Source of the DNA: a virus
Lineage: Duplodnaviria; Heunggongvirae; Uroviricota; Caudoviricetes
DNA: 64,000 nucleotides
Direction: 5' to 3' (one strand)
IMG/VR virus record: IMGVR_UViG_3300042009_000020
Span: 37,780-101,779 of that record
Part shown: piece after piece, positions 1 to 64,000 of the stretch
Numbering within the stretch: position 1 is the first letter of the stretch
How the letters are laid out: every line of letters begins with the position of its first letter
Program-made: the position numbers and the translations under genes
Notes under the pieces: generated by a model
Seen by the model: the letters and a program-made list of their open reading frames with translations, nothing else
Database searches by the model: none
What the model was told of the DNA's origin: nothing

Positions 1-2892
1 GTTAAATCATCTCAGACAGGAAGTCCTGAACATCAGGCTAGGCAGTATCAGGCTGCAATAGACAGACTTGTACCAATGAACGCACAACTGCGTAACTTGG
101 CTGAAGCTGAGAAGGTGTTACAGCAAACTAAAGCTGCTGGTCATGTAACTACCGAACAACAAATTAAAGACTATGATCGAGCAACTAAAGCGATTGCTGC
201 TGAACGTGCTGAGATTGAACGACGTAACTCTATTGGTAGTAAAGGTAACTCTGCTAAACAAAACCAAGCCGCTTTGAATGGTTTACCTGCTCAGTTCACT
301 GACGTTGTTGTTTCCTTACAAGGTGGTCAAAACCCACTGACTGTATTGTTGCAACAGGGTGGACAAGTAAAGGATATGTTTGGTGGTGTAGGTAATGCAG
401 CTAAAGCAGTTGGTGGTGCATTGCTCAGCATGGTCAACCCTGCATCTATTGCAATTGCATCTATTGTCAGTCTTGGGTATGTATTACATTCTGGTTCTGC
501 TGAAGCAACAGATTTTAACAAGTCATTAGCAGCTTCAGCTAACTTCTCTGGTGCTTCTACTAACCGACTCTTAGAGTTGCAAGGTAGTATATCGTCTGTC
601 TCTGGTACAATGGGACTTGCTGCTGAATCATTAACAGCTATGACCGCATCTGGTAAAATTTCTGTTGATCAGTTTGAAGCAATTGGTATCGCTGCTGCTA
701 AAATGCAACGTACTACTGGTCAAGAGATTCAGAAGACCGTTGATGAGTTTGCATCTCTTGCGAAAGACCCAGCAAGCGCGGTCATCACTCTGAATGAGAA
801 GTATAACTTCCTGACATCAGCTGTGTATGCTCAGATTACAGCCTTGCAACGTCAAGGTGATGAGATGGGTGCTACAGCTCTTGCACAACAAGAGATGGCT
901 GCTGGTGCTGCTAATATGGCAGACAACATCAAAGCTAACCTTGGCACAATCGAAACAGTATGGAAGAACATTCGTGAAGCTGCTGCTGAAGGTTGGGATG
1001 CAATGTTGGGTGTTGGTCGCACACAAGACATCGATACTCAGATTGCTAGTAAGCAGAAGATTCTAGACGACAGAAAAACTGGATTGTTGGGCTTCCTTAA
1101 TCTAGATGGTCTTAGTGAAAACTCTGCATCGACTAAGTTTATTGAAGGTGAAATTAAAGCACTCAAACGGTCAAAGGCTCAGCTTGAGGAGAATGAAAAG
1201 GCTCAGTCTCTAGTAACACAATCCAAGAGAAAAGCAACTGAAGCTCAGAAGTTTAACGACAATGAAGAGATGTCCAGCCGGACACAGTTGCAAGTTCTCG
1301 AAGACAAGTTGAAATTGTCACGAGTAAAGAACAAAGAGATTGCTGAAGAGGCAAGCCGACTGGGTGTGAAGGTTAGTCCTGAACAGATTGAACAACAGGC
1401 TCGTATCATTTCAAATCTAGATAAGAAAATCAAAGATGAGAAAGACAGACTCGCTAAAGCAAACGCACCAAAATCTGTACCTCTTGACACTCGTGAGATT
1501 CAAGATGTTAAGAGCAACCTGTCTGTAATCACTTCTGAGTATGATGGTTATTACAAGAAGGTCACAGCACTTGGTGATTCTCATATCGTCTCTGCTGCCG
1601 CTACAGCTGCCTCTCAGAAGGCAATTCTTGATGCTGAGTCCAAAGCTATCACTGAAGCTTATGATGAACAGATTGATGCTATCAAGAAGTTGCAAGGCAA
1701 CAAGAAGAACACTGCTGCTCAAAACATCTCTCTGGATAACCAACTGACTAAAGCACAAGATGCTCAGTTGAAAGCTCAACAAGATATTGCTGCTAAACGT
1801 GAAGTGATTGGGATCAAAGAGAAAGCTGATCTTGATAAACGTACAGAAAGTATCTTGGCTTACAACGAAGCACTTCAACAACAGATTGAGAACACTCGTA
1901 TTGTTGGTCAACGTGCTGTTGCTGCTGTTGGTCAAGGTGATCGTGTAGGTAAACTCAATGACGATCTTGGTCAAGCTGACAGAGACTTTGGTAAAGAACA
2001 ACTCAAGCTGTCTAAGCAAAAGGGTACAATGGACCCTGTAGAGTATGCCTCTAAACTAAAAGACCTCACAGATGCGCATACGGAAATGCGGGACGTCATT
2101 ATCTCCAACGATAAAGATATCCAGAAAGCAAATGGACAGTGGACCAATGGATTGACCAAGGCATTGCAGAATGCTGCTGATGAAGGTGCTAACTTTGCAT
2201 CGACAGTTAACTCAGCAGTGAGTGGTGCATTCGATAGTATGGGTGATGCCTTCGGTGAGTTTGTTACCACTGGTAAACTAAGCTTCCGAGACTTGACAGT
2301 CAGTATCCTTTCCAACATGGCTAAGCTTGCTGCCCAACAGGCAAGTAGTGCTCTTCTGAGTAGTTTGTTTGGTGCTGTACTTTCGGGTATTGGTGGTGGA
2401 GCTGGTGCAACCAATGGCTTTGCTGCTGGTAGTGCTGGTGCTACATCGTCTGCTGCTGGTGCCTCTCAGGCTGGTTACAACAACATTAGTTCATGGCAAG
2501 AGAAAGGCGGTGCTTGGTCTGGTGGTACTCAAATGTTTGCGAATGGTGGTGCTTTCACCAACTCCATTGTTTCACAACCAACCTCGTTTGGTATGGCAAA
2601 TGGTGCGCAAGGAATCATGGGTGAAAAGAAACCGGAAGCAATCATTCCACTTTCTCGAACAAGCACTGGTGAACTTGGTGTGAGAATGACAGGTGGAGGC
2701 GGTGGAGGCGGAACAGTCGTCAACGTCAATGTTCAAGTTGCTGAAGGTAGTAGTTCCTCTTCTAGTGATGGTGGTGATAGTTGGAATCAGTTTGGTAACG
2801 AGATGGGTGCATTTGTTGAGAAGAAAGTTTACACAATCATCAACTCCGAAACTCGTCCGGGTGGTTCTCTTCAAGCTCAGAATGGTCGGTAA
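1..2892 (+). CDS. tail tape measure protein (frame open from window edge; first ATG at 76, probably 5' partial)
   Basis: 938+ aa, long Ala/Gln/Lys-rich coiled-coil region, Gly-rich C-terminus (GGGGGGG), directly upstream of lambda M/L/K/I/J homologues; no SD before ATG 76. Confidence 0.85.
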   Translation, partial: VKSSQTGSPEHQARQYQAAIDRLVPMNAQLRNLAEAEKVLQQTKAAGHVTTEQQIKDYDRATKAIAAERAEIERRNSIGSKGNSAKQNQAALNGLPAQFTDVVVSLQGGQNPLTVLLQQGGQVKDMFGGVGNAAKAVGGALLSMVNPASIAIASIVSLGYVLHSGSAEATDFNKSLAASANFSGASTNRLLELQGSISSVSGTMGLAAESLTAMTASGKISVDQFEAIGIAAAKMQRTTGQEIQKTVDEFASLAKDPASAVITLNEKYNFLTSAVYAQITALQRQGDEMGATALAQQEMAAGAANMADNIKANLGTIETVWKNIREAAAEGWDAMLGVGRTQDIDTQIASKQKILDDRKTGLLGFLNLDGLSENSASTKFIEGEIKALKRSKAQLEENEKAQSLVTQSKRKATEAQKFNDNEEMSSRTQLQVLEDKLKLSRVKNKEIAEEASRLGVKVSPEQIEQQARIISNLDKKIKDEKDRLAKANAPKSVPLDTREIQDVKSNLSVITSEYDGYYKKVTALGDSHIVSAAATAASQKAILDAESKAITEAYDEQIDAIKKLQGNKKNTAAQNISLDNQLTKAQDAQLKAQQDIAAKREVIGIKEKADLDKRTESILAYNEALQQQIENTRIVGQRAVAAVGQGDRVGKLNDDLGQADRDFGKEQLKLSKQKGTMDPVEYASKLKDLTDAHTEMRDVIISNDKDIQKANGQWTNGLTKALQNAADEGANFASTVNSAVSGAFDSMGDAFGEFVTTGKLSFRDLTVSILSNMAKLAAQQASSALLSSLFGAVLSGIGGGAGATNGFAAGSAGATSSAAGASQAGYNNISSWQEKGGAWSGGTQMFANGGAFTNSIVSQPTSFGMANGAQGIMGEKKPEAIIPLSRTSTGELGVRMTGGGGGGGTVVNVNVQVAEGSSSSSSDGGDSWNQFGNEMGAFVEKKVYTIINSETRPGGSLQAQNGR

Positions 2893-2895
2893 CTA

Positions 2896-2924
2896 TTGAC
2901 AAACAAATAAAAAACTAGTAGAAT
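2896..2924 (+). promoter_or_regulatory. sigma70-like promoter TTGACA-N17-TAGAAT
   Basis: exact -35 TTGACA (2896-2901), 17-nt spacer, TAGAAT (2919-2924); same class as other promoters in window. Confidence 0.5.
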
Positions 2925-2933
2925 GTATCAAGT

Positions 2934-2968
2934 TACAGGGGAGAGAAATCTTCCCTGTTTTTATTTCT
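2934..2968 (+). terminator. intrinsic terminator/attenuator hairpin
   Basis: ACAGGG..loop..CCCTGT stem followed by TTTTTATTT. Confidence 0.6.
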
Positions 2969-2979
2969 GGAGACAATAA

Positions 2980-3324
2980 ATGGCAAAGACATTTGGTTGG
3001 AAGGTTGAGAGAAGTGTTGACCCAACGAATAAGTTTCGTGTTATTGAAACACAGTTCGGTGACGGGTATAAACAGACATCAGCTGATGGTATCAACACTA
3101 AAGACGAACAGTATGTAATTACTGTCAACGCTTATAAAGTTGAAGCCCAAAAGATTATGGACTTCTTTGATGAACACCAAGGTTGGAAGAGTTTCTTCTG
3201 GACACCACCACTTGGTAAACTATCTTTGTTCACATGTGCTGATCCAAAGCAAACCGAACAAGGTGCTGGTCTGTACAAAATATCAGGTACATTTGTTAAG
3301 AGTTATTCAGCACCCTCATCCTAA
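2980..3324 (+). CDS. M: minor tail protein M (lambda gpM-like)
   Basis: 114 aa, position after tape measure and before L; FWTPP/Gly-rich features of gpM family; RBS GGAG. Confidence 0.75.
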   Translation: MAKTFGWKVERSVDPTNKFRVIETQFGDGYKQTSADGINTKDEQYVITVNAYKVEAQKIMDFFDEHQGWKSFFWTPPLGKLSLFTCADPKQTEQGAGLYKISGTFVKSYSAPSS

Positions 3325-3336
3325 TAAGGAGAAAAT

Positions 3337-4080
3337 ATGGCAATCACCAACATCCTGCAAACGATTCAGAAACTTGAAGTGGGTGCGAAGGTTAAACTGA
3401 TCGAGGTTGACTGCACCGAGTTTGGTGGTGATGTCCTTCGATTCCACAATTACAATGTAGATTATACCCCAGCAGAACTAGCTGCTTTTCAACTTAGTGG
3501 TGCTGAGATTCCACCAAAACCAATCATGTGGAAAGGTGACGCATACACTACATGGCCCTACGTCTTAACTGGTATTGAGTGGGATGGTACGGGTAAAAGC
3601 CCACAACCAACATTGGAAGTTGCAAACGTTGATGGCTCTATTAGCTCGATGTGTCTATTGCTTCAAAACTTGTTTGGTGCAAAAGTAACGGAACATACAA
3701 CTTTCCGTCAGTACCTTTCTGATGGTGAAGATCCCGATGAAACAATGGAGTTCACACAGAGTTGGTATGTTACTCGAAAGAGTGGTGAAAACCAATCAAC
3801 TGTGGCATTTGAGTTGTCTTCACCTGCTGACTTTACAGGTCGTAGTCTTCCACGTCGTCAAATATATTCCATGTGTCACTGGGCAATGAATGGTAACTAT
3901 CGTGGTCCTGATTGTGGTTACACAGGTGTTAGTTACTTCACTGAAAAAGGTGTACCAACAACTAACCCTGCCTTGGATAAATGTGGTGGTCTTTGCCTTG
4001 ATTGCAAACTTCGCTTCGGTGAAGAATCCCCGTTACCATTTGGTGGTTTCATTGCAAGCAGCTTGATTGCGAGGGGTTGA
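3337..4080 (+). CDS. L: minor tail protein L (lambda gpL-like)
   Basis: 247 aa; WPYVLTGIEWDGTG and C-terminal Cys cluster CGGLCLDC..FGGF match gpL Fe-S tail tip protein. Confidence 0.85.
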   Translation: MAITNILQTIQKLEVGAKVKLIEVDCTEFGGDVLRFHNYNVDYTPAELAAFQLSGAEIPPKPIMWKGDAYTTWPYVLTGIEWDGTGKSPQPTLEVANVDGSISSMCLLLQNLFGAKVTEHTTFRQYLSDGEDPDETMEFTQSWYVTRKSGENQSTVAFELSSPADFTGRSLPRRQIYSMCHWAMNGNYRGPDCGYTGVSYFTEKGVPTTNPALDKCGGLCLDCKLRFGEESPLPFGGFIASSLIARG

Positions 4081-4085
4081 TTATT

Positions 4086-4889
4086 ATGATTCCAGATAAG
4101 CTGAATAGTAAGACAATGAAAGATATCATGAAACATGCAAAGGAAGGTTATCCAAACGAGATTTGCGGTGTAGTAATTATTGGTGAAAAAGGCGAGAAGT
4201 ATGTACGGTGTGTAAACATTGCCGAATCGTCTACTGATGAATTCCACATGTGTCCTGACTCTTATATTGATGCTGAAGAACTTGGTACTGTTGTTGGTAT
4301 TGTTCACAGTCATCCAGACGGCACCACACGCCCGTCAAGCCACGATATTGCAGTAATGAGCCGTAACTATGAAGTCCAACTTATCGTTGACCCAGAGAGC
4401 GATCCGGTGCCTTGGCACATCGTTAGTTGGCCTGAAGGTGACTACAGACAAATCATTCCTGAAGTAACTACTAATCTTCTAGATAAACCATTTGTACATG
4501 GAGTATGGGATTGTTGGGCAACCTGTGAATCGTATTATAAGAAGTATCATGGAATTGAGTTTCCACAATATGATCGTAAAGACCGATGGTGGGAAGAGAA
4601 AGAAACAACTTCATTCTATGAAGAGTTCCACAAAGAAGCGGGGTTCTATGAAGTTAATGACTTACAACCGGGTGATATGATTGTCATGCAAATCGGTAGA
4701 AGTTATCACCCAAACCATGCTGGTATTTATCTTGGTGAAGTGTCCGAGTTTGAAGGTCGTCAACTATTTGGTAAAACACTCATGCTTCACCACATGTACG
4801 ACAAGAAAAGTGATGTCATTGTATACGGTGGTCAGTGGCAACAACGCACACGAATGATTCTGAGACATAGAGAGGTGAAACATGTCTGA
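4086..4889 (+). CDS. K: tail tip protein K (MPN/JAB metalloprotease + NlpC/P60 domains)
   Basis: HSHPDGTTRPSSHD JAMM motif, C-terminal CW..C/H NlpC-P60-like; ATG 4086 has GAGGGG SD (ORF track start 4077 is TTG). Confidence 0.85.
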   Translation: MIPDKLNSKTMKDIMKHAKEGYPNEICGVVIIGEKGEKYVRCVNIAESSTDEFHMCPDSYIDAEELGTVVGIVHSHPDGTTRPSSHDIAVMSRNYEVQLIVDPESDPVPWHIVSWPEGDYRQIIPEVTTNLLDKPFVHGVWDCWATCESYYKKYHGIEFPQYDRKDRWWEEKETTSFYEEFHKEAGFYEVNDLQPGDMIVMQIGRSYHPNHAGIYLGEVSEFEGRQLFGKTLMLHHMYDKKSDVIVYGGQWQQRTRMILRHREVKHV

Positions 4890-5493
4890 GGTATGGATTG
4901 AAGTTCAACCCGGTGGTTACCTTAAAAAGTTTGGTAATCACAAATTCCTCGTAAACAATCCTGCTGAAGCAATTAAAGCAATGCTCATGCAAGTAAAGGG
5001 ATTCGAGGCAGCATTTAAAGGTGCTGAAAAGAAAGGTATCAAGTTTGCAGTTAGAACAGAGAAGCGAGATATTACTGCACCAGAGCAACTTCATATGGGT
5101 AAGCCAAAGATTCTCAAGCTTATCCCCAAGTATGCTGGTGGTAAGAATAGTGCTATGACATTCCTTGCTGTAGCTGTAATTATTGCAGCCACTGTGTTTA
5201 CAGCGGGTGCCGCTGGTTTTGGTGCTGGTGCATGGTTCGCAGCAGGTAGTACAAGTGCGGCTATCGCAACATCTATTGCAGTTAGTTTAGCAATTGGTGG
5301 TATTACACAAATGCTTAGTCCTCAACCTGATGGACTATCGACACGTACTGACCCAGATAACAAAGCATCTTATGCTTTCGGTGGTCCTGTAAACACTGCT
5401 GCACAAGGTGTTCCTGTTCCAGTGTTCTACGGATACAGGGAGGTCGGTGGTGCTGTCATCTCGGCTAGCGTTGTATCTGAAGATCAACAATAA
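4882..5493 (+). CDS. I: tail assembly protein I (lambda gpI-like)
   Basis: 203 aa between K and J, N-terminal globular part plus hydrophobic Ala/Gly-rich C-terminal region as in gpI. Confidence 0.7.
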   Translation: MSEVWIEVQPGGYLKKFGNHKFLVNNPAEAIKAMLMQVKGFEAAFKGAEKKGIKFAVRTEKRDITAPEQLHMGKPKILKLIPKYAGGKNSAMTFLAVAVIIAATVFTAGAAGFGAGAWFAAGSTSAAIATSIAVSLAIGGITQMLSPQPDGLSTRTDPDNKASYAFGGPVNTAAQGVPVPVFYGYREVGGAVISASVVSEDQQ

Positions 5494-5510
5494 TGTAGGA
5501 GAAAAGAAGA

Positions 5511-8500
5511 ATGCTTGATTATGAAATTCACGGTGGTAAAGGTGGTGGAGATAAACCACATACCCCTGTTGAAACACCTAATAACCTCCTTTCGGTTGCT
5601 TATGCAAAGGTGTTGATTGCTGTAGCTGAAGGTGAACTTGCTGGTGTTCCAACTAATCAAGACATCTTCCTTGACGGCACTCCACTTGCAAACCCAGATG
5701 GTTCACTTAACTTCGGTGGTGTTAAATGGGAATGGCGTTCGGGTACTCAGGATCAAACCTATATCCAAGGTCTACCAGAAGTATCAACAGAATACAACGT
5801 TGGTGTTGAGCTGAAGTCTACAACCCCTTGGGTTCGTAACATTACAAAGACTGAGCTTGATGGTGTACGTGTAACATTCCAATGGCCTGCTCTCTTGGAA
5901 CAAAAGTCGAATGGTGACACCGTTGGTGTTTCTATGGACTACAAGATCCAATTGTCGAAAGATGGTGGTGCCTTCACTGACTACAAAACATACACCATCA
6001 GTGGTAAAACCAACACAACATATGAACGTACACACCGTATTGATCTACCAAAGGCAACAACCGGTTGGATCATCCGTGCTGTTAAACTTACAGCAGATAC
6101 TACTTCTGGTACAATCCAAGACACAATGACTGTAAAGAGTGTCGCTGAAGTAGTTGACGTAAAACAACGCTATCCAAACACAGCCCTTCTGTATGTTGAA
6201 TTCGACAGTCGTATGTTTGGTGGTGGTTCAATCCCTAAAGTGTCTGTACGAACTAAAGGTCGTGTTATCCGTGTACCTGACAACTATGACCCAGTGGCAC
6301 GTACTTACAGTGGTGTTTGGAGTGGTGCCTTTAAGTGGGCTTGGAGTGATAACCCTGCGTGGGTCTACCACGATATCATTACTCAAGATCGTTTCGGTCT
6401 GGGTAATAAAGTCAGTCTGAACATGGTTGATAAGTGGGCACTCTATGAAATTTCACAACATTGTGATGTCATGGTTGATAACGGTTACAACGTTGGTGTC
6501 CTACAACCACGTCACACATGTAACATCTATATCCAAGAGAAGCGAGATGCTTGGCAAGTGTTGCGTGACATCGCTAGTATATTCAACGGTATGACCTATT
6601 GGAACGGTAATCAGTTTACAGCAATTGCTGACAAACAAGAACCATTCAACAACGCTCCTGTGTTCTCTCGTTCTAATGTAATTAATGGTCGTTTCGATTA
6701 TGCCGCTGCTGATGATAAGAGTATCTACACAAGTGCTCTGGTTAGTTATGATGAACCTGAAAACCATTACAACACAGCAGTGGAATCCACGTTTGAAACA
6801 GAACAGATTCTTCGCTGGGGTGGTGATCGTCAGATTGAAATCAGTGCCATTGGTTGTACATCTCGTGGTGAAGCACAACGTCGTGGTAAGTATGCATTAA
6901 TCACTAACATGTATAACCGTACCGTATCTTTCCGTACAGGTCTTCAAGGTCTGAATGACGAAGTGATGCCGGGTAAGTTGATCCATGTTGTCGACCCACT
7001 TATTGGTGGTCGTCCTTTCACTGGTCGTATTAAAGCTGCTGTTGGTACTGTACTCACACTGGATCGTACTGTTGATGCTGTTGCTGGCGATATCATGTAT
7101 ATCACCAAGTCGGATGGTGTTTCTGAAGGTCGTACAATCTCTGCTGTAGCTGGTAATATCGTTACCCTGCAAGTTGCGTACACAGAGTTACCAAAGCCAA
7201 ACGCTGTATGGTATCTCGAAGCTGCTGACCTCAAGTCGCAGTTGTTCCGTGTAACCAAGATCACTTCGCCAGAAGAGAGTGTGTATGAGATTGAAGGTGT
7301 TGAATACAACGACAGTAAGTATGCAGCAGTTGACACAGGTGCTAGACTTGAACCAAGACCAATCAGCGTAGTTCCACCAAACATTCAACAGCCACCAACC
7401 AATGTTAACATCATTTCTCAGACCTACGTTGAACAAATGATGTCTGTTAACACAATGGTTATCTCTTGGAATCAAACCCAGAATGCTGTTGGTTATGAAG
7501 TACAGTGGAAAGTTGAAAATGGTGACTGGGTAAACGCTGGTACTACTGGTGCTTTGTCTGTTACCGTGAAAGGTATTTACACCGGTCAATATGTTGCTCG
7601 TGTACGTGCTATCAACGCATTCGATATCAAGTCTATTTGGGTTTCAAGTGCACTGACTACACTTAACGGTAAGGTTGGTTTACCACCTGCTTTGACTAGT
7701 CTGTCAGTTGAACCACTTGTTTTTGGTATGAAACTTAACTGGACTTTCCCAGTTGGTGCAGAAGATACTGCTCGTACAGAAATCATGTACAGTCCAACTC
7801 AATTCTTTGCAAGTGCAACTAAGCTGGGTGACTTTGCTTATCCGCAAACGTCGCACTCAATCAATGGGTTGAAGGCTGGTCAGACTTTCTACTTCTGGGG
7901 TAGGTTGGTAGATAGAACCGGTAATATTGGTCCTTACTTCCCACTGACTACACAGAATGGTGTGATGGGTCTGTCGAGTACGGATGTTGCAGAGTATGAA
8001 GAATACTTCATAGACATGATCAACGAGTCTGCCCTTGGTCAACAACTTGGTGCGAAGATCGATAAGATTGAAATCATTGAAGCTGATCTTGATTTGGTTG
8101 AGATTGATCTTGATTTGGTTAAGACAGATGTTGATCAGATTAAGACTGATGTTGTGCAACTCGAAGTTGAATTTGATACAGCGATTGACAAGGTTAACAC
8201 TAACGTCAACTGGATCGAATCACAAATTGCAGGTGTAGAGCTTCAGTTGAAGAATGACCTTGTTATCACTCAAGGGGAACTTCAGACCAACCTTGATGAA
8301 CTTCAGGTTGACTTGGAAGCAGTAGACCAGATACTTGCTGATGCACTCGTTACCACTAAGAAAGATGTTGATGATATCAAAGAAGATGTTGTTGGTTTAA
8401 ACACTACTATTGATACTCTTCAGGATCAGGTTGATGGTATTACTGATGCATTGGAATACAACCCGAACAGAACATATGCTGCTGGTGAAGCCACACGTGT

Positions 8501-11500
8501 AGGAAACAATCTTTACCAAGCCACACAAAGTGTACCACTCGACACATCTCCACCAAATGCTACATACTGGAAAAATGTGGGTGAGGTCATCACTGCATAT
8601 GATGCGTTGGCTTCTCAGGTATCCACTAACACCACTAACATCACACAACAGGGTAATACACTCACTACCCAAGCTGGTCAGTTAACAGCTTTGACAACCC
8701 GAGTAAATACTGCTGAAGGTAACATCACTGGTAACAGTACAGCGATCACCAACCTTCAAACAACAGTGACCACACAAGGGAACAGTATTACCTCTCAAGG
8801 GAGTTTGATTACCGGTCTTCGGTCTGATGTAACTAGTCTGCAAACCGGACAATCTGGTAATGCTTCAGCGATCACTTCGTTAACCACACGAGTTACAACC
8901 GCCGAAGGAACGATTACTTCACAAGGTCAGTCAATTACTTCACTCAACGCCACTGTTGGGACTTTACAAACTGACTTAAATGGTGTAGAATCTACCGTAC
9001 TAGGACAGGGAACGGCCATTAATGGATTGACAACTACGGTCACCCAGCAAGGCAACACCCTTACTTCCCACGGTACAAGTATCACAGCACTTGAGAACAG
9101 TGTTTCGGATATCCAAACAGATGTATCTGGATTGACAACCACTGTTACCGGTCAAGGTACTTCCATCACCAATTTGCAAAACACTGTAACTCAGCAAGGT
9201 AACACAATCACAGCTCAGGCTCAGGACATTACAACCCTGAAATCTGATGTGTTGATTGATAAGACTGATATCAGCGGGCTCAAGACTACAACGACAGCAC
9301 AAGGTACTGCGATTACAAACTTGCAGACGACTGTGACCTCCCAAGGGAACAGCATCACATCAAACAGCAACAGTATCACCAACCTGACCAGCGATCTTCA
9401 CTTCAATGAATTGGATGCTCTCTACGAAGGTAATGAAACTGATGCTCAAATTGCTGATGCATTGGTCATCTCAAAAGCTACAGCTTCCGCAACAGAATCT
9501 CTGACAACGACAGTAACTTCTCATGAAGGTATTATCACAGCACAAGGTCAATCAATTACAGACTTGAAGGCTGCTCTTGAAGATTCGGATGGTAATATTG
9601 TTGGTCAAGCTAGTGCAATCGAGAGTCTTAAAACCAGTGTCACTCAACAAGGTAATACAATCAACTCACAAGGTGCTAGCATTACCAGTCTGGATAACAG
9701 CTTGGCAACCACTAACACCAATGTGGATGCTGCCCAACAAGCAGCAACTGATGCCAATACATTAGCTGGTGGAAAGGGTAAAGTATTCTTCCAAGCTTCG
9801 GCTCCTGCTGTTGGTGAGCAATTAAGTCAGAACCTTTGGATTGATACTACCGGGAACGCAAACACGCCTAAACGCTGGAATGGCTCGGCATGGGTAGCTG
9901 TAACTGACAAGGTAGCGACTGACGCTGCAACAGCAGCTGCTAACGCACTTACTCAAGTAGCTACAAAGGCTGATGCTTCAGCAGTGACGGCATTGACAAC
10001 CCGAGTAACTAACGCAGAAGGAACGATTACTTCACAAGGCACAAGCATCACCAGCTTGAACAACAGCCTGACAGTCACTAACACTAACGTGACAGCAGCT
10101 CAGAACGCAGCTCAGGCTGCTAGTGATCTTGCTGGTATCAAAGGTGAAGTGATCTACGGAAGCACAGCACCAACAACTGCACAACGTCTGCCTCAAAACC
10201 TTTGGATTGATACCACAAGTGGAGCAAACACTCCGAAGAGATGGTTGACGAACGCTTGGGTAGTTGTAACTGATAAAGTGGCTACAGACGCAGCAGCCGC
10301 TGCTGCAAGTGCTTTGACACAAGTTGCAACCAAAGCTGAAGCTAGTGCAGTAACATCGTTAACAACTCGCGTGACAAGTGCAGAGGGAACGATTACTTCC
10401 CAAGGTACAAGCATTACCAACCTGAACAACAGTTTGACGACTACCAATACCAACGTTAGTGCTGCACAAACAGCAGCTCAAGCTGCCAGTGATCTTGCTG
10501 GTACTAAAGGTAAGGTTCTGGTACAAACTACAACACCTGTTACCGCTGATCAACTTCCACAGAACTTGTGGATTGACATCACCAGCAGCAACAACACTCC
10601 TAAGAGATGGAACGGAAGTGCGTGGGTTGTGGTAACTGACAAGGTTGCTACTGATGCAGCAGCAGCCGCTGCTAATGCTTTGAGTGTTGCCAATACAAAG
10701 GCTGATGCATCTGCACTTAATGCCTTGACTACACGGGTTACCTCTGTTGAAGGTGTCACCACTTCACAAGGTTCTAGTATCACCACGTTGACAAACAACC
10801 TCAGTACCACTAACACCAACGTTACAGCCGCTCAGGCAGCAGCAGACGCTGCTAACACTCTTGCTGGTGGAAAGGGTAAGGTGTTCTATGGAAGTACAGC
10901 CCCTGCTACAGCAGAGCGTTTGAGTCAGAACCTCTGGATTGATACAACTGGTGGTTCTAACACACCTAAAAGATGGGATGGTTCAGCATGGACTGCTGTA
11001 ACTGATAAAGTGGCTACAGATGCCGCCATTGCTGCTGCTAACGCTTTAAGTGTTGCTAACACCAAGGCTGATGCCTCTGCTGTGACAGCTCTGACAAGTC
11101 GTGTAACAACGGCTGAAGGTAGTATCAGTTCACAGGGTACAAGCATTACAACGCTGAACAACAGTCTGACAACCACTAACAACAATGTAACCGCTGCTCA
11201 GGCTGCTGCTCAGGCCGCATCTGACCAAGCCGGTGCTAAAGGTGAAGTGATCTATGGTAGTACTGCTCCAGCAGTTGAGAAACGTCTTCCACAGAACTTG
11301 TGGATCGACACCACTGGTAATGCAAACACTCCTAAACGTTGGTTGACAAACGCATGGGTTGTGGTAACCGATAAGGTAGCTACTGATGCTGCAACAGCAG
11401 CAGCTAACGCACTTGCTCAGGTTGCTCTCAAAGCAGATAGTACAGCACTCACAGCTTTGACAAACACTGTTACCCAACAAGGTACTGACATCTCAGCGAA

Positions 11501-14500
11501 CGCTGGTAACATCACCATACTCAATACGGAGGTTCATTTCCAAGAGTTGGATGAATTGTACGCTGGTAATGAAACAGACGCCCAGATTGCAGACGCATTG
11601 ATGATTGCAAAAGGTACTGCTTCTGCTAACGAGTCATTGACTTCGGAAGTTACACAGCAGGGTGATTTGATTAAGGCTCAGGCCGAAAGCATTACTGACC
11701 TTGCATCGTCGTTGTCCTCAGTTGATGGTGATGTTTCTGCTCAAGGTGTTGCGATTGAAAATCTGAAAACTGTCACAACAGCTCAAGGCAATACAATCAA
11801 CTCTCAGAGTACAAGTCTCACGTCGTTGACCAACTCGTTGACCGTTACTAACACCAATGTCACAGCTGCGCAAACCGCTGCTGATGCTGCAAACACGTTA
11901 GCCGGTGGTAAAGGTAAGGTTATCGTCCAGAACGCAGCACCTGATGTTGCAGACAGGTTGGCACAGAACCTCTGGATCGACACCACTAGTGGAGCGAACA
12001 CTCCTAAAAGATGGTTGACTAGTGCATGGGTTGCAGTGACAGACAAAGTAGCTACCGATGCAGCAGCCGCTGCGGCAAGTGCACTTAGTCAAGTTGCAAC
12101 TAAGGCTGAAGCCAGTGCATTGACTTCATTGACCACTCGTGTGACAAGTGCTGAAGGAACAATAACAACTCAAGGTCAATCAATTACAACCTTGAACAAC
12201 TCTCTAACTACAACTAACACTAATGTGACAGCCGCTCAGGCTGCTGCGGATGCAGCGAATACATTAGCTGGTGGAAAGGGTAAAGTTATTGTTCAAACCG
12301 CTGCTCCAGCAGTTGGTGATCGACTTGCTCAGAACTTGTGGATTGACATTACAGGTAATGCTAATACCCCGAAACGTTGGGATGGAAGTGCTTGGACTGC
12401 TGTTACCGATAAGGTAGCTACTGATGCAGCAGCAGCCGCTGCTAACGCATTGAGTGTTGCTAACACTAAAGCAGACGCTTCAGCTGTAACGGCTCTGACA
12501 AGTCGTGTAACTACTGTAGAAGGCACTGTAACAACTCAGGGTCAAAGTATTACAACTCTGAATAACAGTCTGACTACTACCAATACCAATGTCACTACTG
12601 CTCAGGCAGCAGCTGATGCCGCTAACACCCTTGCGGGTGGTAAAGGTAAGGTGATGGTTCAAAGTGCTGCACCGGCTGTCGGAGATAGACTTGCTCAAAA
12701 CCTTTGGATTGATACAACAGGTAACGCCAATACTCCAAAGAGATGGGACGGTAGCAACTGGACTGCTGTGACTGACAAAGTGGCAACAGATGCAGCAGCC
12801 GCTGCTGCTAACGCCTTGAGTGTTGCTAATACTAAAGCTGATTCGTCAGCGGTATCAAGTTTGACAACACGAGTTACAACTGCTGAAGGTTTGATCACAA
12901 GTCAAGGTTCAAGTATTACTTCGCTGAATAACAGTCTGACTACTACTAACACTAACGTGACAACAGCTCAAAACGCTGCACAAGCTGCTAGTGATTTGGC
13001 TGGTAGTAAAGGCAAAGTGTTCTATCAAACTGCTGAACCTGCTGTTGGTGAAAGACTGTCGCAAAACCTTTGGATAGACATCACTGGTGCTGCAAATACA
13101 CCTAAGCGGTGGAACGGCAGTGCATGGGCAGCTGTAACTGATAAAGTGGCTACTGATGCAGCTACAGCTGCTGCAAGTGCGTTGACACAAGTAGCAACTA
13201 AAGCGGATGCTTCGGCATTGACAGCCTTGACTAACACTGTGACCTCCCAAGGTACTAGTATTACAACCAACGCTAGCAATATCACCCTGCTCAATACTGA
13301 CGTTCACTTTCAAGAGTTGGATGAGTTGTATGTCGGTAATGAAACTGATGCTCAAATTGCTGATGCGTTGATGATCGCTAATGGTGCTGCTTCTGCCAAT
13401 GAGTCGTTGACTGCTGAAGTTACACAACAAGGGGATCTGCTCACGGCTCAGGCTGTAATGATCACAGACCTTTCGAGTGAACTTTCTAATGTTGACGGTG
13501 ATGTGGTTGCCCAAGGGACGGCTATTGAAAACCTGAAAACTGTAACAACAGCACAAGGTAATACAATCAATTCCCACGGTGTATCGATCACATCTCTCAC
13601 TAACCGTGTGACAAGCGCTGAAGGTAACATCACGGGTCAAGCTACTGCTCTATCTGCTCTGGATACAAGAGTAACATCAACCGAAGGTACAGTGACTTCC
13701 CAAGGCACTAGTATTACAAGTTTGACAAGCTCCCTCGCCACAACCAACACTAACGTCACAACAGCCCAGAACGCAGCCAACGCTGCGAATACATTGGCTG
13801 GTGGTAAGGGTAAGGTTCTGGTACAAACCACAACGCCAGTGACAGCTGATCAACTCGTACAGAACCTTTGGATAGACATCACTGGTAGTGCGAACACGCC
13901 AAAACGTTGGAATGGTTCAGCTTGGGTTGCCGTGACAGATAAGGTAGCTACTGATGCAGCAGCCGCCGCTGCTAACGCTCTCTCAGTAGCAAACACCAAA
14001 GCTGATGCTGGTGCTGTAACCACTTTGACAACTCGTGTAACCAACGCTGAAAACAGTATCACTGCCTCGGCAACGAAGCTTGATGGTGTCTACGCTCAAG
14101 TTAACCCTACACTTGCTGGTGACGATGTTGGTCTTGCTGGTTCTGATAGTTATATGGTTGGTGTCTGGTCTGAAACCTCTGCTCGTATTGAGGATGGTGT
14201 TGTTTTGGGTTCACGTGTTGATACTGTTCAAGTTTCTAGTGATCAGGCGTTGACACTGGCTGAAGCTAACACTGCTGCTGTTCAACAAGTGTCACAAGCA
14301 CAGGTTGATGCAGACGGTAGAGCAAGCGCAATGTGGTCTGTCAAGTTGCAAGTTAACCAGTTCGGTCAGTATGTTACAGCTGGTATTGGTCTTGGTATTG
14401 AGAACGGTCCTGCTGGTCTGCAAAGTACATTCTTGGTGAACGCTGATACATTCGCAATCACTAACGGTGTTGATGCAAACCTAAGTGCACCATTTGTAGT

Positions 14501-14753
14501 GAATGGTGGTCAAGTATTCATCAAAGACGCATTCATTGCCAACGGTAGTATTACAATGTTGAAGATTGGAGACACTCTGCAATCTGATGACTTTGTTGCC
14601 GGTATCCAAGGATGGAGGTTGACTAAAGCTGGTACATTTGAAATCAACGGTCATGTACCCGGACAAGGTACAATGGTTATGACTAACCGCTCTTTGAGAG
14701 TATATGACGTAAACAACGTCAAGCGTGTGCAACTTGGGGATCTATCGGAATGA
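5511..14753 (+). CDS. J: host specificity / central tail fibre protein J, massively repeat-expanded (3080 aa)
   Basis: N-terminus (GGKGGG..HTP..NLLSV) and first ~900 aa align with lambda gpJ incl. FN3 domain; then ~1800 aa of Thr/Ala/Ser-rich tandem repeats; distinct C-terminal domain. Confidence 0.9.
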   Translation: MLDYEIHGGKGGGDKPHTPVETPNNLLSVAYAKVLIAVAEGELAGVPTNQDIFLDGTPLANPDGSLNFGGVKWEWRSGTQDQTYIQGLPEVSTEYNVGVELKSTTPWVRNITKTELDGVRVTFQWPALLEQKSNGDTVGVSMDYKIQLSKDGGAFTDYKTYTISGKTNTTYERTHRIDLPKATTGWIIRAVKLTADTTSGTIQDTMTVKSVAEVVDVKQRYPNTALLYVEFDSRMFGGGSIPKVSVRTKGRVIRVPDNYDPVARTYSGVWSGAFKWAWSDNPAWVYHDIITQDRFGLGNKVSLNMVDKWALYEISQHCDVMVDNGYNVGVLQPRHTCNIYIQEKRDAWQVLRDIASIFNGMTYWNGNQFTAIADKQEPFNNAPVFSRSNVINGRFDYAAADDKSIYTSALVSYDEPENHYNTAVESTFETEQILRWGGDRQIEISAIGCTSRGEAQRRGKYALITNMYNRTVSFRTGLQGLNDEVMPGKLIHVVDPLIGGRPFTGRIKAAVGTVLTLDRTVDAVAGDIMYITKSDGVSEGRTISAVAGNIVTLQVAYTELPKPNAVWYLEAADLKSQLFRVTKITSPEESVYEIEGVEYNDSKYAAVDTGARLEPRPISVVPPNIQQPPTNVNIISQTYVEQMMSVNTMVISWNQTQNAVGYEVQWKVENGDWVNAGTTGALSVTVKGIYTGQYVARVRAINAFDIKSIWVSSALTTLNGKVGLPPALTSLSVEPLVFGMKLNWTFPVGAEDTARTEIMYSPTQFFASATKLGDFAYPQTSHSINGLKAGQTFYFWGRLVDRTGNIGPYFPLTTQNGVMGLSSTDVAEYEEYFIDMINESALGQQLGAKIDKIEIIEADLDLVEIDLDLVKTDVDQIKTDVVQLEVEFDTAIDKVNTNVNWIESQIAGVELQLKNDLVITQGELQTNLDELQVDLEAVDQILADALVTTKKDVDDIKEDVVGLNTTIDTLQDQVDGITDALEYNPNRTYAAGEATRVGNNLYQATQSVPLDTSPPNATYWKNVGEVITAYDALASQVSTNTTNITQQGNTLTTQAGQLTALTTRVNTAEGNITGNSTAITNLQTTVTTQGNSITSQGSLITGLRSDVTSLQTGQSGNASAITSLTTRVTTAEGTITSQGQSITSLNATVGTLQTDLNGVESTVLGQGTAINGLTTTVTQQGNTLTSHGTSITALENSVSDIQTDVSGLTTTVTGQGTSITNLQNTVTQQGNTITAQAQDITTLKSDVLIDKTDISGLKTTTTAQGTAITNLQTTVTSQGNSITSNSNSITNLTSDLHFNELDALYEGNETDAQIADALVISKATASATESLTTTVTSHEGIITAQGQSITDLKAALEDSDGNIVGQASAIESLKTSVTQQGNTINSQGASITSLDNSLATTNTNVDAAQQAATDANTLAGGKGKVFFQASAPAVGEQLSQNLWIDTTGNANTPKRWNGSAWVAVTDKVATDAATAAANALTQVATKADASAVTALTTRVTNAEGTITSQGTSITSLNNSLTVTNTNVTAAQNAAQAASDLAGIKGEVIYGSTAPTTAQRLPQNLWIDTTSGANTPKRWLTNAWVVVTDKVATDAAAAAASALTQVATKAEASAVTSLTTRVTSAEGTITSQGTSITNLNNSLTTTNTNVSAAQTAAQAASDLAGTKGKVLVQTTTPVTADQLPQNLWIDITSSNNTPKRWNGSAWVVVTDKVATDAAAAAANALSVANTKADASALNALTTRVTSVEGVTTSQGSSITTLTNNLSTTNTNVTAAQAAADAANTLAGGKGKVFYGSTAPATAERLSQNLWIDTTGGSNTPKRWDGSAWTAVTDKVATDAAIAAANALSVANTKADASAVTALTSRVTTAEGSISSQGTSITTLNNSLTTTNNNVTAAQAAAQAASDQAGAKGEVIYGSTAPAVEKRLPQNLWIDTTGNANTPKRWLTNAWVVVTDKVATDAATAAANALAQVALKADSTALTALTNTVTQQGTDISANAGNITILNTEVHFQELDELYAGNETDAQIADALMIAKGTASANESLTSEVTQQGDLIKAQAESITDLASSLSSVDGDVSAQGVAIENLKTVTTAQGNTINSQSTSLTSLTNSLTVTNTNVTAAQTAADAANTLAGGKGKVIVQNAAPDVADRLAQNLWIDTTSGANTPKRWLTSAWVAVTDKVATDAAAAAASALSQVATKAEASALTSLTTRVTSAEGTITTQGQSITTLNNSLTTTNTNVTAAQAAADAANTLAGGKGKVIVQTAAPAVGDRLAQNLWIDITGNANTPKRWDGSAWTAVTDKVATDAAAAAANALSVANTKADASAVTALTSRVTTVEGTVTTQGQSITTLNNSLTTTNTNVTTAQAAADAANTLAGGKGKVMVQSAAPAVGDRLAQNLWIDTTGNANTPKRWDGSNWTAVTDKVATDAAAAAANALSVANTKADSSAVSSLTTRVTTAEGLITSQGSSITSLNNSLTTTNTNVTTAQNAAQAASDLAGSKGKVFYQTAEPAVGERLSQNLWIDITGAANTPKRWNGSAWAAVTDKVATDAATAAASALTQVATKADASALTALTNTVTSQGTSITTNASNITLLNTDVHFQELDELYVGNETDAQIADALMIANGAASANESLTAEVTQQGDLLTAQAVMITDLSSELSNVDGDVVAQGTAIENLKTVTTAQGNTINSHGVSITSLTNRVTSAEGNITGQATALSALDTRVTSTEGTVTSQGTSITSLTSSLATTNTNVTTAQNAANAANTLAGGKGKVLVQTTTPVTADQLVQNLWIDITGSANTPKRWNGSAWVAVTDKVATDAAAAAANALSVANTKADAGAVTTLTTRVTNAENSITASATKLDGVYAQVNPTLAGDDVGLAGSDSYMVGVWSETSARIEDGVVLGSRVDTVQVSSDQALTLAEANTAAVQQVSQAQVDADGRASAMWSVKLQVNQFGQYVTAGIGLGIENGPAGLQSTFLVNADTFAITNGVDANLSAPFVVNGGQVFIKDAFIANGSITMLKIGDTLQSDDFVAGIQGWRLTKAGTFEINGHVPGQGTMVMTNRSLRVYDVNNVKRVQLGDLSE
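8630..14060. repeat. hierarchical in-frame tandem repeats inside J
   Basis: ~10 copies of a 363-369 bp unit (NLWIDTTGNANTPKRW.GSAWV.VTDKVATDAA..) at 9833,10196,10559,10928,11291,11958,12327,12696,13062,13863, grouped in three super-repeats, each preceded by a ~300-bp variant segment (HF.ELD.LY.GNETDAQIADAL); shorter QG.SIT.L heptad-like repeats from ~8640. Confidence 0.9.
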
Positions 14754-15079
14754 GTTTTGGAATGAGAACATGGAGCGCCAGTGGCGCTCCTGAGGTTGAC
14801 ACGGGTAACTTTACATATCAAGTTATCCACAATCAAGTTTATCAATTAACAGTGAATGCTACTATTACAGTACCCATTTCTGGATTTAGTCCCTCAACGT
14901 GTGTTGCCGTAATCTTACCTACACAGGCACCTACAGCAGAAAATAGTTTGAACGCACTTCCATATCAAACAGTTGGTGAGGGAGTTGTAACAATCAAGTC
15001 TCGTAACCCAAGTGAGCCATCTTCTACGATTGGTTCTGCTATTGAGTTTAGGCTTTTAGTGATGAGGTATGCAAATTGA
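14750..15079 (+). CDS. hypothetical tail-associated protein
   Basis: 109 aa ORF overlapping J stop (ATGA), same operon. Confidence 0.5.
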   Translation: MSFGMRTWSASGAPEVDTGNFTYQVIHNQVYQLTVNATITVPISGFSPSTCVAVILPTQAPTAENSLNALPYQTVGEGVVTIKSRNPSEPSSTIGSAIEFRLLVMRYAN

Positions 15080-15768
15080 CATTCGGACTGACGGTATCCA
15101 ACGATACTAACTACATACAGATTGATTCTGAAACACCAAGGTTGTGTTCATTGTTTAATGGTGCTTATCAAGCGGTAGGTACACACATTGCAACTGTAAC
15201 TTTCCCAGCAGCAATTACAACAAGTGAACCACCGTGCATTTTCATAAGAAATGACCCAAGTAGACCGAATGACTTGTATAAACAAATGGTACTGAGTGGT
15301 GGTTCGGGTAACTGGACAGGGTTTCAAATCATAGCTGGTAACAGTACACATAGACCATTGGGGAAATGGTTTGCTGCGGCATTTGCATCACTGGCAAATT
15401 CTTCATACGGTCTTCGTATTTGGGCTGCAAATGGTGGCTTGTGTTACGACTCGGGTGCTGTTCCTGTAATTGTAACTAAAGCAAACCACTCTTGGTCCTA
15501 TCAGGGTAGCGTACAACTCCCTGATTATGGTGCTCAGTATTATTATAGGAATGAACTGGTTTCTACGCTTCAATCCGATGAGTATTTTATGATTAATCCT
15601 TTCTCGCGAGGGGTTCTAACCCCACAAAGCATGAACTGGACTGACGTTGGTATTAGGTTCAACTACACAGAAAATAGATTGCAGTTATATATGGTGGCTG
15701 TTGGTTCTGGTCCGTGGACTGATCAGGGTCAACCCGCTGCTGTATTCGCCCGACTACCGGGAACTTAA
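15076..15768 (+). CDS. hypothetical tail-associated protein (TTG start)
   Basis: 230 aa ORF, TTG overlapping preceding stop (TTGA); no internal ATG for 70 codons. Confidence 0.5.
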   Translation: MTFGLTVSNDTNYIQIDSETPRLCSLFNGAYQAVGTHIATVTFPAAITTSEPPCIFIRNDPSRPNDLYKQMVLSGGSGNWTGFQIIAGNSTHRPLGKWFAAAFASLANSSYGLRIWAANGGLCYDSGAVPVIVTKANHSWSYQGSVQLPDYGAQYYYRNELVSTLQSDEYFMINPFSRGVLTPQSMNWTDVGIRFNYTENRLQLYMVAVGSGPWTDQGQPAAVFARLPGT

Positions 15769-15785
15769 TTGAGGAGAAATGAAAC

Positions 15786-16361
15786 ATGGCTAAACAAACA
15801 ACAGTTGCCACCACAACAGGTGGTGTATGGACCACTCTTGTATCTGGTGAATGTACAGTGGCAGCTCTTGTAGCCAACGCCACCGTAGACAGTACCCTTG
15901 TATCACTGAGAGTCACATTGACCGGTGGTACATTCTCATACATTCTACCACTGAACACGCTCCCATTGAATACACCAGCACGACTGGCTGTTGGTGGTAT
16001 TTCACTTAAAACAGGCGACAAACTTGAAGCCATGTCTAGTACTGGCGTTCAATGGATGACAACAACTATTACCGGTGCTGCGTATTCGAGTGCCATTGTT
16101 ACCAGTCCAAGTAATGAAGCTTGGACAACGTTGAAGACTGGACCAGCAACAGTTAGGGCATTGTTCCTCAGTGCACCATCTGGTGGTAGTTTTGGTGTTA
16201 GACTGCATAAGACAACATCAGACACATCGATTGTACTAAGTGAAGAACTTACTGCTGGTGGTAGTAAACGACTAATGGTTCCTGTTGTACTTGCTGCCAC
16301 TGAAAGCATTCAAGTTAAAGGAACCGCAACAGCTTATTGGATTGCAACAGGAGTAGAATGA
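15786..16361 (+). CDS. hypothetical protein, Thr/Val/Ala-rich, likely structural
   Basis: 191 aa, GGAG SD, between J and large fibre gene. Confidence 0.5.
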   Translation: MAKQTTVATTTGGVWTTLVSGECTVAALVANATVDSTLVSLRVTLTGGTFSYILPLNTLPLNTPARLAVGGISLKTGDKLEAMSSTGVQWMTTTITGAAYSSAIVTSPSNEAWTTLKTGPATVRALFLSAPSGGSFGVRLHKTTSDTSIVLSEELTAGGSKRLMVPVVLAATESIQVKGTATAYWIATGVE

Positions 16362-16362
16362 T

Positions 16363-19300
16363 ATGAGTACAATGGGTTTTGTTTCTACATTGAATGGAGC
16401 GGAAGATGCCGCTTCTCTTAACCTTGACTTCAAGAATCAAAAATATAAAGTGAGTGGTGTAAATAAGACGTTCAATGACTTGATCACGTTTACACGAGCT
16501 TCTGTTGGTGGTCGCTGGAATGCCAGTGGTGTTTATGAAGTGCTGCCGAATAACCAACCACGGTTTGATTATGACCCAATTACAAAGGTATTGAAAGGTT
16601 TACTTGTTGAGGAGCCTCGTACCAATTGGTTAACATATTCTAATGATTTAAGTAATGCTGCTTGGGTAAAAGTTAACTCAACACTAAACCCATCTTCCGC
16701 CGTATCGCCAGAGGGGTTACTGAATTCCGATATGGTAATAGAGAATACAGTCAGTACCAACCACGGGTTCAGCAGAGATATCACAGTGGTATCGGGTCTT
16801 ACATATACTGTTTCATTTTTCATCAAAGAGGCTGGACGCAACCTAGTAAGACTTCGACTCGGCCAAGCAGGTGGTGTTAGTGGTACAATCATAAGTGATG
16901 CTAACTTTGATCTGAATACAACCACATTTATTAGCGGTTTCTCTGCAACATCACCAACAATTGTAGATGTTGGTAGTGGTTGGAAAAGGATTTCATTAAC
17001 AGCAGTCGCCGCCAGCGCAACACTTGGGATTTCCGTGCTGTTCATAGATACAGGAACTAACGTATCATATGCTGGTAATGGTGTTTCTGGTGTTTCCTTC
17101 TATGGTATGTGTGTGGAATCTGGATCATTCTCAACGTCATACATCCCGACACCAACAATATTCACATCTCGTTCATCTACAGCAACATACTTTGATACAA
17201 ATGGTGTGATACAAACTGCCGATGTCAACGTAGCCCGTAGTAACGCTTACGGATATGATTCAACTGGGGTGATTAAGCCTATAGGTTTGCTGGTTGAAGC
17301 AGCCGCAACAAATATGCTTACCGCAAGTTCAAAGTACGATGACTCATCTTGGACTAAAGTAGCAAGTACCGTCGCGAGAGCTACAGAACCTGACCCAACT
17401 GGAACGCTCGATGCTTGGGCACTCAAACCATCAGCTGGTACGGGTGTGGTTGGTAGGATTTCAAAGCCATACTCTGCTGTATCTGGTACAACATACACGT
17501 TGAGTGTTTATGCTAAAAAGAAGGAGATTAGCTTCCTTAGATTACTAACGACAATTGACGGTACAGCAACTGTTCCACAAGCGCATTTTGATTTGAGTTC
17601 ATTGGTGACAGGTTCTGTTACAGCTTCAACGGCAATCGTTACTGGAGCTTCTAATGAGTGGGTAAGATGCAGTATTACATTCGTGGCACCAGTCACTGGT
17701 GCTGGTGTTGTATTCATTCAAGCGGCCACCAGCCTTACCACAGGAGCATACACAGGTGACGGCACACCCTCTGTCATCCTTTCATTAGCACAACTTGAAA
17801 CAGGAACGCTCAGTTCTTACATTCCAACCCCAGTAGTATTCACCAGTCGCGCATCAACTGCAACATATATCGGTTCAGATGGACTGCTGCAAACTGCTGC
17901 TGTAAACATTCCACGGATTGATTATGATCCTGTGAGTAAGATCAGCAAAGGACTATTGGTTGAAGCGGCGGCAACTAACCTTGCCACATATACAACAGCA
18001 CTACACAGGTCTTGGGCTGCTACTTATGTAGCTATTGTTCCTTATGATACAGTTTCCCCTGATGGTACACTCACTGGCGCCCGCCTTGTTGAAACAATAG
18101 CGGATAACGAGCATCGTCTTTACACTGCTAGTATTCCTGTTACATCAGGACTAACATACACTGGATCAATTTGGGTAAAAGCCGGATCGAGACGATATGC
18201 GTATCTTCACTTCTCCAACATTGGTTCATGGGGAACAGACACAACAATGTCTGCGAAGTTTGACACACTAACTGGTACAATTTTAGCAGCTGGTAGTGCT
18301 GTAATCGCTAAAGTAGAAACAGGACCGAACGGATGGTTCCGACTCATCATCACATCAACTGCTATATCTTCATCGCCATCCAGCGGAATGAGTATTGGTA
18401 TGTGCGACGATAGTGCCGCTGTATTGGGGCGTGACTACTATCTAGGTGATGGTAATAGTTTTATCCACATTTGGGGACCACAGTTTGAACAAGGATCATC
18501 TCCTACTTCTTACATTCCAAGTGTTGATACATTCTCCAGTCGCGCATCAACAGCTACATATATGGATGAAAATGGTGTACTGCAAACTGCATTATCTGGT
18601 GTGTCACGGGAAAACTCTTACGGGTATGATTCTACAGGTTCAATCAAACCTATTGGGTTGATGATTGAAGATTCTCGTACTAACATCTTAACTCACTCAA
18701 CTGTCCCTAACTTTGTGGCAACATGGTCAACAACTGGTGGTCTCGGTGTATTAGGGGGTCAACAGGCACCTGATGGTAGTTACACTGCTGTTGACATCAT
18801 TGAGGGTGGTTATACTGCTCAGCATGAAATCTTGCGGTTCTACACACCGACTTCTGGATTTAATTACACACACTCTGTTTACATCAAAAAGGTGAACAGG
18901 AAGTATGGTTACTTGTCAGCTTACTCATCTTCTGCGTCAAACACCTTCTTGGTTGATTTGGACACGGGTGATATTGTACAGAGTTGGACTTCTGGTTCCA
19001 TAGGAACAATGGCTCCGGTTCGTAAAGTTGAGCGAGCTGGTAATGGTTGGTGGAGACTTTCGTTAACACATACTGCCGTTAACGCAAACAACATCTACAT
19101 TATTGCTGGTGGCTCAGATTCATTAAGTCCGGGCTTGGTTAATACACGACCTTCATATTTGGGTAGTGGTATGGTGGGTGTAAGTATATGGGGACCACAG
19201 TGTGAGGTCGGTGCTGGGGTAACCACATACATTCCAACACCAGTAACATTCGCAAGTCGCGCTTCTACAGCAACATACTTTGATATCAATGGTGTATTGC

Positions 19301-20547
19301 AAACAGCAGCATCAGGTGTAGCACGAGAAAGTGCGTATGTGTATGACTCGGTTGGTGTATTGAAACCAGTCGGACTGTTGTTGGAAAGTCCTGCAACTAA
19401 CCTCACACTACAGTCTAATTCAGACACGACAATTATCGCAACGCGAGCAACATACACATCAACCGGTCAATTGTTTGTTGATGGTATAACACCATTACGT
19501 CTACTCAAGGAAGACAATACGGTAACTAGCAGTCACTTCGGACAACCACTTAACGTTACACTTGCAGCAAGTACCTATTATACTGGTAGTTACTTTGTAA
19601 AGGCTGCTGGACGAACTAAACTTTGCCTCCAAGCAGTTAACAGTGGTTCATGGTTACCTTCTAGCCCAAGGGTTGATTTTGACTTAACCGCTGGTACAGC
19701 GATTGGTAGCTTTGGTGCAACCGGAACAATTCAGAAAATGTCTGGTGGTATCTATCGAATTACGATAACAGCCACCACTGGTGCGTCAGGAGTCGCTTCG
19801 GCATTCTACCCTGTTCTAATTAACGATAGTGGATTGACTGTCTACAGTGGCGACGGTAGCTCTGGAATTTACATTGGTGGTTATCAGATTGAATTAGGTT
19901 TGGTTGCTACTTCGTATATTCCTACTGCTGGTGCTGCTGTTACTCGTGCTGGTGACGGAGTTACATCGTCAACAGTAACACGGGCTGCTGATGTTACATC
20001 CTCGGCTCAAGTAACACGGGCTGCTGATGTGTACACGTCACCAACAGTAACGCGGGCAGCTGATGTTACTTCATCTGTAACAGTAACACGTGCTGCCGAC
20101 ATTGCAAGTGTTAACAACTTGTCACCGTGGTTAAACGTCAATGAAGGTACTTTGTGCATTTCTATGTTGGAACGGAAGCCGTCGGCTAGTAGCACATTCC
20201 CATTGTCACTGGGTGTAGACTCAAACAACTACATTGGTCTTGCTTACGCGCCCGGTGGTGCAGGTCAGAGCGGTGCCGCATACATCCGTAAGGCTGGTGC
20301 GGGTGGATCTACATCTGATTCATCGTTAAGACTTAAAGTGGCTGCTGCATGGGATGCAACTCAGTTTTCTTCTGCGTCAGATGGTACGTCCAGAGGTACA
20401 GTCACTCACTCAGGTGTTCCAGTTCCAGTTTCAATGTACATAGGTCGTGGGCATTTCGGTGGAAGTACCACTAACAACCACATTCGGGACATCAAATATT
20501 ATCCATTGAAGCTGTCTAACTCAACAATGGAGGCACTTACTTTGTAA
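16363..20547 (+). CDS. modular tail fibre / receptor-binding protein with four tandem ~225-aa modules
   Basis: 1394 aa; motif S.YIPTP..F.SR.STATY.D.NGVLQTA....R...YGYDS.G.IKPIGLL.E..ATN recurs four times (~17150,17820,18490,19200) each followed by a ~170-aa beta-rich putative carbohydrate-binding module; 12-aa VTRAADVTSS repeats near the C-terminus. Confidence 0.75.
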   Translation: MSTMGFVSTLNGAEDAASLNLDFKNQKYKVSGVNKTFNDLITFTRASVGGRWNASGVYEVLPNNQPRFDYDPITKVLKGLLVEEPRTNWLTYSNDLSNAAWVKVNSTLNPSSAVSPEGLLNSDMVIENTVSTNHGFSRDITVVSGLTYTVSFFIKEAGRNLVRLRLGQAGGVSGTIISDANFDLNTTTFISGFSATSPTIVDVGSGWKRISLTAVAASATLGISVLFIDTGTNVSYAGNGVSGVSFYGMCVESGSFSTSYIPTPTIFTSRSSTATYFDTNGVIQTADVNVARSNAYGYDSTGVIKPIGLLVEAAATNMLTASSKYDDSSWTKVASTVARATEPDPTGTLDAWALKPSAGTGVVGRISKPYSAVSGTTYTLSVYAKKKEISFLRLLTTIDGTATVPQAHFDLSSLVTGSVTASTAIVTGASNEWVRCSITFVAPVTGAGVVFIQAATSLTTGAYTGDGTPSVILSLAQLETGTLSSYIPTPVVFTSRASTATYIGSDGLLQTAAVNIPRIDYDPVSKISKGLLVEAAATNLATYTTALHRSWAATYVAIVPYDTVSPDGTLTGARLVETIADNEHRLYTASIPVTSGLTYTGSIWVKAGSRRYAYLHFSNIGSWGTDTTMSAKFDTLTGTILAAGSAVIAKVETGPNGWFRLIITSTAISSSPSSGMSIGMCDDSAAVLGRDYYLGDGNSFIHIWGPQFEQGSSPTSYIPSVDTFSSRASTATYMDENGVLQTALSGVSRENSYGYDSTGSIKPIGLMIEDSRTNILTHSTVPNFVATWSTTGGLGVLGGQQAPDGSYTAVDIIEGGYTAQHEILRFYTPTSGFNYTHSVYIKKVNRKYGYLSAYSSSASNTFLVDLDTGDIVQSWTSGSIGTMAPVRKVERAGNGWWRLSLTHTAVNANNIYIIAGGSDSLSPGLVNTRPSYLGSGMVGVSIWGPQCEVGAGVTTYIPTPVTFASRASTATYFDINGVLQTAASGVARESAYVYDSVGVLKPVGLLLESPATNLTLQSNSDTTIIATRATYTSTGQLFVDGITPLRLLKEDNTVTSSHFGQPLNVTLAASTYYTGSYFVKAAGRTKLCLQAVNSGSWLPSSPRVDFDLTAGTAIGSFGATGTIQKMSGGIYRITITATTGASGVASAFYPVLINDSGLTVYSGDGSSGIYIGGYQIELGLVATSYIPTAGAAVTRAGDGVTSSTVTRAADVTSSAQVTRAADVYTSPTVTRAADVTSSVTVTRAADIASVNNLSPWLNVNEGTLCISMLERKPSASSTFPLSLGVDSNNYIGLAYAPGGAGQSGAAYIRKAGAGGSTSDSSLRLKVAAAWDATQFSSASDGTSRGTVTHSGVPVPVSMYIGRGHFGGSTTNNHIRDIKYYPLKLSNSTMEALTL
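19939..20109. repeat. 36-nt (12-aa) tandem repeat x ~4.75 inside fibre gene
   Basis: GTAACACGGGCTGCTGATGTTACATCCTCGGCTCAA-like units encoding VTRAADVTSSxx. Confidence 0.85.
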
Positions 20548-20566
20548 GTAGTCCTGTAATACAAAC

Positions 20567-20598
20567 GGGGAGACTGATACTCTTGTCTCCCCAATCAT
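20567..20598 (+). terminator. hairpin (possible weak terminator) between fibre genes
   Basis: GGGGAGAC..loop..GTCTCCCC perfect 8-bp stem, weak T tract. Confidence 0.4.
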
Positions 20599-20611
20599 TT
20601 AAGGAGGAAAC

Positions 20612-21316
20612 ATGTCTAAACAAACTATTAACTTGGGTACTGCTCCAACTGGTGCTGGTGGTGATACGCCACGGTCTGCATTCACTAAAATGCAAGCAAA
20701 CTTTGATGAGGTTTATGTTGCACTTGGTGGTACAACTATTCCAGCATCTCTTCCTCTTACCAAGGGTGGTACTGGTGGTACAGATGCAGCTACTGCACGA
20801 ACTGGACTTGGGTTGGGAACTGTAGCTGTTGAAAGTACAGTTCCTTTAACGAAAGGTGGTACAGGAGGCACTACCGCTGCTGCTGCTCGTACTAACTTGG
20901 GTTTGAAGTCAGCAGCTGTTGCTGACATCTTGGGCACTGTCAGTCACTTCTTTGGTGTTCCTACAGGTTCAATTCTGGAAGCTGGTACTAACGCAAATGG
21001 TGATTATGTTAGGTTTGCTGATGGTACTCAAATTTGTGTGAAGTCAGGTACTACTGGTGCATTGAACCTGACTACAGTAGTGGGACCATGCTTCAACAAC
21101 AACGCTGACTTCCTCAACGCAGCAGCGTTCCCCATTGCATTCAGTGTGGCACCAAAAGTTACGCATTCATATAGACAATCAGCTTGGTATGGGTTTGCTC
21201 AAATTACGACTCTACCTACAACAGCTAACTGGCCGGGGTTGCGTGCGTTCTCAATTGGTTCTTCACCAAGTACCACAATCAACTATGACTTAATTGCAGT
21301 AGGGAGATGGTTCTAA
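20612..21316 (+). CDS. side tail fibre protein
   Basis: 234 aa; duplicated N-terminal motif PLTKGGTGGT.AA.ART.LGLG typical of phage tail fibre N-termini; strong AGGAGG SD. Confidence 0.7.
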   Translation: MSKQTINLGTAPTGAGGDTPRSAFTKMQANFDEVYVALGGTTIPASLPLTKGGTGGTDAATARTGLGLGTVAVESTVPLTKGGTGGTTAAAARTNLGLKSAAVADILGTVSHFFGVPTGSILEAGTNANGDYVRFADGTQICVKSGTTGALNLTTVVGPCFNNNADFLNAAAFPIAFSVAPKVTHSYRQSAWYGFAQITTLPTTANWPGLRAFSIGSSPSTTINYDLIAVGRWF

Positions 21317-21636
21317 TGAAAATTATTCTTTCACCACAACGTCGCGATGAGGCGTTGACAGTATATAAACAAGGTGATGTTCTGACAGTAAACGGTGAAG
21401 AGTTTGACTTCTCAACAATGGTGGAAGGTGACATGTTACCAGCCGAAGCCATTTCTTCTATTTGGTTTGTCGATAAGGTTGAACGAGTTGAGGGTGAATT
21501 GGTGATCACTCTGTTACTCCCAATTCCTCACAACTATAGTCCAGAACAGGCATTCCCTGCACCACTCTTGAATGTTCCAGATGGTGAGGTGATGTTTCCA
21601 CAACCGTTGCCAGAAGTACCAGAAGAGGAGGTTTAA
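21316..21636 (+). CDS. hypothetical protein (possible tail fibre assembly/chaperone)
   Basis: TAATG overlap with fibre stop, acidic C-terminus; ORF track start 21307 also possible. Confidence 0.45.
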   Translation: MKIILSPQRRDEALTVYKQGDVLTVNGEEFDFSTMVEGDMLPAEAISSIWFVDKVERVEGELVITLLLPIPHNYSPEQAFPAPLLNVPDGEVMFPQPLPEVPEEEV

Positions 21637-21638
21637 GT

Positions 21639-22022
21639 ATGAGTATTGATTGGACCAAGATGGTCACAAGTGCACAAAAGCAAGAGGATGAACTGGCAGG
21701 TAAACATGCTTCTATTTCAGCCAAGCGTTATGCTGTTGAAACTTCAGGAGTTGTTCTAGGTGGAATCCCAATTGATACAGGTCGAGACAGTCAAGGACTG
21801 ATTGCAGGAGCTGCATTGTCTGCCTTACTTGACCCTGAGTATGTATGTCGTTGGAAGACACCAGCTGGACCACTGACACTTGATGCAGAACAACTTAAAG
21901 CCGTAGCTCAAGGTGTGCGTGCCCATGTTCAAGCTTGCTTTGACAGAGAGTTTGAACTACGTGACCACCTTGATGCTGGGACTTTCACAGACAACATGTT
22001 AGACGAAGGATGGCCTGTATGA
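21639..22022 (+). CDS. hypothetical protein, DUF4376-like
   Basis: 127 aa, GAGGAGG SD; recalled resemblance to DUF4376 proteins adjacent to fibre genes. Confidence 0.4.
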   Translation: MSIDWTKMVTSAQKQEDELAGKHASISAKRYAVETSGVVLGGIPIDTGRDSQGLIAGAALSALLDPEYVCRWKTPAGPLTLDAEQLKAVAQGVRAHVQACFDREFELRDHLDAGTFTDNMLDEGWPV

Positions 22023-22378
22023 GTGAATTTGTGACCACGCTGAAAACCGAACAACTGGAGCGTACAAAGTTTCGACTTCTCGCTCCTCTTCATTTTCGTG
22101 ATGCTGTTGGTGATGTAGTTGTACCAACAGACTTTGTTACTGACTTTGCAAGTTTGAAAGCTGTTCACAATATCTGCTTATACCCTCTGTACGCTCTTGT
22201 GAGCGGTTATGGTAACTATGGTTGTACTGTGCATGACTATCTATACAGTACGAAGAAAGTAAGCCGTAAAACAGCTGACAGCTACCTTTACCGAGCACTA
22301 CGTACAGAAGGTGTTGCTAACTGGCGTGCACTTGCGTTCTATGTAGGTGCTCGTCTTGGAGGTTGGAAACATTATTGA
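22019..22378 (+). CDS. DUF1353-like protein
   Basis: VVPTDFVTDFASLK resembles the DUF1353 signature (V.PaGF.TDgaSiP); ATGA overlap with upstream stop. Confidence 0.5.
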   Translation: MSEFVTTLKTEQLERTKFRLLAPLHFRDAVGDVVVPTDFVTDFASLKAVHNICLYPLYALVSGYGNYGCTVHDYLYSTKKVSRKTADSYLYRALRTEGVANWRALAFYVGARLGGWKHY

Positions 22379-22387
22379 GGAGATAAT

Positions 22388-22966
22388 ATGAAGCTACCAA
22401 TCACTAACAGTTTGAAAGCTAAGGTGTTTGCTGCTCTTCTTGCTGCCGGTGTTGCTGGTCCAAGTGCCTATGTGGCTTCTCAACTAACTGTTCCATCTGA
22501 GGGTGTAATGACACATCTTCATTTGGACCCAGTTGGGTTACAGACGACATGCATTGGACACTTGGTTAAGAAAGGTGAAACTCCAAAGCAGAATTACACG
22601 GAAGACGAATGTATTGCTCAGTTTGTTAAAGACTGGATCATACATGAAAAGATTGTTGAAAGTGCTGTGCGTGTTCCATTTCGTTCTGAATGGATGAAAG
22701 GAGCTGTCACAGACTTCACTTTTAACAAGGGTGGTGGGAACTTACAATCCAGCACAATGCTCGCCAAGTTGAATCGTCAAGACTACGATGGTGCATGTAT
22801 TGAGTTAACCAAGTGGGTATTTGGGACGATCAATGGTAAGAAAGTTAAACTGAAAGGTTTAGAGATTCGAGCCAGTGAGCAATACAAATATTGCATGGGT
22901 GCAGATGGTACTATGGGTGGTACAGTTCCTGCCTATTATAAACCAATTATGAAAGTGTGGGAGTAA
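22388..22966 (+). CDS. SAR endolysin (GH24 T4/lambda-R-type lysozyme)
   Basis: N-terminal weakly hydrophobic Gly/Ala-rich TMD (VFAALLAAGVAGPSAYVA) then E..D..T catalytic triad context SEGVMTHLHLDPVGLQTTCIGH. Confidence 0.85.
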   Translation: MKLPITNSLKAKVFAALLAAGVAGPSAYVASQLTVPSEGVMTHLHLDPVGLQTTCIGHLVKKGETPKQNYTEDECIAQFVKDWIIHEKIVESAVRVPFRSEWMKGAVTDFTFNKGGGNLQSSTMLAKLNRQDYDGACIELTKWVFGTINGKKVKLKGLEIRASEQYKYCMGADGTMGGTVPAYYKPIMKVWE

Positions 22967-22970
22967 CGAT

Positions 22971-23234
22971 ATGAGCAAGAAGTTTTACGTACATCTTTGT
23001 AAGCACTACCAGACATACTCGTTAATCGCTAATATCTTGAATGCTGTTAGTATGGCTGGTATGTCTCTACTTGGTATTCTGACAAGTACGATGACGGTCA
23101 CTTGGTTGGTCGGTTGGGGTATTATGTTCGCAGCCATGCTGGGAATTGGTAAACTGCTCGACCAAGAGATTGACGACATGGATAAAGTAAAGGAGCACAC
23201 TCATGAATCTAATACTCGCGACATTGAAAAGTAA
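22971..23234 (+). CDS. holin (pinholin-like, two TMDs)
   Basis: 87 aa, two hydrophobic segments, charged C-terminus, between SAR endolysin and spanins. Confidence 0.65.
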   Translation: MSKKFYVHLCKHYQTYSLIANILNAVSMAGMSLLGILTSTMTVTWLVGWGIMFAAMLGIGKLLDQEIDDMDKVKEHTHESNTRDIEK

Positions 23235-23589
23235 AGGGTTGAGTATCCTCTGCATTGTTCTGGCAACACTTCTCACAGCATCATACTTATCAGGTAAAGC
23301 TGACAGGGTAAAGCTGACTGCAACCCAAGGTAAGTTGTTGGCACATGTGCAGTTGAATAAGAGACTGAGTGACCAGAACTTGGAACTTGCAGAAGAGATT
23401 AAGACAAAACCTGCTGAGTATATAACCATTACAAAGGAAGTTTCAAAGGAAGTATGTACTGGAGTGGTAAAGCAACAGTTGATAAATGCTATACCATCTA
23501 AGAAGGGAGTTAATAATGGAACTACTGCGCAAAACACTGCTGACATTGATGATCGTTTGCCTGATAACCTGCTCAAGTTGCTCAAGTAA
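23203..23589 (+). CDS. i-spanin (Rz-like)
   Basis: N-terminal TMD, periplasmic coiled-coil region, contains embedded +1-frame lipoprotein gene. Confidence 0.75.
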   Translation: MNLILATLKSKGLSILCIVLATLLTASYLSGKADRVKLTATQGKLLAHVQLNKRLSDQNLELAEEIKTKPAEYITITKEVSKEVCTGVVKQQLINAIPSKKGVNNGTTAQNTADIDDRLPDNLLKLLK

Positions 23590-23815
23590 GCCACCAGAGA
23601 CGATTGTAGAGACGATCTATGTAAAGGAACATATCCCATTGGACTTGCTAAGAGTGAGTTGTATAGAGAAGCCAGCGGGTGAAACAGTTCGTACTCTTGC
23701 TAGTTCATGGGTAAACAACACAAGCTGCCTTCGCGCACACCAGATTTTGGTTGAGGGTTTGATTAAAAACTATACGGAACAAGGGGCAGTCAATGATGAG
23801 CAACCCAACAAATGA
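23516..23815 (+). CDS. o-spanin (Rz1-like lipoprotein), overlapped architecture
   Basis: signal peptide MELLRKTLLTLMIVCLITC with lipobox LITC, Cys/Pro-rich mature part; AGGGAG SD 8 nt upstream; starts inside i-spanin in a different frame and extends past it. Confidence 0.7.
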   Translation: MELLRKTLLTLMIVCLITCSSCSSKPPETIVETIYVKEHIPLDLLRVSCIEKPAGETVRTLASSWVNNTSCLRAHQILVEGLIKNYTEQGAVNDEQPNK

Positions 23816-24131
23816 AGGTGGTAAGTTACAGGAGTTAATCCAGAAGTTTGGTGGGTGGGCCGGTGTCGCACTGATTTCATTGGCGGCATTCATGTACCAA
23901 GGTGATAAGGCTAGCACACAACAAGCGATTGAAGGTCTTGAAAAAAACATAGCCACAAACCAGAGGGCAATCAGTAGGTTGCAAGATGGGAAAGCTTCCA
24001 GAGCTGAGCTTAAAGAGCTGCAAGAAGCATGGTTGAGGGAGTCACAAAGCTCTAGACAAGATTATAAAGACCAGATGAATATCCTAAGAAATGATATTAT
24101 ACAAAGGTTGGATATCATAAACAAAAGATAA
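23793..24131 (+). CDS. membrane protein with coiled coil (possible lysis regulator)
   Basis: 112 aa, single TMD then heptad-rich segment; last gene before terminator. Confidence 0.45.
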   Translation: MMSNPTNEGGKLQELIQKFGGWAGVALISLAAFMYQGDKASTQQAIEGLEKNIATNQRAISRLQDGKASRAELKELQEAWLRESQSSRQDYKDQMNILRNDIIQRLDIINKR

Positions 24132-24141
24132 AATACAACTA

Positions 24142-24176
24142 AACCCCGGATCACTTACGTGCCGGGGCTTTTTCAT
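24142..24176. terminator. bidirectional intrinsic terminator
   Basis: CCCCGG..loop..CCGGGG stem then CTTTTTC; sits between convergent operons. Confidence 0.75.
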
Positions 24177-24179
24177 GTC

Positions 24180-24353
24180 TTAAATCCAGTCAGACAATGT
24201 TGTATTTACATGGTCCTCTGTAATACAAACATAATCATGTCGTTTAGATAATTCTTCTTTAACTAGAAGACAGTCTTCATAACTTCCTTTGAACTTGATG
24301 TCATTAAAGCCACCTACTGGGTAATAGTGATCATGAGCAACTACGTAATGCAT
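24180..24353 (-). CDS. hypothetical small protein (57 aa)
   Basis: ATGA overlap with upstream gene stop; MHYVVAHDHYYPVGGFNDIKF...; below 60-aa ORF-track cutoff. Confidence 0.35.
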   Translation of the reverse strand: MHYVVAHDHYYPVGGFNDIKFKGSYEDCLLVKEELSKRHDYVCITEDHVNTTLSDWI

Positions 24354-24586
24354 TAGCTAAACATCTCCTCTAGTGTTTTGTTCATTAGTATGTCATATAG
24401 GTGATGGCCGGGAAACAACCCATCTTGTCGCAGTCTGACATCCGCTCTGTGCTTGATTAGATCGAAAGCGTTAGCTTCACCCATGTTAGTTCGTACAGCG
24501 TCAGCACATACCCAATGGCACTTCAGAAGACCGTTGAATACTTGTCCGTCAACCATTGGTAGATTACAACCGGGGCAGTTATTCAT
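24353..24586 (-). CDS. Zn-ribbon-like small protein
   Basis: CPGCN...CHWVC cysteine pairs. Confidence 0.45.
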   Translation of the reverse strand: MNNCPGCNLPMVDGQVFNGLLKCHWVCADAVRTNMGEANAFDLIKHRADVRLRQDGLFPGHHLYDILMNKTLEEMFS

Positions 24587-24783
24587 CGTCCTTCACTCCA
24601 TCGAATCTTACGAACCATCTCTTCAGCTTGGTGCGCATATCGAGGGTCATCACAGAATACTGCAATTGTTGAAAGTAGTGCAAACATTTCAATATAATGA
24701 TCAGAGTTGATCTTCACCTGTTGTTGCTCAATACGTGTAATGTGATCCATTTGAATCTCCTTATTTGTTGTACCAGTGAACAT
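24583..24783 (-). CDS. hypothetical protein
   Basis: 66 aa, overlapping start/stop with neighbours. Confidence 0.4.
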   Translation of the reverse strand: MFTGTTNKEIQMDHITRIEQQQVKINSDHYIEMFALLSTIAVFCDDPRYAHQAEEMVRKIRWSEGR

Positions 24784-24976
24784 GAGTTACACCTTCTGGA
24801 ATCTCTTTACCACGGAAATACCATTCCCAAACATCTACACCGTAGTTGAAGTGTGTTTCATTACCAAGCCAACCGCAACCATCATCTGGAATGAAGGCAC
24901 CACACTTTACACTCTGAAGAAAGTCTTTGATTGTCATTACATCTGAGAAATAATCACGCTCTTGATTAAAAATCAT
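24761..24976 (-). CDS. hypothetical protein
   Basis: 71 aa Trp/His-rich ORF in leftward operon. Confidence 0.4.
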   Translation of the reverse strand: MIFNQERDYFSDVMTIKDFLQSVKCGAFIPDDGCGWLGNETHFNYGVDVWEWYFRGKEIPEGVTHVHWYNK

Positions 24977-25200
24977 TCTGTTCGTTTAGCCTCATGTTCA
25001 AATGTACCGACAGGATACGTTGGTTTGATTCGTTGTTCAACACTAGAAACCTTCTTGGAAGCAACATTAGACACTTCACAATGCTTAACCGTAGGTTGTT
25101 CAGCTTTACTATGTGAATAGGTGGATAAAGCACCACCTATGATAATACCAAAGAAAACACCAATCAATGTACAACCAAGTTTGTCAAAACCGTGCATCAA
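24973..25200 (-). CDS. small membrane protein
   Basis: 75 aa, one TMD (IGVFFGIIIGGALSTY). Confidence 0.4.
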   Translation of the reverse strand: MMHGFDKLGCTLIGVFFGIIIGGALSTYSHSKAEQPTVKHCEVSNVASKKVSSVEQRIKPTYPVGTFEHEAKRTE

Positions 25201-25388
25201 TCACCATCCATATCAAGTTCTAGTTGTACGTCAAGCTCTTGCTCAAGCTTTTCAATATCTGATGACAACTCTTGGGTTACAAAGATTGCTTCACCAAAAC
25301 CATCACAGTTCTCGATATCGTCAAGTCGCTGACGAATACGTTGTAGTTCAATATACCAAGATGTTCCGTAGTCACGAATGTTCATCAT
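25197..25388 (-). CDS. hypothetical acidic protein
   Basis: 63 aa, overlaps neighbours by 4 nt. Confidence 0.4.
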   Translation of the reverse strand: MMNIRDYGTSWYIELQRIRQRLDDIENCDGFGEAIFVTQELSSDIEKLEQELDVQLELDMDGD

Positions 25389-26527
25389 TCCTCCTTTAGC
25401 AAATACGAATTTGACACAATCTTAAAGCTAAAATCACGGTCAATACTTTTGTACACAAATCCCTCACGCCTTTTACCATTCAAACCGGATGGTCCATCAG
25501 CATCTTCAATAGCTTCGACAACTGTTGGCAAGAGCGATACAATACCAGCTTGTGGTACGCCGGTCAACCCTTGATCATAAAGAATGTTCAACCGCTCTTT
25601 CGGTAGCAAATAACGCTTTGCATCAATATCATAGATATCGTAGATGTAGAATTGATTAGACTTGACACCTTCAAAGTTCTTTTGAATCGATGGACCAACC
25701 ATTTCACCCTGAATAGCTAGATTGCGATTCAGTTTAACGAGTGTATCAATCACACCAGAGTTCCGAGCCATTTGAGTGAAAGCATTCACATCTGCTGGAA
25801 TATGAGTTACAAACTTAGCATGACGGATACCATGTTTCTTAACTTGTTTGAAGTAATCCTTGAACGACTTAATGAAACCCTTTTTCTCAACTTGCATTCG
25901 GAACGATACATTGCGAGACGCAACGCCAGTCACACCATCTTTAATCCAGACAGTCATAGAAGAACCATCAAGTTTGAATGTCTTCTCGAATAGTTCACCA
26001 TCTTCTACCGACTGCAAGTAACGAGGGACAATGTTCTGTACACGGTTCTGATCAGTCTTTGGAATGAACGATGGGAATGGTTTAGTTGCACGACCTTTAA
26101 CACCGTCAGCAACACCAGCGTTATTCATCGAACGCTCTTCACCCTTCTCATACTTCATGATACCAAGAGTCTTTGTGAAGTCCATATCTACATTGCAAGT
26201 TGGACTAGCATTCACATCAGACAATGGTACACAAAAACCTTGCGACAATTGTTTCATCAACTTCGCTGTCTTGATGCGAGCATAACCCTTACCATCAATC
26301 TCAAACAGCAACTTAGATGATAGTTTGGTCAGTGAAGCAAATGCAGGGTGGTCAGTTGGCAAAAGTGAATCGACCTCGAAATACATGCATTTGTCGCCAG
26401 CTTTATACAAACCCTTCTGGACAACTACCTGCCAACCACCAATAAAAGCCAATTCAATTCGTTCAGCCCCTTCGATTTCATGCAGTGAATCAATTTGTAC
26501 AACACGGGCCAACTTACGGTCAGACAT
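25385..26527 (-). CDS. ATP-dependent RNA ligase (Rnl, nucleotidyltransferase motif I KLDGSS)
   Basis: 380 aa; N-terminal OB-like domain (KLARVVQI..IEGAERIELA..GWQVVVQKG) then KLDGSS motif I; family common in phages. Confidence 0.6.
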   Translation of the reverse strand: MSDRKLARVVQIDSLHEIEGAERIELAFIGGWQVVVQKGLYKAGDKCMYFEVDSLLPTDHPAFASLTKLSSKLLFEIDGKGYARIKTAKLMKQLSQGFCVPLSDVNASPTCNVDMDFTKTLGIMKYEKGEERSMNNAGVADGVKGRATKPFPSFIPKTDQNRVQNIVPRYLQSVEDGELFEKTFKLDGSSMTVWIKDGVTGVASRNVSFRMQVEKKGFIKSFKDYFKQVKKHGIRHAKFVTHIPADVNAFTQMARNSGVIDTLVKLNRNLAIQGEMVGPSIQKNFEGVKSNQFYIYDIYDIDAKRYLLPKERLNILYDQGLTGVPQAGIVSLLPTVVEAIEDADGPSGLNGKRREGFVYKSIDRDFSFKIVSNSYLLKEE

Positions 26528-26808
26528 TAAAACTCTCCATTTTGTTTATCAATTGCATTTTGTACGATCAAAGTGATTCGATCATCATTTTTGTTAGCGA
26601 AGTATTGTAACTCATCTTCATCGAAAGACCACCAACCGATTGAGTCCTTCCCTTTGGCAGATGAAACACGGAAAGCCGTTTCTCGGTATCCGTAAAATTC
26701 AGTGTCACAAGCAGCGTTGCTGTTGAATGTGCCTTTAACATGGTAATCCTCAATATCAGTTACGTTGAACTTTGTGTATTCCGAGAATACTAAATCATTG
26801 AACTCCAA
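26527..26808 (-). CDS. hypothetical protein
   Basis: 93 aa ORF downstream of helicase, stop/start overlap with ligase gene. Confidence 0.45.
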   Translation of the reverse strand: MEFNDLVFSEYTKFNVTDIEDYHVKGTFNSNAACDTEFYGYRETAFRVSSAKGKDSIGWWSFDEDELQYFANKNDDRITLIVQNAIDKQNGEF

Positions 26809-26864
26809 TCGTCAATACTCCTCAAGTTATCCCTCAAATATAATGCTTCACGAACGGTGTTGCA

Positions 26865-26892
26865 GACAATACATTGCCACCCTTGTATTGTC
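26865..26892. promoter_or_regulatory. perfect 9-bp inverted repeat GACAATACA-N10-TGTATTGTC (operator or RNA hairpin)
   Basis: in 100-nt gap between helicase and downstream gene; overlaps a possible internal minus-strand promoter (TTCTGACA..TATTGT). Confidence 0.4.
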
Positions 26893-26911
26893 AGAACCCA
26901 TATCTGATACT

Positions 26912-28450
26912 TCATTTTTGAACCTTTCGATCTTTTATCCGTTCAATCATATGAATCACAGTACCATTGTAACCCAGTACTTTCTTGGTACGAGTCAGAC
27001 CAACATACAGTAAATTGCGTTCCATATCTTGTAGACCAACCCATTCACCTTGTTGATTGTACGGCGATGGAAAGTCATCTGCAAGGATTACAACATCAAA
27101 CTCACGACCTTTCGCCTTGTGAGCAGTTGTCAACGTTACATCTGGATCAGTACAGTTCTTATGCTTGGACAGTACACCCAGCACTTTGTAGACAGAACCA
27201 TTCTGCACCATGTTGAATACACGAAGCAACTCACCTTGAACAGCTTGGGCTTCCGTCTCACACTCTTTCCAACTTGCAAACTGTACAAGGCTTTCGTGTT
27301 TAACCTTGGTCATGTTTCCGCGTTGTAGTTCGATTGCAGAATCAAGCAGTTTGGTAAAGTCAGATACATCAATTTCTAGATTGACTTTCTTACCTTGTTC
27401 CAACAGGTCAACGGCTTCAAAGATCAAAGCACCGTTAGTGCGGAACAACATGGTGTACGGACCATCCCAAATCTCTTGAGGGATTTCATGCTTTGGCATA
27501 GCTTGAGTGGTTAGTTTCTCCCAACCTTTTACCGCTGTGATCTTATGACCATCTTGAGCCAGAACACAGTCAGCAAGATCACCAATTGTTTGACCGAAAC
27601 GGAAGCTCTTGGACAAACCAGCTTCAGGCCAATCAAGTTCAAGCATTGCATTCTTTGCACCACGCCACGAATAGATGTTCTGATAACCATCACCTACAGC
27701 ATACAACCGACATTTATCTTTCTGACGCAAGAAGATATCAAGTACAACTTCGTTGACATCCTGACATTCATCCAGATACAACACTTCATAACGAGATAGG
27801 TCAGGTTTAGACAGTTGGAACAACTTCAGGTATGTATCGTGTGTAGCCAGCACATCAGAGCGAAGGTCGGTACGTAGACGCCATAGCTTCTGGGCACAAC
27901 TCAGCACCAGATATTTGTACGCACGCATACTCTTTTCATCTTTCAACAGAATTTGATCACATGGACCAATAGACACATGTTTGTATCCAATCTCTTCGTC
28001 AGCAGATTGTTCGTATTTAGCAACGGTTTCCTTGATGGCAACACCAACACCACCTTGTTTCATTTTGCGAGCTTCACGCTCACCTTCAATCATGTACAGA
28101 AAATCACCAGTTTTGAAATACTTGGCAATCTCAGTACCAGTACCAGCCACGTTTTTGTAAGCACCTTGTGGGCGAGTCAGTTTATTGCGAAGTTGTGCAC
28201 CAAACGAAGCATACGCCAAACTGTGAGTGGTTCGACACTCAACCCACGATGGGAAGCGCCCACGAGCCTCGTCAGCCAACGATTTGTTGAAGGTTAACAT
28301 CAGACTAGGGACTACGTGTTCTTCAGCCACCATCGTCAACGTAGACGTTTTGGCAGCACCAGCATAAGCAGAGATTTTCATTGCACGATGGATCTTGGAC
28401 ATTGCAACTACGTTGTTCTGTTCATCTGTTGGTACGATCTTGTTGCTCAC
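26912..28450 (-). CDS. SF1 UvrD/PcrA-like DNA helicase (GTG start)
   Basis: Walker A AGAAKTST, motif II LDECQD, motif V TAHKAKGREFD, motif VI VGLTRTKK; AAGGAG SD before GTG. Confidence 0.75.
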   Translation of the reverse strand: MSNKIVPTDEQNNVVAMSKIHRAMKISAYAGAAKTSTLTMVAEEHVVPSLMLTFNKSLADEARGRFPSWVECRTTHSLAYASFGAQLRNKLTRPQGAYKNVAGTGTEIAKYFKTGDFLYMIEGEREARKMKQGGVGVAIKETVAKYEQSADEEIGYKHVSIGPCDQILLKDEKSMRAYKYLVLSCAQKLWRLRTDLRSDVLATHDTYLKLFQLSKPDLSRYEVLYLDECQDVNEVVLDIFLRQKDKCRLYAVGDGYQNIYSWRGAKNAMLELDWPEAGLSKSFRFGQTIGDLADCVLAQDGHKITAVKGWEKLTTQAMPKHEIPQEIWDGPYTMLFRTNGALIFEAVDLLEQGKKVNLEIDVSDFTKLLDSAIELQRGNMTKVKHESLVQFASWKECETEAQAVQGELLRVFNMVQNGSVYKVLGVLSKHKNCTDPDVTLTTAHKAKGREFDVVILADDFPSPYNQQGEWVGLQDMERNLLYVGLTRTKKVLGYNGTVIHMIERIKDRKVQK

Positions 28451-28595
28451 TTAAACCACTCCTTGATTCGCCACCAGAGTGGCTTGTTCATATTCGATGG
28501 AAGCAATTGTACACGGTTCTGAGGAGGAGTGCTACCACCAATACAGCTCCAACCTGAATCATTTGTCTTCTTTAATCGTTTCGAACCATCTGTCT

Positions 28596-28919
28596 TCACT
28601 CCTCACCCAATTCTTTCTTGAGGGTTTCTAACTGAGCGCGTTTGAAGGCAAGAACTCGATCCCGTTCATCTTTCTCTTTGGTCAGGCGCTCAGCATATTC
28701 CTCATCGGTTTCAATCCGACGATCATACACGTTCACAACCTGTCTGTCTGAGTCACCCCAGCTACCATACTGAGTTTCGTATTCCAGAATAATCACACTG
28801 TCAATTGTGTTCTCTTCTTTGAGTCTGGTCAAACGTTCAATTACTTCGTCAATAGGACCAGACAAATCATATGTCAAGTCCTGATACTTGCGTAGTACGT
28901 CGATTACTTTCTTAGTCAT
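28596..28919 (-). CDS. hypothetical protein
   Basis: 107 aa charged/coiled-coil ORF. Confidence 0.45.
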   Translation of the reverse strand: MTKKVIDVLRKYQDLTYDLSGPIDEVIERLTRLKEENTIDSVIILEYETQYGSWGDSDRQVVNVYDRRIETDEEYAERLTKEKDERDRVLAFKRAQLETLKKELGEE

Positions 28920-29107
28920 TACACTAGCTCCGACAATGCATCTCGTGCATGTTGAAGGTCGTCATAAGCAGTGTCACAGTTTTCTTTCAGATGTGCCAGT
29001 TCACCAATCAGGTCATCCAGTTTGTCGCGTTCAACACCAACGGCTTTCATCCGCTTCTCAATCTGCTTGATTGCTGTCTTCATTGACATTGTTGGTTTGG
29101 TATTCAT
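28919..29107 (-). CDS. hypothetical protein
   Basis: 62 aa. Confidence 0.35.
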   Translation of the reverse strand: MNTKPTMSMKTAIKQIEKRMKAVGVERDKLDDLIGELAHLKENCDTAYDDLQHARDALSELV

Positions 29108-29361
29108 GATTTGTGTTCCTTACAGTATTTGTTTGGGCAGTAGATCGTACAAACCTCCTTGACCCTCAGATGAGTGTTGCAGATTTTACAGTGGTATCCG
29201 GGTTTGTCAATCTCTTCTACAGTTTCCGCTTTGAATTCAACATTGTTTAGATTATGTTGAACACCTTTCAGGATTGTATCCGCATCACGTTTTGAATGGC
29301 AAGTAATCGTCTCAACGACCACATTCGTTGCTCTCTCGGTGATTCGTACAGAGTATTTCAT
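29104..29361 (-). CDS. Zn-finger small protein
   Basis: HCKICN...YCPNKYCKEH cysteine motifs. Confidence 0.45.
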   Translation of the reverse strand: MKYSVRITERATNVVVETITCHSKRDADTILKGVQHNLNNVEFKAETVEEIDKPGYHCKICNTHLRVKEVCTIYCPNKYCKEHKS

Positions 29362-29606
29362 TTCAATTGCTCCAGTGGAATCAGGTCAGTGAGTGGACGA
29401 CACAGTTCATTCAACGGTTTACCCTCACCCTTGAACCAGCGTTGTGCCTGCACTCCATGTGGATGATCAGTGATACTACTTGCCCAATATTCACACACGA
29501 AATGGTATTTGTCACCCTCAATTCGATACCACCCACCATTATATGCTTCTTGCTCTGGTGCCCAGTGTGTTGCGCCAGATGGTGCTTTTGTGATATTTGG
29601 TCGCAT
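29358..29606 (-). CDS. hypothetical protein (first gene of leftward operon)
   Basis: 82 aa, just downstream of minus-strand promoter. Confidence 0.45.
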   Translation of the reverse strand: MRPNITKAPSGATHWAPEQEAYNGGWYRIEGDKYHFVCEYWASSITDHPHGVQAQRWFKGEGKPLNELCRPLTDLIPLEQLK

Positions 29607-29632
29607 GGTTATTTCTCCTTGGGAATGTCACC

Positions 29633-29660
29633 ATCATACACCAGTGAATCAGCACGTCAA
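29633..29660 (-). promoter_or_regulatory. leftward promoter TTGACG-N16-TATGAT
   Basis: read on minus strand; drives 29606..24180 operon. Confidence 0.5.
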
Positions 29661-29675
29661 GGGGTATTTTGGGTA

Positions 29676-29704
29676 TTGACAGGAAATGATTTCCTCTGTA
29701 GAAT
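29676..29704 (+). promoter_or_regulatory. rightward promoter TTGACA-N17-TAGAAT
   Basis: exact consensus -35, TAGAAT -10; followed by ~330-nt untranslated leader. Confidence 0.65.
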
Positions 29705-30038
29705 GGGCAACCTTGACGTACAGAACGTCTCGCACTGAGAGAGAAATGTCATAATCACTCACCGGCTCAGTGTTAAAGGTCATGAAGAAAGCAGACCAAC
29801 ATAATGTGGAAATGGACCTTTAGTGGTTCTGGTACGACATTGCGGCTACTAGTAACAGTAGAAGCGTACCACGGGAGAAAGGTGTTGCTGCCTTATCCTA
29901 TCTCGTGTACCTTGCGTACATGCCTGATGAATCAGGGTGCTAGAATCGGTGAGCATGAAGATTTTCCTTGGACCTCGTTTGTAGGTCTTAAGGGGAAATC
30001 TATCTGTACTATCTCAATGAGCATATTAGGAGAGCAGT

Positions 30039-30236
30039 GTGAAGAGTGAAGGTGTTAAAGATATAGTGAAATGGTTAGATAAGAGATGTAAGGAGTTAAA
30101 GAAAGAGGTTGACGATAGGTCTGTATTCGGTGATGATTACTTTCAGGATCAAGCGAGAGCAAGATTTCAAGAATGTTTATCCATCAAGATCAGTACTGAG
30201 AAGTACATGAAATTGTTGAGACACCAAGGTGAATAA
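30039..30236 (+). CDS. hypothetical protein (GTG start)
   Basis: 65 aa, first ORF of rightward early cluster. Confidence 0.4.
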   Translation: MKSEGVKDIVKWLDKRCKELKKEVDDRSVFGDDYFQDQARARFQECLSIKISTEKYMKLLRHQGE

Positions 30237-30417
30237 ACCAGATGTAGACCTATGGGATAAAGAGTACCCTATAAAGATGAGAGAGTGGGTTGATTGGCAT
30301 GTTGAACATACAGAGATTGACAACCTGCAAGAGTTCATGCAGATGGCGAAAGGTAGGATTAACCCTCAACACATTAATGACTCGTGGGAGAATAAACATG
30401 TTGACACGGTGGATTGA
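30229..30417 (+). CDS. hypothetical protein
   Basis: 62 aa Trp-rich. Confidence 0.4.
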   Translation: MNKPDVDLWDKEYPIKMREWVDWHVEHTEIDNLQEFMQMAKGRINPQHINDSWENKHVDTVD

Positions 30418-30495
30418 AAGCTTCATTATGCTCATCGCCCGACACGGAAAGACAGAGTGTCATGAATGTGGAACATTTAAACCTAAAGGAATTGC

Positions 30496-30816
30496 TTGCA
30501 GATGCCGACCTACGACGAAAAGTTTATGCAGTTGCACAAAGCATTACGAGCAATGTCAGAAGTGATTTTAGAATTTCATACTGGTGTTAGTGAAGCAACT
30601 CAGAACCTTGAACTGGAGATGCAAAATCTTGATGCTCTGATGGCCCCTGTTGAGATTACAGCAGCGATGGTGTTAGAGTTGAGGCAACGTACAGGTGATG
30701 GAATGATAGCCTGTAAGAAGGCTCTGGTGCACTCTGACGGCAACATGATTAAAGCAGTTGACTATCTCAGAAACTCTGGTAATATCTCGCTCACTGATTC
30801 ACACTGGGGAAGATAA
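30496..30816 (+). CDS. EF-Ts N-terminal (UBA-like, EF-Tu-binding) domain protein; start uncertain (30496/30553/30619)
   Basis: [44 protein letters not shown] aligns residue-by-residue with E. coli Tsf [43 protein letters not shown] (~24/43 identical). Confidence 0.6.
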
Positions 30817-30998
30817 TGGGTTGGTTAAAGCTTTCTACTTATATGAAGTTGGTTACATCGGTAGATTCTTTACCTAGAAAGTTTAAAACTGATCTTGATT
30901 TTGTGTTCGGTATGGAAGACAATTGGTCTGAGCATATAAAAGCATCACCATTAGCGATCAAGACTTCTACAATTATTATACTAGACAGGAGAAAGTAA
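30816..30998 (+). CDS. hypothetical protein
   Basis: 60 aa, TAATG overlap with upstream stop. Confidence 0.4.
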   Translation: MGWLKLSTYMKLVTSVDSLPRKFKTDLDFVFGMEDNWSEHIKASPLAIKTSTIIILDRRK

Positions 30999-31316
30999 GT
31001 GGCGTATCGTGCACTGGAAGTAGATGACAAGGTAAAGATCAGCAATTACGGTTTCAACAATCATGGGTCGTATGGGGTTGTAACTGCATTGTTTGGTGAC
31101 AAGTCTTTGGTTAGATATGTTTCGTGGCAATCACATGGTCGCACGTTGTTTGATGAAATGTTCGATAATGACAAACTTCTACTCAGCAGTCTAAACAAGT
31201 TACCAACTTGTGATGAAGATTACACTGATGACGAAGAGTTGTACGAAGGTAATTTGCTAGAACGAATCATGAAACTCGAACAAGAAATTGTTGACCTGAA
31301 GAAACAACTAGCGTAG
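30999..31316 (+). CDS. hypothetical protein (GTG start)
   Basis: 105 aa, C-terminal coiled coil. Confidence 0.45.
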   Translation: MAYRALEVDDKVKISNYGFNNHGSYGVVTALFGDKSLVRYVSWQSHGRTLFDEMFDNDKLLLSSLNKLPTCDEDYTDDEELYEGNLLERIMKLEQEIVDLKKQLA

Positions 31317-31495
31317 AATACGTCTATCATTCACCAACATTAAAACAACTTAAACAAACATTAGGGGATATTTGTGGAACAGTCTTTGAAAGCATTGCAA
31401 GAGCTTAACGTACAACGTGAAAATGATATGCGTATCATGCGTGAACTTATCGAAAAGGCTGCTGAAATATTTAAAAAAGAAATTCAAAATAACGC

Positions 31496-31524
31496 TTGAC
31501 CACACTGCTTCACAAGCGTATAAT
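31496..31524 (+). promoter_or_regulatory. consensus promoter TTGACC-N17-TATAAT
   Basis: perfect -10, 17-nt spacer, AT-rich upstream. Confidence 0.7.
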
Positions 31525-31558
31525 ACGCAACATCAAAACGACACACTAGGAGAAACAA

Positions 31559-32455
31559 TTGAAATTTAGCAATCTGATCAAAGCTTCTGCACTGGCACTG
31601 GCTGCAACCCTTATGGTTGGTTGTGGTGAACGAGTTGAAGTTCCACCGGGTTTCGTCGGTAAGATCATGACGAAGGATGGTTATCAGGAAGGTTTGATTC
31701 CAACTTCCAAGATTCGACTTCCATTCTGTAATGCTTACTGTGATCGTCTGGTAGTTCTGGACACCACCGACAAGAGCTACACTGAGCCGATGGATATTTT
31801 CATTCCAGCGGATAAGCTGATCGTCAAAGTGGATTTGCGTGCAACATTGTCAGTTGATCCAACTAAAGCAGAAGCTATGTTTAACAAGCTTCCGCAAGTT
31901 GCAGAGAGTGATCAGTTTAGCAAGATTGCTGCTGAATCGATCTATAACACTTACGGTAAGCAAGTATTGCAGGCAGAGGTTCGTTCTTATCTGACTCGAT
32001 ACACCATCTCGGAAATTGCATCCAATGGCGAGAAGATTAACGCTGACATTCAAGTACTGTTGTCAAAAGTAATGGGTGAGCGTACACCGTTTACTGTTCG
32101 ATATGCCGGTTTGACTAATATCAAATACCCAGCAATCATTACCGAAGCACAAGAGAACAGTGCAAAACGTCGTGAGATGATCGCTCAGGAAGAAGCACAA
32201 CTTGAAGTATCTAAAGTTTCTCTTTCCCGTGAATTGCAAGAAGCGAAGATGCAGCGGGCAATTGATAAAGAGAAAGCTGAAACTGAAGCTCAAGCACAAA
32301 TGGTGTTGGCAGCTGCTGTAGATCCACGATCCCTGCGTATCAAAGAGCTTGAGATTCAGAAGATCATTGCTGAGAAGTGGGATGGTAGCTTGCCACAAAC
32401 AATCATGGGCGGTGATGGTAATATTCCGATGATCATGGACATGCGTAATAAGTAA
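31559..32455 (+). CDS. SPFH/band-7 (HflK/C-like) lipoprotein, TTG start
   Basis: lipobox LMVGC; SPFH-pattern segments (VEVPPGFVGKIMTKDG, IVKVDLRATLSVDP, VRYAGLTNIKYP) followed by Ala/Glu/Gln coiled coil; AGGAG SD 6 nt before TTG. Confidence 0.65.
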   Translation: MKFSNLIKASALALAATLMVGCGERVEVPPGFVGKIMTKDGYQEGLIPTSKIRLPFCNAYCDRLVVLDTTDKSYTEPMDIFIPADKLIVKVDLRATLSVDPTKAEAMFNKLPQVAESDQFSKIAAESIYNTYGKQVLQAEVRSYLTRYTISEIASNGEKINADIQVLLSKVMGERTPFTVRYAGLTNIKYPAIITEAQENSAKRREMIAQEEAQLEVSKVSLSRELQEAKMQRAIDKEKAETEAQAQMVLAAAVDPRSLRIKELEIQKIIAEKWDGSLPQTIMGGDGNIPMIMDMRNK

Positions 32456-32509
32456 TACTGAATATGAGCGGCTGTAAATATGCTGTCGCTCATTCATTAA
32501 GGAGTTGTA

Positions 32510-32824
32510 ATGATTCTGCTGCTGAACATGTTAATGACAATTGTTGTACTTGGTCATGCTTATCTCGCTTACAAGCTGAAGAAGATTTGGCCAATTGGTT
32601 TTGCTCTAGTTATGTTGCTTGTCTATCCAATGATCCAACCAAGCTACATGCCGAAAGGTACAGTACGACCAATGGTGACACAACCATTCGAGAAACTTGA
32701 TATTCCAATCGTTGATCGTGGTCTGAAACCAAAGTCTGGTGCTGAGTATGATACAGAGCGTAACAAGGCACTTGCAGAAATAAACAATAGCATTAACGAA
32801 CAAATCAAACTAAATAAGGAGTAA
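32510..32824 (+). CDS. small inner-membrane protein (2 TMDs)
   Basis: 104 aa, co-operonic with SPFH gene. Confidence 0.5.
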   Translation: MILLLNMLMTIVVLGHAYLAYKLKKIWPIGFALVMLLVYPMIQPSYMPKGTVRPMVTQPFEKLDIPIVDRGLKPKSGAEYDTERNKALAEINNSINEQIKLNKE

Positions 32825-32828
32825 CAAA

Positions 32829-32957
32829 ATGGGTAAAATCTTCTACGAACAAGCACATCCACAAGGCACCACCCAAACCGCTGGTCATAAAGCATTCAAG
32901 GTGTCTGCACCAAAGAGTCGCAAACGTGGTCGTGGTAACGTTCAAGTAAGCGCATAA
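32829..32957 (+). CDS. 42-aa basic peptide
   Basis: ATG after AAGGAG SD, ends just before terminator; below ORF-track cutoff. Confidence 0.3.
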   Translation: MGKIFYEQAHPQGTTQTAGHKAFKVSAPKSRKRGRGNVQVSA

Positions 32958-32960
32958 TAT

Positions 32961-32988
32961 TAGCCCCTCCTAGTGAGGGGCTTTTTCA
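32961..32988 (+). terminator. intrinsic terminator
   Basis: AGCCCCTC..CTAG..GAGGGGCT stem followed by TTTTTC. Confidence 0.8.
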
Positions 32989-33015
32989 TGCCTAGAAGAA
33001 AGTGAAAAATAGGTG

Positions 33016-33044
33016 TTGACAGAACAGACTGTCAACGTTAGAAT
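33016..33044 (+). promoter_or_regulatory. promoter TTGACA-N17-TAGAAT with overlapping palindrome
   Basis: TTGACAGaacagaCTGTCAA perfect 7-bp inverted repeat spans the -35 and spacer (possible operator). Confidence 0.65.
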
Positions 33045-33074
33045 CATAGCTCAATCAACGAGAGGGAATTTGTA

Positions 33075-33371
33075 ATGAAAAAGATTATTGTAGGTATGAC
33101 TTTTGTGCTAGTCTCCATGAGTACATTGGTACAAGCTGATGAACTGACGTATTGTGAAGCTCAGCGTGAACTGGCTAAACAAACCATGAGTTTCCGTCAG
33201 TCTGGAGGCTCCCGTGCTGAGTTTGACGCTGTTGTATACTCTGAGGAAGGTCAAGCCATTGCCGACATGGCGTGGGCTCGTGGAGTGATCCCACAGAGCG
33301 TTAGGAAGACTGCCGTGAACGGTTTTGCTGACCATGTAGAGCGTCAATGCCTACAATCCAGTGAAAAATAA
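33075..33371 (+). CDS. secreted/periplasmic protein
   Basis: 98 aa with cleavable signal peptide (MKKIIVGMTFVLVSMSTLVQA). Confidence 0.55.
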   Translation: MKKIIVGMTFVLVSMSTLVQADELTYCEAQRELAKQTMSFRQSGGSRAEFDAVVYSEEGQAIADMAWARGVIPQSVRKTAVNGFADHVERQCLQSSEK

Positions 33372-33441
33372 GTATCCGGGTGGTTGCACACAGACCAATA
33401 CAAGTGTACAATCACCTAAATTCACAAATGGAAGCAACGAC

Positions 33442-33630
33442 ATGACAATCGAAGAAATGATGGAAACCTTTGAGGATTGGTACGCTGAAGAGTACAGCCA
33501 TTCAATCAAGCGTGGTGCCCGTGGTCGTGCTTCCAACCACCTTGCAAAGTATGAGGGTGAGTACATTTCTGACCATGCGAAAGACAATTTCAAGGTGTGG
33601 TGTGCAGCAATCAAGAGGATGGTGAAATGA
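33442..33630 (+). CDS. hypothetical protein
   Basis: ATG with GGAAG SD; ORF track gives GTG at 33361 overlapping upstream gene. Confidence 0.4.
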   Translation: MTIEEMMETFEDWYAEEYSHSIKRGARGRASNHLAKYEGEYISDHAKDNFKVWCAAIKRMVK

Positions 33631-33944
33631 GCTACGGTTTGAAAGAATACAAAGCATTGCTGGAGAAGAACCTGATTGATCTACGCAACCCAATGAGTAC
33701 ACCGTTCGGTTGTGACCCACATAGTGACCTATCTATCACTGTCAGGTATGCAAAGATGGAATCCATCAATTATGCGCTTGAGATGCTTCCTGAAATCAAG
33801 GAACCAAAAGTACCGATGAAAGATCATGAGTTTCGTGAACAGGTGAATGAGTTACTTGAGCTTGTGAAGACCTATGGACACACTCAGCAGCTTCGAACCC
33901 ATCTACGTTCATTCCTGTATCAGTTCAAGGAGAAGTGTGAATGA
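33627..33944 (+). CDS. hypothetical protein
   Basis: ATGA overlap with upstream stop, SD AAGAGGATGG. Confidence 0.45.
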   Translation: MSYGLKEYKALLEKNLIDLRNPMSTPFGCDPHSDLSITVRYAKMESINYALEMLPEIKEPKVPMKDHEFREQVNELLELVKTYGHTQQLRTHLRSFLYQFKEKCE

Positions 33945-34117
33945 GTGACCAAGCATGGGCATTGCAAGCGTTGTTCAAATACAGGTTGAAAGTTGACTTC
34001 AGCCAACAAACGATAGGTTGTTCTGGATACACATGTGGTTGGTATTGGGATGATATGAATGTTGACTTCTACCAAGCACTCAGTCAAGCTATAACAGACA
34101 TTGAGAAATCAGCATGA
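33941..34117 (+). CDS. hypothetical 58-aa protein
   Basis: AAGGAGAAG SD; ATGA overlaps on both sides. Confidence 0.4.
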   Translation: MSDQAWALQALFKYRLKVDFSQQTIGCSGYTCGWYWDDMNVDFYQALSQAITDIEKSA

Positions 34118-34359
34118 AATTCGATTTGACAAAGATTGACAAGCAAATGATGAAAGACATCGATGCTCTTCCACAAGGTAATACTGAACTCAAAGGTGTT
34201 GTCTGGATGCGTGATGATTATCTGTCAATGCGAGGTATGGCGTTTTGTGGTGATCGTCGCACATATGATTTACTTGAAAGAATCGATGACTTGAAAGAAC
34301 AACTTCGATCAGATGGTTATGAATTCAATTGTGATAAATGGTATGAGGGGGAAGTTTGA
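34114..34359 (+). CDS. hypothetical protein
   Basis: 81 aa, overlapping start/stop with neighbours. Confidence 0.45.
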   Translation: MKFDLTKIDKQMMKDIDALPQGNTELKGVVWMRDDYLSMRGMAFCGDRRTYDLLERIDDLKEQLRSDGYEFNCDKWYEGEV

Positions 34360-36266
34360 GTCTTATTGAAAAGGTAATGAAGCACTATCATCCTGACTAT
34401 CAAGGTGAGGATAAAATTCTGTGCATGTTCCATAAAGAAAGAAGTCCTTCATTTAACGTATATCACCATCAAAATACTTATTACTGCTTCGGGTGTGGTG
34501 CCGGAAGTACAGTAATTGATTTTGTTGCGGACAGTGAAGGTCTGGACGTTAATGTTGAGTTCAAGAAAGCTCGTGACATTACATTGGGTATTCTTGGTTT
34601 AACAAATGAGCAATTTCAAGAGGAGAGAAAGAAAGTGACAGATGCGCAGGTGATGACAAACGATTGTCTTCCGGCGATGACTGATGAGGAAGTTAAGGCT
34701 TTCATCCAAAGTGCTCACCGGGAAATCAATGGTCGTAAAGTATCTGGTTATTCAGGTATGGGTTATCGTGGTATCAAAGATGAATATCTGAAGTTCTTTG
34801 GTCACCTAACTAAGAAAGATGATGATGGTAAAGTAATCAGCCGTCACTATCCTGAGACAAACACAAAAGGTAAGTTGGCTGGTTATAAGTGCCGCAATCA
34901 CCCTAAAGACTTCCGTTACGGTAATGTTGGTAGTACTGGTGGTAAGAACCAACTAAGTGGTCAGATTAAATACTCTGGTCACAACAAATATATTCTCATT
35001 GTTGGTGGTGAAGAGGACAAAGTTGCTGCATATCAGATGTTCGAAGAGAACCGTGCTGGTAAGGGTAACATTGCTCCTATTCATGTGGTGAGTCCAACTT
35101 GCGGTGAGAACAGTGCAGTTAAACAGATTGCTGCCCAATACTCGTTCTTCGACATGTATGATCAAATCATTATCGGTATGGATAATGACGAAGCTGGACA
35201 TAAAGCAGCTAAAGCAATTGCTGAAGTTCTCCCGAAAGAGAAAGTTAAGGTAGTTGTCTGGACAGGTAAAGACGCCAACAAGATGTTGGAAGATGGTTTG
35301 GCTGGTGTATTTGTTCGTGACTTCTATAATGCCAAACCGCTGATTGCTTCTGGTATCAAGGAAAGCACTAGCAGTATGGACTCTGTTCGTGAAGAACTGA
35401 TGCGTCCACGTATTCCACTCCCACCAGAATGGAAAGATGTTCAAGATGCAATGAAGGGTGGTATTCGTCAAGGTAGTATTGTGAATATCATTGGTGATAC
35501 TTCGGTTGGTAAGTCTACTCACGTTAACGGACTCAACTACTTCTGGATGTTTAATGCACCCCAGAAAGTTGGTGTTGTAAGTTTGGAGATGACCGAAGGT
35601 CAATACACACTTGACTTGTTGTCTATTCACCTTGAGAAGAACTTGGCGTGGATTGGTGAAGGTGCCGATATTCTTGAGTATCTGGATCGTCCTGAAGTTC
35701 AAGCGCTGTATGACAACTTACTTGTTGATGATTCTGGTCAACCACGTTATTCTATTCTGGATGAACGAGATGGTGACCTTAAACTTCTTGAGCGTCAAAT
35801 TGAGAAACTGATTCACCAATATGGTTGTAAGATTATTGTTATCGACGTTCTGACTGACATTCTTCGCGGTGCTAACGGTGATATGCAAGAAGACCATATG
35901 CGTTGGCAGAAACAGATTGTCAAGACAGGTGTAACAATTGTAAACATTCTGCACACACGTAAACCAGTTAACTCTGATGGATCGTGGAGGAAAGCATCGG
36001 AATATGATGCGTTTGGTAGTAGTACATTTGTTCAATCTGCTGCTTATAACATTGTGATTAGTCGTGATAAAATGAACCCCGACCCAATCATCCGCAACTT
36101 GACGCATGTTGATATGCCGAAAGCGAGGGGAGGAGAGACTGGCGAGATTATGCAACTTATCTATGATGTCGAAACACGCCAAGTAATGAACTACAATAAC
36201 TGGCTCAATAAACAGACAAGTATTGATCAGGCGTTGAATCCGAAAGTACCAGATGTAGAGTTTTAA
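34356..36266 (+). CDS. bifunctional DNA primase/helicase (T7 gp4-like)
   Basis: N-terminal Zn-binding domain (CMFHKERSPS..YYCFGCGAGS), TOPRIM-like middle (IIIGMDNDEAGHKAA), DnaB-family helicase with Walker A GDTSVGKST. Confidence 0.85.
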   Translation: MSLIEKVMKHYHPDYQGEDKILCMFHKERSPSFNVYHHQNTYYCFGCGAGSTVIDFVADSEGLDVNVEFKKARDITLGILGLTNEQFQEERKKVTDAQVMTNDCLPAMTDEEVKAFIQSAHREINGRKVSGYSGMGYRGIKDEYLKFFGHLTKKDDDGKVISRHYPETNTKGKLAGYKCRNHPKDFRYGNVGSTGGKNQLSGQIKYSGHNKYILIVGGEEDKVAAYQMFEENRAGKGNIAPIHVVSPTCGENSAVKQIAAQYSFFDMYDQIIIGMDNDEAGHKAAKAIAEVLPKEKVKVVVWTGKDANKMLEDGLAGVFVRDFYNAKPLIASGIKESTSSMDSVREELMRPRIPLPPEWKDVQDAMKGGIRQGSIVNIIGDTSVGKSTHVNGLNYFWMFNAPQKVGVVSLEMTEGQYTLDLLSIHLEKNLAWIGEGADILEYLDRPEVQALYDNLLVDDSGQPRYSILDERDGDLKLLERQIEKLIHQYGCKIIVIDVLTDILRGANGDMQEDHMRWQKQIVKTGVTIVNILHTRKPVNSDGSWRKASEYDAFGSSTFVQSAAYNIVISRDKMNPDPIIRNLTHVDMPKARGGETGEIMQLIYDVETRQVMNYNNWLNKQTSIDQALNPKVPDVEF

Positions 36267-36306
36267 TCTAAGGGCTTCGGCCCTTTCGTTTTATTAGGAG
36301 AGAGTA

Positions 36307-38028
36307 ATGGAAATTGGTCTGCTAGGTGACGGTAAGACAGAATATTATAAAAACGATATTTGCTACGACTTGGAAACTTACCCTGACACTTTCACATTTG
36401 CCGCTGTCTTTGCTAGCGGTAAAGGAATGCGTGTTTATGAAATCAGTGACCGAAAGAATGATACTGAGGAAATGCTTGAGTTCATGCGTAATATTGCGAC
36501 AGGTGGATATCGGATGGTTGGTTTTAACAACTTAGGTTTCGATTACCCTGTTTTGCACTACATCCTTGAAAAGAGTAAGGCAGCACGCAAAGAAGGTAAA
36601 ACTTTGCAAATCACAGCATCTGAAATCTATAGTAAGGTTTGTAAGATGTTTGAACAGATGAAGTTCAACAAATTCGGAACCGCTGTTCGTTCTGATGAAG
36701 TAATGTTGAAGCAAGTTGACCTGTTCAAGATAAAACATTTCGATAATCACGCAAAGTCTACCTCTTTAAAAATGCTTGAATTCAACATGCGTTCTAAGAA
36801 CATTGAAGACTTGCCGTTTCCTGTTGGTATGCGTTTGAATGATGAACAGAGAGATGTTCTGATTGAATACAACAAACACGATGTTATGGAAACATTGAAA
36901 TTCTATTACAGGATTTTTGATGAAGTCAAAATGCGTCATGAACTGTCTGGTCAGTTCGGCTTTGACTGTACCAACTTCAATGATACGAAAATCGGCAAAG
37001 AGTTGTTCGTTAATCGTTTGGAATCTGCTAAGCCCGGTTGTTGCTATAAGATTGAGAAGAAAGGACCAAGGATGGTTCGGCAAATGCAACAAACAAAACG
37101 CAGTAGTATTAATCTTGGTGAGTGTGTTCTTCCGTACGTTCAATTCAATCGACCTGAGTTTAAAGCGATTCATCAATGGTTCCTTAATAAGACAATTGTT
37201 GAGACAAAAGGGTCACTCACAGATATTGAAGAACATGAGCTTGGTGATGTTGCTAAGTATGCAAAACTTCGTGTTAAAATGAAAAAGATGAATTGCCCTA
37301 TTGATGGGGCAAAGAATAAGCGCTATGTGCCAACCGAAGAACAAATCCTTGAGATGATGAAAGAACATCCCTTGGGTTGGGTTGAGGCTGTTGAACTCAA
37401 GAGTCCAAAGGGTGCCGCCAGCTATTGGTTCTGTTGGAATATTGCAGAAACCCTTAATGTTGTGATAAATGGATTCCAGTATGATTATGGTACTGGTGGA
37501 ATCCACGGTGCTAAACAAGGTGTCCATTCTAGCAATGACGAATACCAGATTTACAGCTATGATATCGCGTCAATGTACCCTAACGTCTCAATTCAGAACA
37601 AACTGTTCCCTGAGCATCTGGACATTCTGTTCTGTTCTGTTTATGAAGGGTTGTATCGTGAGCGTAAGAGTTATGATAAAAAAGATTCAAGAAACAAGGC
37701 GCTGAAATTGGCTCTAAACGGAACATATGGTGCATCTAATGACCAGTACAGTCCTATGTATGATCCTAAATTCACAATGAGTATCACAGTGAATGGTCAG
37801 TTGTTGTTGTCAATGTTGATTGATGATATGATTGAACAACTTGGTGCTGATGTGCTCATGTGCAACACTGATGGCTTTGAATTCATTGCTAAAAAATCTG
37901 ATGCTGACATGGTTGCACAAATCGTTAAATCATGGGAGAATGTGACCAAGCTTGAGATGGAAGGTGAGCTTTACAAGAAAATGCTCATCCGAGATGTAAA
38001 CAATTATCTTGCAATTAAACAGAAATAA
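36307..38028 (+). CDS. DNA polymerase, family B (3'-5' exo + pol motifs A/B/C), truncated after KxY-like motif
   Basis: ExoI YDLET; motif A YDIASMYPN, motif B KLALNGTYGA, motif C CNTDGF; ends 50 aa after motif C, immediately before a homing endonuclease gene. Confidence 0.65.
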   Translation: MEIGLLGDGKTEYYKNDICYDLETYPDTFTFAAVFASGKGMRVYEISDRKNDTEEMLEFMRNIATGGYRMVGFNNLGFDYPVLHYILEKSKAARKEGKTLQITASEIYSKVCKMFEQMKFNKFGTAVRSDEVMLKQVDLFKIKHFDNHAKSTSLKMLEFNMRSKNIEDLPFPVGMRLNDEQRDVLIEYNKHDVMETLKFYYRIFDEVKMRHELSGQFGFDCTNFNDTKIGKELFVNRLESAKPGCCYKIEKKGPRMVRQMQQTKRSSINLGECVLPYVQFNRPEFKAIHQWFLNKTIVETKGSLTDIEEHELGDVAKYAKLRVKMKKMNCPIDGAKNKRYVPTEEQILEMMKEHPLGWVEAVELKSPKGAASYWFCWNIAETLNVVINGFQYDYGTGGIHGAKQGVHSSNDEYQIYSYDIASMYPNVSIQNKLFPEHLDILFCSVYEGLYRERKSYDKKDSRNKALKLALNGTYGASNDQYSPMYDPKFTMSITVNGQLLLSMLIDDMIEQLGADVLMCNTDGFEFIAKKSDADMVAQIVKSWENVTKLEMEGELYKKMLIRDVNNYLAIKQK

Positions 38029-38042
38029 ACAATGAGGTTGTC

Positions 38043-38966
38043 ATGACGTTGACTAGAATGATTTACAGTGACAACCTCTTGTCACAAGACAAGATTGGTA
38101 TTTACAAGATCGAAAACCTTGTGAACGGTAAGGTCTATGTCGGTAAAACTGTTAATTTCCGAAGTCGCTACAACACCTACAACTCAGCATTCAGAACTAA
38201 TCGGACGACTCATATCAACCGATATCTAATGAGTTCTTTGTCAAAGTATGGCATTAGCAATTTCAAATTCAGCAAGCTTGAATCTTGCTCACTTTCTGAG
38301 ACTGGGGATCGAGAACTTTTCTGGATGGATCAGTTGGACTCGTGTTCTCGCAACGCTGGTTACAATCTGAGACGCGACAGTTCTACCGGCATGGAAACTC
38401 ATGAGGACACACGTGCTCACCTTTCTAGCAAAATTATCCAGCAATATGCAGATGGAAAGCGTGATAAAAGAAAGATCAGTGAATTCTTTAAAGGGTTTTG
38501 GTCGAATCCTGTTGTCAAAGACGAAATGGCGAAGCGTGTTGCTGAAGTTAACCGTTCTTATTTCATTCAGAGAGACAAGACCACATCTGACATTGTTTGT
38601 GTTTGGGATGGTATAAACCAGATCAAAGCAGCAAATCCACAATGGAAATGGCAGAATATTTATGCTGCGTGCAATGGAAGCAAACCATCATACCTTGGCT
38701 TCAAATGGGAACGCTCATCTGAAATCCCAGAAGGTTGTGAGCATCTTGTCCACAGAGGTGAGAATGTTCTGTTCAAGGATGTGGATAAAACACATTTACC
38801 TCGAACCAACTCACTGGTGTACACAGTGCATCATGGTGAATTTAAGGGTGAATACACTGGTGTTGAACTTTCTAAAATTTATGCGGCCATGTACAATGCA
38901 TTCTGCAAAGCAAAGTGTAATGAAATTTACTGGAAACGTGGTAAAACCAAAATAACTAGGGGATAA
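38043..38966 (+). CDS. GIY-YIG homing endonuclease
   Basis: GIYKIENLVNGKVYVGKT..R..Y motif; inserted between two polymerase-associated ORFs. Confidence 0.8.
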   Translation: MTLTRMIYSDNLLSQDKIGIYKIENLVNGKVYVGKTVNFRSRYNTYNSAFRTNRTTHINRYLMSSLSKYGISNFKFSKLESCSLSETGDRELFWMDQLDSCSRNAGYNLRRDSSTGMETHEDTRAHLSSKIIQQYADGKRDKRKISEFFKGFWSNPVVKDEMAKRVAEVNRSYFIQRDKTTSDIVCVWDGINQIKAANPQWKWQNIYAACNGSKPSYLGFKWERSSEIPEGCEHLVHRGENVLFKDVDKTHLPRTNSLVYTVHHGEFKGEYTGVELSKIYAAMYNAFCKAKCNEIYWKRGKTKITRG

Positions 38967-38974
38967 AAGGCATC

Positions 38975-39511
38975 ATGAAACATCAAGAGATTCTGGATGC
39001 TTTGCGTGAAACGGTTAGCAGTGGTTCGATCAAGACAAAAGGAGCATATGAGTGTCTACCATATGATGAATTGGGTTGGCACAAGAACCATTCGTCTATG
39101 GTCATTCAGTTGGCGGTTGCTGCTCATTTGCTTGAGCTTTGTGACTATAAGACATTTATTATGAATCATAAAGACCCTTTTGATTTCTGTCTTAGAACAA
39201 AGGTTCCAAGGTCTAGTCGTCTTGTCATGGTTTTTAAAGACAGTTTTGGTGTTGATGAAGAGGTGGTGGTTCAGAATATCTGCCGGTATGTTCCCGTGAA
39301 GGATGGTGGTAAGTTGGTGAAAATAATGCCACCGCTACCCGGTGGTACAGATGAGAGACGACTGAGCATCGACAGCAAGTATGACGTGAGAGAATGCAAT
39401 GACATGGATGACTTTGATTGGAATATTGATTATGATTACTATTTTGACAAAGCCGAAAAGCTTGTAAATGCTATCATCGGTGATGACTCGGACGAAGGTG
39501 AAGAAGATTGA
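38975..39511 (+). CDS. hypothetical protein; candidate C-terminal (thumb) fragment of the split DNA polymerase
   Basis: 178 aa, acidic tail; position right after HEG insertion; no motif match I can verify. Confidence 0.35.
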   Translation: MKHQEILDALRETVSSGSIKTKGAYECLPYDELGWHKNHSSMVIQLAVAAHLLELCDYKTFIMNHKDPFDFCLRTKVPRSSRLVMVFKDSFGVDEEVVVQNICRYVPVKDGGKLVKIMPPLPGGTDERRLSIDSKYDVRECNDMDDFDWNIDYDYYFDKAEKLVNAIIGDDSDEGEED

Positions 39512-39520
39512 AAATAGTGG

Positions 39521-39548
39521 TTGACAGACGATCAGGATCACGTAGAAT
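39521..39548 (+). promoter_or_regulatory. promoter TTGACA-N16-TAGAAT
   Basis: consensus -35; ORF-track ATG 39521 lies inside it, real start at 39575. Confidence 0.6.
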
Positions 39549-39574
39549 GGTCGTCATCAACAAGGAGATACGAA

Positions 39575-39745
39575 ATGAACACACATGGTTTGATCTTGAT
39601 TACTGTTGCATTGGTCATCTGGTCAACGGCTGTTCAGTACACAATACCAAGCAGGGAGGGTAGGGTGGTTATTGGTATACTAGGTGCAGCCATCATTGGT
39701 GGTGGTTTCGCTCTCAAAGGCATCACATTACTTGGAGGTTATTGA
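39575..39745 (+). CDS. small membrane protein
   Basis: 56 aa, 2 TMDs, AAGGAGA SD. Confidence 0.45.
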   Translation: MNTHGLILITVALVIWSTAVQYTIPSREGRVVIGILGAAIIGGGFALKGITLLGGY

Positions 39746-39748
39746 AAA

Positions 39749-40006
39749 ATGAGTCAACTTGCAAATCTGGTAGATCGAAAACTTTCTGTTTGCTCACAAA
39801 TCGAGTTTGGTGATATCCTGCAAGGTATCGACAGTGAGAAGGATGCCCTTGATTTGGTAATGGCGCTCGACCTTGCTCAAGAAGATGTTGGCTTCACAAT
39901 CAAGCTGATCAATATGTTGTTCAAGTCCCTGCGTGTGGATCTGGACAAGCAAGAAGCTAAAGACGTGATCAAAGAACTGAAACAACTCAACAAGAGTATT
40001 GCTTAA
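39749..40006 (+). CDS. hypothetical protein
   Basis: 85 aa. Confidence 0.45.
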   Translation: MSQLANLVDRKLSVCSQIEFGDILQGIDSEKDALDLVMALDLAQEDVGFTIKLINMLFKSLRVDLDKQEAKDVIKELKQLNKSIA

Positions 40007-40341
40007 TGAATGCAAAATTGAAGGGTAACGTGGTAACGATCACAATTGACGGAATGAATAATGTATTCCGTAACGTGCATGAACTTGGTGTGGAAGCTTT
40101 CTCTGTTGCAAGAGTGAGTAAAGCTGTGTATGATCTGTCATTCCCGATGAACAAAGATCATCATCGAATCTTTGCTGGTTTGATTCATCGTCAAAATGCT
40201 GAAAACAAATTGAAACAAAAGGTTGACACCAAAGGTGGTAAGCCTGATAATACGCCACCAGACGGAACTCCACCACAAGGTGGTACACCGGGCTCAACCA
40301 AGCAAAAAGAATTTGTAAACACAATGGCAATCGCTGCATAA
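40006..40341 (+). CDS. hypothetical protein
   Basis: 111 aa, Pro/Gly-rich C-terminus. Confidence 0.45.
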   Translation: MNAKLKGNVVTITIDGMNNVFRNVHELGVEAFSVARVSKAVYDLSFPMNKDHHRIFAGLIHRQNAENKLKQKVDTKGGKPDNTPPDGTPPQGGTPGSTKQKEFVNTMAIAA

Positions 40342-40401
40342 AATCGTTTGACACACAATAAGCACAAGCGTATACTGCGCACACATTCAAAGGAGAGTAA
40401 T

Positions 40402-40671
40402 ATGACAACTCGTAACGAACCATCCATCGGTAATCTGGTAACTGGTCTGTTCACTAAAGCAAAAGTATCCCATACCGTGCTGGTTGAGGAAGCTCTTGAT
40501 GCATTCACCAAAGCAGAACAAAAGATGTCGGCTGCTATCGACACAATCAATATCCATATCGATGCAGACAATCGTGAGATTCAAGAAATCAACGAGCGTA
40601 TCGAATCGTCTAACAAGTCGAAAGATCGCATCACTCGTGTTCTGGATCGTGTTAAAGCACTAACTGCATAA
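40402..40671 (+). CDS. hypothetical protein
   Basis: AAGGAGAG SD before ATG 40402. Confidence 0.45.
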   Translation: MTTRNEPSIGNLVTGLFTKAKVSHTVLVEEALDAFTKAEQKMSAAIDTINIHIDADNREIQEINERIESSNKSKDRITRVLDRVKALTA

Positions 40672-40682
40672 GGATCGTCACC

Positions 40683-40892
40683 ATGTTGCAATCTGAATTT
40701 GAAGCGTTGAAAATCGGTGATAAAGTAGTATATAATGGTGCTCTCCAAGAGTATCATGAGTGTAAAGTTGGTGAAGTGATTACACGAGTTGAATCATGGT
40801 TGGATTGTTCAAGCACTATGCGGTTTGATCATACTGTTGATTGGGATTTCTTTTCTGCTGACCAAATTGATCTGATTAAGGAAGTAGAATGA
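40683..40892 (+). CDS. hypothetical protein
   Basis: 69 aa. Confidence 0.4.
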   Translation: MLQSEFEALKIGDKVVYNGALQEYHECKVGEVITRVESWLDCSSTMRFDHTVDWDFFSADQIDLIKEVE

Positions 40893-41158
40893 GTAAGAAG
40901 AATAAATTGGGTGCACCAACCATCAACCTTAAAGGTGCTGACTTTATCCATACAGTTCCAGAACATCTGAAACTTGAAGTGATCATTCACTGGAAAGGTG
41001 GTCCTAAGTTTGCACCTGAGCATATCAATCCTGTTCATGCTTTCAGCATTCAAGATGGTAAGTTCAAAGTGATCAACCGTAACTTGCTGGACACTTGTTA
41101 TACGTTCAACATTAAAGAGATTTCGAAAGTATATCTGTTACCAATGGGAGAAGTTTAA
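40889..41158 (+). CDS. hypothetical protein
   Basis: 89 aa, ATGA overlap. Confidence 0.45.
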   Translation: MSKKNKLGAPTINLKGADFIHTVPEHLKLEVIIHWKGGPKFAPEHINPVHAFSIQDGKFKVINRNLLDTCYTFNIKEISKVYLLPMGEV

Positions 41159-41568
41159 TGACAATCCGTCAAAACCTGATTAACCGTATTCTGGCTTGTG
41201 ATTTGATGGATCGCAATGATCAAGAATCGAATTTCAACCAATACCAAAGTGAGTATGATGAAGTAAAACTCCCTGACCATCTGCACATTTTCTTCTCGTA
41301 TTACTCGTATGAAGACTACAGTGGTTACGGGTTCGTGTACGGATACGATGAATCAACTGATACGTTCTTCTATAACTCAGGCAGTCATTGCTCGTGTTAT
41401 GGTCTGGAAGGTCAATGGGATATTGAAGAGTACACCTTCGAACAAATGGTTGCGTGTATTGAGCGTGAAATTCAAGCGTACAGCAAAGAAGATCATTACT
41501 ATGAATCTGACCGTTCGCTGAATGAAACGAAGGTTGAACTGTTGAAACTTGTTCTAGGAGATGTTTAA
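41158..41568 (+). CDS. hypothetical protein
   Basis: 136 aa, Tyr/acidic-rich. Confidence 0.45.
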   Translation: MTIRQNLINRILACDLMDRNDQESNFNQYQSEYDEVKLPDHLHIFFSYYSYEDYSGYGFVYGYDESTDTFFYNSGSHCSCYGLEGQWDIEEYTFEQMVACIEREIQAYSKEDHYYESDRSLNETKVELLKLVLGDV

Positions 41569-41849
41569 TGGCTGTAACACTGGTAGAGAAGTTTGACAAG
41601 TTCGATGCAGAGAATCCGGGTATCTACTTCCTGTTCAAACGATTCGCAAATGACTTGATCAGTATGGGTCGTAAGAAGATTAGTGCTGCTTTGATCATCG
41701 AGCGGATTCGTTGGGAAGTGAATATCAGCACTCAGTCAGATGATGCATTCAAACTGAGCAACAACCATACTGCGTTCTATGCACGTAAGTTCATGAACGA
41801 TTACCAAGAGCACGGTGATATCTTCCGTACTCGTGCACAACAAGCGTAA
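41568..41849 (+). CDS. hypothetical protein
   Basis: 93 aa. Confidence 0.45.
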   Translation: MAVTLVEKFDKFDAENPGIYFLFKRFANDLISMGRKKISAALIIERIRWEVNISTQSDDAFKLSNNHTAFYARKFMNDYQEHGDIFRTRAQQA

Positions 41850-41858
41850 GGAGAAGTA

Positions 41859-42011
41859 ATGAAAAAGAAATATGCATATCAAGTTGGTGGCATTGCTGTT
41901 GCCACTCGTGAAGCCGCACGTATTATCCAGCGTTCATTTCGAACCCTCGACACTGTTGCCGCTGCACCACGCATTATTCAAAAGATCACTATGGAGAGAA
42001 TTGTACGATGA
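41859..42011 (+). CDS. hypothetical 50-aa protein
   Basis: AAGGAGAAG SD; packed between neighbours. Confidence 0.35.
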   Translation: MKKKYAYQVGGIAVATREAARIIQRSFRTLDTVAAAPRIIQKITMERIVR

Positions 42012-42100
42012 GCATTCTGACTAAGTTTCGCAAACTGGCTGCCGACACTGCTGAAGTTAAGAAAGCAGTTCAACGTCTTGAACGCAAACTGCGAGGTTAA
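42008..42100 (+). CDS. hypothetical 30-aa coiled-coil peptide
   Basis: ATGA overlaps both sides. Confidence 0.25.
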   Translation: MSILTKFRKLAADTAEVKKAVQRLERKLRG

Positions 42101-42102
42101 CA

Positions 42103-42399
42103 ATGAGTAAGATTGTACTAACACGTGAGCAAACCAAATACCTCTGGGGTGAAGAGTGTAGTGAAGAACTTGGATTGGTTCTTCAGGAAGAGGGTGAGTG
42201 GTATGTTGACTATAAGTGGCAACATATTACCAATATCTACTTCCAAGAAAGCACCGGTAAGTATTACGAAATGACTATTAGTCGAAGTGGTAGTCCATAC
42301 ACTGACTACTATTACAGTCATGAGGATTCAGGTGCTGAACTCAATGAAGTTAAGCTAGTTGAACGTAAAGTAGTAACTAAGTCTTGGGAGAGTGTTTAA
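42103..42399 (+). CDS. hypothetical protein
   Basis: 98 aa. Confidence 0.45.
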   Translation: MSKIVLTREQTKYLWGEECSEELGLVLQEEGEWYVDYKWQHITNIYFQESTGKYYEMTISRSGSPYTDYYYSHEDSGAELNEVKLVERKVVTKSWESV

Positions 42400-42686
42400 T
42401 GAAGTATCTTGGTAAGTTTACACTTTCTGTAGTCAGTATTGCATTGTACATCTTTGCACTTAGCACTCTGTATACATGGTTTGCAATTCCAGCAGGAGCA
42501 CCGTTGATTGGTACTGCTAACATATACGGTCTCGCAATGATTGTTAGTTACATCACAATCAAAAACACGGATCTACAACAAGCTCACGAAAAGGGTAAGC
42601 TCAGTAATACCAATGTAGCTGGTCTTCGGATTGTGATGAGTTTGTTTGTTCTTCTCATTGGTTACATTACAACCTTGTTCATGTAA
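42399..42686 (+). CDS. membrane protein (3 TMDs)
   Basis: TAATG overlap; hydrophobic. Confidence 0.45.
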   Translation: MKYLGKFTLSVVSIALYIFALSTLYTWFAIPAGAPLIGTANIYGLAMIVSYITIKNTDLQQAHEKGKLSNTNVAGLRIVMSLFVLLIGYITTLFM

Positions 42687-42713
42687 AAAGATTCAAGAAG
42701 TGGTTATTACTTG

Positions 42714-42742
42714 TTGACATCAGTGAGCCACTTCTGTATAAT
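42714..42742 (+). promoter_or_regulatory. perfect consensus promoter TTGACA-N17-TATAAT
   Basis: both hexamers exact, optimal spacer. Confidence 0.75.
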
Positions 42743-42837
42743 GGGCGTTCATGTTGAGTGAAGAGCATGAACAACCGCAAAACATATCTGCTGCCATCAT
42801 ACAGCAAAATGAATAATCCGCAAAAGGAAAAACATAC

Positions 42838-43914
42838 ATGTCTAAGAAGTTCGTATTTAACGCCCAAGTCCCACAATCCAATCCAGAAACTGCCAACGTA
42901 GACTTTGATGCTCTGTCGAAGCATGTTGTCGAAGCAGTTGGTTGTGCTGACAAACCAGAAGCACTCATTGGTATTGTTTCCGGTGTTATTGACTTGGGTC
43001 TGCAAGCACAAGAAGACGCCAAGATGGAGTGGAAAGGTACTGATGCTGAGAAAGCTGAAGTAGAAGCAAAAGCAGCTCGTGGTGAATCGAAAGAATACTT
43101 TGAAGTTGTTCCACATGGTCAGAACAATGTACCAACCCTGTGCAAACGCTGGCCTGTAAAAGCACAACGCTGTGTTGCCTTGAACGTTGACTTCCCTGAC
43201 ACGTTGGTTAATCGTGGTCAGTTCTTTGATGAAGATAAAGTTGGTGAACCACTTCCATTCCGTGGGTTGTTGAACAACGAGTTCGGTCTGAAAGGTGTCG
43301 GTAAAGTAGTTGGTAAACCATACAGTCTGCGTGAACAACGTAATGACGATGGCACTTGGGGCTTTAAGAACAACACTATCTTGTTCAAACTGGCTCAGGC
43401 AACTAACCAACTGGATGCACAGAGTAACTTCAAACCAGCAATGTTGGGTAACTTGATTGGTGAGGCTGCAATGTTCAACGTTCATGTCTACTTGAATGAA
43501 CATGCTGGTAAACATTATCTGAATGAGAAACTTGCATTCAATGGTCCTGTACCAAAAGCAATGCAGAAGATGGTTCCTGTGTTGGATGAGAAGTTCATGC
43601 ACGTTGTCAACTTCAAAGGTGAACAGGATCTGGAAGTGTTGAAGACTCTTCGTCAGTCGGTTATCAACACCATGAAAATGGCTGAAGACTTCGAAGGTTC
43701 TGATGTTCAAAAGGCTCTGATCGAAATTGGTAAGATCAAAGTTGGTGAGACTTCTGGTACTTCTGGTGAAACTAAACCACAAGTTGCTCAACAGGCAAAA
43801 CCTGCGCAGCAAGCAGCTCCGGCTGAAACTATCAACTTCGACGCATTCGATGACGATATTCCATTTGGTTATATCGGAATGCAAGAAGGTCGCATGTTTT
43901 TGCACATGATCTAA
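42838..43914 (+). CDS. abundant early protein, candidate ssDNA-binding/annealing protein with SSB-like acidic tail motif
   Basis: 358 aa behind a perfect promoter; near C-terminus FDAFDDDIPF equals E. coli SSB tip DFDDDIPF, followed by 15 more residues. Confidence 0.4.
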   Translation: MSKKFVFNAQVPQSNPETANVDFDALSKHVVEAVGCADKPEALIGIVSGVIDLGLQAQEDAKMEWKGTDAEKAEVEAKAARGESKEYFEVVPHGQNNVPTLCKRWPVKAQRCVALNVDFPDTLVNRGQFFDEDKVGEPLPFRGLLNNEFGLKGVGKVVGKPYSLREQRNDDGTWGFKNNTILFKLAQATNQLDAQSNFKPAMLGNLIGEAAMFNVHVYLNEHAGKHYLNEKLAFNGPVPKAMQKMVPVLDEKFMHVVNFKGEQDLEVLKTLRQSVINTMKMAEDFEGSDVQKALIEIGKIKVGETSGTSGETKPQVAQQAKPAQQAAPAETINFDAFDDDIPFGYIGMQEGRMFLHMI

Positions 43915-43958
43915 CTGAAAACAGCACAAGGATGTGCAACTTACAAAAGGATTAGAAA

Positions 43959-44171
43959 TTGAAAGTAATCCAAGAACAGACATTCGAAGTTAGAAGTATG
44001 TTAAGTGGAGAGGTGAAGACCCGTATTCGCTCTGACAGTACTTGGTACTCCTCAGAATACTACATCCCTAAGATGGACCGATGGAATGTCTCTGGTTTGT
44101 TCCTCTCGCTTTCCGAGTGTGAGGTTAGACAGAAGGCTTTCATCACAATGCACAATAAAATAATGGTTTAG
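43959..44171 (+). CDS. hypothetical protein
   Basis: 70 aa. Confidence 0.4.
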   Translation: MKVIQEQTFEVRSMLSGEVKTRIRSDSTWYSSEYYIPKMDRWNVSGLFLSLSECEVRQKAFITMHNKIMV

Positions 44172-44183
44172 TGGGAGAGAAGT

Positions 44184-44339
44184 ATGAAAGAGATTGCACT
44201 GGTTACACTGATTACCGAAGGGGATGAAATGGTCATTGACGCTTACACAGACTTTGACAAAGCAAACGAAGTTGTAGTTGACCTGATCTTTAAAACAGGT
44301 AACCCAAACTATTACGTTCAATATGTGGAGTTGCACTAA
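44184..44339 (+). CDS. hypothetical 51-aa protein
   Basis: GGAGAGAAG SD; TAATG coupling to next gene. Confidence 0.35.
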   Translation: MKEIALVTLITEGDEMVIDAYTDFDKANEVVVDLIFKTGNPNYYVQYVELH

Positions 44340-44524
44340 TGACTGAAGTAATTACTCTGACCAAGCTGGAACTTACCGAAGCTTTTGCTGCTTGGTATGA
44401 AGATTACAAAAATGATCCAACCAAGTTTGAAGACTACGACACAAAAGGTTATGATGGTGTTAGTTATGCTGTTGGTTCCACAAACATGTTGATCAAGTAC
44501 ATCAATAAAATTAAAGGAGAATAA
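44339..44524 (+). CDS. hypothetical protein
   Basis: 61 aa. Confidence 0.4.
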   Translation: MTEVITLTKLELTEAFAAWYEDYKNDPTKFEDYDTKGYDGVSYAVGSTNMLIKYINKIKGE

Positions 44525-44525
44525 A

Positions 44526-44855
44526 ATGACACTATTTGTAAACGCTGAAACTGGTGAACTGCTGGATCAAACCGATATCGAAGCTGGTGAGAAGCCTGTT
44601 CTGAGTGCTGAGCAACTACTTGAACAACTAACTCGCTTGAACAAAGAAATCAATACCCGTAAGTCTGATATCAAGCAACTGATCACAGACACCAAGTTCA
44701 ACAAGAAAACTAACCCAAAAGGTCTGGATGGTAAAGAAGTTAAGCAGATTGCAAAGACTGCTGTACGTTATGCGGCAGCCGATTATGAAGAGAAAAAGTT
44801 TGAACAACTTGAGTTCTTCCAAGCTTACGAACGGCTCACCAACTACAACGACTGA
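44526..44855 (+). CDS. hypothetical protein
   Basis: 109 aa, AAGGAGAA SD. Confidence 0.45.
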   Translation: MTLFVNAETGELLDQTDIEAGEKPVLSAEQLLEQLTRLNKEINTRKSDIKQLITDTKFNKKTNPKGLDGKEVKQIAKTAVRYAAADYEEKKFEQLEFFQAYERLTNYND

Positions 44856-44895
44856 TCGGGTTATCAGTTTAGTAGTGACAATTTGAGTTATACAA

Positions 44896-44924
44896 TAGCC
44901 CGCCATTGAGCGGGCTTTTGTTAT
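44896..44924 (+). terminator. intrinsic terminator
   Basis: AGCCCGC..CATTGA..GCGGGCT stem followed by TTTTGTTAT. Confidence 0.7.
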
Positions 44925-44938
44925 CTAGAGGAAAGTAA

Positions 44939-45115
44939 ATGAAAGTGTATGTAGTTGAAAGTATTGAAACTGGTGATCGAGCACGTGTTTATGGTAAAGG
45001 TACTCGGGTGTATGTATCCAAGGCAGCAGCAATTGCAAAGGTTCAACATAAAAGAGGATTACGTGTAGCTGAGTATGAACTCGTACCAACTGGAACTACA
45101 TGGAGTAACGTATAA
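44939..45115 (+). CDS. hypothetical 58-aa protein
   Basis: SD GAGGAAAG; TAATG overlap with next gene. Confidence 0.35.
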   Translation: MKVYVVESIETGDRARVYGKGTRVYVSKAAAIAKVQHKRGLRVAEYELVPTGTTWSNV

Positions 45116-45435
45116 TGGGTGTGTCTTATGATTCGATGACCTACATTGGTATTTACGCTGGTGATTCAAAAGATGATGCAGAACAATACTTGATTGCAAA
45201 GGGTCTTTTAAAACCAACAGAACTTGAAGTTATTTATGGTGATGACATTCAATCAATGTACGATCAGGGTTTCCCACTGAATGTGCAATGTGAGAATTAT
45301 TACTCTGGTCGTGGTTACTATGTGGGATTTGAAACTCACCCATCCAGCTACAAAGACTTTGATGGTTTGATTGCAAAGTTCAAAGAACTTACTGGTGATG
45401 ATGCCGAAGTAATTACCTTCGAACAAGTGAACTAA
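45115..45435 (+). CDS. hypothetical protein
   Basis: 106 aa. Confidence 0.45.
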   Translation: MGVSYDSMTYIGIYAGDSKDDAEQYLIAKGLLKPTELEVIYGDDIQSMYDQGFPLNVQCENYYSGRGYYVGFETHPSSYKDFDGLIAKFKELTGDDAEVITFEQVN

Positions 45436-45444
45436 GGAGACGTT

Positions 45445-46086
45445 ATGGCTAACCCGAATGGTAGACCTTTAATTGGTAAGTCACAATCCAAGCACGGATT
45501 CTACAACTCAGGTGGTGTCCATAAAACTTGGGTTAATAATGTAAAGACAAAACCTTGTCAACTATGGGAAAACATGAAGAGTAGAATTGACTACCTCCCA
45601 ACAGTTGACGAAGGAAAGTTTGGAAAGTATTCACTTGTTGAAGTTTGTGATGACTGGAAAGACTTTCAATTGTTCGCTGAATGGTTTTCACAGATGGTTG
45701 TCGATGGTAAATACAACCAAGGTTGGCAACTCGATAAGGATATTCTTTTCAAGAATAATACAATGTACTCACCTGAAACCTGTGCGTTCTTACCTGAAGA
45801 GGTGAACAAGGCTCTAAACATCAAGAGTCGGTTCCGTGGTGAGTTACCGGTTGGTATGTCGAGATACAAGGATAAACCTCATCTGATTGCTGTTGAATAT
45901 CGGTGTAAGAACAAAGACTTCTGTGTAAGGTTCAACACAACAGATAGTAAGATTGAGGAATCATTTTTAGTATATAAGCGCGCTCGTGAGTCTTATATCA
46001 AACATCTTGCAAATCTATACAAGAATCAATTGGAAGAACGAGCGTACAACGCATTGCTTAGTTATGAAATAACACTGGAGGATTAA
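45445..46086 (+). CDS. AP2-domain putative homing endonuclease (HNH-like core) paralogue 1
   Basis: core WQLDKDILFKNNTMYSPETCAFL..VN and C-terminal AP2-like DNA-binding domain; paralogue of 48723..49313. Confidence 0.55.
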   Translation: MANPNGRPLIGKSQSKHGFYNSGGVHKTWVNNVKTKPCQLWENMKSRIDYLPTVDEGKFGKYSLVEVCDDWKDFQLFAEWFSQMVVDGKYNQGWQLDKDILFKNNTMYSPETCAFLPEEVNKALNIKSRFRGELPVGMSRYKDKPHLIAVEYRCKNKDFCVRFNTTDSKIEESFLVYKRARESYIKHLANLYKNQLEERAYNALLSYEITLED

Positions 46087-47099
46087 TGACACCTACACCT
46101 ACACATGCAATCATTGACATGGACATGTATAAATATGCAGCGGCTCATGTCGGTGAAAAGAAGTCGATTATTGTGACTCATAAAACCGAAGACTGGTCTA
46201 AAGAGTACAAAAACAAGACCGAATTTTGGGGGCACTGGAAAAAGAAAGCAGGTGGTGACCTAGCTGAAATGAACACTAAGCGAACAAGTCCTTGGTCATC
46301 TGAAGAGTTTGACATTCAGATTGTACAGACACCTGAACCAATCGCTAACGTTCTGCACACTGCGAAGGTACTTGTTGATGACGACCTCCACGCAACTGGT
46401 GCAAAGACATATGAGGCATACTTGGGTAAAGGCGACAGCTTTCGTGTCGAACTAAGTACATTGTGGAAATACAAAGGTAATCGAGAAGGTGAAGATGCAC
46501 CACCTAAACCTTTAGCACTTGACCAAGTTACAGAGTTTCTTCATAGAAAATATAAAGCTGAGTATGTCGAAGGTTTGGAAGCCGATGACATGTGCGTTAT
46601 TCGTGCGTACAAAAACCCAAATGCCTTTATTCTTCTCGAAGATAAGGACTACTGGGGTTGTCCTGTAAACGTCTATGATGTTAACCAGCGACATCGTGGG
46701 ATCGTAGACTGTAACAAACTTGGTAACCTGTTTGTTGACAGCAAGAAGAAGGTCCGTGGAGAAGGTCGTAAACACCTTTATTACCAAGTGATTAGTGAAG
46801 ACACCATTGATAACTATAAGGCTAATTGTTTTTCAGACATCAAGTGGGCTTCAACATCTGCATTCAACACGCTGGTGGATTGTAAGACTGACAAAGAATG
46901 CTTTGAGGCAATGGTGCACACATTCAAACATCTGTATCCAGAGCCGAAAGTTGTACAAGGTTGGCGTGGTGATGATATCCAGATTGATTGGATCTATGTC
47001 ATGCAGGAGATGTTTAATATGGCTCATATGAAAAGGTTTGAGGATGAACCATTGTTGAATGTTAAAGAAATTCTTGAACGAATGAAGGTGGAACACTAA
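46086..47099 (+). CDS. 5'-3' exonuclease / flap endonuclease (T5 D15 / T7 gp6 family)
   Basis: AIIDMDMY N-terminal Asp cluster, KYKGNREGE and GLEADDMCVI motifs matching FEN family (LPEYKGNRD, GVEADDM). Confidence 0.75.
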   Translation: MTPTPTHAIIDMDMYKYAAAHVGEKKSIIVTHKTEDWSKEYKNKTEFWGHWKKKAGGDLAEMNTKRTSPWSSEEFDIQIVQTPEPIANVLHTAKVLVDDDLHATGAKTYEAYLGKGDSFRVELSTLWKYKGNREGEDAPPKPLALDQVTEFLHRKYKAEYVEGLEADDMCVIRAYKNPNAFILLEDKDYWGCPVNVYDVNQRHRGIVDCNKLGNLFVDSKKKVRGEGRKHLYYQVISEDTIDNYKANCFSDIKWASTSAFNTLVDCKTDKECFEAMVHTFKHLYPEPKVVQGWRGDDIQIDWIYVMQEMFNMAHMKRFEDEPLLNVKEILERMKVEH

Positions 47100-47320
47100 T
47101 GGCTAAGTGGTACTGTTCAAGCGATCCATCTGCTGGTCAAATCTCTGAAGTTGACCATAGTATACGACGTGCAATCGAACTTATCCTTGAGCGTTACACA
47201 AAGGATATGGAGAACTACGGTTACTACGGTTCCAACATGGGAGTGTCTGAGGATGATTATGAAGACATTGCTGAAGAGGTAATGGATGTATTAGAACTGT
47301 GGGAGAACAAAGATGAGTAA
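47099..47320 (+). CDS. hypothetical acidic protein
   Basis: 73 aa. Confidence 0.4.
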   Translation: MAKWYCSSDPSAGQISEVDHSIRRAIELILERYTKDMENYGYYGSNMGVSEDDYEDIAEEVMDVLELWENKDE

Positions 47321-47507
47321 GAAAGTCTATGGTTACGTGATCATCGATAGTGAAACGGGTGAACAATGGGGTGATACATACGCTTCTAAAGCGGGTGCAG
47401 CCGCATCATATAACAGTCACTTCAACAGTCCGTGGCGTAACGTTGATCGTCACAAGTTTGCAGACCAGATGGTGTATGTTCGGAAAGAGTTGGTGTTAGC
47501 GGAATGA
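47313..47507 (+). CDS. hypothetical protein
   Basis: 64 aa. Confidence 0.4.
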   Translation: MSKKVYGYVIIDSETGEQWGDTYASKAGAAASYNSHFNSPWRNVDRHKFADQMVYVRKELVLAE

Positions 47508-48103
47508 CAGTACCTAGTTCTGCTGACCTAAAGAAGAGAGCTGAGAAGCTTGCGCAGTTTAATAAACGGGTTGGACCAGATGGTCGTCCAATTGAGAAGC
47601 AGGTTATCTCTGTTGTTCGATCAGCAATCCGCTCAGCATGGATGAAAAGTGATGTCAAGCTGGCGTTTATGTACGGGCGAACAATTCCTGACACGGATGA
47701 CACTACTCGTACTAAGTGGTTGTATAAATGTGAGATTTGCAGTAAGATGTTCAAAGAAACTGAGATTGAAGTAGACCACAAGCACGGACATCACAAATTC
47801 ACTAAGCTCGATGAATTCCCTGACTATTTCAATAACATTCTGATGGTTCGTGCTGAAGACCTTCAGATACTGTGTAAGGACAACAAGAAGACAGGATATA
47901 CTGGTTGCCACTCGATCAAAACCCTGAGTGAATCACACGGATTGTCGTTTGATGAAGCCAAGGCAACCAAGCAAGCCATTGAAATGAATAAAGAAAGCGT
48001 TAAAAATGTGGTTGCTTTCCTCACCGAGCATGGTTATAATGCAGCCAAGACGAAAGAGAAGCGGCGAGAGCAGCTAATCGAGCACTTCAGAAAGGAGATA
48101 TAA
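47504..48103 (+). CDS. HNH endonuclease
   Basis: CEICSK..EVDHKHGHH..CKDN..GCH zinc-binding HNH arrangement. Confidence 0.65.
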   Translation: MTVPSSADLKKRAEKLAQFNKRVGPDGRPIEKQVISVVRSAIRSAWMKSDVKLAFMYGRTIPDTDDTTRTKWLYKCEICSKMFKETEIEVDHKHGHHKFTKLDEFPDYFNNILMVRAEDLQILCKDNKKTGYTGCHSIKTLSESHGLSFDEAKATKQAIEMNKESVKNVVAFLTEHGYNAAKTKEKRREQLIEHFRKEI

Positions 48104-48104
48104 T

Positions 48105-48272
48105 ATGATCAAAGTTAAAGTAATTGCACTTGACCAACCTGATGATCCATTCACCATCGGTAAAGTTTATGATGCTTGGGGTCTTAACGGATTTGGTAGT
48201 GTTGACATCATTGATGACAATGGTAAAGAGTCAGCACTGTTCTCTGGTGAATTTGAGGTGGTGGATGCTTAA
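48105..48272 (+). CDS. hypothetical 55-aa protein
   Basis: AAAGGAGA SD; overlaps next gene start. Confidence 0.35.
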   Translation: MIKVKVIALDQPDDPFTIGKVYDAWGLNGFGSVDIIDDNGKESALFSGEFEVVDA

Positions 48273-48483
48273 CGATATTCGGATTGTTTGCCTTCAACGA
48301 GATGGTATTGAAATCTTCCAAGTGTCTCGTGTGTTGTACAAGGAAGACGGTGATGTTTTCTATGCTGAGAACCCTTACTCAGAATATGAGTCACTTGAGG
48401 AAGCTTATACCTTCCTTGATCAGATGTATAAAGCATCTCTCAAACCTGTACTAGTTGTCCAACCCGATGGGAGCTATGAATGA
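48265..48483 (+). CDS. hypothetical protein
   Basis: ATG 48265 in frame of ORF-track 48124 ORF; 72 aa. Confidence 0.4.
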   Translation: MLNDIRIVCLQRDGIEIFQVSRVLYKEDGDVFYAENPYSEYESLEEAYTFLDQMYKASLKPVLVVQPDGSYE

Positions 48484-48623
48484 TGGCTAAAGTTACCAAC
48501 ATTGTTGTGCAGATTGACGAAGACATCTTGAAGCAACTACTTGATAAGATTAGCACGTTGGAAGCGCGTGTTGCTGAACTTGAGCGTAGTCTTGAACTTG
48601 AGCGCAAGATGGCATTCCTGTGA
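48483..48623 (+). CDS. hypothetical 46-aa coiled-coil peptide
   Basis: TGATG overlap. Confidence 0.25.
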   Translation: MAKVTNIVVQIDEDILKQLLDKISTLEARVAELERSLELERKMAFL

Positions 48624-48722
48624 ACGTCTACACATACCTGTTCATGTCCAATGTTGCACTCGCTGTACAAACAGCACTTGTGTTCCAATACATCATTTAA
48701 GGAGAAACAATGAGCTTTCGCT

Positions 48723-49313
48723 ATGGGTAGATCAAAAGGAAATCTGGTTCAAGGTGTTGGTATTAATGACGCTGACTACACGGTGTGTCCCACTGTCAAC
48801 GGTATTCGTGTTTGGTGTCCATTTTATAAAACTTGGCGTTGTATGTTACAACGTGCATACTGTGAGAAATGGTCAGCTAAATACCTAACATACAGGGACT
48901 GTTCTGTTTATAAAGATTGGCACTATTTCACAAACTTTAAATCTTGGATGGAGAAACAAGATTGGGAAGGTAAAGAACTTGATAAAGACTTATTGGTCAA
49001 GGGAAACAAAACATACAGTCCCAACACTTGTGTATTCTTAACACGCAGAGTGAACCATTTCTTTACTGATAGAAGCGCAACGAACGGATTGTATCCGGCT
49101 GGTGTTTACTTTGAAAAGAAAAGGGGTAAATATAAGGCACAATGCGTAGACTTCGAAGGTAACCGGTTATGTTTGGGTGAGTTCGATGACCCGAATGAAG
49201 CTCATGCTACATATTGGCAATTCAAGTGTAAAATTGCGAAACAGTTATCCGAAACCCAAAATGATGAGAGAATTAGAAACGCAATACTCTCACACTTCAA
49301 AATACAGGAGTAG
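48723..49313 (+). CDS. AP2-domain putative homing endonuclease paralogue 2
   Basis: ELDKDLLVKGNKTYSPNTCVFL..VN core and AP2 domain YFEKKRGKYKAQCVDFEGNRLCLGEFDDPNEAHATY; a short out-of-frame ATG-stop (48711) precedes the start. Confidence 0.6.
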   Translation: MGRSKGNLVQGVGINDADYTVCPTVNGIRVWCPFYKTWRCMLQRAYCEKWSAKYLTYRDCSVYKDWHYFTNFKSWMEKQDWEGKELDKDLLVKGNKTYSPNTCVFLTRRVNHFFTDRSATNGLYPAGVYFEKKRGKYKAQCVDFEGNRLCLGEFDDPNEAHATYWQFKCKIAKQLSETQNDERIRNAILSHFKIQE

Positions 49314-49318
49314 TTATT

Positions 49319-49540
49319 ATGTCTTTCGCTTTATATGGTGAGAGTGATGCGTATGTTCACTTGATTAGTGCTGACACTCAGGAACAAGCAGTTAGTGACT
49401 TTCTTGCAGACCTTCGTGAATTCAATGTTCCACTACATGCAGTTATCAACGTGTATGCTGTTGAAGGTCGTGATGAATGTAAAGACCTTGAAGACCTGAT
49501 TCAAGAACTGATCGAAGAGGCTATACATGACCAACGATAA
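49319..49540 (+). CDS. hypothetical acidic protein
   Basis: 73 aa. Confidence 0.4.
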   Translation: MSFALYGESDAYVHLISADTQEQAVSDFLADLREFNVPLHAVINVYAVEGRDECKDLEDLIQELIEEAIHDQR

Positions 49541-49700
49541 GCGAGAATCATTGCTTGACTGTATTTCAAATCTAAAAATCGCAATGGATTCACTTGATAT
49601 TTGTGATGACCAAGATGATGATTTTATCATTGCCACTCATTGGGGAATCAAAGACGTAATTACTGATATTGAAATCGAACTAGAACAACCGGAGGTTTAA
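49527..49700 (+). CDS. hypothetical 57-aa acidic protein
   Basis: overlaps upstream ORF by 14 nt; ends at the TTG start of the next gene. Confidence 0.3.
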   Translation: MTNDKRESLLDCISNLKIAMDSLDICDDQDDDFIIATHWGIKDVITDIEIELEQPEV

Positions 49701-50633
49701 TTGATTAAGCAAGTTAAAGAGTGGCATCGTGCAGCATTGGAACTTCGTGGTTATGGTTTTGGTAGTCGTAAGATTGCTCAAACAGTTGGTGTTGGTAAGA
49801 GTTCGGTAAACCGATTCTTTGCAAAGTATGACACTAAACCTGTTGTGTTGGAAGGTGAGTATATTCCAAAGGGTCCACGTATCCTGATTTATGATATTGA
49901 GACAGCACCCATTCTTGCTCATGTCTGGAAGTTGTGGGATAATAACGTCGGACTGAACCAGATTGATTCTGACTGGTACATTATGTCTGTAGCAGCTAAG
50001 TGGTTAGGTGAAGATGAAGTGTTCTATTGGGATCAGAAAGATGTATACCCGATGGAAGACGACACCTACTTGCTGTCTAAGCTGTGGTCGTTGTTGAATG
50101 AAGCGGACATTGTAATTGGTCAGAACGTCAAGCGCTTTGATACAAAGAAAGTGAATGCACGCTTTGTCCTCAATGGTTTTCCTAAACCAAGTACATATCG
50201 TCAAATTGACACCATGATTCAAGCGAAAGAGCAATTTGGTTTCACTTCCAATAAACTGGAATACATGACTGATAAGTTGTGTCCAGAACACAAGAAGAGT
50301 AAACACAAAGAGTTCCCCGGTCATGAGTTGTGGTCAGAATGTTTAAAGGGTAATCCACTTGCTTGGCAAGAGATGAAAGCGTATAATATTGACGACATTC
50401 ACGGAACTGAGGCGTTGTACAATGTTCTCTCTTCTTGGGACAGTAAGTTGCCAAACTTTGATGTCTATGTTGACGAAGTGTTGGACATGAATGAGTGGGT
50501 TGAAGATGGGTTTGTTCACAGTAACTTGGCTAAGTACAAACGTTATCGTAACATTCACACCGGTCAACAACGTCGCTCTCGTGTAAACGAATTATCAAAA
50601 GAGAAACGTAGTCAATTATTGGTCAACATCTAA
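49701..50633 (+). CDS. HTH-domain + DnaQ-like (DEDDh) 3'-5' exonuclease, TTG start
   Basis: N-terminal HTH (GSRKIAQTVGVGKSSVNRF); ExoI ILIYDIETAP, ExoII GQNVKRFD, ExoIII YNIDDIHGTEALY; GGAGG SD before TTG. Confidence 0.65.
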   Translation: MIKQVKEWHRAALELRGYGFGSRKIAQTVGVGKSSVNRFFAKYDTKPVVLEGEYIPKGPRILIYDIETAPILAHVWKLWDNNVGLNQIDSDWYIMSVAAKWLGEDEVFYWDQKDVYPMEDDTYLLSKLWSLLNEADIVIGQNVKRFDTKKVNARFVLNGFPKPSTYRQIDTMIQAKEQFGFTSNKLEYMTDKLCPEHKKSKHKEFPGHELWSECLKGNPLAWQEMKAYNIDDIHGTEALYNVLSSWDSKLPNFDVYVDEVLDMNEWVEDGFVHSNLAKYKRYRNIHTGQQRRSRVNELSKEKRSQLLVNI

Positions 50634-50642
50634 GAGGCTGAA

Positions 50643-50855
50643 ATGCAAAGCAAGAAACAAAGTTTGAAAGAGACTTTGACGAACACCTTCACAGGTATGG
50701 CTGGTAGTTTCGCAATTACCATGTTGTGCCTGCAAGTGTTCACCGATCCTTTCGCTATTGCAGCTAGCACAACAGTCTTGTGTACTGTCTGGTCGATAGG
50801 AAGAGGATATACAATTCGTAGATACTTCAACAAACAAAAGGAGAATATGGTATGA
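50643..50855 (+). CDS. small membrane protein
   Basis: 70 aa, hydrophobic. Confidence 0.4.
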   Translation: MQSKKQSLKETLTNTFTGMAGSFAITMLCLQVFTDPFAIAASTTVLCTVWSIGRGYTIRRYFNKQKENMV

Positions 50856-51028
50856 TCTATTTTGAAGTGGTAGAAGATGTCGGTGATGGTTATGCTTGTA
50901 GTCGCAAGTTTCGCACTCGTGAAGAGGCTGAAGATTACGAGGCTTATAATGAAGGTTGTATGAATGGTGTTGATAGAATTGACACTGATGCAAGTGATTT
51001 CTTTCATGTAGAAGAGGATGATGAATGA
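50852..51028 (+). CDS. hypothetical 58-aa acidic protein
   Basis: AAAGGAGAA SD; ATGA overlaps. Confidence 0.35.
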   Translation: MIYFEVVEDVGDGYACSRKFRTREEAEDYEAYNEGCMNGVDRIDTDASDFFHVEEDDE

Positions 51029-51396
51029 TTGAGCGTAATGTAGATGCAATGGTTGTTGCTATTCGTGATTGGGAAATGGATGCTGGTGAATCTTTCACTG
51101 ATTACTTCCTTGACAGTTGGGCGTTCGGTAGTTGGGCGTATTGGCTACTGGGTAAAGGTCACACTGAATGGGCCAACAAAATTATCAACATCAACGAAGA
51201 GAAAGGATATGTTGACCAAGAGGATAAGTTTGAATTCTTCCCCTCTTACGTTGAGTGCGACAAGTATGGTGAACGATGGGTTGAAGAAGAATATATGAAG
51301 AACGTTCGTGTATGGGCTGAGTTCTTGACAGAGAGTGATCAATACTTCCGTCGTGTAAATGAGTTCTTTGCTGGAAATGATGAGGGAGAAGAGTGA
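51025..51396 (+). CDS. hypothetical protein
   Basis: 123 aa, Trp-rich. Confidence 0.45.
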   Translation: MIERNVDAMVVAIRDWEMDAGESFTDYFLDSWAFGSWAYWLLGKGHTEWANKIININEEKGYVDQEDKFEFFPSYVECDKYGERWVEEEYMKNVRVWAEFLTESDQYFRRVNEFFAGNDEGEE

Positions 51397-51617
51397 TGAA
51401 TGCTGAGAATTTCGCTTATTGGATGCAAGGTGCTCTGGAATTAGGTACGCTCAAGGAGTTGAATACGGAGCAAGTTAAGATTGTTCAAGATCATTTGAAC
51501 TTGGTGTTCAAGAAAGTAACACCACAATATCAAATTACACAAAGTCCATTTACAACACTACCTCATTTCCCACCAACAAACATTGGTGACGGTAGCACAC
51601 TGATCGCAAGTTGCTAA
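51393..51617 (+). CDS. hypothetical protein
   Basis: 74 aa. Confidence 0.4.
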   Translation: MMNAENFAYWMQGALELGTLKELNTEQVKIVQDHLNLVFKKVTPQYQITQSPFTTLPHFPPTNIGDGSTLIASC

Positions 51618-51626
51618 GGAGAGAAT

Positions 51627-51848
51627 ATGAAAGAACAAATTGAACTACTGATTCACCATCTTGAAAGCAATCATGACTTCGATGATGAGTTTTACCGGAC
51701 ATATATTGGTGAGTTGAATGACGGTGACATCAGTGACTGGCATAACAACCACTTTGATGACAATATCAGCACTGGTGTTGATCTAGGTCAGACTATGTTG
51801 GCATCAGATATTATCGAACATCTTAAATCAATTATTGGAGAAGAGTAA
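51627..51848 (+). CDS. hypothetical acidic protein
   Basis: 73 aa. Confidence 0.4.
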   Translation: MKEQIELLIHHLESNHDFDDEFYRTYIGELNDGDISDWHNNHFDDNISTGVDLGQTMLASDIIEHLKSIIGEE

Positions 51849-52234
51849 TGGAAAAGTTTCAAGTAGAAGCACTGCAACAACTGCAAGCAGAAGTGTATCA
51901 AGGTAATGTCAAGGCTGGCTGGTGGACCAATCTGGATACCGGTCAGTTGAAAGCAAAAGGTAATATCACCGAAATTCTGGCAAAGCTTGCATTGGTTCAC
52001 TCCGAAGTTAGTGAAGCAACTGAAGGTGTTCGTAAAGGGTTGATGGATGACAAACTACCACACCGCCCAATGGCTGAAGTTGAATGTGCAGATGCTGTCA
52101 TTCGAATCTTGGATCTTTGTGGTCATGAAGGTTGGGATCTTTCGGGTGCAATCGAAGAGAAGTTGGAATTCAACAAGATCCGACCAGACCATAAAATCTG
52201 GAATCGTCTAGCAGACGGTGGCAAAAAGGCTTAA
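51848..52234 (+). CDS. mazG: MazG-like nucleoside triphosphate pyrophosphohydrolase
   Basis: EILAKLALVHSEVSEATEG...EVECADAVIRILDL MazG/NTP-PPase all-alpha motifs. Confidence 0.7.
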   Translation: MEKFQVEALQQLQAEVYQGNVKAGWWTNLDTGQLKAKGNITEILAKLALVHSEVSEATEGVRKGLMDDKLPHRPMAEVECADAVIRILDLCGHEGWDLSGAIEEKLEFNKIRPDHKIWNRLADGGKKA

Positions 52235-52246
52235 AGGAGATAAAAC

Positions 52247-52864
52247 ATGGCAGACTTTAAAGTTGGTGATAAAGTAAAAGTTGTTGGTAGTGTCGAACAC
52301 TGGTTAACAAACTTAGGTCTCGCTGCTGATACAATTCTTACAGTTGTAGATGGCTGTGACGATCAGGATACATATGTAAATAAAGACGACCTTACTGTAG
52401 AAATTGATGCCTTGATATATAACGGTGAAGACTTTACGAAAGTTGAGGATGAGTATTTCTCAGGTGCAAACTTGGTTGATTCGATTGGATCAGTTGAGAA
52501 GGCTGAAGAGCTTGAAGAACTTGGTGTGTATCGTCCTAAGTTGGAAACTCGCAAGATTGGTAAGGTGCAAATGCACATGGTGGATGATGGATTCCCCAAC
52601 GCATTGCGTGCGGTTGCTGAAGTGATGACATGGGCAGCAGTTGCCAAAGGTTATAAGTTACACGATTGGCGTAACTTGCCTGAAGCAGACGTTGCACTTC
52701 CATCTGCTGGATATCGTCATCGTAACGACAACAGCGTACAGAAGGCGCAAGGGTTGAATGCATTGGATCGCACTGACCATGAGAGTAAGTTGCTCCACAA
52801 GGCTCATGAAGCCTTTAATATCCTTGCCGAACTTGAGCTTATCCTTACAGGAGTGATTAAATGA
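52247..52864 (+). CDS. hypothetical protein (C-terminal all-alpha NTP-PPase-like region possible)
   Basis: 205 aa; downstream of mazG. Confidence 0.4.
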   Translation: MADFKVGDKVKVVGSVEHWLTNLGLAADTILTVVDGCDDQDTYVNKDDLTVEIDALIYNGEDFTKVEDEYFSGANLVDSIGSVEKAEELEELGVYRPKLETRKIGKVQMHMVDDGFPNALRAVAEVMTWAAVAKGYKLHDWRNLPEADVALPSAGYRHRNDNSVQKAQGLNALDRTDHESKLLHKAHEAFNILAELELILTGVIK

Positions 52865-53115
52865 TTGTCCAAGGTCATAAGACACAAACAGTTGATGTTG
52901 ATATCGATCCAGTGAGCTTCTTGCATGATTTAGAAGAGACTTGGAAAGCGATAATTCGTGTCCCTGACTCTGACATCAAAGCGGGTTACTGGATTAGCTA
53001 CATGAGTAATGGTGATGGTATTGTAGATGTTCGTGGTCGTCTTGCAACACAACGTGAAATGTTAATCTACAATGCATTTGAAACACTGAGAGAAGTTGCT
53101 AGAGATTTCGAATAA
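52861..53115 (+). CDS. hypothetical protein
   Basis: 84 aa. Confidence 0.4.
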   Translation: MIVQGHKTQTVDVDIDPVSFLHDLEETWKAIIRVPDSDIKAGYWISYMSNGDGIVDVRGRLATQREMLIYNAFETLREVARDFE

Positions 53116-53128
53116 TTTGTTTTAGGTA

Positions 53129-53157
53129 TTGCAATATTTGGACGATCCGCGTATACT
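53129..53157 (+). promoter_or_regulatory. promoter TTGCAA-N17-TATACT
   Basis: upstream of nucleotide-metabolism operon. Confidence 0.5.
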
Positions 53158-53189
53158 GGTCGTCCAGTCATTTGAAAGGAGAGAACAAG

Positions 53190-54152
53190 TTGTCTGATCA
53201 AGTAAGTGCCAAGGTAATTGCACACAGTAAGTCCGCAGTAACTGGTAAGGAGTTGATCACTTTTGAGTGGGAATATCCTCGTATAATTTTAAGTGAAGTC
53301 AACACCCACAAGGCTTTGAACAAGAACGCCTCATCCTCTCGTGCCATTCCTGTATCAACGATCAACGATCAAGTTCGTAACTTCCCATCGATGCCTGTTC
53401 GCTTTGGTAAGAAGAATAGCGGTATGCAAGATGCGGGCGCTCATGATGAACGTGTCTGGTTTAAGGGTGAACCATTTAGCCCTGAAGAGTTTTGGCAACA
53501 TGCTGCTAACATGGTTGCTGATATCTCGGAAGCATACGATGTAGCTGGTTATGCCAAACAAGTTTGTAACCGTTGGACTGAGCCAGCACAACGAATGAAG
53601 CAAGTAGTAACAGGTACGGAGTTTAATAACTTCTTTTGGCTGCGTGATCACCATATGGCTGATCCAACTATTGAAGCATTAGCTAAAGCAGCTAAGAAAG
53701 CTCTAGAAGAGTCTACACCAGTTGTTCTACAACCGGGTGATTGGCACGTCCCTTACTTCATGAATGGTTTCTGGTTGAAGGATTGGAATTCTGTATCTCT
53801 GGAAGATGCTCTTACAATTAGCGCTAGTTGTACAGCACAAGTGTCCTATCGCAAGTTGGATGACACAATGGAGAAAGCTCGTGGTGTTGTAGCACGGTTG
53901 AACCTTCAAGGTGAAGAACCTGATCAACCAGTACATGCAAGTCCATTGGAACATCAAGCAACACCAATTGCTGAAAATTACCAAGGTAGTGAAGATGGTG
54001 AAAGTGTTTCACCAGTAAACGTATTTGGTCGTCCTGATACTTGGCAAGAAGGTATTACACATATGGATCGTGATGGTATGTTATGTTCTGGTAATCTGAA
54101 AGGTTATATCCAACATCGTCAGTTGGTTCCAAATCATGTGAAGTTGGGTTAA
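53190..54152 (+). CDS. ThyX-like (flavin-dependent thymidylate synthase fold) protein with divergent active-site motif, TTG start
   Basis: P-I-I-L-S-E-V-N-THK-x7-S-SR mirrors ThyX P-I-F-V-A-R-x-W-RHR-x7-S..RY spacing but with THK/NKN in place of RHR; AAGGAGAG SD before TTG. Confidence 0.3.
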   Translation: MSDQVSAKVIAHSKSAVTGKELITFEWEYPRIILSEVNTHKALNKNASSSRAIPVSTINDQVRNFPSMPVRFGKKNSGMQDAGAHDERVWFKGEPFSPEEFWQHAANMVADISEAYDVAGYAKQVCNRWTEPAQRMKQVVTGTEFNNFFWLRDHHMADPTIEALAKAAKKALEESTPVVLQPGDWHVPYFMNGFWLKDWNSVSLEDALTISASCTAQVSYRKLDDTMEKARGVVARLNLQGEEPDQPVHASPLEHQATPIAENYQGSEDGESVSPVNVFGRPDTWQEGITHMDRDGMLCSGNLKGYIQHRQLVPNHVKLG

Positions 54153-54162
54153 GGAGTATTTT

Positions 54163-54600
54163 ATGAGTGAATTGCGGCAGGAACGATTTGACCAACCACA
54201 TGAGTATGATCAATATTTGGGTCAGTTGGATATGGAGCTTCACCCACTATGGGAGAAAGCATGGATTGGTCAAGATCAAAAAGCATTTGAACAAATTCTA
54301 TTCGATATGGGTGCAGACTTGGCACACGGTTATGACTTCCGAGTTTGTCTACATCGTGCCCGTACTTCCAACAAGGTTGAATATGGTGTGCGTGTAGGCT
54401 TCCGTGAGCGTACTGACAAGTGGTGGACAGATAACATGATGGCTACTTCGGATATTGTGCGGAACACCCACAACAGCCTGAGAGCAACGGGTATGCGTCA
54501 ATGTCTGAATGAAGACAGCCCGCTAAATGAAGTAATGATGGAGCAGGCAGCCAAGTTCGCTGTCGTCGTAGATATTCACTGTAAGGAATCTGAAGTATGA
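54163..54600 (+). CDS. hypothetical protein
   Basis: 145 aa between ThyX-like gene and nrdB. Confidence 0.45.
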   Translation: MSELRQERFDQPHEYDQYLGQLDMELHPLWEKAWIGQDQKAFEQILFDMGADLAHGYDFRVCLHRARTSNKVEYGVRVGFRERTDKWWTDNMMATSDIVRNTHNSLRATGMRQCLNEDSPLNEVMMEQAAKFAVVVDIHCKESEV

Positions 54601-55604
54601 AGTATTTGAGTCAAATTGAAACACCAACGGATTCGTATGTAGCTCATTACCCTTGGGCTACCGAGATGGCAATCCAACAACAATCATTGTTCTGGCCTGC
54701 TGAAGAGTTGGGCGTAGAGGACGATGAACAAGACTTCCGCACCAACCTGACTGAAGGTGAACTTCACGGTATCCTGACAGCACAGTCGATCCTGACTCAA
54801 TATGAGTTGATGATTGGTGGTGATGAACTATGGGGTGGTAAGATTGCAAGGATGTTCCCACGTCCTGAGATTCAACGGATGTGTGCATGTTTCTCAAACG
54901 TAGAACTCGGAAGTCACGCACCATTCTATGATATTGGCAACAAGGTGCTAGGTAAGGCAACTGATGAGTTCTACACTCAATGGAAGTTAGACCCAATTCT
55001 GGCTGAACGGATAGCATTCATTAGTGAGTGTGCATCCAGTAATGACGCACTTGAAGTATCAGCAGCACTTGCCTTCTTTGAAGGTGCAATTCTGTTTTCC
55101 ATCTTTGGTTACTTCAAAGGTTTCAACAGTCGTGGTTACAACCTGATCCCTCACTTTGTCAGTGGTATTGACGGTAGTACAAAGGATGAGAACTTCCACT
55201 CCATTGCATCAGCCAACTTGTTTAACCAGTGTAAATCGGAACGTAAAGAACTTGGTAATCACAGCACTCGACGTGACAACTTACTGAACACCAAGATTGA
55301 TAAGATGACAATGGATGTTTACAACCATGAACTATTGATCATTGATAAGATGTTTGAGGTTGGTCATAACCGAGTTGTTAAGAAGCAAGAGTGTATTGAA
55401 TTCCTTGAAGATCGTCTGGACATTGTTCGCAATCGTCTTGGTCGTCCTCCGATGTTCAAGCGTGAAAAGCAGGGTGTGATTAGTGGTTGGTTCTACCAGC
55501 AACTGTCTACAGTGAAAGTTCCAGATTTCTTTGCTGCTACACAACTCCAGTACACACGTAATTGGTCGAAACCTAAGTTGGGCTTTAAGAAGGAGTTGGT
55601 TTAA
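54597..55604 (+). CDS. nrdB: ribonucleotide reductase class I small (beta) subunit
   Basis: ferritin-like R2 features (E..H iron ligands, FFEGAILFS helix), directly upstream of and overlapping the alpha subunit. Confidence 0.6.
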   Translation: MKYLSQIETPTDSYVAHYPWATEMAIQQQSLFWPAEELGVEDDEQDFRTNLTEGELHGILTAQSILTQYELMIGGDELWGGKIARMFPRPEIQRMCACFSNVELGSHAPFYDIGNKVLGKATDEFYTQWKLDPILAERIAFISECASSNDALEVSAALAFFEGAILFSIFGYFKGFNSRGYNLIPHFVSGIDGSTKDENFHSIASANLFNQCKSERKELGNHSTRRDNLLNTKIDKMTMDVYNHELLIIDKMFEVGHNRVVKKQECIEFLEDRLDIVRNRLGRPPMFKREKQGVISGWFYQQLSTVKVPDFFAATQLQYTRNWSKPKLGFKKELV

Positions 55605-57337
55605 TGTTGCTTGAAGATAATGTTGGTGAAATGCAAGAAGAAGAGTTGCAGATGTTTGAGCAATTCAGTAAAGAACGTAAGGAACTACAAGCGAAAGGGT
55701 ATCTACCTGACTGGTACACTACACAAGGTTGGCAGATGTTCAAAGAGAAGTATGCATATGAAGGTGAACAGGCTGTTCTAGGTCGTCACCGGAAAATTGC
55801 CCACACACTCGCCAAACATATGAAAGGTCGGGAAGCTGAATGGGAAGAGAAGTTCTTCCGTGAGCTTTGGGATGGTATCTTGTCACCATCGTCACCAGCA
55901 CTGGCTAACACCGGTACAACTCGCGGTATGATGGTTGCTTGCTCTGGTCAGGTGGTTGGTGACAGCGTAGAAGAATTCTATGATGGGATGAAAGAAACGG
56001 CTTTGCTGTCCAAGCAAGGGTTTGGTACAAGTGCAAACTTCAGTCATATCCGTCCTCGTGGGAGTTCGATTTCTACAGGCGGTAAGGCGAACGGTGCTGT
56101 CACTGTAATTGATGATTATTTCACAGCAGTATCCAAGGTTAGTCAAGGCGGTGCACGACGTGGCTCTATCGGTGCTTATCTGGATATTGAACACGGTGAC
56201 TGGGATGAGGCTTGTGACTCACTGGCTCATGACCCCAATGGTAAGAACTACGGATGGATTATCAAAGACACGTTCATTGAGAAGCTGAAGAACGATGATC
56301 CTGACGCCAATCGACGTTGGATCAAAGCTGTCTATACAAAGCTGATTACTGGTAAAGGTTATATCTTTAAGGTTGACACAGCTAACCGCCATCGTCCACA
56401 GATGTACAAAGACTGGAACCTGTTCATTGAGGCGTCCAACCTGTGCAGTGAAATCATGCTTCACAGTAGTGAGATGTTGACTTACTCGTGTATTTTGGCT
56501 AGTCAGAACTTGGTACACTGGGATGTCATGCCTGAGCGTGAATCAGTGTTCATTGCTACGGTGTTCCTTGACTGTCTGTGTTCTGAGTTCATTGAGAAGT
56601 CAGCGGGTATCGTTGGACTTGAGAAGGTAAGAGAGTTTACCATTCGTGGTCGTGCAATTGGTCTAGGTGTTTTGGGATTCCATACATACTTGCAATCCAA
56701 GATGATCCCATACATTAGTTTGGAAGCTCAGTTCCTAAGCACACGAATAGCTAAACACTTGCATGATGAGTCATTGCGTGCGAGTCAATGGTTGGCTCAA
56801 GAGTACGGGAGTCCTATGTGGTGTGCAGGTTATGGTCTTCGCAACACTCATAGGACAGCTTATGCACCAACCAAGACCACCAGTCTGCTTATGGGAGGGA
56901 TTAGTGAATCATGGTTCCCTGATCCGGGTATGATCTTTGATGCTGGTTCTAGTGTGGGTGAGCTTCGTCGTATCCCACCAATGTTCTACCAGTTTATGAA
57001 AGACAAAGGTGTGTACAATGAAGAAACAATCATGGACATCATCAACAATCTTGGCTCTATTCAACATGTGGATTGGGCGACAGATGATGAAAAGCTTGTG
57101 TTCCTCAATGCTTTTGAGATGGATCAATTGATTCTTCTGCGTCATGCGAGCCAACGACAACCGTGGACATGTCAAGGACAGAGTTTGAATTTCTATGTTC
57201 CAGAGGATGGAAGCGAGGATTTGATTGCAACATTGTTAACCTTGCTGCTGTTGGATGAGAACATTCTCAGTCAGTACTATATTTATAGCAGAAGCGGTGT
57301 CGTGGTAAAAGACGAATGTATCGCCTGCGCAGCCTAA
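55604..57337 (+). CDS. nrdA: ribonucleotide reductase large (alpha) subunit, compact (no ATP-cone)
   Basis: PALANTGT, GFGTSANFSHIRPRGSSISTGGKANG, active-site SNLCSEI, C-terminal CIAC redox pair; 577 aa. Confidence 0.8.
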   Translation: MLLEDNVGEMQEEELQMFEQFSKERKELQAKGYLPDWYTTQGWQMFKEKYAYEGEQAVLGRHRKIAHTLAKHMKGREAEWEEKFFRELWDGILSPSSPALANTGTTRGMMVACSGQVVGDSVEEFYDGMKETALLSKQGFGTSANFSHIRPRGSSISTGGKANGAVTVIDDYFTAVSKVSQGGARRGSIGAYLDIEHGDWDEACDSLAHDPNGKNYGWIIKDTFIEKLKNDDPDANRRWIKAVYTKLITGKGYIFKVDTANRHRPQMYKDWNLFIEASNLCSEIMLHSSEMLTYSCILASQNLVHWDVMPERESVFIATVFLDCLCSEFIEKSAGIVGLEKVREFTIRGRAIGLGVLGFHTYLQSKMIPYISLEAQFLSTRIAKHLHDESLRASQWLAQEYGSPMWCAGYGLRNTHRTAYAPTKTTSLLMGGISESWFPDPGMIFDAGSSVGELRRIPPMFYQFMKDKGVYNEETIMDIINNLGSIQHVDWATDDEKLVFLNAFEMDQLILLRHASQRQPWTCQGQSLNFYVPEDGSEDLIATLLTLLLLDENILSQYYIYSRSGVVVKDECIACAA

Positions 57338-57341
57338 ACTA

Positions 57342-57373
57342 TATAGCCCCTTAATTGGGGCTATTTTTATTTA
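57342..57373 (+). terminator. intrinsic terminator
   Basis: ATAGCCCC..TTAA..GGGGCTAT stem followed by TTTTTATTT. Confidence 0.8.
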
Positions 57374-57383
57374 AGGAGATTTT

Positions 57384-58016
57384 ATGATAGAGGTTTGGAA
57401 GGATATCATTGGGTATGAGGGTTTCTATAAGATAAGTAATTTTGGAAATGTCATCTCGTGTACAAGAGTCGTTGCCGATACAAGACTCGGCTCTAAAACA
57501 CTCAGACAGCGAAACCTCAGATTGACGGTTGACAGTGCAGGGTACGCAAAGGTTGGACTGTACAAGGATTCCATCAAAGAGGTGTGGAAGGTTCACCGTC
57601 TCGTTGCCTTACATTTCTGTGACAAATCTGAAGGTTGCGATATTGTAAACCATCTAGATAACGACACTCAAAATAACAGCAGCACAAATCTTGAATGGAC
57701 AACATCACTAGGAAACAACCAACACATGGTGAGGCAAGGTCGTAACAGAAATGCCCGTGGTTCTGACTGTTCGTTCTCTGAACTGACCGACGACAATGTG
57801 AGAGACATCCGAAGGTTGTGTAGCCTTAAAGTACCACAAACAGAAATCGCTGACAAGTACAACATCTCACAACAACAGGTTTCCAAGATCAATCTGAGAC
57901 TCAGATGGGCACATCTGGAGCTTGACAACAGGCGACGAACGGTAGTAGACATACCTCACCAACTCACCTATCATTTGAATCACACGGAAGGGGGAAAGGC
58001 AAAGAAGCCAAGCTGA
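57384..58016 (+). CDS. HNH homing endonuclease (NUMOD4 + HNH_3 + C-terminal HTH)
   Basis: WKDIIGYEGFYKISNFGNV (NUMOD4), VHRLVALHF...NHLDNDTQNN..NLEW (HNH_3), sigma-r4-like HTH TEIADKYNISQQQVSKI. Confidence 0.75.
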   Translation: MIEVWKDIIGYEGFYKISNFGNVISCTRVVADTRLGSKTLRQRNLRLTVDSAGYAKVGLYKDSIKEVWKVHRLVALHFCDKSEGCDIVNHLDNDTQNNSSTNLEWTTSLGNNQHMVRQGRNRNARGSDCSFSELTDDNVRDIRRLCSLKVPQTEIADKYNISQQQVSKINLRLRWAHLELDNRRRTVVDIPHQLTYHLNHTEGGKAKKPS

Positions 58017-58068
58017 CGAGTAATTGCGAAAGCGTAATTTCTTACAACCATTTCTAACGGTGAAAAAC

Positions 58069-58272
58069 ATGAGCAAAAACAAGGTGGTGAGTCGAGTCAG
58101 TGCAGTTGTGGGTAGTGACATTCGTCACGTGTACACAGCGGACGGGGAACAACTGTTGGGGATGATCCTGAAAATGGGTCGAGGTAAATACCGAGTACTG
58201 CGTCAAGATGGTAAAGAACGCACCAAGGACACGCTCAGTGAGGCGTTCAAAACCATTCGTAGGGCCAACTAA
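58069..58272 (+). CDS. hypothetical basic protein
   Basis: 67 aa from ATG 58069. Confidence 0.4.
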   Translation: MSKNKVVSRVSAVVGSDIRHVYTADGEQLLGMILKMGRGKYRVLRQDGKERTKDTLSEAFKTIRRAN

Positions 58273-58294
58273 GACCAACGTAATAGGAGTATGC

Positions 58295-58576
58295 ATGAAC
58301 GAAGCGTATGAAGTCGAGCTTTCTCAGATTAAGACAACCTTCTCTGCTTCACCAATTGACCTGATAATGGGAGTGGAGAAACAAACCACTCTCAAGGTCG
58401 AGAGCACTGGAGAGATGCAAGGGTTTATGGATGTCGAGTGGCAAGTGGTTTATACTCGTGTGTTGGTGGATGACCGTTGGTACTTCCTTCCACAAGACTT
58501 GTATGATGAGATTGACGACGAGTATGGAGATGTGATAGGGGAAAAGCTGTGGTCGCTCACACAGACGATTAACTGA
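58295..58576 (+). CDS. hypothetical acidic protein
   Basis: AGGAG SD 6 nt before ATG 58295. Confidence 0.45.
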   Translation: MNEAYEVELSQIKTTFSASPIDLIMGVEKQTTLKVESTGEMQGFMDVEWQVVYTRVLVDDRWYFLPQDLYDEIDDEYGDVIGEKLWSLTQTIN

Positions 58577-58580
58577 CAGA

Positions 58581-58610
58581 GAGCCCCACCATCGTGTGGG
58601 GCTTTTTCAC
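58581..58610 (+). terminator. intrinsic terminator
   Basis: AGCCCCAC..CATCGT..GTGGGGCT stem followed by TTTTTC. Confidence 0.8.
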
Positions 58611-58625
58611 ATCTGAAGAAAAGGG

Positions 58626-58653
58626 TTGACAGGCCGTTTGGAGCTGGTAGAAT
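58626..58653 (+). promoter_or_regulatory. promoter TTGACA-N16-TAGAAT
   Basis: immediately after terminator. Confidence 0.6.
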
Positions 58654-58679
58654 GGGCACATCTAACAAGGAGACACACC

Positions 58680-58943
58680 ATGCGCCTCAACAAAAACAAT
58701 GAAGAATTGAACAAGAAATGTGAACTTCTCATGAGCTTGGGGTTTGAAATCCAGCACCGTGACTGTGATGTGTCCTTTGAGACATTGAACGTTGACTTCG
58801 TTGGATTCGACTTCTCAGCAACAGCACCAGATGTGCAGTCTATCATTTACACAGCACTGAATCATGTGTACAATCTTGGTCTGCAACAGGGTAAGTCAAT
58901 CGTACAGCAAGATATCAAGGTTGTGTTGGGGATCGGAGAGTGA
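58680..58943 (+). CDS. hypothetical protein
   Basis: AAGGAGA SD; 87 aa. Confidence 0.45.
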   Translation: MRLNKNNEELNKKCELLMSLGFEIQHRDCDVSFETLNVDFVGFDFSATAPDVQSIIYTALNHVYNLGLQQGKSIVQQDIKVVLGIGE

Positions 58944-58944
58944 A

Positions 58945-59082
58945 ATGAGAAACTATGTAGCCAAGCACATGAACAGCTTCAATCGTGCAAGTGTTGTACC
59001 TGATAAGCGTGACAAACATCTGGACGATGTGTATGAGCAAGAGTTGCAAGAAGAACTCAAGGAAAAGGATGAGAAAGAGTGA
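58945..59082 (+). CDS. hypothetical 45-aa charged peptide
   Basis: GGAGAG SD. Confidence 0.3.
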   Translation: MRNYVAKHMNSFNRASVVPDKRDKHLDDVYEQELQEELKEKDEKE

Positions 59083-59273
59083 TTGACTTCCTAAGTGAAC
59101 ACGGGTACTCTGTGTTGGTGATCTTCTGCCTAGTCACCATCTATGTGATAGCATATAAGGTCGTTGAGGAAGGACCACCAACCGCTAAAGAAAATCAAGC
59201 TATACTGGACAGTCTTGAGCATCGTAAATCATTCTTGTTGAACACAACTGAAAGCAAATGGGGAACTGAGTAA
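59079..59273 (+). CDS. small membrane protein
   Basis: 64 aa, one TMD. Confidence 0.4.
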   Translation: MIDFLSEHGYSVLVIFCLVTIYVIAYKVVEEGPPTAKENQAILDSLEHRKSFLLNTTESKWGTE

Positions 59274-59461
59274 TGGCTGTACTGGGTTATATCTGTTACA
59301 TGGTGTTGACGTTGTATGTTAGTCTGATCACCTCGGCTGTCTTTGTATGGCCTTCTGACAAGATGATCAATGGTGAGCGTGTGTTCATGTTGGTGCTGTT
59401 CATTCTGTTCTGGACAGGTGCTGCACACTTCTGGCCTTTTGAACCAATGGTACTGAAATGA
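59273..59461 (+). CDS. small membrane protein
   Basis: 62 aa, two TMDs. Confidence 0.4.
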   Translation: MAVLGYICYMVLTLYVSLITSAVFVWPSDKMINGERVFMLVLFILFWTGAAHFWPFEPMVLK

Positions 59462-59655
59462 CCACTGACACAGACCGTCTTGAGTTCCTTTTTGGTGATA
59501 ACGAAACGCAGGGTTACTACACCGTCCGATCCAAACCTGACTACTCTGAATGGATTGTATGGGATCAATCAAATGGATTGGAGTTGATTGGTAAAGGTGC
59601 CACAATGCGTGAAGTAATCGATCATGCAATGGAGAAAGTGAAATGTCAAAAGTAA
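59458..59655 (+). CDS. hypothetical protein
   Basis: 65 aa. Confidence 0.4.
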   Translation: MTTDTDRLEFLFGDNETQGYYTVRSKPDYSEWIVWDQSNGLELIGKGATMREVIDHAMEKVKCQK

Positions 59656-60044
59656 TCATGGGTGAACTTGGTATCAATCGCAGTAGTAATGGATTCATCT
59701 ACATTCGAATTGAAGATAGTAACAGTCGTGCCAAGTTTGTTGAGCTAAAGCTTACGTGTGAGCAATTTGCTGAAGCGGTAACCGGTCTGCACACATGTGA
59801 TGTTGAGATGACTGTGAGTCACCTTGACCGTGTTGGTAAGCGGCGTGTACGTGAGAGCCGCAGTGTTGTATGTCCACTGGACAGCTGGAAGCGTGAGGTA
59901 CAACAAGCATGGCTTGTCGAGAACTGTCAAGAGGAAGGTTGGATTCTTGATGCATTCCTTGGTAGTCAAACTTCAACGAAATCGGTTGACGGTGGAACAC
60001 GTCTCAATTATGCTGTATTCAAATACATCGATGAGGTAAAGTAA
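59643..60044 (+). CDS. hypothetical protein
   Basis: 133 aa. Confidence 0.45.
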   Translation: MSKVIMGELGINRSSNGFIYIRIEDSNSRAKFVELKLTCEQFAEAVTGLHTCDVEMTVSHLDRVGKRRVRESRSVVCPLDSWKREVQQAWLVENCQEEGWILDAFLGSQTSTKSVDGGTRLNYAVFKYIDEVK

Positions 60045-60045
60045 C

Positions 60046-60447
60046 ATGGCTGCAAATAGGGAACTGGCAGAAGCACGTGGGTTGGATGAAGACGCAATTC
60101 GAATGATTGATTATACCCATGCTCAGTTAGAATGGTTGATTGACAACTTGGCGTTAGACCAAGACATCGACTATATTGCTGATGTGGTTCGTCACAATGA
60201 GTTTGAACTACAACGTCTTTGGGGTTTCACCCAAGACAGTCGATACCACACATGGGGTAGAAGGCTCTCCAAGCGTGTCAGAGAGCTTGCTTATCTCGGG
60301 GCTGTGTATCGGTGTAAAGAGAGCGGTGAAAGCCTTACAATCGACAAAGAAGCGCTTGAGGGTGGTGCTTTGTTTGGTGTAGGTCATGGCTTCATCGACT
60401 TCGGTGGAGTTGTTCGTATTGTTGGACCTTTGGAGAGAATCAAATGA
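60046..60447 (+). CDS. hypothetical protein
   Basis: 133 aa. Confidence 0.45.
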   Translation: MAANRELAEARGLDEDAIRMIDYTHAQLEWLIDNLALDQDIDYIADVVRHNEFELQRLWGFTQDSRYHTWGRRLSKRVRELAYLGAVYRCKESGESLTIDKEALEGGALFGVGHGFIDFGGVVRIVGPLERIK

Positions 60448-60710
60448 TTAAGACAACCGTTGAACATGTACCTGTTAAAGCTGTGTTTGAACTTGGTGAA
60501 CTTGTTGAACTTGACAAAGCACAATTTGAGGACGGTAAGGGTTACATTGTGTTAATCACCAAAGTCATGAGTAATACAAACTTGTTTGGTGGTGTAGTTG
60601 TGCAAAGCGACGAAGATGATGGTGATATCTTTGTTGGTAACCACAGCCTTAACTTTACACGTCACTCATTCACCAAGTTTGTTGGTAAACTTACAATGGT
60701 GAGTTCATGA
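60444..60710 (+). CDS. hypothetical protein
   Basis: 88 aa. Confidence 0.45.
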   Translation: MIKTTVEHVPVKAVFELGELVELDKAQFEDGKGYIVLITKVMSNTNLFGGVVVQSDEDDGDIFVGNHSLNFTRHSFTKFVGKLTMVSS

Positions 60711-60849
60711 AGCGATCAAAACGATGGCAGTTCCTCTGGCTTGAGTATGAGCGTGTAGGGTTTGTTGAACACCTTACTCTCTTTGGTTTGACAATCTACA
60801 GGCGGTGTGGTAGTGTCTGTCAGCTGTTCGGATATGAGTGGATACAGAA

Positions 60850-61017
60850 ATGAACAAAGAAGATATTGTTGAGTTCTTAAAGAACAACATGACGATTAGC
60901 ATTGAACGTTGGACTGGTTACTACCAGTACCCTACACTTGAGGTGAAGTTGATGATTTGTGGTGAACTGATCAGTGCTGCTGAGTGTACTATCTACGACG
61001 GTGAGTTCAATGAATAA
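60850..61017 (+). CDS. hypothetical 55-aa protein
   Basis: ATG 60850 after a 140-nt gap. Confidence 0.3.
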   Translation: MNKEDIVEFLKNNMTISIERWTGYYQYPTLEVKLMICGELISAAECTIYDGEFNE

Positions 61018-61285
61018 AGTATTTGACATCATTGAAAGTCTGTACCCTGACTTCAAAGAGTATGCAGACAATGCACAGTTCCACTATTGGATGGAGTATG
61101 CCTGTGAGCTTGATGAAGTAGTTAACGTCGTATACATTGAAGACGATAAGCTAATTGCTTATCTGAACAAACGTATGTCCATGTTATCCAGTAGTAAACC
61201 AGAGCATCATGCTTGTACTGATGTAGCGTCAACGTTGGAAGAAAGTATCCCATCTAAATTTAAAGGAGTATTTACACATGAATGA
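61010..61285 (+). CDS. hypothetical protein
   Basis: in-frame ATG of ORF-track 60974 ORF overlapping upstream stop. Confidence 0.4.
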   Translation: MNKVFDIIESLYPDFKEYADNAQFHYWMEYACELDEVVNVVYIEDDKLIAYLNKRMSMLSSSKPEHHACTDVASTLEESIPSKFKGVFTHE

Positions 61286-61511
61286 AGTAACAGTAGAAGA
61301 ACAAGCAGCTCAAAGCTTCCTTGTCCAGATTAACTTCAAGAGTGGTGGTCGTATTCAGGCTTGGTTTGATAAACTGGACACCGAGGTGAGTAACGGTGCA
61401 GTTACTTCACTTACCTACAAGCTGAGCGAGTGTCAGAAGACAGCAATCGCCTTTATTAGTGTCACTGATATTGAATCGATTGTTCGACTTGATTATAAAG
61501 ACATTCAGTAG
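61278..61511 (+). CDS. hypothetical protein
   Basis: 77 aa. Confidence 0.4.
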   Translation: MNEVTVEEQAAQSFLVQINFKSGGRIQAWFDKLDTEVSNGAVTSLTYKLSECQKTAIAFISVTDIESIVRLDYKDIQ

Positions 61512-61521
61512 TTTTCAGTAG

Positions 61522-61550
61522 TTGACACACTAAGTTAGTAGCTGTACAAT
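61522..61550 (+). promoter_or_regulatory. promoter TTGACA-N17-TACAAT
   Basis: consensus -35, 17-nt spacer. Confidence 0.55.
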
Positions 61551-61762
61551 CACTACATTAAGTAAGCAATCAAATACAAGTAAGGGAATAAAATGAATAA
61601 TGTAACCCGCTTCGAGAATACCAAACGCAAATTGGACTGGAAACAAGAGGAAGCTTTGCGCACCGGTAAGAAGCGTGATCAAAAACGTCGTGATGATCGT
61701 ATTGTTGGTCGGGAAGTTAAGTTGATTGGTGAAGAAGAATAAGATATAAGTAATAACGAGAA

Positions 61763-61790
61763 GAGCCCACCATGAGTGGGCTTTCTGCTG
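61763..61790 (+). terminator. probable intrinsic terminator
   Basis: GAGCCCAC..CATGA..GTGGGCT stem followed by TTCTGCTG. Confidence 0.5.
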
Positions 61791-62370
61791 TCTGGGATTT
61801 GATTACAAACTAGGATTTCATGAGGATTTGAACGTCTCTATTTTTCTCCTAAAAATCCCCTACACCCCTCTTTTCAATATTGGGTTTTGGGAATTCGTTT
61901 TTGGGAAAATCCAAGAAATCGCTCGGGGAATTTAATCAATAACGGCGGGCGAATGATAACCATTCGTGTTTGATATTGGGAATACGACTTATTCGTATCA
62001 GGCAATGAGAACGCTCCTCATTCATCACTATTCTGAAAAAGTGACATTACCATCGGGCACACTTCGGCCTTCGGAATCCGACGGCATTTGTGAATAGTAC
62101 AGACCAGCCTAGCAGAAGTCAACAATTATTTTAGGTATGATTTATGCAATAGCAACAACCGTGCCAATCTAGAATGTCGTCCACCCTCCCCACCTTGTAC
62201 TCCAGTGTCTGCGCTTTCGCGTTTCGTTCCTGCTATATGTATTGTAGCAAAGCTGTAGAACAAAGCAAGCGATAATCAAAATTCTTTTTCAATTGACAGC
62301 ACCCACTTGGTTGTGCTATTCGCACGCGCCCGGTTCATCTATATTGCAGGCTGAAAAGAATTTGAAAAAG
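61791..62370. other. ~580-bp non-coding structured region (candidate origin / packaging site / genome-end region)
   Basis: no ORF >30 aa with RBS; GGATTTG x3, TTTTGGGA x2, ATATTGGG x2 short direct repeats and several 6-7 bp hairpins (CGAATG..CATTCG, ATACGA..TCGTAT, AATGAG..CTCATT). Confidence 0.45.
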
Positions 62371-62374
62371 ATTG

Positions 62375-62402
62375 TTGACGCCTTCTCTAAATGCTGTAAA
62401 CT
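62375..62402 (+). promoter_or_regulatory. early promoter copy 1 (TTGACG-CCTTCTCTAAA..-TAAACT)
   Basis: member of 5-copy conserved promoter family. Confidence 0.6.
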
Positions 62403-62443
62403 TCACCATATCGAAAGCAAACAAGCTTTAAGGAATCCGAAAC

Positions 62444-62713
62444 ATGAAACCAATGACCAACAATCGCGCCTTACTTTCTGGTTTGAACAAGGGTTATATT
62501 GACGAAGTGGCGAAAGACTTAAACCGTTACCAGACTATCGAAAGAGATAGTGAATGGGTATGCGTAGACGGGGCTGCAATGCGTAAGAAGTCCTTTCTAG
62601 TCAAGCACTCTAAGGGTATGGCACGCTGGCACGTAGAACAGCGCAACGGTGACGTTAAAGGCGTTGGTGTGATTCATGAATGTGACGTAAACGCACCTTA
62701 TAGAACAGCCTGA
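62444..62713 (+). CDS. early small protein A
   Basis: 89 aa downstream of promoter copy 1. Confidence 0.45.
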   Translation: MKPMTNNRALLSGLNKGYIDEVAKDLNRYQTIERDSEWVCVDGAAMRKKSFLVKHSKGMARWHVEQRNGDVKGVGVIHECDVNAPYRTA

Positions 62714-62722
62714 AAATAAAAC

Positions 62723-62750
62723 TTGACGCCTTTTCTAAAGCTGCTAGAAT
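62723..62750 (+). promoter_or_regulatory. early promoter copy 2 (TTGACG-N16-TAGAAT)
   Basis: conserved CCTTTTCTAAAG spacer core. Confidence 0.65.
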
Positions 62751-62785
62751 TGGCGTTACAAACAAACATTAAAGGATTACAGAAT

Positions 62786-63136
62786 ATGAAAGCTCTTGAA
62801 GTTGCACACGTTGACACTTGCATCTCCTGCTATTGGTCCGGGCATCATCTGGCACACGTTCAAATTCCTGTATACAAAGGGATGCATATTTCAGAAGTTA
62901 AACGCCAGTTGCATTCAGAGCTTGCTGAAGGGGCTGTGATGGGTAACAATCCTTTGACAAGGGATGATAGCGGTGACGATGGTGACAAGTGGTACAAGAA
63001 GGCTCATGCCGCTGTGAACCGCATTCAGCCCGGCATCAAGGGTAAACGTCGCATGTTTGAAAATCTGGATGAAATGCCGGACGATTATGATGGTGAATCT
63101 GTTTATGCTTACTTTGTCTTTGTTGAAAAGGAATAA
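62786..63136 (+). CDS. early small protein B
   Basis: ATG 62786 (ORF-track start 62723 lies inside promoter); 116 aa, Cys/His N-terminus. Confidence 0.45.
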   Translation: MKALEVAHVDTCISCYWSGHHLAHVQIPVYKGMHISEVKRQLHSELAEGAVMGNNPLTRDDSGDDGDKWYKKAHAAVNRIQPGIKGKRRMFENLDEMPDDYDGESVYAYFVFVEKE

Positions 63137-63151
63137 AAGCTAAATAAACTG

Positions 63152-63179
63152 TTGACGCCTTTTCTGAATACTGTAGACT
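63152..63179 (+). promoter_or_regulatory. early promoter copy 3 (TTGACG-N16-TAGACT)
   Basis: conserved spacer core. Confidence 0.6.
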
Positions 63180-63213
63180 AGGCGTTACACACAAGCAAAC
63201 AGGAATCACCAGA

Positions 63214-63420
63214 ATGAAACGTCCAGAAGGTAAGCCGGTAGAAATTCGATTTTGCACCTACGCAAATGCAACCGGTCCAAAGTTTGAAGTGTTGCACGCC
63301 TACAAAATTCCTGTTAGCAATATGAGTAAGGAAGACTGTATAAAGTTTCGAGATGAATTGTATAAAAACCCACACTGTGGAACTTGCACAATTTATCTCG
63401 ACAATGGTTGTCATATCTAA
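63214..63420 (+). CDS. early small protein C (Cys-rich)
   Basis: 68 aa, C..C..HCGTC..GC. Confidence 0.45.
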   Translation: MKRPEGKPVEIRFCTYANATGPKFEVLHAYKIPVSNMSKEDCIKFRDELYKNPHCGTCTIYLDNGCHI

Positions 63421-63433
63421 CTGAAAATAATGC

Positions 63434-63461
63434 TTGTCACCTTCTCTAAATAGTGTAAGAT
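63434..63461 (+). promoter_or_regulatory. early promoter copy 4 (TTGTCA-N16-TAAGAT)
   Basis: conserved spacer core CCTTCTCTAAATAGTG. Confidence 0.55.
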
Positions 63462-63508
63462 AGTGACAAGCAAGGCAAAACGCCTTGTAACCTGATGGAG
63501 TGTTCACC

Positions 63509-63751
63509 ATGCAAAGCATTAAAACCTTAGCACGCAAGGCATACGTTAACCGCTACGCCTTCGCAAGTGTCTCAATTGACAAGCAAGGCGACATGCTGGG
63601 TCACTGGGGCGAAACGCGTCACGGGCTAGATCCTGTACGGCTGGGGAACATTGTAGACTGTTGCACGACGGTTAACGAGCGTCGCACCGGCGTTCTGTTC
63701 TATAACCGTGATTTCATTGTCTATACGTTTGCTATGGATGTTTTAAAATAA
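63509..63751 (+). CDS. early small protein D
   Basis: ATG 63509 with GGAG SD. Confidence 0.45.
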   Translation: MQSIKTLARKAYVNRYAFASVSIDKQGDMLGHWGETRHGLDPVRLGNIVDCCTTVNERRTGVLFYNRDFIVYTFAMDVLK

Positions 63752-63754
63752 AGG

Positions 63755-63782
63755 TTGACACCTTCTCTAAAGGTGCTAGAAT
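63755..63782 (+). promoter_or_regulatory. early promoter copy 5 (TTGACA-N16-TAGAAT)
   Basis: conserved spacer core; followed by GGGAGGC-aaaca-GCCTCCC hairpin at 63793-63811 in the leader. Confidence 0.65.
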
Positions 63783-63841
63783 TGCCAATAGAAGGGAGGC
63801 AAACAGCCTCCCATACCAAACAACGAAAGAGAGTTAACATT

Positions 63842-63991
63842 ATGTCCTTAGATCGTTTTGTTGAACTGTATCTCGACTATCGCAATAACTTCTTGACAGT
63901 TGAAGCGTTCGCGGCTCACTATGGGTTGTCGTACAAAACAGCTGAAGCGATTGTCGTTTGTGGTCGCACCATCTCAAATCTAGAGGAATAA
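63842..63991 (+). CDS. early small protein E
   Basis: 49 aa from ATG 63842 (ORF-track start 63755 lies in promoter). Confidence 0.4.
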   Translation: MSLDRFVELYLDYRNNFLTVEAFAAHYGLSYKTAEAIVVCGRTISNLEE

Positions 63992-64000
63992 ACCATGTTA

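Follow-up and report, generated by a model that had tools for sequence, protein, structure and literature searches.

Membrane organisation by SPFH proteins is common to all domains of life, and most of the bacterial members have no clear function. The locus described here raises the question of what such a protein does in a phage. Phage Band 7 lipoproteins have been annotated since 2006 (PMC1524935), and according to a paper of 2026 the reason why the domain occurs in a phage genome "remains unclear" (PMC13239085). In the literature searched, phage SPFH proteins appeared in annotation-level mentions only, and this held for function in general as well as for exclusion, defence and early expression. 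The best overall explanation of the present locus was a two-gene membrane-scaffold module, made up of the SPFH lipoprotein and a small membrane partner, to which a probability of about 0.45 was given.

The window, i.e. the whole stretch of 64,000 nucleotides that was analysed, contained tail, lysis and replication genes among its annotated ORFs. The element was thus phage-borne, in agreement with the setting assumed in the preliminary description. The source phage was an uncultured relative of vB_PpS_SYP and phiPMW, a relationship seen at the protein level only, and megablast of the SPFH locus against GenBank phages gave no match. The relatives found were annotated as lytic-type, and no lysogeny genes were seen among the annotated ORFs of the window. 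The SPFH gene and its partner were surrounded by replication-type genes. The features of the locus are listed in Table 1.

Table 1. Features of the SPFH locus and spanin-type genes of the window, with positions counted from the first letter of the window.
Feature	Position	Strand	Description
TM-protein/lipoprotein genes	23203-23815		Overlapping; part of the lysis cassette
Rz-like spanin	23486-23815		phrog_456
Near-consensus sigma-70-type promoter	31496..31524	+	TTGACC-17 nt-TATAAT, 11/12 matches; A-rich stretch AAAATAA just upstream
Shine-Dalgarno sequence	31548..31552	+	AGGAG, 6 nt 5' of TTG; also kept in the aligned relatives
SPFH/Band 7 lipoprotein, 298 aa	31559..32455	+	TTG start; signal peptide, lipobox, SPFH domain, coiled-coil helices, conserved tail
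Stem-loop in the 54-nt SPFH/partner spacer	32464..32493	+	No T-run after it
Partner, 104 aa	32510..32824	+	TM hairpin of residues 2-23 and 27-42, short basic loop
42-aa basic protein	32829..32957	+	MGKIFYEQ...PKSRKRGRGNVQVSA; shares promoter and terminator with the module
Intrinsic terminator closing the unit	32962..32988	+	AGCCCCTC-CTAGT-GAGGGGCT, then TTTTTC

The preliminary description had called the SPFH gene strongly promoted. A near-consensus promoter was indeed present, but it was simply one among about 13 such sites in the window. Sites of at least this quality numbered 13 on the plus strand and 1 on the minus strand, against a chance expectation of 0.67 per strand in Markov-1 simulations. 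From this excess on the plus strand, the promoter signals were regarded as real, and that of the SPFH gene as not unique. Its hexamers were kept upstream of the orthologue in the loci L008, L009 and L030 and in phage vB_PpS_SYP, as seen in the alignment. A promoter so close to the consensus would probably be used by host RNA polymerase, and the module would thus probably be transcribed early in infection, as far as timing can be read from a promoter sequence.

The proposed TTG start was in agreement with the AGGAG element at its 6-nt spacing and was supported by an ATG at the aligned position in relatives. The terminator was found as proposed as well, with an 8-bp stem (32962-32982; 6 G-C pairs) and a T-run, and the 45-nt stretch that contains it (32956-33000) had a minimum free energy of -16.2 kcal/mol. 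An equivalent hairpin with a T-run followed the 42-aa gene in the loci L010, L012 and L013. Furthermore, the 60-nt stretch that holds the stem-loop of the spacer was scored at -16.3 kcal/mol (z = -2.6 against shuffles). In some relatives, an extra gene was observed between the SPFH and partner genes.

The 298-aa protein has the domain and the fold of SPFH proteins. Residues 27-215 matched positions 2-172 of the 176 positions of the Pfam Band_7 profile (PF01145) with 46.2 bits, the cut-off being 23.6 (E=6.8e-12), and this score above gathering confirmed the SPFH/band-7 identity that had been suggested from the sequence pattern. Moreover, residues 3-297 matched positions 81-361 of the 379 positions of the phrog_200 'lipoprotein' profile (E=9.7e-50). 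The other phage members of this family include KVP40.0339, Sajous1 gp200, the lipoprotein of Gibbsiella phage GIB1 and the proteins of three Pseudomonas phages, and they have, like the window locus, a lipobox and the partner gene 3' of the SPFH gene. No difference in kind was seen between them and the window gene, which is a further member. The SPFH lipoprotein itself is therefore not new but an ordinary representative of a known family. Homologues were found in 678 GenBank phage records by tblastn, with identities of 72-78% to the proteins of the Pseudomonas phages Boevelstad, vB_PseuGesM_254 and vB_PpS_SYP, and of 38% to that of KVP40.

The protein carries a lipobox, LMVGC, with the cysteine at residue 22 (codon 31622-31624). 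The segment MKFSNLIKASALALAATLMVGC satisfied the PROSITE PS51257-type pattern, and Cys22 was invariant in 36 close and 7 distant homologues, down to 33% identity, so the earlier lipoprotein assignment stood at the level of the pattern. With the TM-anchored subgroup set aside, a lipobox was present in all checked loci except L052, L057 and L064. The protein would be exported, lipid-modified at Cys22 and tethered to the periplasmic face of a membrane. Its only other cysteines, C57 and C61, were invariant among close relatives and were both absent in the KVP40 homologue, as would be expected of a periplasmic disulfide.

When the SPFH alignment profile was compared with PDB sequences, PH stomatin was the only match (E=0.009), and a fold search was therefore required. 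The AlphaFold2 monomer model, of moderate confidence (pLDDT 74, pTM 0.48), comprised the SPFH strands and helices, with a long helix (192-253) and a second one (256-273). In Foldseek, full-length prohibitin, stomatin, HflK/C, QmcA and erlin chains were matched with a probability of 1.00 (E=2e-11 to 1e-7). Of the best 35 matches, almost every one was a full-length subunit from a solved SPFH or vault cage, and the alignments spanned about 260-330 columns. The two helices and these matches bore out the coiled coil of the preliminary description. The conserved C-terminal tail, W274-x-G276-x-x-P279-x-T281, fell in a low-confidence region of the model, and this combination is expected for a segment that is ordered only within an oligomer. 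By analogy with full-length prohibitin, stomatin, HflK/C, QmcA, erlin and flotillin, the protein would probably assemble through its coiled-coil helices and the tail, and the product may be a ring or cage around a patch of membrane.

In the partner, the second TM helix was followed by a QPSYMPKG motif, an extended segment, an IVDRGLKP motif and a C-terminal amphipathic helix (77-103). The AlphaFold2 model had a pLDDT of 91.7. The best-conserved segment, QPSYxPKG, adjoined the membrane; P44 was invariant, and N6, Y46, P48, K49 and G50 were at least 90% conserved. A word-indexed search returned 6 close relatives only, so an exhaustive HMMER search was needed, and by this search 171 representative clusters were obtained in 1.84 billion proteins. 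For the window partner, there was no Pfam match at E<=1 and no PHROG match. Eight diverse partners scanned against Pfam at E<=5 gave scattered single matches to unrelated membrane families, mostly DUFs, and none was common to two of them. The old 'PF04186 (FxsA)' note on the KVP40 partner was not reproduced by the Pfam scan. No description of the gene was found in the literature searched, and the partner is regarded here as an unannotated and apparently undescribed family.

The partner gene is paired with the SPFH gene. It lay beside lipobox-type SPFH genes in 79 of the 107 loci, both phage and bacterial (Comamonas, Microbulbifer, CPR), and the iterated partner profile, run over 5,343 ORFs, gave 79 matches in 79 loci, each just 3' of an SPFH gene and none off target. 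The two genes adjoined each other directly in unrelated phage types and in bacterial chromosomes, and two distant partner representatives, chosen blind, were both found 3' of a Band_7 gene. The remaining neighbours of the pair varied between loci, which ruled out a conserved wider neighbourhood in bacteria. About 10 lipobox-type loci had no partner, several of them being incomplete loci or fragmentary genes. Beyond about 35% SPFH identity (KVP40, Nankokuvirus, Miami, Bdellovibrionota), the profile did not reach the neighbours, and the partner was recognised there by its architecture only. In the lipobox-type Nankokuvirus and jumbo phage Miami, a 2-TM neighbour was kept, but upstream.

The TM-anchored homologues showed the reverse arrangement. 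These Band 7 proteins of T5-like phages, RB43 and 44RR are likewise phage-encoded and predicted to face the periplasm, and were homologous to the window protein over residues 85-298 with 28% identity. At the C-terminus, the two types were near-identical (PQTVVG...MIMDMRNK versus PQTIMG...MIMDMRNK). However, they possessed an N-terminal signal-anchor helix, and in the three examined (a T5-like phage, 44RR and RB43) there was neither a lipobox nor an adjacent 2-TM gene, whereas the window locus has both. Anchor type and presence of the partner are complementary.

The pairing resembled that of the SPFH-NfeD operons (E. coli QmcA-YbbJ, PDB 8Z5G; P. horikoshii PH1511-PH1510; FloA/FloT-NfeD), where the gene of a small multi-TM membrane protein is tightly coupled to an SPFH gene. 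According to Tan et al. 2024 (cited in PMC13086221), the cage of QmcA-YbbJ incorporates the partner in a 1:1 ratio. The small membrane partner had previously been likened to NfeD. It proved real, conserved and analogous to NfeD in position, but it was not NfeD-like in kind: NfeD partners have an OB-fold domain, whereas the window partner gave no Pfam NfeD match, its model contained no OB-fold or beta-barrel, and no PDB fold was matched. In addition, QmcA faces the cytoplasm, whereas the window system is predicted to face the periplasm and its SPFH protein itself lacks a TM segment. The SPFH protein and its partner may be in direct contact.

The membrane in which the lipoprotein resides bears on what the pair could do. 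The residue at +2 after the lipidated cysteine was Gly in the window protein and Gly or Ala, never Asp, in the about 100 members listed. Under the Lol rule of E. coli, a +2 residue other than Asp leads to outer-membrane sorting, which would place the lipoprotein and the partner in different membranes and counts against the two-gene scaffold. It would suit a trans-envelope complex, in which the outer-membrane lipoprotein meets the periplasmic tail of the partner, so that the complex could either assist lysis in a spanin-like way or act as a brace that prevents premature lysis. Adjacent genes for a lipoprotein and for an inner-membrane protein whose periplasmic domain is helical are reminiscent of the o-spanin and i-spanin of two-component systems (lambda Rz/Rz1), and the modelled partner tail of about 60 residues, including a 27-residue helix, is compatible with it. 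However, a separate lysis cassette is present in the window, 9 kb from the pair, with an endolysin (phrog_7), a small membrane protein and the overlapping genes of Table 1, among them the Rz-like spanin, while the pair lies among replication-type genes. Moreover, spanins combine a short proline-rich o-spanin with a one-TM i-spanin, whereas a 298-aa SPFH protein and a two-TM partner outside the lysis cassette were found here. The separate cassette and the two TM helices ruled out the pair as a two-component spanin.

Nor could such a bridge be formed by the TM-anchored homologues or by CPR bacteria, which to our knowledge have no outer membrane, and the best-conserved motifs of both proteins were membrane-proximal. 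In the lipoprotein, this was the segment CGExVEVPPGxVGK next to the anchor, with about 4 residues between the lipid anchor and the SPFH domain. The trans-envelope complex was thus rated as very improbable. The same observations, namely that TM-anchored homologues must sit in the inner membrane, that CPR bacteria carry the pair, and that conservation is anchor-proximal in both proteins, argue for an inner-membrane location of the lipoprotein.

The transcription unit also includes the 42-aa basic protein, which might belong to the SPFH-partner complex as a third subunit or might regulate it. Its gene lies between the promoter and the terminator of the module, and wherever a member of the ~100-kb clade carries it, its place was directly 3' of the partner. 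It was a real gene at the place given in the preliminary description: pN/pS was about 0.1-0.4 against four relatives, as expected of a coding gene, and independent gene callers also predicted it. The protein matched phrog_23893 weakly. However, the gene adjoined the module in the ~100-kb clade only and was missing from phage Boevelstad. Copies with 81-90% identity occurred in Otagovirus-like Pseudomonas phages (Kremar, PPSC2, VCM and similar), and in Kremar, the one such phage examined, the gene had unrelated genes on both sides, and neither an SPFH gene nor a partner gene was annotated within 2.5 kb of it. Furthermore, a protein with neither a signal peptide nor a hydrophobic segment would be cytoplasmic, whereas the conserved parts of the module would be periplasmic. 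To judge from this distribution, the 42-aa protein is evolutionarily independent of the module and was rejected as one of its subunits. A three-gene unit is largely refuted and was considered scarcely credible.

The kinship with HflK/HflC and FtsH that had been pointed out from the sequence leads to another explanation. Like the HflK/HflC-FtsH system of E. coli, the window protein would be a periplasm-facing SPFH protein on the inner membrane, with the order anchor, SPFH1/2, coiled coil and C-terminal cap segment. Among the periplasm-facing SPFH cages of bacteria, HflK/C is the one that has been studied well, and a phage cage of the same orientation and domain order might mimic it. The phage cage would capture or displace the FtsH of the host, or some other protease or client in the inner membrane, and thereby alter the turnover of membrane proteins of host or phage. 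HflK/C encloses FtsH hexamers, as summarised in PMC13086221, and HflK/C-FtsH structures (PDB 7VHQ, 7WI3 and 9CZ2) were among the Foldseek matches.

However, no specific affinity to HflK/C was observed. The Foldseek alignment with HflK/HflC (E=5e-9, about 290 columns) had an identity of 14-17%, and prohibitin and stomatin scored equally or better. In the NCBIfam scan of the SPFH, partner and 42-aa proteins, the HflK and HflC models did not match the window protein, and a noise-level FlgB match was the only one obtained. HflK/HflC possess an N-terminal TM helix and are encoded by a heterodimer gene pair, whereas the window has a lipid anchor and a single SPFH gene with a 2-TM partner. No FtsH-related gene was linked to the module in any locus examined. 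With no lysogeny genes among the annotated ORFs and with lytic-type relatives, the lysis-lysogeny rationale of the preliminary description, and with it a CII-type argument, seems unlikely to apply. An HflK/HflC mimic was thus considered quite improbable.

The distribution of the module bears on its role. The chromosomal copies in Comamonas were 57-61% identical to the phage protein, and the SPFH-partner pair was present throughout Microbulbifer and also in CPR bacteria. Among phages, the module was widespread in large phages of Gram-negative hosts, mostly virulent in appearance. The FtsH modulation, microdomain remodelling and superinfection exclusion put forward in the preliminary description are all speculative. 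For exclusion, an abundant periplasmic SPFH assembly might stop DNA entry or cell-wall attack by later phages, and its timing and location would be comparable to those of T4 Imm/Sp or T5 Llp. The exclusion genes known in virulent phages encode early envelope proteins, and the consensus-like promoter, with probably early expression, and a predicted exported lipoprotein acting in the envelope would be in line with this. However, Comamonas, Microbulbifer and CPR bacteria carry close homologues, paired with the same partner, as stable genes of the chromosome, and the neighbours of these genes are variable and unrelated to defence. In the PADLOC scan, the SPFH, partner and 42-aa proteins gave no defence-model match at E<=1. 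Furthermore, exclusion proteins are as a rule narrow and quick to evolve, but this family has been kept in hosts whose phage receptors are unrelated. Superinfection exclusion or an envelope barrier was thus regarded as unlikely.

For the preferred two-gene scaffold, the partner would be an inner-membrane hairpin whose basic loop lies on the cytoplasmic side, while the conserved tail of 60 residues reaches into the periplasm. The partner may provide the TM element that the lipid-anchored SPFH protein lacks, a role comparable to that of the N-terminal TM helix in HflK/C and the T5-type homologues or of NfeD in QmcA-YbbJ. This molecular architecture was considered likely. The phage might thereby borrow a host-type envelope-maintenance module, so that the inner membrane would be kept organised and energised from DNA entry to programmed lysis. 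The existence of bacterial chromosomal homologues is what points to this host-type reading, which is the weakest step, and the physiological role in envelope maintenance is tentative, at somewhat less than even odds.

For twenty years, phage SPFH genes have been an annotation curiosity; here they are found as part of a module with an unnamed partner family, and the same module resides in bacterial chromosomes. The pairing, the chromosomal copies and the complementarity of anchor and partner lead to a structural hypothesis, in which a lipid-anchored periplasmic cage is combined with a transmembrane partner. The carriers of lipobox plus partner include KVP40, Nankokuvirus and the cultured Pseudomonas phages SYP, Boevelstad and 254, and the TM-anchored form occurs in T5-like phages. 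A broader proposal, which we hold to be improbable, is a 'split-anchor' SPFH class, in which a lipid-anchored extracytoplasmic cage and a dedicated 2-TM family replace the TM anchor and NfeD in diverse bacteria (including CPR) and in many large, mostly virulent-looking phages, with an infection-specific job in the phages. If so, one candidate for that job would be walling off or sealing the site of genome entry at the inner membrane. Another would be a membrane shield against abortive-infection effectors or superinfecting phages, by which the cell would stay energised until lysis. If the module does protect or partition the inner membrane in infection, it would be a widespread and overlooked means by which phages manage the host envelope.

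The 298-aa protein matched Pfam Band_7 over residues 27–215 with 46.2 bits, against a curated threshold of 23.6, and fell into the PHROGs family phrog_200, 'lipoprotein' (E = 1e-49). Its N-terminus, MKFSNLIKASALALAATLMVGC, fitted the lipoprotein signal pattern; Cys22 was invariant across homologues from 95% down to 33% identity and lay only about 4 residues before the start of the SPFH domain. The sole other cysteines, C57 and C61, were invariant in close relatives and both replaced in KVP40, a pattern that would fit a periplasmic disulfide. The AlphaFold2 model (pLDDT 74) consisted of SPFH strands and helices, a helix at 192–253, another at 256–273, and a low-confidence tail. In a Foldseek comparison, the whole chain aligned with complete subunits of cages of known structure (prohibitin, stomatin, HflK/C, QmcA, erlin, flotillin, and vault), with a best E value of 2e-11 and 14–17% identity. 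The preliminary description had proposed an SPFH/band-7 lipoprotein and made this depend on an SPFH profile match and a lipoprotein signal; the Band_7 match above the Pfam threshold, the lipoprotein pattern, and the cage-subunit fold matches bear it out. An HflK or HflC orthologue was rejected, as the HflK/HflC models of NCBIfam gave no match; the protein is an SPFH member.

By tblastn, SPFH homologues were found in 678 of 50,697 GenBank phage records. The carriers included Pseudomonas, Aeromonas, Variovorax, Xanthomonas (jumbo), and Alteromonas phages, KVP40-like Vibrio phages, Nankokuvirus, and jumbo Klebsiella phages, and homologues at 26–28% identity occurred in T5-like Salmonella/Escherichia phages, RB43, and 44RR. 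Database names included 'lipoprotein', 'band 7 protein', and 'stomatin-like protein'. In the literature searched, phage SPFH proteins were found as annotation-level mentions only, the earliest in a 2006 comparison of T4-like phages (PMC1524935), and according to a 2026 paper, why the domain occurs in a phage genome stays unclear (PMC13239085). The SPFH lipoprotein is thus a new but ordinary addition to a phage family that is widespread and annotated yet uncharacterised.

The promoter, the TTG-start ORF, the two further ORFs, and the terminator-like hairpin were all where the preliminary description had placed them (Table).

Table. Features of the SPFH gene run and of the lysis cassette in the window.
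Feature	Coordinates	Strand	Remarks
Promoter-like site, TTGACC-17 nt-TATAAT	31496–31524	+	11/12 consensus positions matched
AGGAG and 6-nt spacer before TTG start	upstream of 31559	+	read from sequence
SPFH ORF, 298 aa	31559–32455	+	TTG start
Partner ORF, 104 aa	32510–32824	+	54-nt spacer after SPFH ORF
42-aa ORF	32829–32957	+	
G+C-rich hairpin with T-run	32962–32988	+	closes gene run
Endolysin	22388–22966		phrog_7; hydrophobic N-terminus
87-aa membrane protein	22971–23234		phrog_21126
128-aa protein	23203–23589		N-terminal TM; i-spanin-like
109-aa lipoprotein	23486–23815		overlaps 128-aa gene; phrog_456 'Rz-like spanin'

The + strand had 13 near-consensus promoter sites and the − strand a single one, where Markov simulations predicted 0.67 per strand. 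The SPFH promoter is therefore credible but not special: 'strongly promoted' held as far as closeness to the consensus goes, but the site does not stand out among about 13 such in the window. In several relatives, too, the orthologue had these hexamers upstream of it, with an A-rich stretch (AAAATAA) ahead of them. In other relatives what looks like a tRNA gene took the promoter's place: the close relatives L011 and L012 carried a tRNA-3'-end-like sequence, GGTTCGACTCCC…, about 60–130 nt upstream of the SPFH start, so the expression signals of the module vary within the clade. Some relatives had ATG at the position of the window's TTG, which supports the start assignment. Elsewhere on the + strand, near-consensus promoters lay, for example, at 2896, 29676, 33016, 39521, 40348, 42714, 58626, 61522, and 63755. 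An AAAATA-type A-rich stretch preceded many of the 13, which suggests a phage-specific extended promoter consensus for the host RNA polymerase. Between the SPFH and partner genes, a stable stem-loop at 32464–32493 had no T-run after it (−16.3 kcal/mol and z = −2.6 for the 60 nt that contain it); it could set differing expression of the two genes or be a site of mRNA processing or stability. Some relatives had an extra small gene here.

The 104-aa partner gave no match in Pfam, PHROG, NCBIfam, or PADLOC. When 1.84 billion representatives were searched exhaustively with HMMER, its family comprised 171 clusters, and among the best 150 of the 171 matches all lengths were 61–139 aa, most of them 95–125 aa. 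Conservation was centred on residue N6 of the first helix and on the motif QPSYxPKG directly after the second (P44 invariant; Y46, P48, K49, and G50 at least 90% conserved), with [IV]xD[RN]xxKP recurring later. The AlphaFold2 model was confident (pLDDT 92); it showed a TM hairpin (2–23 and 27–42), an extended stretch (43–76), and a helix (77–103), and had no fold match in the PDB. The inter-helix loop was short and basic (YKLKK in the window; longer and more basic in relatives), so by the positive-inside rule the tail is predicted to be periplasmic, on the side of the SPFH domain. Of the small NfeD-like membrane protein expected beforehand, the conserved two-TM partner was confirmed, but the likeness to NfeD was rejected, given the absence of a Pfam match, an OB-fold region, and a PDB fold match.

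The partner directly followed the SPFH gene in vB_PpS_SYP and lay one gene further downstream in Boevelstad and vB_PseuGesM_254. It was also present in Aeromonas 4L372XY, Xanthomonas XacN1, Alteromonas PT11-V22, and KVP40 (where the neighbour was undetectable by sequence), and in nearly all of 39 IMG/VR loci. A bacterial scan of one genome per species yielded 55 loci with chromosomal lipobox SPFH genes, most with a 2-TM gene directly downstream; carriers included Comamonas (57–61% identity), all sampled Microbulbifer, Methylotuvimicrobium, Endozoicomonas, Bdellovibrionota, and several CPR lineages. The other neighbours of these pairs varied. In Comamonas testosteroni CP044131, the pair (L054, 5935–7109) had a gene for a GGDEF-type protein on one side and unrelated genes on the other; about 3.5 kb downstream was an ORF resembling a phage antirepressor gene. 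When an iterated partner profile was run on all ORFs of the collected loci (5,343), it converged at 79 matches in 79 loci, a single one in each, immediately downstream of the SPFH gene every time and at no other position. Since the search took no account of gene position, its outcome speaks strongly for both homology and linkage. Conversely, two distant partner representatives chosen blind to context both lay 8–9 nt after a Band_7 gene. Moreover, more distant lipobox loci had a similar-sized 2-TM neighbour with no detectable sequence match; it lay downstream of the SPFH gene in KVP40, AhSzw-like phages, and Bdellovibrionota, whereas Nankokuvirus Epa16 and jumbo phage Miami had it upstream.

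The homologues of DaisyDussoix (T5-like), 44RR, and RB43 had the C-terminal half and an almost identical C-terminus in common with the window protein. They carried a signal-anchor TM helix at the N-terminus and no lipobox, and no 2-TM neighbour was found beside their SPFH genes. Lipid-anchored SPFH forms thus occurred with the partner and TM-anchored forms without it; read most simply, the partner would provide a lipid-anchored scaffold with its transmembrane component. In 44RR (Aeromonas phage 44RR2.8t.2; L107, 2547–3378), two genes followed that of the TM-anchored protein: one for a pseudopilin-like protein of 72 aa, whose N-terminus carries a methylation motif (MKGFTLIELMIVV…), and one for a lipoprotein of 202 aa, an envelope-directed set unlike that of the window. 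The TM-anchored homologues must sit in the inner membrane, CPR bacteria have, to our knowledge, no outer membrane, and both proteins are best conserved right next to their membrane anchors; these points argue that the two work on the periplasmic side of the inner membrane. However, residue +2 was never Asp among the SPFH members listed, and under the E. coli Lol rule the lack of Asp at +2 predicts outer-membrane sorting, which counts against this location. A trans-envelope brace is a rival role for the pair.

The 42-aa ORF kept its start, stop, and frame, with pN/pS of about 0.1–0.4, which indicates a real gene under purifying selection. It lay beside the SPFH pair in the ~100-kb clade alone. 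A protein 81–90% identical (…PKSRKRGRG…) occurred in Otagovirus-like Pseudomonas phages (Kremar, PPSC2, VCM, 16Q, M5.1, REC, and others). In Kremar, the genes on either side of its gene (L110, 2501–2629) were unrelated, and the annotation showed neither an SPFH gene nor a partner gene within 2.5 kb. The 42-aa basic protein was accordingly rejected as part of the module, and the three-gene unit implied by the preliminary description was reduced to a pair. Having no hydrophobic segment, it is presumably cytoplasmic, and its high conservation across phage genera suggests a small effector with a conserved host target. Further downstream, the stretch 33016–33371 holds another near-consensus promoter, TTGACA-17-TAGAAT (at 33016), and the gene that it drives, for a protein of 98 aa that matches phrog_2315 and has a cleavable-looking signal peptide, MKKIIVGMTFVLVSMSTLVQA. 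It is probably expressed early and may be another envelope-directed protein; similar secreted proteins followed the module in vB_PpS_SYP and two further loci (L010 and L011).

Genes for a tape-measure protein, a 3,080-aa central tail fibre protein, further tail proteins, endolysin, RNA ligase, helicases, primase/helicase, and DNA polymerase mark the window as phage DNA by its tail, lysis, and replication functions. Megablast gave no nucleotide-level relative among GenBank phages. The closest cultured relatives by protein were the Pseudomonas phages vB_PpS_SYP and phiPMW (~103–107 kb), and orthologues at 60–95% identity were found on many ~100-kb metagenomic contigs. The 3,080-aa protein (5511–14753) had a central-tail-fibre-J-like N-terminus, many internal repeats (15 stretches matching phrog_2589), and a region matching a glycerophosphodiester-phosphodiesterase family. 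The DNA polymerase (36307–39511) was apparently split: ORFs at 36307–38028 and 38975–39511 corresponded to positions 49–509 and 510–658 of phrog_1252, with a GIY-YIG homing-endonuclease ORF (38043–38966) between them. Either the gene is split, or an intron or a free-standing endonuclease has invaded it. The endolysin is possibly of the signal-anchor-release type. The SPFH–partner pair was rejected as a spanin, because the window has a separate lysis cassette including an Rz-like spanin.

In the proposed mechanism, the SPFH lipoprotein would be exported and lipid-anchored, and its coiled coil and C-terminal tail would assemble it into a ring or cage at the inner membrane, on the periplasmic side. 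The partner would be built in through its periplasmic tail, giving a transmembrane palisade. The TM helices of HflK/C and the NfeD of QmcA–YbbJ are arrangements analogous, not homologous, to the partner's role. By one summary, the QmcA–YbbJ cage has 26 heterodimers and the HflKC cage 12 dimers around four FtsH hexamers (PMC13086221). Control of FtsH, raised in the preliminary description, or of a client is a possible rival role for the pair, as is superinfection exclusion, which that description raised too. Neither the non-NfeD partner family nor the way it complements anchor type was found described in print, and together they make the pair a new variant of the SPFH–partner theme. As the role in infection, we weakly prefer maintenance or organisation of the inner membrane by a host-type module, since near-identical modules are stably chromosomal in bacteria.

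Follow-up and report, generated by a model that had tools for sequence, protein, structure and literature searches.

A predicted two-cistron family-B DNA polymerase with a GIY-YIG homing endonuclease gene between the cistrons in an uncultured phage

Homing endonuclease gene (HEG)-bearing group I introns occur in phage DNA polymerase genes, as exemplified by SPO1/SP82 and Bastille. HEG-associated 'genes in pieces' without splicing are a class already known in T4-like phages, represented by gene 43 of T4-like phage 25 and by nrdA/mobE of phage Aeh1. In the Aeromonas phages 25 and 44RR, gene 43 is organized as 43A, an IC-UTS with or without the HEG seg43(25), and 43B (Petrov, Ratnayaka & Karam 2010, as summarized by Edgell et al. 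2010, PMC2988022). According to the same summary, the products of the two halves co-purify and are active, and the reviewers suspected that a HEG had invaded an already split gene (PMC2988022). In Aeh1, nrdA is split by the HNH endonuclease gene mobE (Friedrich et al. 2007; Crona et al. 2011, PMC3045599). The short terminal tails of Aeh1 NrdA arose with the insertion and are essential for activity (PMC3045599), and an RNA hairpin encloses the ribosome-binding site of mobE (Gibb & Edgell 2009, as cited in PMC2988022). Split PolB enzymes are also found in archaea, namely the two-gene PolB3 of Methanobacteriales and the split-intein PolB of Nanoarchaeum equitans (Makarova et al. 2014, PMC4104785). 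These splits were attributed to inteins, by either erratic excision or trans-splicing (PMC4104785).

Here, we analyzed the polymerase region of a 64,000-nucleotide stretch of phage DNA (the window). As in phages 25 and 44RR, in the terms in which the review describes them, the locus would encode a two-cistron family-B replicative polymerase with a free-standing HEG (seg-type in the Aeromonas phage) that is present in one phage and absent in a relative. Unlike them, the window comes from a ~107-kb phage that is related to Pseudomonas phage phiPMW, has a tape-measure gene and is not T4-like. Its PolB subfamily is very divergent, and the locus has neither the IC-UTS nor the extra group I intron described in that source for gene 43. 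Furthermore, hundreds of metagenomic relatives share the split, with mosaic signs of lateral spread.

Anatomy of the polymerase locus

The polymerase region consists of three adjoining ORFs, polN, the HEG and polC, in frames 1, 3 and 2, respectively. The features, in window coordinates, are as follows:

34356..36266, + strand: primase/helicase gene directly 5' of polN (Zn_ribbon_DnaG, Toprim and DnaB_C by Pfam; phrog_239, E=4.6e-143)
36307..38028, + strand: polN, predicted N-terminal cistron of a family-B DNA polymerase, 573 aa (ORF and phrog_1252)
37996..38013, + strand: VNNYLA codons, KxY equivalent and first hairpin strand, with the break point at the hairpin tip (alignments with intact homologues and AF2 model of P0242)
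38029..38042, + strand: polN-HEG spacer, 14 nt, with the HEG Shine-Dalgarno GAGG at 38034-38037 (from sequence)
38034..38078, + strand: RNA hairpin over the HEG start (RNA fold)
38043..38966, + strand: GIY-YIG homing endonuclease gene, 307 aa (PF01541, PHROG homing-endonuclease families and I-TevI)
38967..38974, + strand: HEG-polC spacer, 8 nt, with a weak polC Shine-Dalgarno AAGG at 38968-38971 (from sequence)
38975..39022, + strand: polC leader MKHQEILDALRETVSS, an N-terminal extension without counterpart in intact polymerases
38975..39511, + strand: polC, predicted C-terminal cistron, 178 aa, with leader helix, second hairpin strand (IKTKGAY) and thumb region
37759..39511 (approximate), + strand: putative split-lineage patch from polN aa ~485 to the polC end, HEG included (sliding-window identities)

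An independent Logan assembly (SRR18728772, L003) matched at 100% identity over 4223 nt (positions 35327-39549 of the window), which excludes a frameshift or an artefact of a single assembly as the source of the arrangement. No match was obtained when the region was compared by megablast with 50,697 phage records; the phage is new at the DNA level. The primase/helicase-polymerase synteny is common to phiPMW, SYP, L004, L085 and L097, and the primase/helicase gene and polN, which have the same orientation, probably belong to one replication operon. Promoter and terminator scans returned generic matches only; the best promoter-like site lies 3' of polC (39521-39548) and a terminator-like hairpin 5' of polN (36270-36285), and neither carries weight in the argument.

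Canonical family-B DNA polymerases are characterized by the motifs A (DxxSLYPS), B (KxxxNSxYG), C (DTDS) and KxY, together with an ExoI motif containing DxE. The polN product contains ExoI (YDLET, aa 20-24), ExoII (FNNLGFDY, aa 73-80) and ExoIII (YNKHDVMET, aa 188-196), followed by motifs A (DIASMYPN, aa 419-426), B (KLALNGTYG, aa 467-475) and C (CNTDGFE, aa 519-525) and a KxY-like segment (VNNYLA, aa 564-569). It comprises the N-terminal and 3'-5' exonuclease region, the palm, the fingers and the first strand of the KxY hairpin. An earlier reading made from the sequence alone (the sequence-only reading) had noticed ExoI and motifs A, B and C in this ORF and a stop ~50 aa past motif C at an NNY motif, and both observations proved correct: the C-terminus (...VNNYLAIKQK) lies 48 aa past motif C, 4 aa past VNNYLA and 6 aa past the Tyr of NNY. 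The NTDG in place of DTDS and the NNY in place of KxY are deviations specific to the family; both are invariant across 47 intact homologues and are therefore not a sign of decay.

The Pfam model DNA_pol_B_exo2 matched polN weakly (23.4 bits, slightly below the cutoff of 24), and PF00136, for which the cutoff is 23, reached 15.1 bits; this subfamily has diverged too far to be captured by the latter model. In the case of phrog_1252 (DNA polymerase, 663 positions), polN corresponded to profile positions 49-509 (E=4.7e-141) and polC to positions 510-658 (E=2.7e-26), so that the two matches abut exactly. Likewise, polN and polC align end to end with intact homologues of 728-750 aa, including SYP and P0242, and polN shares 77% identity with residues 1-~575 of the 737-aa P0242. 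The alignment of polC with the end of the intact enzymes agrees with the proposal that the 178-aa ORF supplies the missing thumb. The weak PDB sequence matches of polN are all to family-B polymerases, and a profile built from intact homologues retrieved family-B chains only (E=9e-6). The AF2 model of intact P0242 (pLDDT 85.8) resembles archaeal PolB, Pol alpha and the ASFV polymerase (Foldseek E~1e-14, probability 1.00), which is a check of the fold on a homologue 77% identical to polN and not on the split protein. As judged by sequence comparison, polN and polC make up a family-B DNA polymerase of a very divergent PolB subfamily.

Break point and polC leader

In the AF2 model of P0242, residues 570-575 and 580-583 form the strands of a beta-hairpin with a turn at 576-579. 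The break between polN and polC is at the tip of this hairpin, just past the KxY (NNY) motif. The polN tail extends ~3 aa past the homologous sequence, and polC begins with a 16-aa leader. Such a leader (10-26 aa, mode 16) was present in 89 of 94 free-standing polC homologues, with the consensus M.HEEEV..[LI]R.LI[KS]S followed by GKVKTKG, and a polC leader of this kind (~16 aa) was absent from the intact homologues in our alignments. AF2 predicted a helix at residues 3-16 of polC, the first 10 residues having a pLDDT of ~90; all AF2 models are of single chains. The leader helix is a candidate assembly element, and by analogy it may correspond to the tails of Aeh1 NrdA, of which it is the obvious analogue in an essential replication-related gene cut by a free-standing HEG. 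The two systems differ in the enzyme and the HEG family, and here the substantial tail is on polC only, polN having 0-8 extra residues. In addition, unlike in Aeh1, the same hairpin tip is the split point in at least 20 more distant clusters that have no leader at all, so a split at this position does not strictly depend on the leader. Descent of the leader from a degenerate duplication of the upstream strand (IRD... motif) was considered by eye only; the sequence is too short for a judgement, and such an origin is not claimed.

The polC Shine-Dalgarno is weak, and a hairpin over the polC ribosome-binding site was not significant (z=-1.83). In most relatives, the polN tail codons also serve as the Shine-Dalgarno of the next cistron.

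Among the best 120 polC homologues, 98 were free-standing (<200 aa; 143-185 aa), and the 239 polC-like clusters are mostly free-standing as well. The cultured phage phiPMW carries the split form too; there it is annotated in RefSeq without comment, and the phiPMW genome paper does not mention a split polymerase.

The endonuclease gene, its gap and the mosaic

The middle ORF matched PF01541 (GIY-YIG) with 36.6 bits (cutoff 22.6). It had been described as a free-standing GIY-YIG gene 15 nt downstream of polN; the gene assignment stands and the spacer is 14 nt, a trivial difference. The catalytic domain covers aa 17-110, and the C-terminal ~200 aa are the presumed DNA-binding region. A comparison with the I-TevI catalytic domain (1LN0/1MK0, E=1.2e-5) aligned Y21, Y32, R42, H57, E91 and N108 of the HEG product with Y6, Y17, R27, H40, E75 and N90 of I-TevI. 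The catalytic residues are intact, and the protein is a predicted nuclease.

The HEG has a translation signal of its own (GAGG, 5 nt 5' of the ATG), and its frame differs from those of polN and polC. This Shine-Dalgarno and the start codon (38034-38043, GAGGTTGTCA) pair with 38069-38078 (TGACAACCTC) in an RNA hairpin, which resembles the hairpin reported for mobE in the review cited above. Folding of 38022-38090 gave an MFE of -19.7 kcal/mol (z=-3.15), and none of the 200 shuffled sequences was as stable. At other loci, the start of the HEG did not have a conserved hairpin sequestering the ribosome-binding site. The hairpin of the window may serve as a brake on HEG translation.

The closest homologues of the HEG (44-53% identity over 220-283 aa) are free-standing HEGs located directly 3' of intact polymerase genes. 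The identity to the GIY-YIG genes of other split loci was 35-46% and confined to the catalytic domain, which assigns the window HEG, at the sequence level, to a different GIY-YIG lineage. In the related phages, the gap contains HNH (HNH_3) genes or small ORFs (L004, phiPMW, L006) or other GIY-YIG genes of the type-1 lineage (L010, L033, L045, L052), and L085 shows the same split with no insert and a stop/start overlap (ATGA). The HEG thus shows presence/absence polymorphism at this site, with recombinant flanks in the window and in L008. The small ORFs gp197 and gp198 of phiPMW were considered as decayed GIY-YIG remnants and rejected, as they have no similarity to the GIY-YIG gene and are small paralogous ORFs without a Pfam family.

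The sequence-only reading had proposed that HEG invasion created the split. We confirmed a split gene with a HEG in the gap, and the position of the HEG exactly in the gap, its polymerase-associated relatives and documented transposition-like insertions of gene-splitting HEGs such as that in Aeh1 nrdA/mobE (PMC2988022) speak for the HEG itself having split an intact polB. However, both junction sequences, the AIK.K tail of polN and the leader of polC, have homologues in relatives whose gap holds HNH genes, small ORFs or no insert, and the HEG belongs to another lineage than the HEGs of other split loci; cargo turnover in a pre-existing gap is more parsimonious. Because the same junction holds HNH genes, other GIY-YIG genes, small ORFs or no insert in relatives, the window HEG probably did not create the split, and that origin is considered unlikely. 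The junction comparisons indicate that the split junction predates the present HEG and has a wider distribution; the HEG is probably a later occupant of the gap.

Sliding-window comparison revealed that the window polymerase has two affinities. Over aa 1-384, most 50-aa windows of polN showed 79-96% identity to intact P0242 (68% at aa 248-297), and the identity to split relatives was 49-89%. Over aa 485-629, the identity was 78-79% to split L085 and 43-56% to P0242. The polC product was 54% identical to L097, which has an intact polB, and 64-68% identical to split relatives, whereas the flanking genes were 75-85% identical to L097 and 28-69% to split relatives. By these identities, the window polymerase is a mosaic: a ~1.75-kb split-lineage patch lies in a genome most closely related to one with an intact polB. 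The crossover lies within aa ~385-485, i.e., it is placed only to ~100 codons, because no relative of the window is closer than ~77% aa identity; the patch boundary is accordingly approximate. Most likely, the split junction of the window was acquired by recombination, the direction of transfer being suggested by parsimony.

Similar patterns were observed elsewhere. L008 is 91-99% identical at the nucleotide level to intact L023 until ~60 nt before the polN stop, and beyond that point it is like split L007 through the HEG and polC. On either side of the junction, L052 resembles intact L062. Conversion tracts thus differ in length, ranging from a few codons in L052 up to the entire polC in L008 and the window. 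Split loci were not monophyletic on the polN tree (0/100 bootstraps). We rejected the idea that the free-standing polC proteins are one recently spread cassette, as the overall divergence of polC is similar to that of polN in split loci.

Alternatives and the proposed explanation

A HEG inside a self-splicing group I intron would yield a spliced mRNA and one full-length polymerase, and the sequence-only reading had left this option beside that of two polypeptides. HEG-bearing introns are frequent in phage polymerase genes, and one lies within motif A in the polB homologue of Flavobacterium phage Fpv1; in SPO1/SP82, Bastille and Fpv1, as here, a GIY-YIG or HNH HEG interrupts the polymerase gene at a conserved motif. 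Those genes, however, are spliced at the RNA level, and a search of window positions 35500-40500 with the group I intron model (RF00028, Rfam) gave no match at E<=10, whereas in the Fpv1 positive control Intron_gpI was detected at 45.8 bits (E=4.5e-10; also 22.3 bits), flanking its HEG. The noncoding sequence around the HEG is only 14 nt plus 8 nt, which is too little for a P3-P9 core. Moreover, the polN homology reaches the stop codon, the polC homology follows a protein-coding leader that is conserved and starts with an ATG of its own, and L085 is split identically with zero intervening sequence. We consider an intron very improbable, and of the two options only separate polypeptides is retained. 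Post-translational ligation by a split intein, in a 'fractured gene' with the HEG between the intein halves, has a precedent in metagenomes, according to the account of Dassa et al. 2009 (PMC2677866), and the archaeal split PolB enzymes likewise work as a large N-terminal plus a small C-terminal polypeptide. Nevertheless, the window locus has no intein remnants, and its associated agent is a free-standing HEG: no Hint/intein domain was found in the locus by Pfam, the tails (~3 aa and 16 aa) are short compared with split-intein halves (~100 and ~35 aa), and the terminal HN or nucleophile signature is absent. Protein splicing is the least probable of all the readings that we weighed.

It might also be argued that the insertion knocked out the polymerase gene and left a decaying pseudogene, with another polymerase serving the phage. 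Nothing speaks directly for this, and 64 kb of the 107-kb contig is covered here. Against it, the catalytic motifs are all kept, purifying selection acts on both halves (pN~0.2 vs pS~0.8), the free-standing polC proteins share 35 invariant columns, and the split form occurs in more than 100 protein clusters besides cultured phiPMW. The dN/dS of 0.11-0.125 was determined for L004 vs phiPMW only, since dS between the window and its relatives is saturated. Decay is about as improbable as an intron.

Consequently, we favor a two-cistron split family-B polymerase with a free-standing GIY-YIG HEG in the gap, with a probability of about 85%. The polN and polC products would be translated as separate polypeptides, probably off one replication-operon transcript, and would reassemble non-covalently; in the simplest case, the two hairpin strands re-pair and the leader helix assists. 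Neither RNA nor protein splicing would take part. The HEG would be a selfish passenger with its own ribosome-binding site held in the hairpin, and presumably its product cleaves polB alleles that lack the HEG in co-infecting relatives, after which repair copies the HEG and its flanks in. Ordinary homologous recombination without HEG cleavage would yield an identical mosaic. The polN tail and stop, followed by the polC start codon and leader, may form a transferable junction module that predates the window HEG.

A broader proposal, which we put forward tentatively and at somewhat less than even odds, is that this junction (polN tail codons, stop, HEG slot, start codon and ~16-aa leader helix) is a mobile module, spread by polymerase-associated HEGs of at least three lineages and repeatedly turning intact phage polB genes into two-subunit polymerases, with the leader as an element-derived assembly domain that neutralizes the damage. 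If so, the post-KxY hairpin would be a preferred fission point of family-B polymerases in many phage clades, and the leader would generalize the Aeh1 NrdA tails. Compared with the known class, the locus adds the same hairpin-tip split across hundreds of uncultured phages, a gap that is a slot for several HEG lineages, a conserved leader helix without counterpart in intact enzymes, and recombinant patches in intact-polymerase backbones. The locus family is a natural, sequence-rich system for asking how split replication enzymes reassemble, which was left open in the T4-phage literature, as was a second question, whether mobile elements come with a 'repair kit' of their own for genes that they disrupt (PMC2988022, PMC3045599). 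In practical terms, gene callers and polB-based phylogenies will mis-handle split loci. The JGI gene call for the HEG comprises only the C-terminal 191 aa and misses the GIY-YIG domain, and both polymerase pieces are named 'hypothetical protein'.

Organization of the split polymerase locus

Reading of the ORFs confirmed the positions and coordinates of the three genes proposed from the sequence alone:

36307-38028, 573-aa ORF, N-terminal cistron of a family-B DNA polymerase (polN)
38043-38966, 307-aa ORF, GIY-YIG homing-endonuclease gene (HEG)
38975-39511, 178-aa ORF, C-terminal cistron of the polymerase (polC)

The three ORFs lie in three different reading frames and are separated by spacers of 14 nt (polN/HEG) and 8 nt (HEG/polC). 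PolN contains the motifs ExoI-III, A (DIASMYPN), B (KLALNGTYG), and C (CNTDGFE). The early stop noticed by the sequence-only reading was measured at 48 aa past motif C, and the protein ends with ...VNNYLAIKQK*. The GIY-YIG identity of the middle ORF also held, with a Pfam score of 36.6 bits against a threshold of 22.6. An independent Logan assembly of SRR18728772 was identical over 4.2 kb of the locus, and a 107,314-bp JGI contig encodes identical proteins. In the JGI annotation, polN and polC are both labelled 'hypothetical protein'. The HEG call (protein P0121; window 38391-38966) comprises only the C-terminal 191 aa, from Met117, and misses the GIY-YIG domain.

Elsewhere, the window contains phage-genome genes for a tape-measure protein, a 3080-aa tail fibre, RNA ligase, helicases, exonuclease, thymidylate synthase, and ribonucleotide reductase. 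The tail-fibre/host-specificity ORF (5511-14753) is central tail fibre J-like and has many internal repeats; around aa 2657-2756 it contains a glycerophosphodiester-phosphodiesterase-like segment. At 42679-43983 (-) and 42838-43914 (+), a pair of long ORFs overlaps on opposing strands. The plus-strand ORF (358 aa) has homologues in L097, a contig of a related phage (81% identical), and in other relatives (48-61% identical). No PHROG match was obtained for the 434-aa ORF on the minus strand, which is probably spurious.

The suggestion that the 178-aa ORF supplies the missing polymerase end was borne out. On the PHROG DNA polymerase profile phrog_1252 (663 positions), polN matches positions 49-509 and polC positions 510-658; thus, the two pieces abut exactly. 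Both states of the gene occur among the closest cultured relatives: it is intact (728 aa) in Pseudomonas phage vB_PpS_SYP and split as in the window in Pseudomonas phage phiPMW, where the gap holds two 69-aa ORFs. These two phages have different host species. Alignment to the intact enzymes of SYP and L097 (P0242, 737 aa) showed that 38975-39511 corresponds to their C-terminal end. The junction in intact enzymes reads NNYI[SA]xxx-(S/G)G-xVKxKGAY. The AF2 model of P0242 (pLDDT 85.8), which is 77% identical to polN, contains a beta-hairpin with strands 570-575 and 580-583 and a turn at 576-579. The break in the window polymerase is predicted from this model to fall at the hairpin turn.

The same model matched archaeal PolB, Pol alpha, and related enzymes (Foldseek E~1e-14), and the PDB matches of a profile built from 47 intact homologues were family-B polymerases only. 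The Pfam PolB model scored below its threshold on polN because the subfamily is very divergent. NTDG replaces the canonical DTDS in motif C (window 37861-37881) and NNY replaces KxY (window 37996-38013); both are invariant in 47/47 intact homologues. The invariance of NTDG indicates that the whole family either dispenses with the first aspartate of motif C or has a replacement for it.

Expression as two polypeptides or splicing

Two options had been proposed for the interrupted gene: two polypeptides, or splicing of a group I intron carrying the HEG. A permissive Rfam scan of 35500-40500, which covers the suggested intron region 38029-38975, was negative for group I introns at E<=10. The homologous polB of Flavobacterium phage Fpv1 served as a control. 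Here, Intron_gpI halves flanking the ORF were detected (45.8 bits, E=4.5e-10, and 22.3 bits), so the scan can detect introns of this type in polymerase genes of this family. Both window spacers together offer 22 non-coding nucleotides. In the related locus L085 the same split occurs with zero insert, and the stop of polN and the start of polC overlap in ATGA; hence, two polypeptides are the sole possibility in that phage. On these grounds, the intron was rejected and the two-polypeptide option stood. A split intein was also rejected, since Pfam found no Hint domain at the window locus and the polN and polC tails are far too short.

In Fpv1 (L096, NC_031914; 2174-5241), a related 221-aa GIY-YIG gene interrupts polB inside motif A, with the Rfam intron halves at 3257-3417 and 4126-4158. 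RefSeq annotates no intron; it names a pair of CDSs 'DNA polymerase' and one 'homing endonuclease'. This arrangement is common to 29 Flavobacterium phage records.

Recurrence of the split and mosaic junctions

In a search of 5.8 billion proteins, 98 of the 120 best polC homologues were free-standing proteins of less than 200 aa (143-185 aa). A leader of 10-26 aa (mode 16) was present at the N-terminus in 89 of the 94 free-standing polC homologues bearing the K.KG motif. Its consensus, M.HEEEV..[LI]R.LI[KS]S, is placed before GKVKTKG; AF2 predicts a helix, and intact enzymes have no leader. An exhaustive search with 50%-identity representatives revealed at least 20 more distant clusters (<50% identity) of free-standing, leaderless 140-220-aa thumb pieces beginning with MK[VI]KRKGAYEY:

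Leaderless thumb fragments
P0365, P0370-P0373, P0376, P0381, P0386, P0390, P0394, P0395
P0408, P0414, P0421, P0436, P0441, P0453, P0486, P0490

As these clusters begin at the same hairpin tip, the tip is a recurrent fission point. Loci without the split are nevertheless in the majority: split length was seen in about 10 of the 120 nearest polN homologues, and among 79 scorable IMG/VR loci the split occurs in 12 (11 distinct, one being phiPMW again). Both polymerase halves are under selection. Among split relatives, pN is ~0.2 in both halves at pS~0.8 (synonymous sites saturated), and dN/dS is 0.11-0.125 in the single measurable pair (L004 vs phiPMW).

In the tree built from the polN portion, loci with the split were scattered among intact ones, with split monophyly in 0/100 bootstraps. 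Mixed groups were supported at 92% (L052 with intact L062) and 94% (L009 and L045 with intact L028). Locus L008 shares 91-99% nt identity with intact L023 through helicase and polN, to ~60 nt before the stop; past this switch, in the HEG and the entire polC, it is 86-94% identical to split L007 vs 65-71% to L023. In L052, the sequence on either side of the junction is like that of intact L062; the exceptions are the last ~8 polN codons and KTK (vs KLK) just after the leader. The window locus is likewise mosaic. Over most 50-aa windows of polN residues 1-384, identity to intact P0242 is 79-96% (68% in one) and to split relatives 49-89%, whereas from residue 485 to ~55 aa past the junction identity is 78-79% to split L085 and 43-56% to P0242. 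Flanking genes are closest to L097 (primase/helicase 83%, downstream ORFs 75-81%, vs 28-69% to split relatives), and polC shows the opposite pattern (54% to L097 vs 64-68% to split relatives). This indicates a bounded split-lineage patch at roughly 37759-39511; the backbone around it is most closely related to a phage in which polB is intact. In L097, a type-1 GIY-YIG gene, of the lineage found in gaps of other split loci, lies immediately downstream of intact polB.

Gap contents, the homing endonuclease and known systems

The cargo of the gap turns over among the leader-type split loci:

~215-aa GIY-YIG gene: L010, L033, L045, L052; frameshifted in L009
HNH_3 gene: L004, L007/L008, L030
small 64-71-aa ORFs: phiPMW, L004, L006
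nothing: L085

The small ORFs (phiPMW 5700-6115, gp197 and gp198; L004 5296-5511; L006 6779-6973) are mutually similar and occur alone or beside the HNH gene. In these three relatives they showed no Pfam family and no similarity to HEGs.

Judged by sequence comparison, the 307-aa window HEG belongs to another GIY-YIG lineage than those of the gaps. Its identity to the gap GIY-YIGs is 35-46% and confined to the catalytic domain; to HEGs adjoining polymerase genes it is 44-53% over 220-283 aa. These closer relatives lie directly 3' of a polymerase gene in every locus examined, namely intact 730-aa PolB in L090-L092 and PolA in L086-L089 and L093/L094. The catalytic residues align to those of I-TevI. 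A 10-bp perfect inverted repeat (38034-38078) pairs the HEG Shine-Dalgarno and AUG with HEG codons 9-12 (MFE -19.7 kcal/mol, z=-3.15). The hairpin resembles the RBS-sequestering one described for mobE, the HNH HEG splitting Aeh1 nrdA, but the start regions of the HEGs at ten other loci do not share it.

Most split relatives end polN with the codons ATT-AAG-GA(G/A) (I-K-E), which hold an AAGGAG-like Shine-Dalgarno for the next cistron. These codons were read at these 3' ends:

L085 5700-5725
L007 6470-6495
L052 3500-3525

In L085, polC starts 6 nt later, with the ATGA overlap. The Shine-Dalgarno within the tail codons may explain the conserved ...AIKE ending. The window polN tail is AIKQK, with a separate GAGG in the spacer instead.

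We propose that polN and polC would assemble when the two strands of the hairpin pair again, with the leader as an aid. The Aeh1 NrdA tails (PMC3045599) offer an analogy, as do phage 25 gp43A and gp43B, active polypeptides that co-purify (PMC2988022). HEG-less polB alleles would be cleaved by the HEG, which would be copied in together with its flanks; candidate targets are intact alleles such as the P0242/L097 polB around the codons for NSYIAIYKGGDVKRKG and an empty split junction of the L085 type. The window HEG is probably a later occupant of an older gap.

The suggested likeness to T4-like phages was well founded: gene 43 of Aeromonas phage 25 (43A, seg HEG, 43B) matches the window locus in architecture, and 44RR has a HEG-less relative of it. 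Aeh1 nrdA/mobE follows the same logic, so the window locus is of a kind already known. Archaeal split PolBs are intein-related, unlike the window locus in origin. Split polymerases are mentioned in passing in several phage genome papers; RefSeq lists the phiPMW halves as a pair of 'DNA polymerase' CDSs, and the phiPMW genome paper contains no discussion of the split. In the literature consulted, the family-level picture (recurrent hairpin-tip split, conserved leader, multi-lineage HEG slot, and recombinant patches) is undescribed.

HEGs and split points were also observed at other polymerase genes. GIY-YIG HEGs of both lineages lie directly 3' of intact PolB or PolA genes, abutting or overlapping the stop codon:

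L097, 10216-10845
L090-L092, ~4001-4768
L086-L089 and L093-L094

In L086/L087, a 640-aa PolA-like ORF is followed by the HEG and a 119-aa ORF, which might be another split polymerase. Within the present family, another split point, separate from the Fpv1 one inside motif A, precedes motif B by ~12-20 aa. Its free-standing 220-300-aa C-terminal fragments start ...KSQPKGSAANAALKLALNG and include P0051, P0061, P0075, P0086, P0093-P0096 and others, as well as L029 3106-3579 and upstream.

Follow-up and report, generated by a model that had tools for sequence, protein, structure and literature searches.

A tandem array of predicted host-type promoters with a class-specific spacer box at the head of an early-looking region in a phiPMW-like Pseudomonas phage

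Phage T5 carries strong early promoters (Gentz and Bujard 1985). In T4, the early promoters combine an UP element, a -35, a TGn and a -10 element with extra consensus regions, and serve the immediate takeover of the host polymerase (Hinton 2010, PMC2988021). Five strong host promoters, P002-P006, have been mapped at the left end of LUZ19 (PMC10914365). The T4-type phages RB49/phi1, PST and nt-1 carry promoter-early stem-loop (PeSL) cassettes (Arbiol et al. 2010, PMC2839356; Comeau et al. 2014, PMC4122927). In the Pseudomonas phage phiPMW, about 30 sigma-70 promoters of the form TTGACA...TAGAAT/TATAAT were predicted (Magill et al. 2017, PMC5587285), with no mention in that paper of a spacer motif in common, of 5' hairpins or of shuffled cassettes. 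phiPMW is the closest sequenced relative of the phage analysed here (their DNA polymerases are 68% identical), and 198 of its 229 ORFs are without an ascribed function.

The stretch of phage DNA that we analysed, hereafter the window, is 64,000 nucleotides long, and five promoter-like elements, P1 to P5, lie in it exactly where a first-pass annotation had placed them (Table 1). A multiple alignment of the five, which had been proposed as a check, has invariant columns in the A-rich upstream part, the -35 element, the spacer core CCTT.TCT.AA and the -10 element, so the likeness does extend beyond the hexamers. Every copy has a sigma-70-like -35 (TTGACG in three, TTGACA and TTGTCA in one each) separated by 16 bp from a sigma-70-like -10, which is TAGAAT in two copies and deviates in the other three (TAAACT, TAGACT, TAAGAT), while a canonical TGn is found only in P2 and P5. 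An UP element is present as well: across 55 family members, (T)GAAAATAA is retained at positions -12 to -4 relative to the -35, which lie outside the search pattern by which these members were defined. On both strands of the 64 kb, the pattern TTGACRCCTTYTCTRAA has five matches only, namely P1-P5 with zero or one mismatch each; by a rough estimate with uniform composition, about 0.003 sites with at most one mismatch are expected per window. When scored with a position matrix derived from related phages alone, P1-P5 are again the top five sites of the window (38-52 bits), followed by sites of 17 and 14 bits, the 99.99th percentile being 5. The reading of P1-P5 as strong, tandemly repeated host-type promoters that precede small ORFans where an early-looking block begins is supported.

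Table 1. Features at the head of the predicted array (window coordinates)
Feature	Coordinates	Strand	Description
Stem-loop terminator	61764..61782	+	AGCCCACcatGAGTGGGCT then TTTCTGCTGTCT; ends the upstream nucleotide-metabolism and small-gene operon
Non-coding leader	61783..62349	.	No conserved ORF; about 70-78% conserved in relatives
P1	62350..62402	+	A-rich UP; -35 TTGACG 62375-62380; spacer CCTTCTCTAAATGCTG; -10 TAAACT 62397-62402; 49.3 bits
P1 leader weak stem-loop	62414..62429	+	AAAGC-aaacaa-GCTTT; -4 kcal/mol, z = -1.3, not significant alone
ORF1	62444..62713	+	89 aa; DUF7449 / phrog_5201, uncharacterised family
P2	62698..62750	+	UP CTGAAAATAAAAC; -35 TTGACG 62723-62728; spacer CCTTTTCTAAAGCTGC with TGn; -10 TAGAAT 62745-62750; 52.3 bits
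ORF2	62786..63136	+	116 aa; without family
P3	63127..63179	+	UP; -35 TTGACG 63152-63157; spacer CCTTTTCTGAATACTG; -10 TAGACT 63174-63179; 44.7 bits
ORF3	63214..63420	+	68 aa; without family
P4	63409..63461	+	UP CTGAAAATAATGC; -35 TTGTCA 63434-63439; spacer CCTTCTCTAAATAGTG; -10 TAAGAT 63456-63461; 38.3 bits
P4 5'-proximal stem-loop	63470..63488	+	GCAAGGC-aaaac-GCCTTGT; whole-leader MFE -13.4 kcal/mol, z = -2.4
ORF4	63509..63751	+	80 aa; alternative GTG at 63500; phrog_17916
P5	63730..63782	+	UP TTTTAAAATAAAGG; -35 TTGACA 63755-63760; spacer CCTTCTCTAAAGGTGC with TGn; -10 TAGAAT 63777-63782; 50.9 bits
P5 5'-proximal stem-loop	63794..63812	+	GGGAGGC-aaaca-GCCTCCC; begins 12 nt past the -10
ORF5	63842..63991	+	49 aa; phrog_26669
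Next ORF start codon	63996..64000	+	Truncated by the window end

The family is not confined to the window. Seven related phiPMW-like Pseudomonas contigs of about 100 kb in IMG/VR carry 4-10 copies each, with 8-10 in six of them, as counted in the 10 kb after the leader of about 600 bp and anchored on the last gene before this leader. Nearly all of these copies lie on the coding strand and they extend to the end of the fetched DNA, so that 10 kb is a lower bound on the length of the array. Beyond such contigs, the matches in IMG/VR are single and scattered. The window evidently cuts a much longer array of predicted promoters, whose density is about one per kb in the relatives versus one per 0.33 kb in the window. 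An orthologue of P1 with its 5'UTR is conserved as the first promoter in L169-L174 and L204. Probably, P1-P5 head a longer rightward array of strong sigma-70/RpoD-type promoters with which, directly past the leader, the early, ORFan-rich region begins in a phiPMW-like siphophage of Pseudomonas, about 107 kb in size. We infer the early assignment from analogy, from promoters built like those of the host, from a gene content rich in ORFans and from a location just past the leader, and the activity, strength and timing of the array promoters from their sequence. Once the DNA is accessible, the unmodified host polymerase would bind each copy, the proposed contacts being those of the alpha C-terminal domains with the UP element and of sigma region 4 with TTGAC, followed by the 16-bp spacer and the TAGAAT-like -10. 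A stem-loop scan found no convincing terminator between the units and none before P2-P5, so transcripts would be nested and the transcription of the downstream genes cumulative.

The first-pass annotation had likened this arrangement to T7 A1-A3 and T5, and as a matter of strategy the analogy is sound: similar to T7, T5 and LUZ19, the array would be a one-strand cluster of strong host-polymerase promoters that opens the early region with no need for phage factors. The layout is different, as T7 and LUZ19 stack their promoters before the first gene, whereas those of the array alternate with genes along 10 kb or more. Shared with T4 early promoters are the large number of copies, the host sigma-70 type, the UP element and a consensus beyond the canonical elements. 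However, the sequence is another one, the canonical TGn is limited to a minority, an injected Alt-like modifier is not known for this phage, and what is conserved in addition is a separate box of 9 bp in the spacer of one promoter class only. PeSL cassettes resemble the array in having a repeated, closely similar sigma-70-like early promoter with an AT-rich upstream part and an adjacent stem-loop amid small ORFans in a plastic region, and in the indel or replacement junctions that fall at the repeats between related phages, as they do here. In contrast, the PeSL stem-loop is a terminator upstream of the promoter, while in the array the stem-loops lie downstream of the -10 in the 5'UTR, are without a U-tract and accompany only about half of the copies; host and type of phage are also different, with T4-type myophages there and a Pseudomonas siphophage here, and no counterpart of the invariant spacer box has been described for them. 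With phiPMW, the window shares a syntenic leader and small-gene region. Strong phage early promoters with an extended consensus are a familiar strategy, but an invariant box between the -35 and the -10 is unusual.

The conserved spacer sequence had been taken by the first-pass annotation as a hint of a common regulator-binding site, and it does behave as a class-specific signal kept across eight diverged genomes. The box, TTyTCTAAA, stands at a fixed distance of 5 bp from the -10. Its positions T8, T9, T11, C12, T13, A14 and A15 are 96-100% conserved versus 78% for A3 and 82% for C4 in the -35, in a search that allowed mismatches equally in box and -35, and the positions flanking the invariant box vary freely. 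When the eight genomes were searched with a spacer-blind matrix, the box was found in 58 of the 74 promoters inside arrays versus none of the ten like-built promoters outside (about 2e-6 by a hypergeometric calculation). Predicted promoters with no box lie, for example, at 39521 and 58626. At the level of sequence, this comparison shows the box to be a tag of the array promoters and not a feature that these phages build into their promoters in general. On these grounds, a site for a shared regulator is a sensible proposal. The box may also be one side of a dyad, TCTA(AA)-N3-(TG)TAGA, which pairs in 71-100% of the copies, has its best symmetry centre at 0.49 versus 0.19-0.37 and uses the -10 itself as right arm; no covariation was detected in the palindrome, with p = 0.38 for the inner and p = 0.02-0.07 for the outer arms. 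Pairing of the -35 (TTGACGCC) with the start region (GGCGTCAA) as a selected inverted repeat was rejected; the repeat is marginal (p = 0.02-0.07) and present in about one third of the copies. P4 has a perfect TTGTCAC/GTGACAA pair that is not general. Readings of the box as an AlgU/sigma-E-like, PvdS-like, LexA, Fur or FleQ element, made by eye only, were also dropped, as the upstream or partner elements misfit.

Our preferred reading, which we hold tentatively, is that the box and the -10 together (TCTA-N7-TAGA) are a putative regulator site through which the whole array would be switched as a class, for example in an early shut-off. The main alternative, possible although we lean against it, is that the box supplies extra promoter information that tunes binding or opening by the host polymerase, as has been put forward for the additional consensus of the very strong early promoters of T4 (PMC2988021). 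If so, one would not expect the same design of UP element, -35, 16-bp spacing, TAGAAT and G-rich downstream part to occur with no box in the ten promoters outside the arrays, which implies that this design does not need the box. One would also not expect the box to be degenerate in phiPMW promoters (for example TTGACGCCTATTTTGAATGCTGTAGAAT at 12958), nor, with a conserved host polymerase as partner, a concerted change at box position 10, which is a purine in seven of the eight L169 copies versus one of 47 elsewhere (Fisher p = 3e-7). What speaks for polymerase tuning, besides the T4 precedent, is that in phiPto-bp6g, where the spacer is one base shorter, the box keeps its register with the -10 (TCTAAA-N5-TAGAAT is intact), that P1, bound to fire first on naked DNA, also has the box, and that no cognate regulator protein was identified for it. 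The degenerate box of phiPMW, the lack of covariation in the palindrome and the restriction of the helix-turn-helix-like ORF5 to the window phage and L173 count against the regulator reading too. A winged-helix-looking protein of 105 aa (family F4), which has no family match, co-occurs with the box in L169-L175. It is improbable that the array is not immediate-early and that a phage factor reads the box instead of, or together with, the -35, much as the MotA box is read in T4 middle promoters. In most copies a good TTGAC is accompanied by an UP element, the very first promoter past the leader is of this type, and the box, at about -26 to -18, sits within the spacer and is no substitute for a -35. 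No MotA-like, AsiA-like or sigma-like protein was found among the ORFs scanned. Such a dependence would nevertheless fit the better conservation of the box compared with the 3' half of the -35, and the retention of box and -10 by some members with a poor -35 (TGTACT, TTAACA, TTGTAT).

The genes between the predicted promoters are swapped, lost and reordered among relatives, and the promoter units mark the boundaries: nearly every relative has another gene in the slot after P1, four different contexts are seen upstream of ORF3, and L203 carries ORF2 and ORF3 in the opposite order. This shuffling, the genome-specific variant at box position 10, an ORF1 homologue that stands behind a promoter of the same family in phiPto-bp6g, and the PeSL precedent (PMC2839356, PMC4122927) would all suit a view in which the near-identity of the copies is kept mainly by recombination (PeSL-like blocks, gene conversion, cassette crossover points), with promoter strength secondary. 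We regard this as conceivable but on the unlikely side. Promoter likeness at unselected positions is 0.471 within versus 0.461 between genomes (p = 0.12), so global homogenisation of promoters within genomes was rejected as not significant; the free flanks beside the invariant box point to selection on the box rather than to copying of whole units; and no crossover product was directly seen. We give almost no credence to copies that arose locally by recent tandem duplication and share no function, or to a chance likeness of ordinary promoters. The 5'UTRs of P2 and P3 do share extra similarity in the alignment, but the family, box included, is found in eight or more genomes that share no more than 53-85% protein identity, the intervening ORFs are mutually unrelated, and the expected number of sites estimated above is far below five. 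Returning to the preferred reading of a regulator site, a more speculative and rather unlikely extension is that TCTAAA-N5-TAGAAT would be bound by a phage or hijacked host factor that switches some 10-20 early promoters on or off as a class in a clade with no recognisable transcription factor, the promoter-hairpin units acting as portable platforms for ORF swapping, integron-like but with no integrase.

The perfect GGGAGGC/GCCTCCC hairpin seen after P5 in the first reading was confirmed, with a folding energy of -15.3 kcal/mol (z = -5.8). No 5' stem-loop was found for P2 and P3, and the sequence of the weak one in the P1 leader is conserved in the P1 orthologues. Across the family, hairpins accompany 28 of the 55 promoters versus 2.25 +/- 1.5 in shuffles; they have a fixed position 9-14 nt past the -10, stems of differing sequence and no U-tract. 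Their consensus fold is weak (four pairs, three with compensatory changes); stem and loop lengths are too different for a column alignment, and the informative test is the per-sequence one. The RNAs from P4, P5 and about half of the family would start with a stable stem-loop, most likely shielding the 5' end against decay.

As had been noted, an ORF of 49-116 aa follows each promoter; these ORFs start 34-59 nt past the -10. The further claim that each promoter has its own gene describes a local peculiarity and fails as a rule, as P5 heads an operon of at least three ORFs and the relatives have one promoter per 1-6 genes. The continuation past the window end comes from L202, a 10.4-kb contig identical to the window that was reached via ORF1 and ORF3 and adds only 705 bp: the product of the ORF starting at 63996 has 55 aa, the ORF after it has 128 aa, and these 705 bp contain no additional promoter of the family. 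Several of the ORFs had been called Cys-rich, which we could not uphold; ORF3 alone is Cys-rich, and only two of its five Cys are conserved. As the other three vary among 11 homologues, a Cys4 zinc-binding protein was excluded for ORF3. Its protein is 97% identical to the L173 copy, compared with only about 78% for the DNA. This points to strong purifying selection, and a recent horizontal transfer was rejected. ORF1 has no copy in the seven IMG/VR relatives, ORF2 has homologues in an ORF of L203 and in the C-terminal half of gp158 of phiK7A1, and ORF4 is the homologue of gp21, the first gene past the leader in phiPMW. ORF5 is present only in the window phage and L173; it is modelled as a three-helix bundle (pLDDT 97) compatible with a helix-turn-helix, yet every match to solved helix-turn-helix proteins has E > 0.2, and it was rejected as an identifiable regulator. 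The PHROGs of ORF4 and ORF5 have no known function, and the family assignments of ORF1-ORF5 give no sign of host takeover, toxicity or anti-defence.

From a biological perspective, the array gives a precise and testable definition of an early regulon for a poorly understood clade of Pseudomonas phages of about 100 kb (Plaisancevirus-like). The promoter matrix can bound the early region in any relative, and the genes behind the array promoters are natural candidates for host-takeover and anti-defence screens. The phage appears to depend on the host polymerase throughout, and the class-specific box is a handle for finding a factor of the early-to-middle switch. The shuffled cassettes would carry the PeSL idea of promoter-bounded gene exchange past the T4-type phages, and the promoters with their 5' hairpins are candidate strong and compact expression parts for Pseudomonas.

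Upstream of the array, the terminator hairpin at 61764 is also listed by the stem-loop scan, there on the - strand, and its syntenic counterpart is annotated in phiPMW at 8078-8117. The leader is syntenic with phiPMW 8117-8720, and the order of terminator, gap of about 600 bp, first promoter and ORF4 homologue is the same in both. Within the leader are a sigma-54-like box, repeats of GGGAAWW and a block common to Otagovirus phages. A host origin of this block was rejected, as GAGACAAACAGGG-N15-25-TGGCAYG gave 22 scattered matches in unrelated taxa among 185,579 species genomes, about the number estimated for chance, and none in Pseudomonas. Nothing credible was found with Rfam (whole window at gathering thresholds; 61500-64000 at permissive E-values), and the window has no tRNAs. 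The sigma-54 (RpoN)-like box at 62151-62166 on the - strand is the one exact TGGCAYG-N4-TTGCW match in the window, for an estimated 0.008 expected, and has the GG/GC spacing of one helical turn. A non-exhaustive scan of the ORFs found no enhancer-binding AAA+ activator. The box is not at the syntenic place in phiPsa374; it recurs, exactly or with one mismatch, in the syntenic leader of phiPMW (L001 8528), L174 (11137) and L175 (10859), and is also found in phiK7A1.

The five promoters P1-P5, described in the first-pass annotation as near-identical, can be aligned from the A-rich upstream region to the -10, and the observation of five promoters holds. The 17-mer TTGACRCCTTYTCTRAA has matches at P1-P5 only in the 64 kb, with 0-1 mismatch each, where roughly 0.003 such sites are expected by chance. 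A promoter matrix trained on related phages only, and hence non-circular, scored the five at 38-52 bits, with runners-up at 17 and 14 and a 99.99th percentile of 5. Their anatomy is demonstrated: the spacer is 16 bp in all five promoters, and P2 and P5 carry a canonical TGn.

The window derives from a tailed phage. Its tail module resembles that of lambda and comprises a tape-measure protein, a gpJ-like central fibre (3080 aa) and a tail protein of 1394 aa; further genes encode lysozyme, RNA ligase, a UvrD-like helicase, a primase-helicase, DNA polymerase and ribonucleotide reductase. The DNA polymerase shares 68% identity with those of phiPMW (a Plaisancevirus of Pseudomonas putida, 103 kb) and vB_PpS_SYP, and no long nucleotide match to the window was found among deposited phage genomes. 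A Logan contig, L202, matches the end of the window at 100% and extends 705 bp beyond it. The central fibre is of unusual length for a siphophage. Two genes of homing-endonuclease type adjoin the genes for ribonucleotide reductase and DNA polymerase, as is typical of mobile insertions.

Coordinates of the features discussed
Feature	Sequence	Position (strand)	Remarks
Central fibre gene	window	5511-14753	15 stretches matching phrog_2589 (long internal coiled-coil or repeat matches); tail-tip fibre domain at C-terminus
Homing-endonuclease-type gene	window	57384-58016	NUMOD4/HNH_3
Homing-endonuclease-type gene	window	38043-38966	GIY-YIG
Match to L202	window	54259-64000	
Box-less promoters	window	39521-39548, 58626-58653	UP, TTGACA, 16-bp spacing, TAGAAT, G-rich downstream
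Terminator	window	61764-61782	upstream of array
Iteron-like short repeats	window	61880-61990	GGGAAWW x4-5
Iteron-like short repeats	phiPMW	8200-8290	GGGAAWW x4-5
Iteron-like short repeats	phiPsa374	930-1010	TCCyCGrACAGATTTTTACA, also in Bobbio
Sigma-70-like promoter	window	62122-62094 (-)	TTGACT-17-TACTAT
Sigma-54-like box	window	62151-62166 (-)	TGGCAYG-N4-TTGCW, exact
Sigma-54-like boxes	phiPMW	8513-8528 (-), 8649-8664 (+), 18329-18344 (-), 20999-21014 (-)	four exact matches in 30 kb
Sigma-54-like box	L174	11122-11137 (-)	
Sigma-54-like boxes	phiK7A1	753-768 (-), 920-935 (-), 1082-1097 (-)	
Leader blocks	window	62171-62236, 62315-62341	CCACCCTCCCCACCTTGTACTCCAGTGTCTG..TTCCTGCTAT; GCTATTCGCACGCGCCCGGTTCATCTA
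Leader-block counterparts	phiPsa374	1201-1266, about 1322-1350	
Leader-block counterpart	Bobbio	1201-1294	
Leader-block copies within arrays	L170; L171; L172	18297-18357; 15303-15363; 17530-17590 (+)	GAGACAAACAGGGAG...
Candidate promoter P0	window	62293-62322	TTGACA, 16-18 bp, GCTATT/TATTCG
P1 / ORF1	window	62375 (-35 start)	89 aa; DUF7449 / phrog_5201
P2 / ORF2	window	62723 (-35 start)	116 aa; homologues in phiK7A1 and contig L203
P3 / ORF3	window	63152 (-35 start)	68 aa; versus copy in a relative, protein 97% identical, DNA only ~78%
P4 / ORF4	window	63434 (-35 start)	80 aa; phrog_17916, matches phiPMW gp21
P5 / ORF5	window	63755 (-35 start)	49 aa; 18 homologues

The array is family-wide and is cut off by the end of the window. 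Between the terminator and the array lie ~590 bp without a conserved ORF, and the layout in phiPMW is alike (terminator, ~600-bp gap, promoter, ORF4 homologue). Taking the 49-aa gene directly before the terminator as an anchor, we analyzed the 10 kb downstream of it in seven related ~100-kb Pseudomonas phage contigs from IMG/VR (L169-L175). The same promoter type is present in 8-10 copies in six of them and in four copies in L175, all on the coding strand except for one reverse-strand match in L171 (3 mismatches). The first copy stands 0.8-1.4 kb past the anchor (~3.9 kb in L175), and copies occur as far as the fetched DNA extends. Family members share the consensus (T)GAAAATAAAGC-TTGAC-NNN-TTyTCTAAA-NNN-TG-TAGAAT, frequently with GGGCGTCAAGAA and a hairpin after it.

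ORF1-ORF5 are all credible genes, starting 34-59 nt downstream of the -10 hexamers, and an identical ORF5 protein is on record in a 107,314-bp JGI contig. The proposal that each promoter has its own gene is not upheld as a rule: an ORF lies behind every one, but P5 precedes at least three. In L202, ORF5 and then ORFs of 55 and 128 aa come after P5, and the extra 705 bp hold no additional promoter copy. As there are 1-6 genes per promoter in the relatives, the one-promoter-one-gene pattern of the window, at one promoter per 0.33 kb, is unusually dense. Several of the ORFs had also been called Cys-rich; many cysteines occur in ORF3 alone, and three of its five vary among homologues.

The genes behind the promoters are exchanged among relatives, a cassette mosaicism that the genome comparison shows. 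Across eight genomes, conservation of P1 and its leader runs up to the start codon, but the gene behind them is a different one in nearly every genome. ORF3 is found in four promoter/leader contexts (P3 of the window, contigs L204 and L203, and a P1-type leader in L173), and L203 has the reverse gene order, with ORF3 before ORF2. ORF1 and ORF2 are absent from all seven IMG/VR relatives; in phiPto-bp6g, an ORF1 homologue lies behind a promoter of the array family, hairpin included. Promoter likeness showed no global excess within over between genomes (p = 0.12), and homogenization of whole units is therefore not the main reason for promoter conservation. Promoter repeats that flank ORFan cassettes have a precedent in the promoter-early stem-loops (PeSLs) of T4-type phages (PMC2839356, PMC4122927), a parallel to the shuffling at promoters seen here; the defining difference is that in PeSLs the stem-loop is a terminator ahead of the promoter, unlike the array hairpins.

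The hairpin noted at the 5′ end of the P5 transcript is real (-15.3 kcal/mol, z = -5.8), and 5′ hairpins are a family trait. Among the other window leaders, that of P4 has a similar hairpin (z = -2.4) and that of P1 a weak one; P2 and P3 lack one. With a criterion of ≥5 bp and ≤ -5 kcal/mol, a hairpin starts 9-14 nt past the -10 in 28 of 55 copies, compared with 2.25 ± 1.5 in shuffled leaders. The stems differ in sequence (GGGAGGC/GCCTCCC, GAGAGAGG/CCTCTCTC, AGGAGAGAA/TTCTCTCCT, GAGGCGC/GCGCTTC), so the conserved property is the structure. Because stems and loops vary in length, a consensus fold computed column by column is weak. Lacking a U-tract, the hairpins are not sense-direction terminators. 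Emory, Bouvet and Belasco (1992), studying how mRNA decays in E. coli, reportedly found that a stem-loop within a few nucleotides of the 5′ end shields the message from decay that depends on RNase E, and our best guess, by analogy, is that the array hairpins likewise protect the mRNA 5′ end.

The most distinctive feature of the array promoters is the spacer box, TTyTCTAAA, between the -35 and the -10. In 55 non-identical copies, collected with a pattern that tolerated mismatches equally at every specified position, T8, T9, T11, C12, T13, A14 and A15 (numbered from the first -35 base) are conserved at 96-100%, compared with 78% and 82% for the A and C of TTGAC, and the three bases flanking the box on each side vary freely. 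A second matrix, blind to the entire spacer, retrieved 84 promoters of the same design from eight genomes. Of the 74 within arrays, 58 have the box, against none of the 10 outside (~2e-6, hypergeometric, our own calculation), the outside set taking in the window promoters at 39521 and 58626 and the 58626 orthologues in relatives. This demonstrates its class specificity: the box stably marks a single class of promoters and is not something that their design requires. The two box-less window promoters define a second class, perhaps differing in timing; the orthologues of the 58626 promoter also have no box.

The register of the box is kept with the -10, not the -35, as seen in the phiPto-bp6g copy, and one box position varies in concert in L169 (a purine in 7 of 8 copies versus 1 of 47 elsewhere, p = 3e-7). 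Together with the -10, the box forms an imperfect dyad, TCTA-N7-TAGA, whose best symmetry centre stands out; the arms do not covary (p = 0.38), and an outer TTGAC/GTCAA repeat is marginal only (p = 0.02-0.07). We tentatively favor the reading that the box may be the site of a class-specific regulator. The next reading, possible but somewhat less likely, is that the box tunes the binding of polymerase, in line with a proposal for T4 early promoters; an activator box of the MotA type is improbable. No regulator for the box was identified. The structure model of ORF5 is a three-helix bundle of high confidence (pLDDT 97), but none of the matches to solved helix-turn-helix proteins reaches significance, and ORF5 occurs in only two of the genomes compared. 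A 105-aa, winged-helix-looking protein family co-occurs with the box in L169-L175; it has no family match and was not detected in phiPMW.

In T7 and T5, strong host promoters clustered at the opening of the early region are a classic arrangement. The same holds for T4 (PMC2988021) and LUZ19 (PMC10914365). Here, the host sigma-70 polymerase would fire the array promoters at the start of infection, yielding transcripts presumably nested for want of convincing terminators between the units, with RNAs that the hairpins may stabilize. The phiPMW paper (PMC5587285) lists sigma-70 promoters; the shared box, the hairpins and the shuffling are not in it. The part worth following up is the well-defined and unusually invariant spacer box.

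The leader before P1 holds further elements. An exact sigma-54 (RpoN) -24/-12 consensus, for which we estimate ~0.008 matches per window, points leftward, away from the array, and ~25 nt downstream on the same strand is a sigma-70-like promoter. In phiPMW and phiK7A1, two sigma-54-like boxes face one another and could instead be a palindromic site for a protein. Pseudomonas phage YuA has a documented sigma-54-like promoter (PMC10914365). Two non-coding leader blocks match non-coding stretches of Otagovirus myophages (the phiPsa374 group and Pectobacterium phage Bobbio) at 86-92% identity; these phages have no other nucleotide similarity to the window. There too the blocks stand before the first promoter of a small-gene region, and the whole leader architecture is therefore common to different phage families. 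The blocks have no Rfam match, and a scan of 185,579 bacterial species genomes found no counterpart. Copies of a block also lie within three arrays, so the element is repeated within the early region; degenerate sigma-54-like boxes come next, and a short way downstream lie two family promoters only 33 bp apart. The iteron-like repeats of the leader might mark an origin or a packaging site, or form a regulator array. Finally, the activity of P0, a candidate extra promoter ~80 bp upstream of P1, is doubtful because its -10 is poor; L170, L172 and Bobbio conserve the TTGACA and the box downstream of it, and the corresponding place in phiPMW is taken by the exact plus-strand sigma-54 box.
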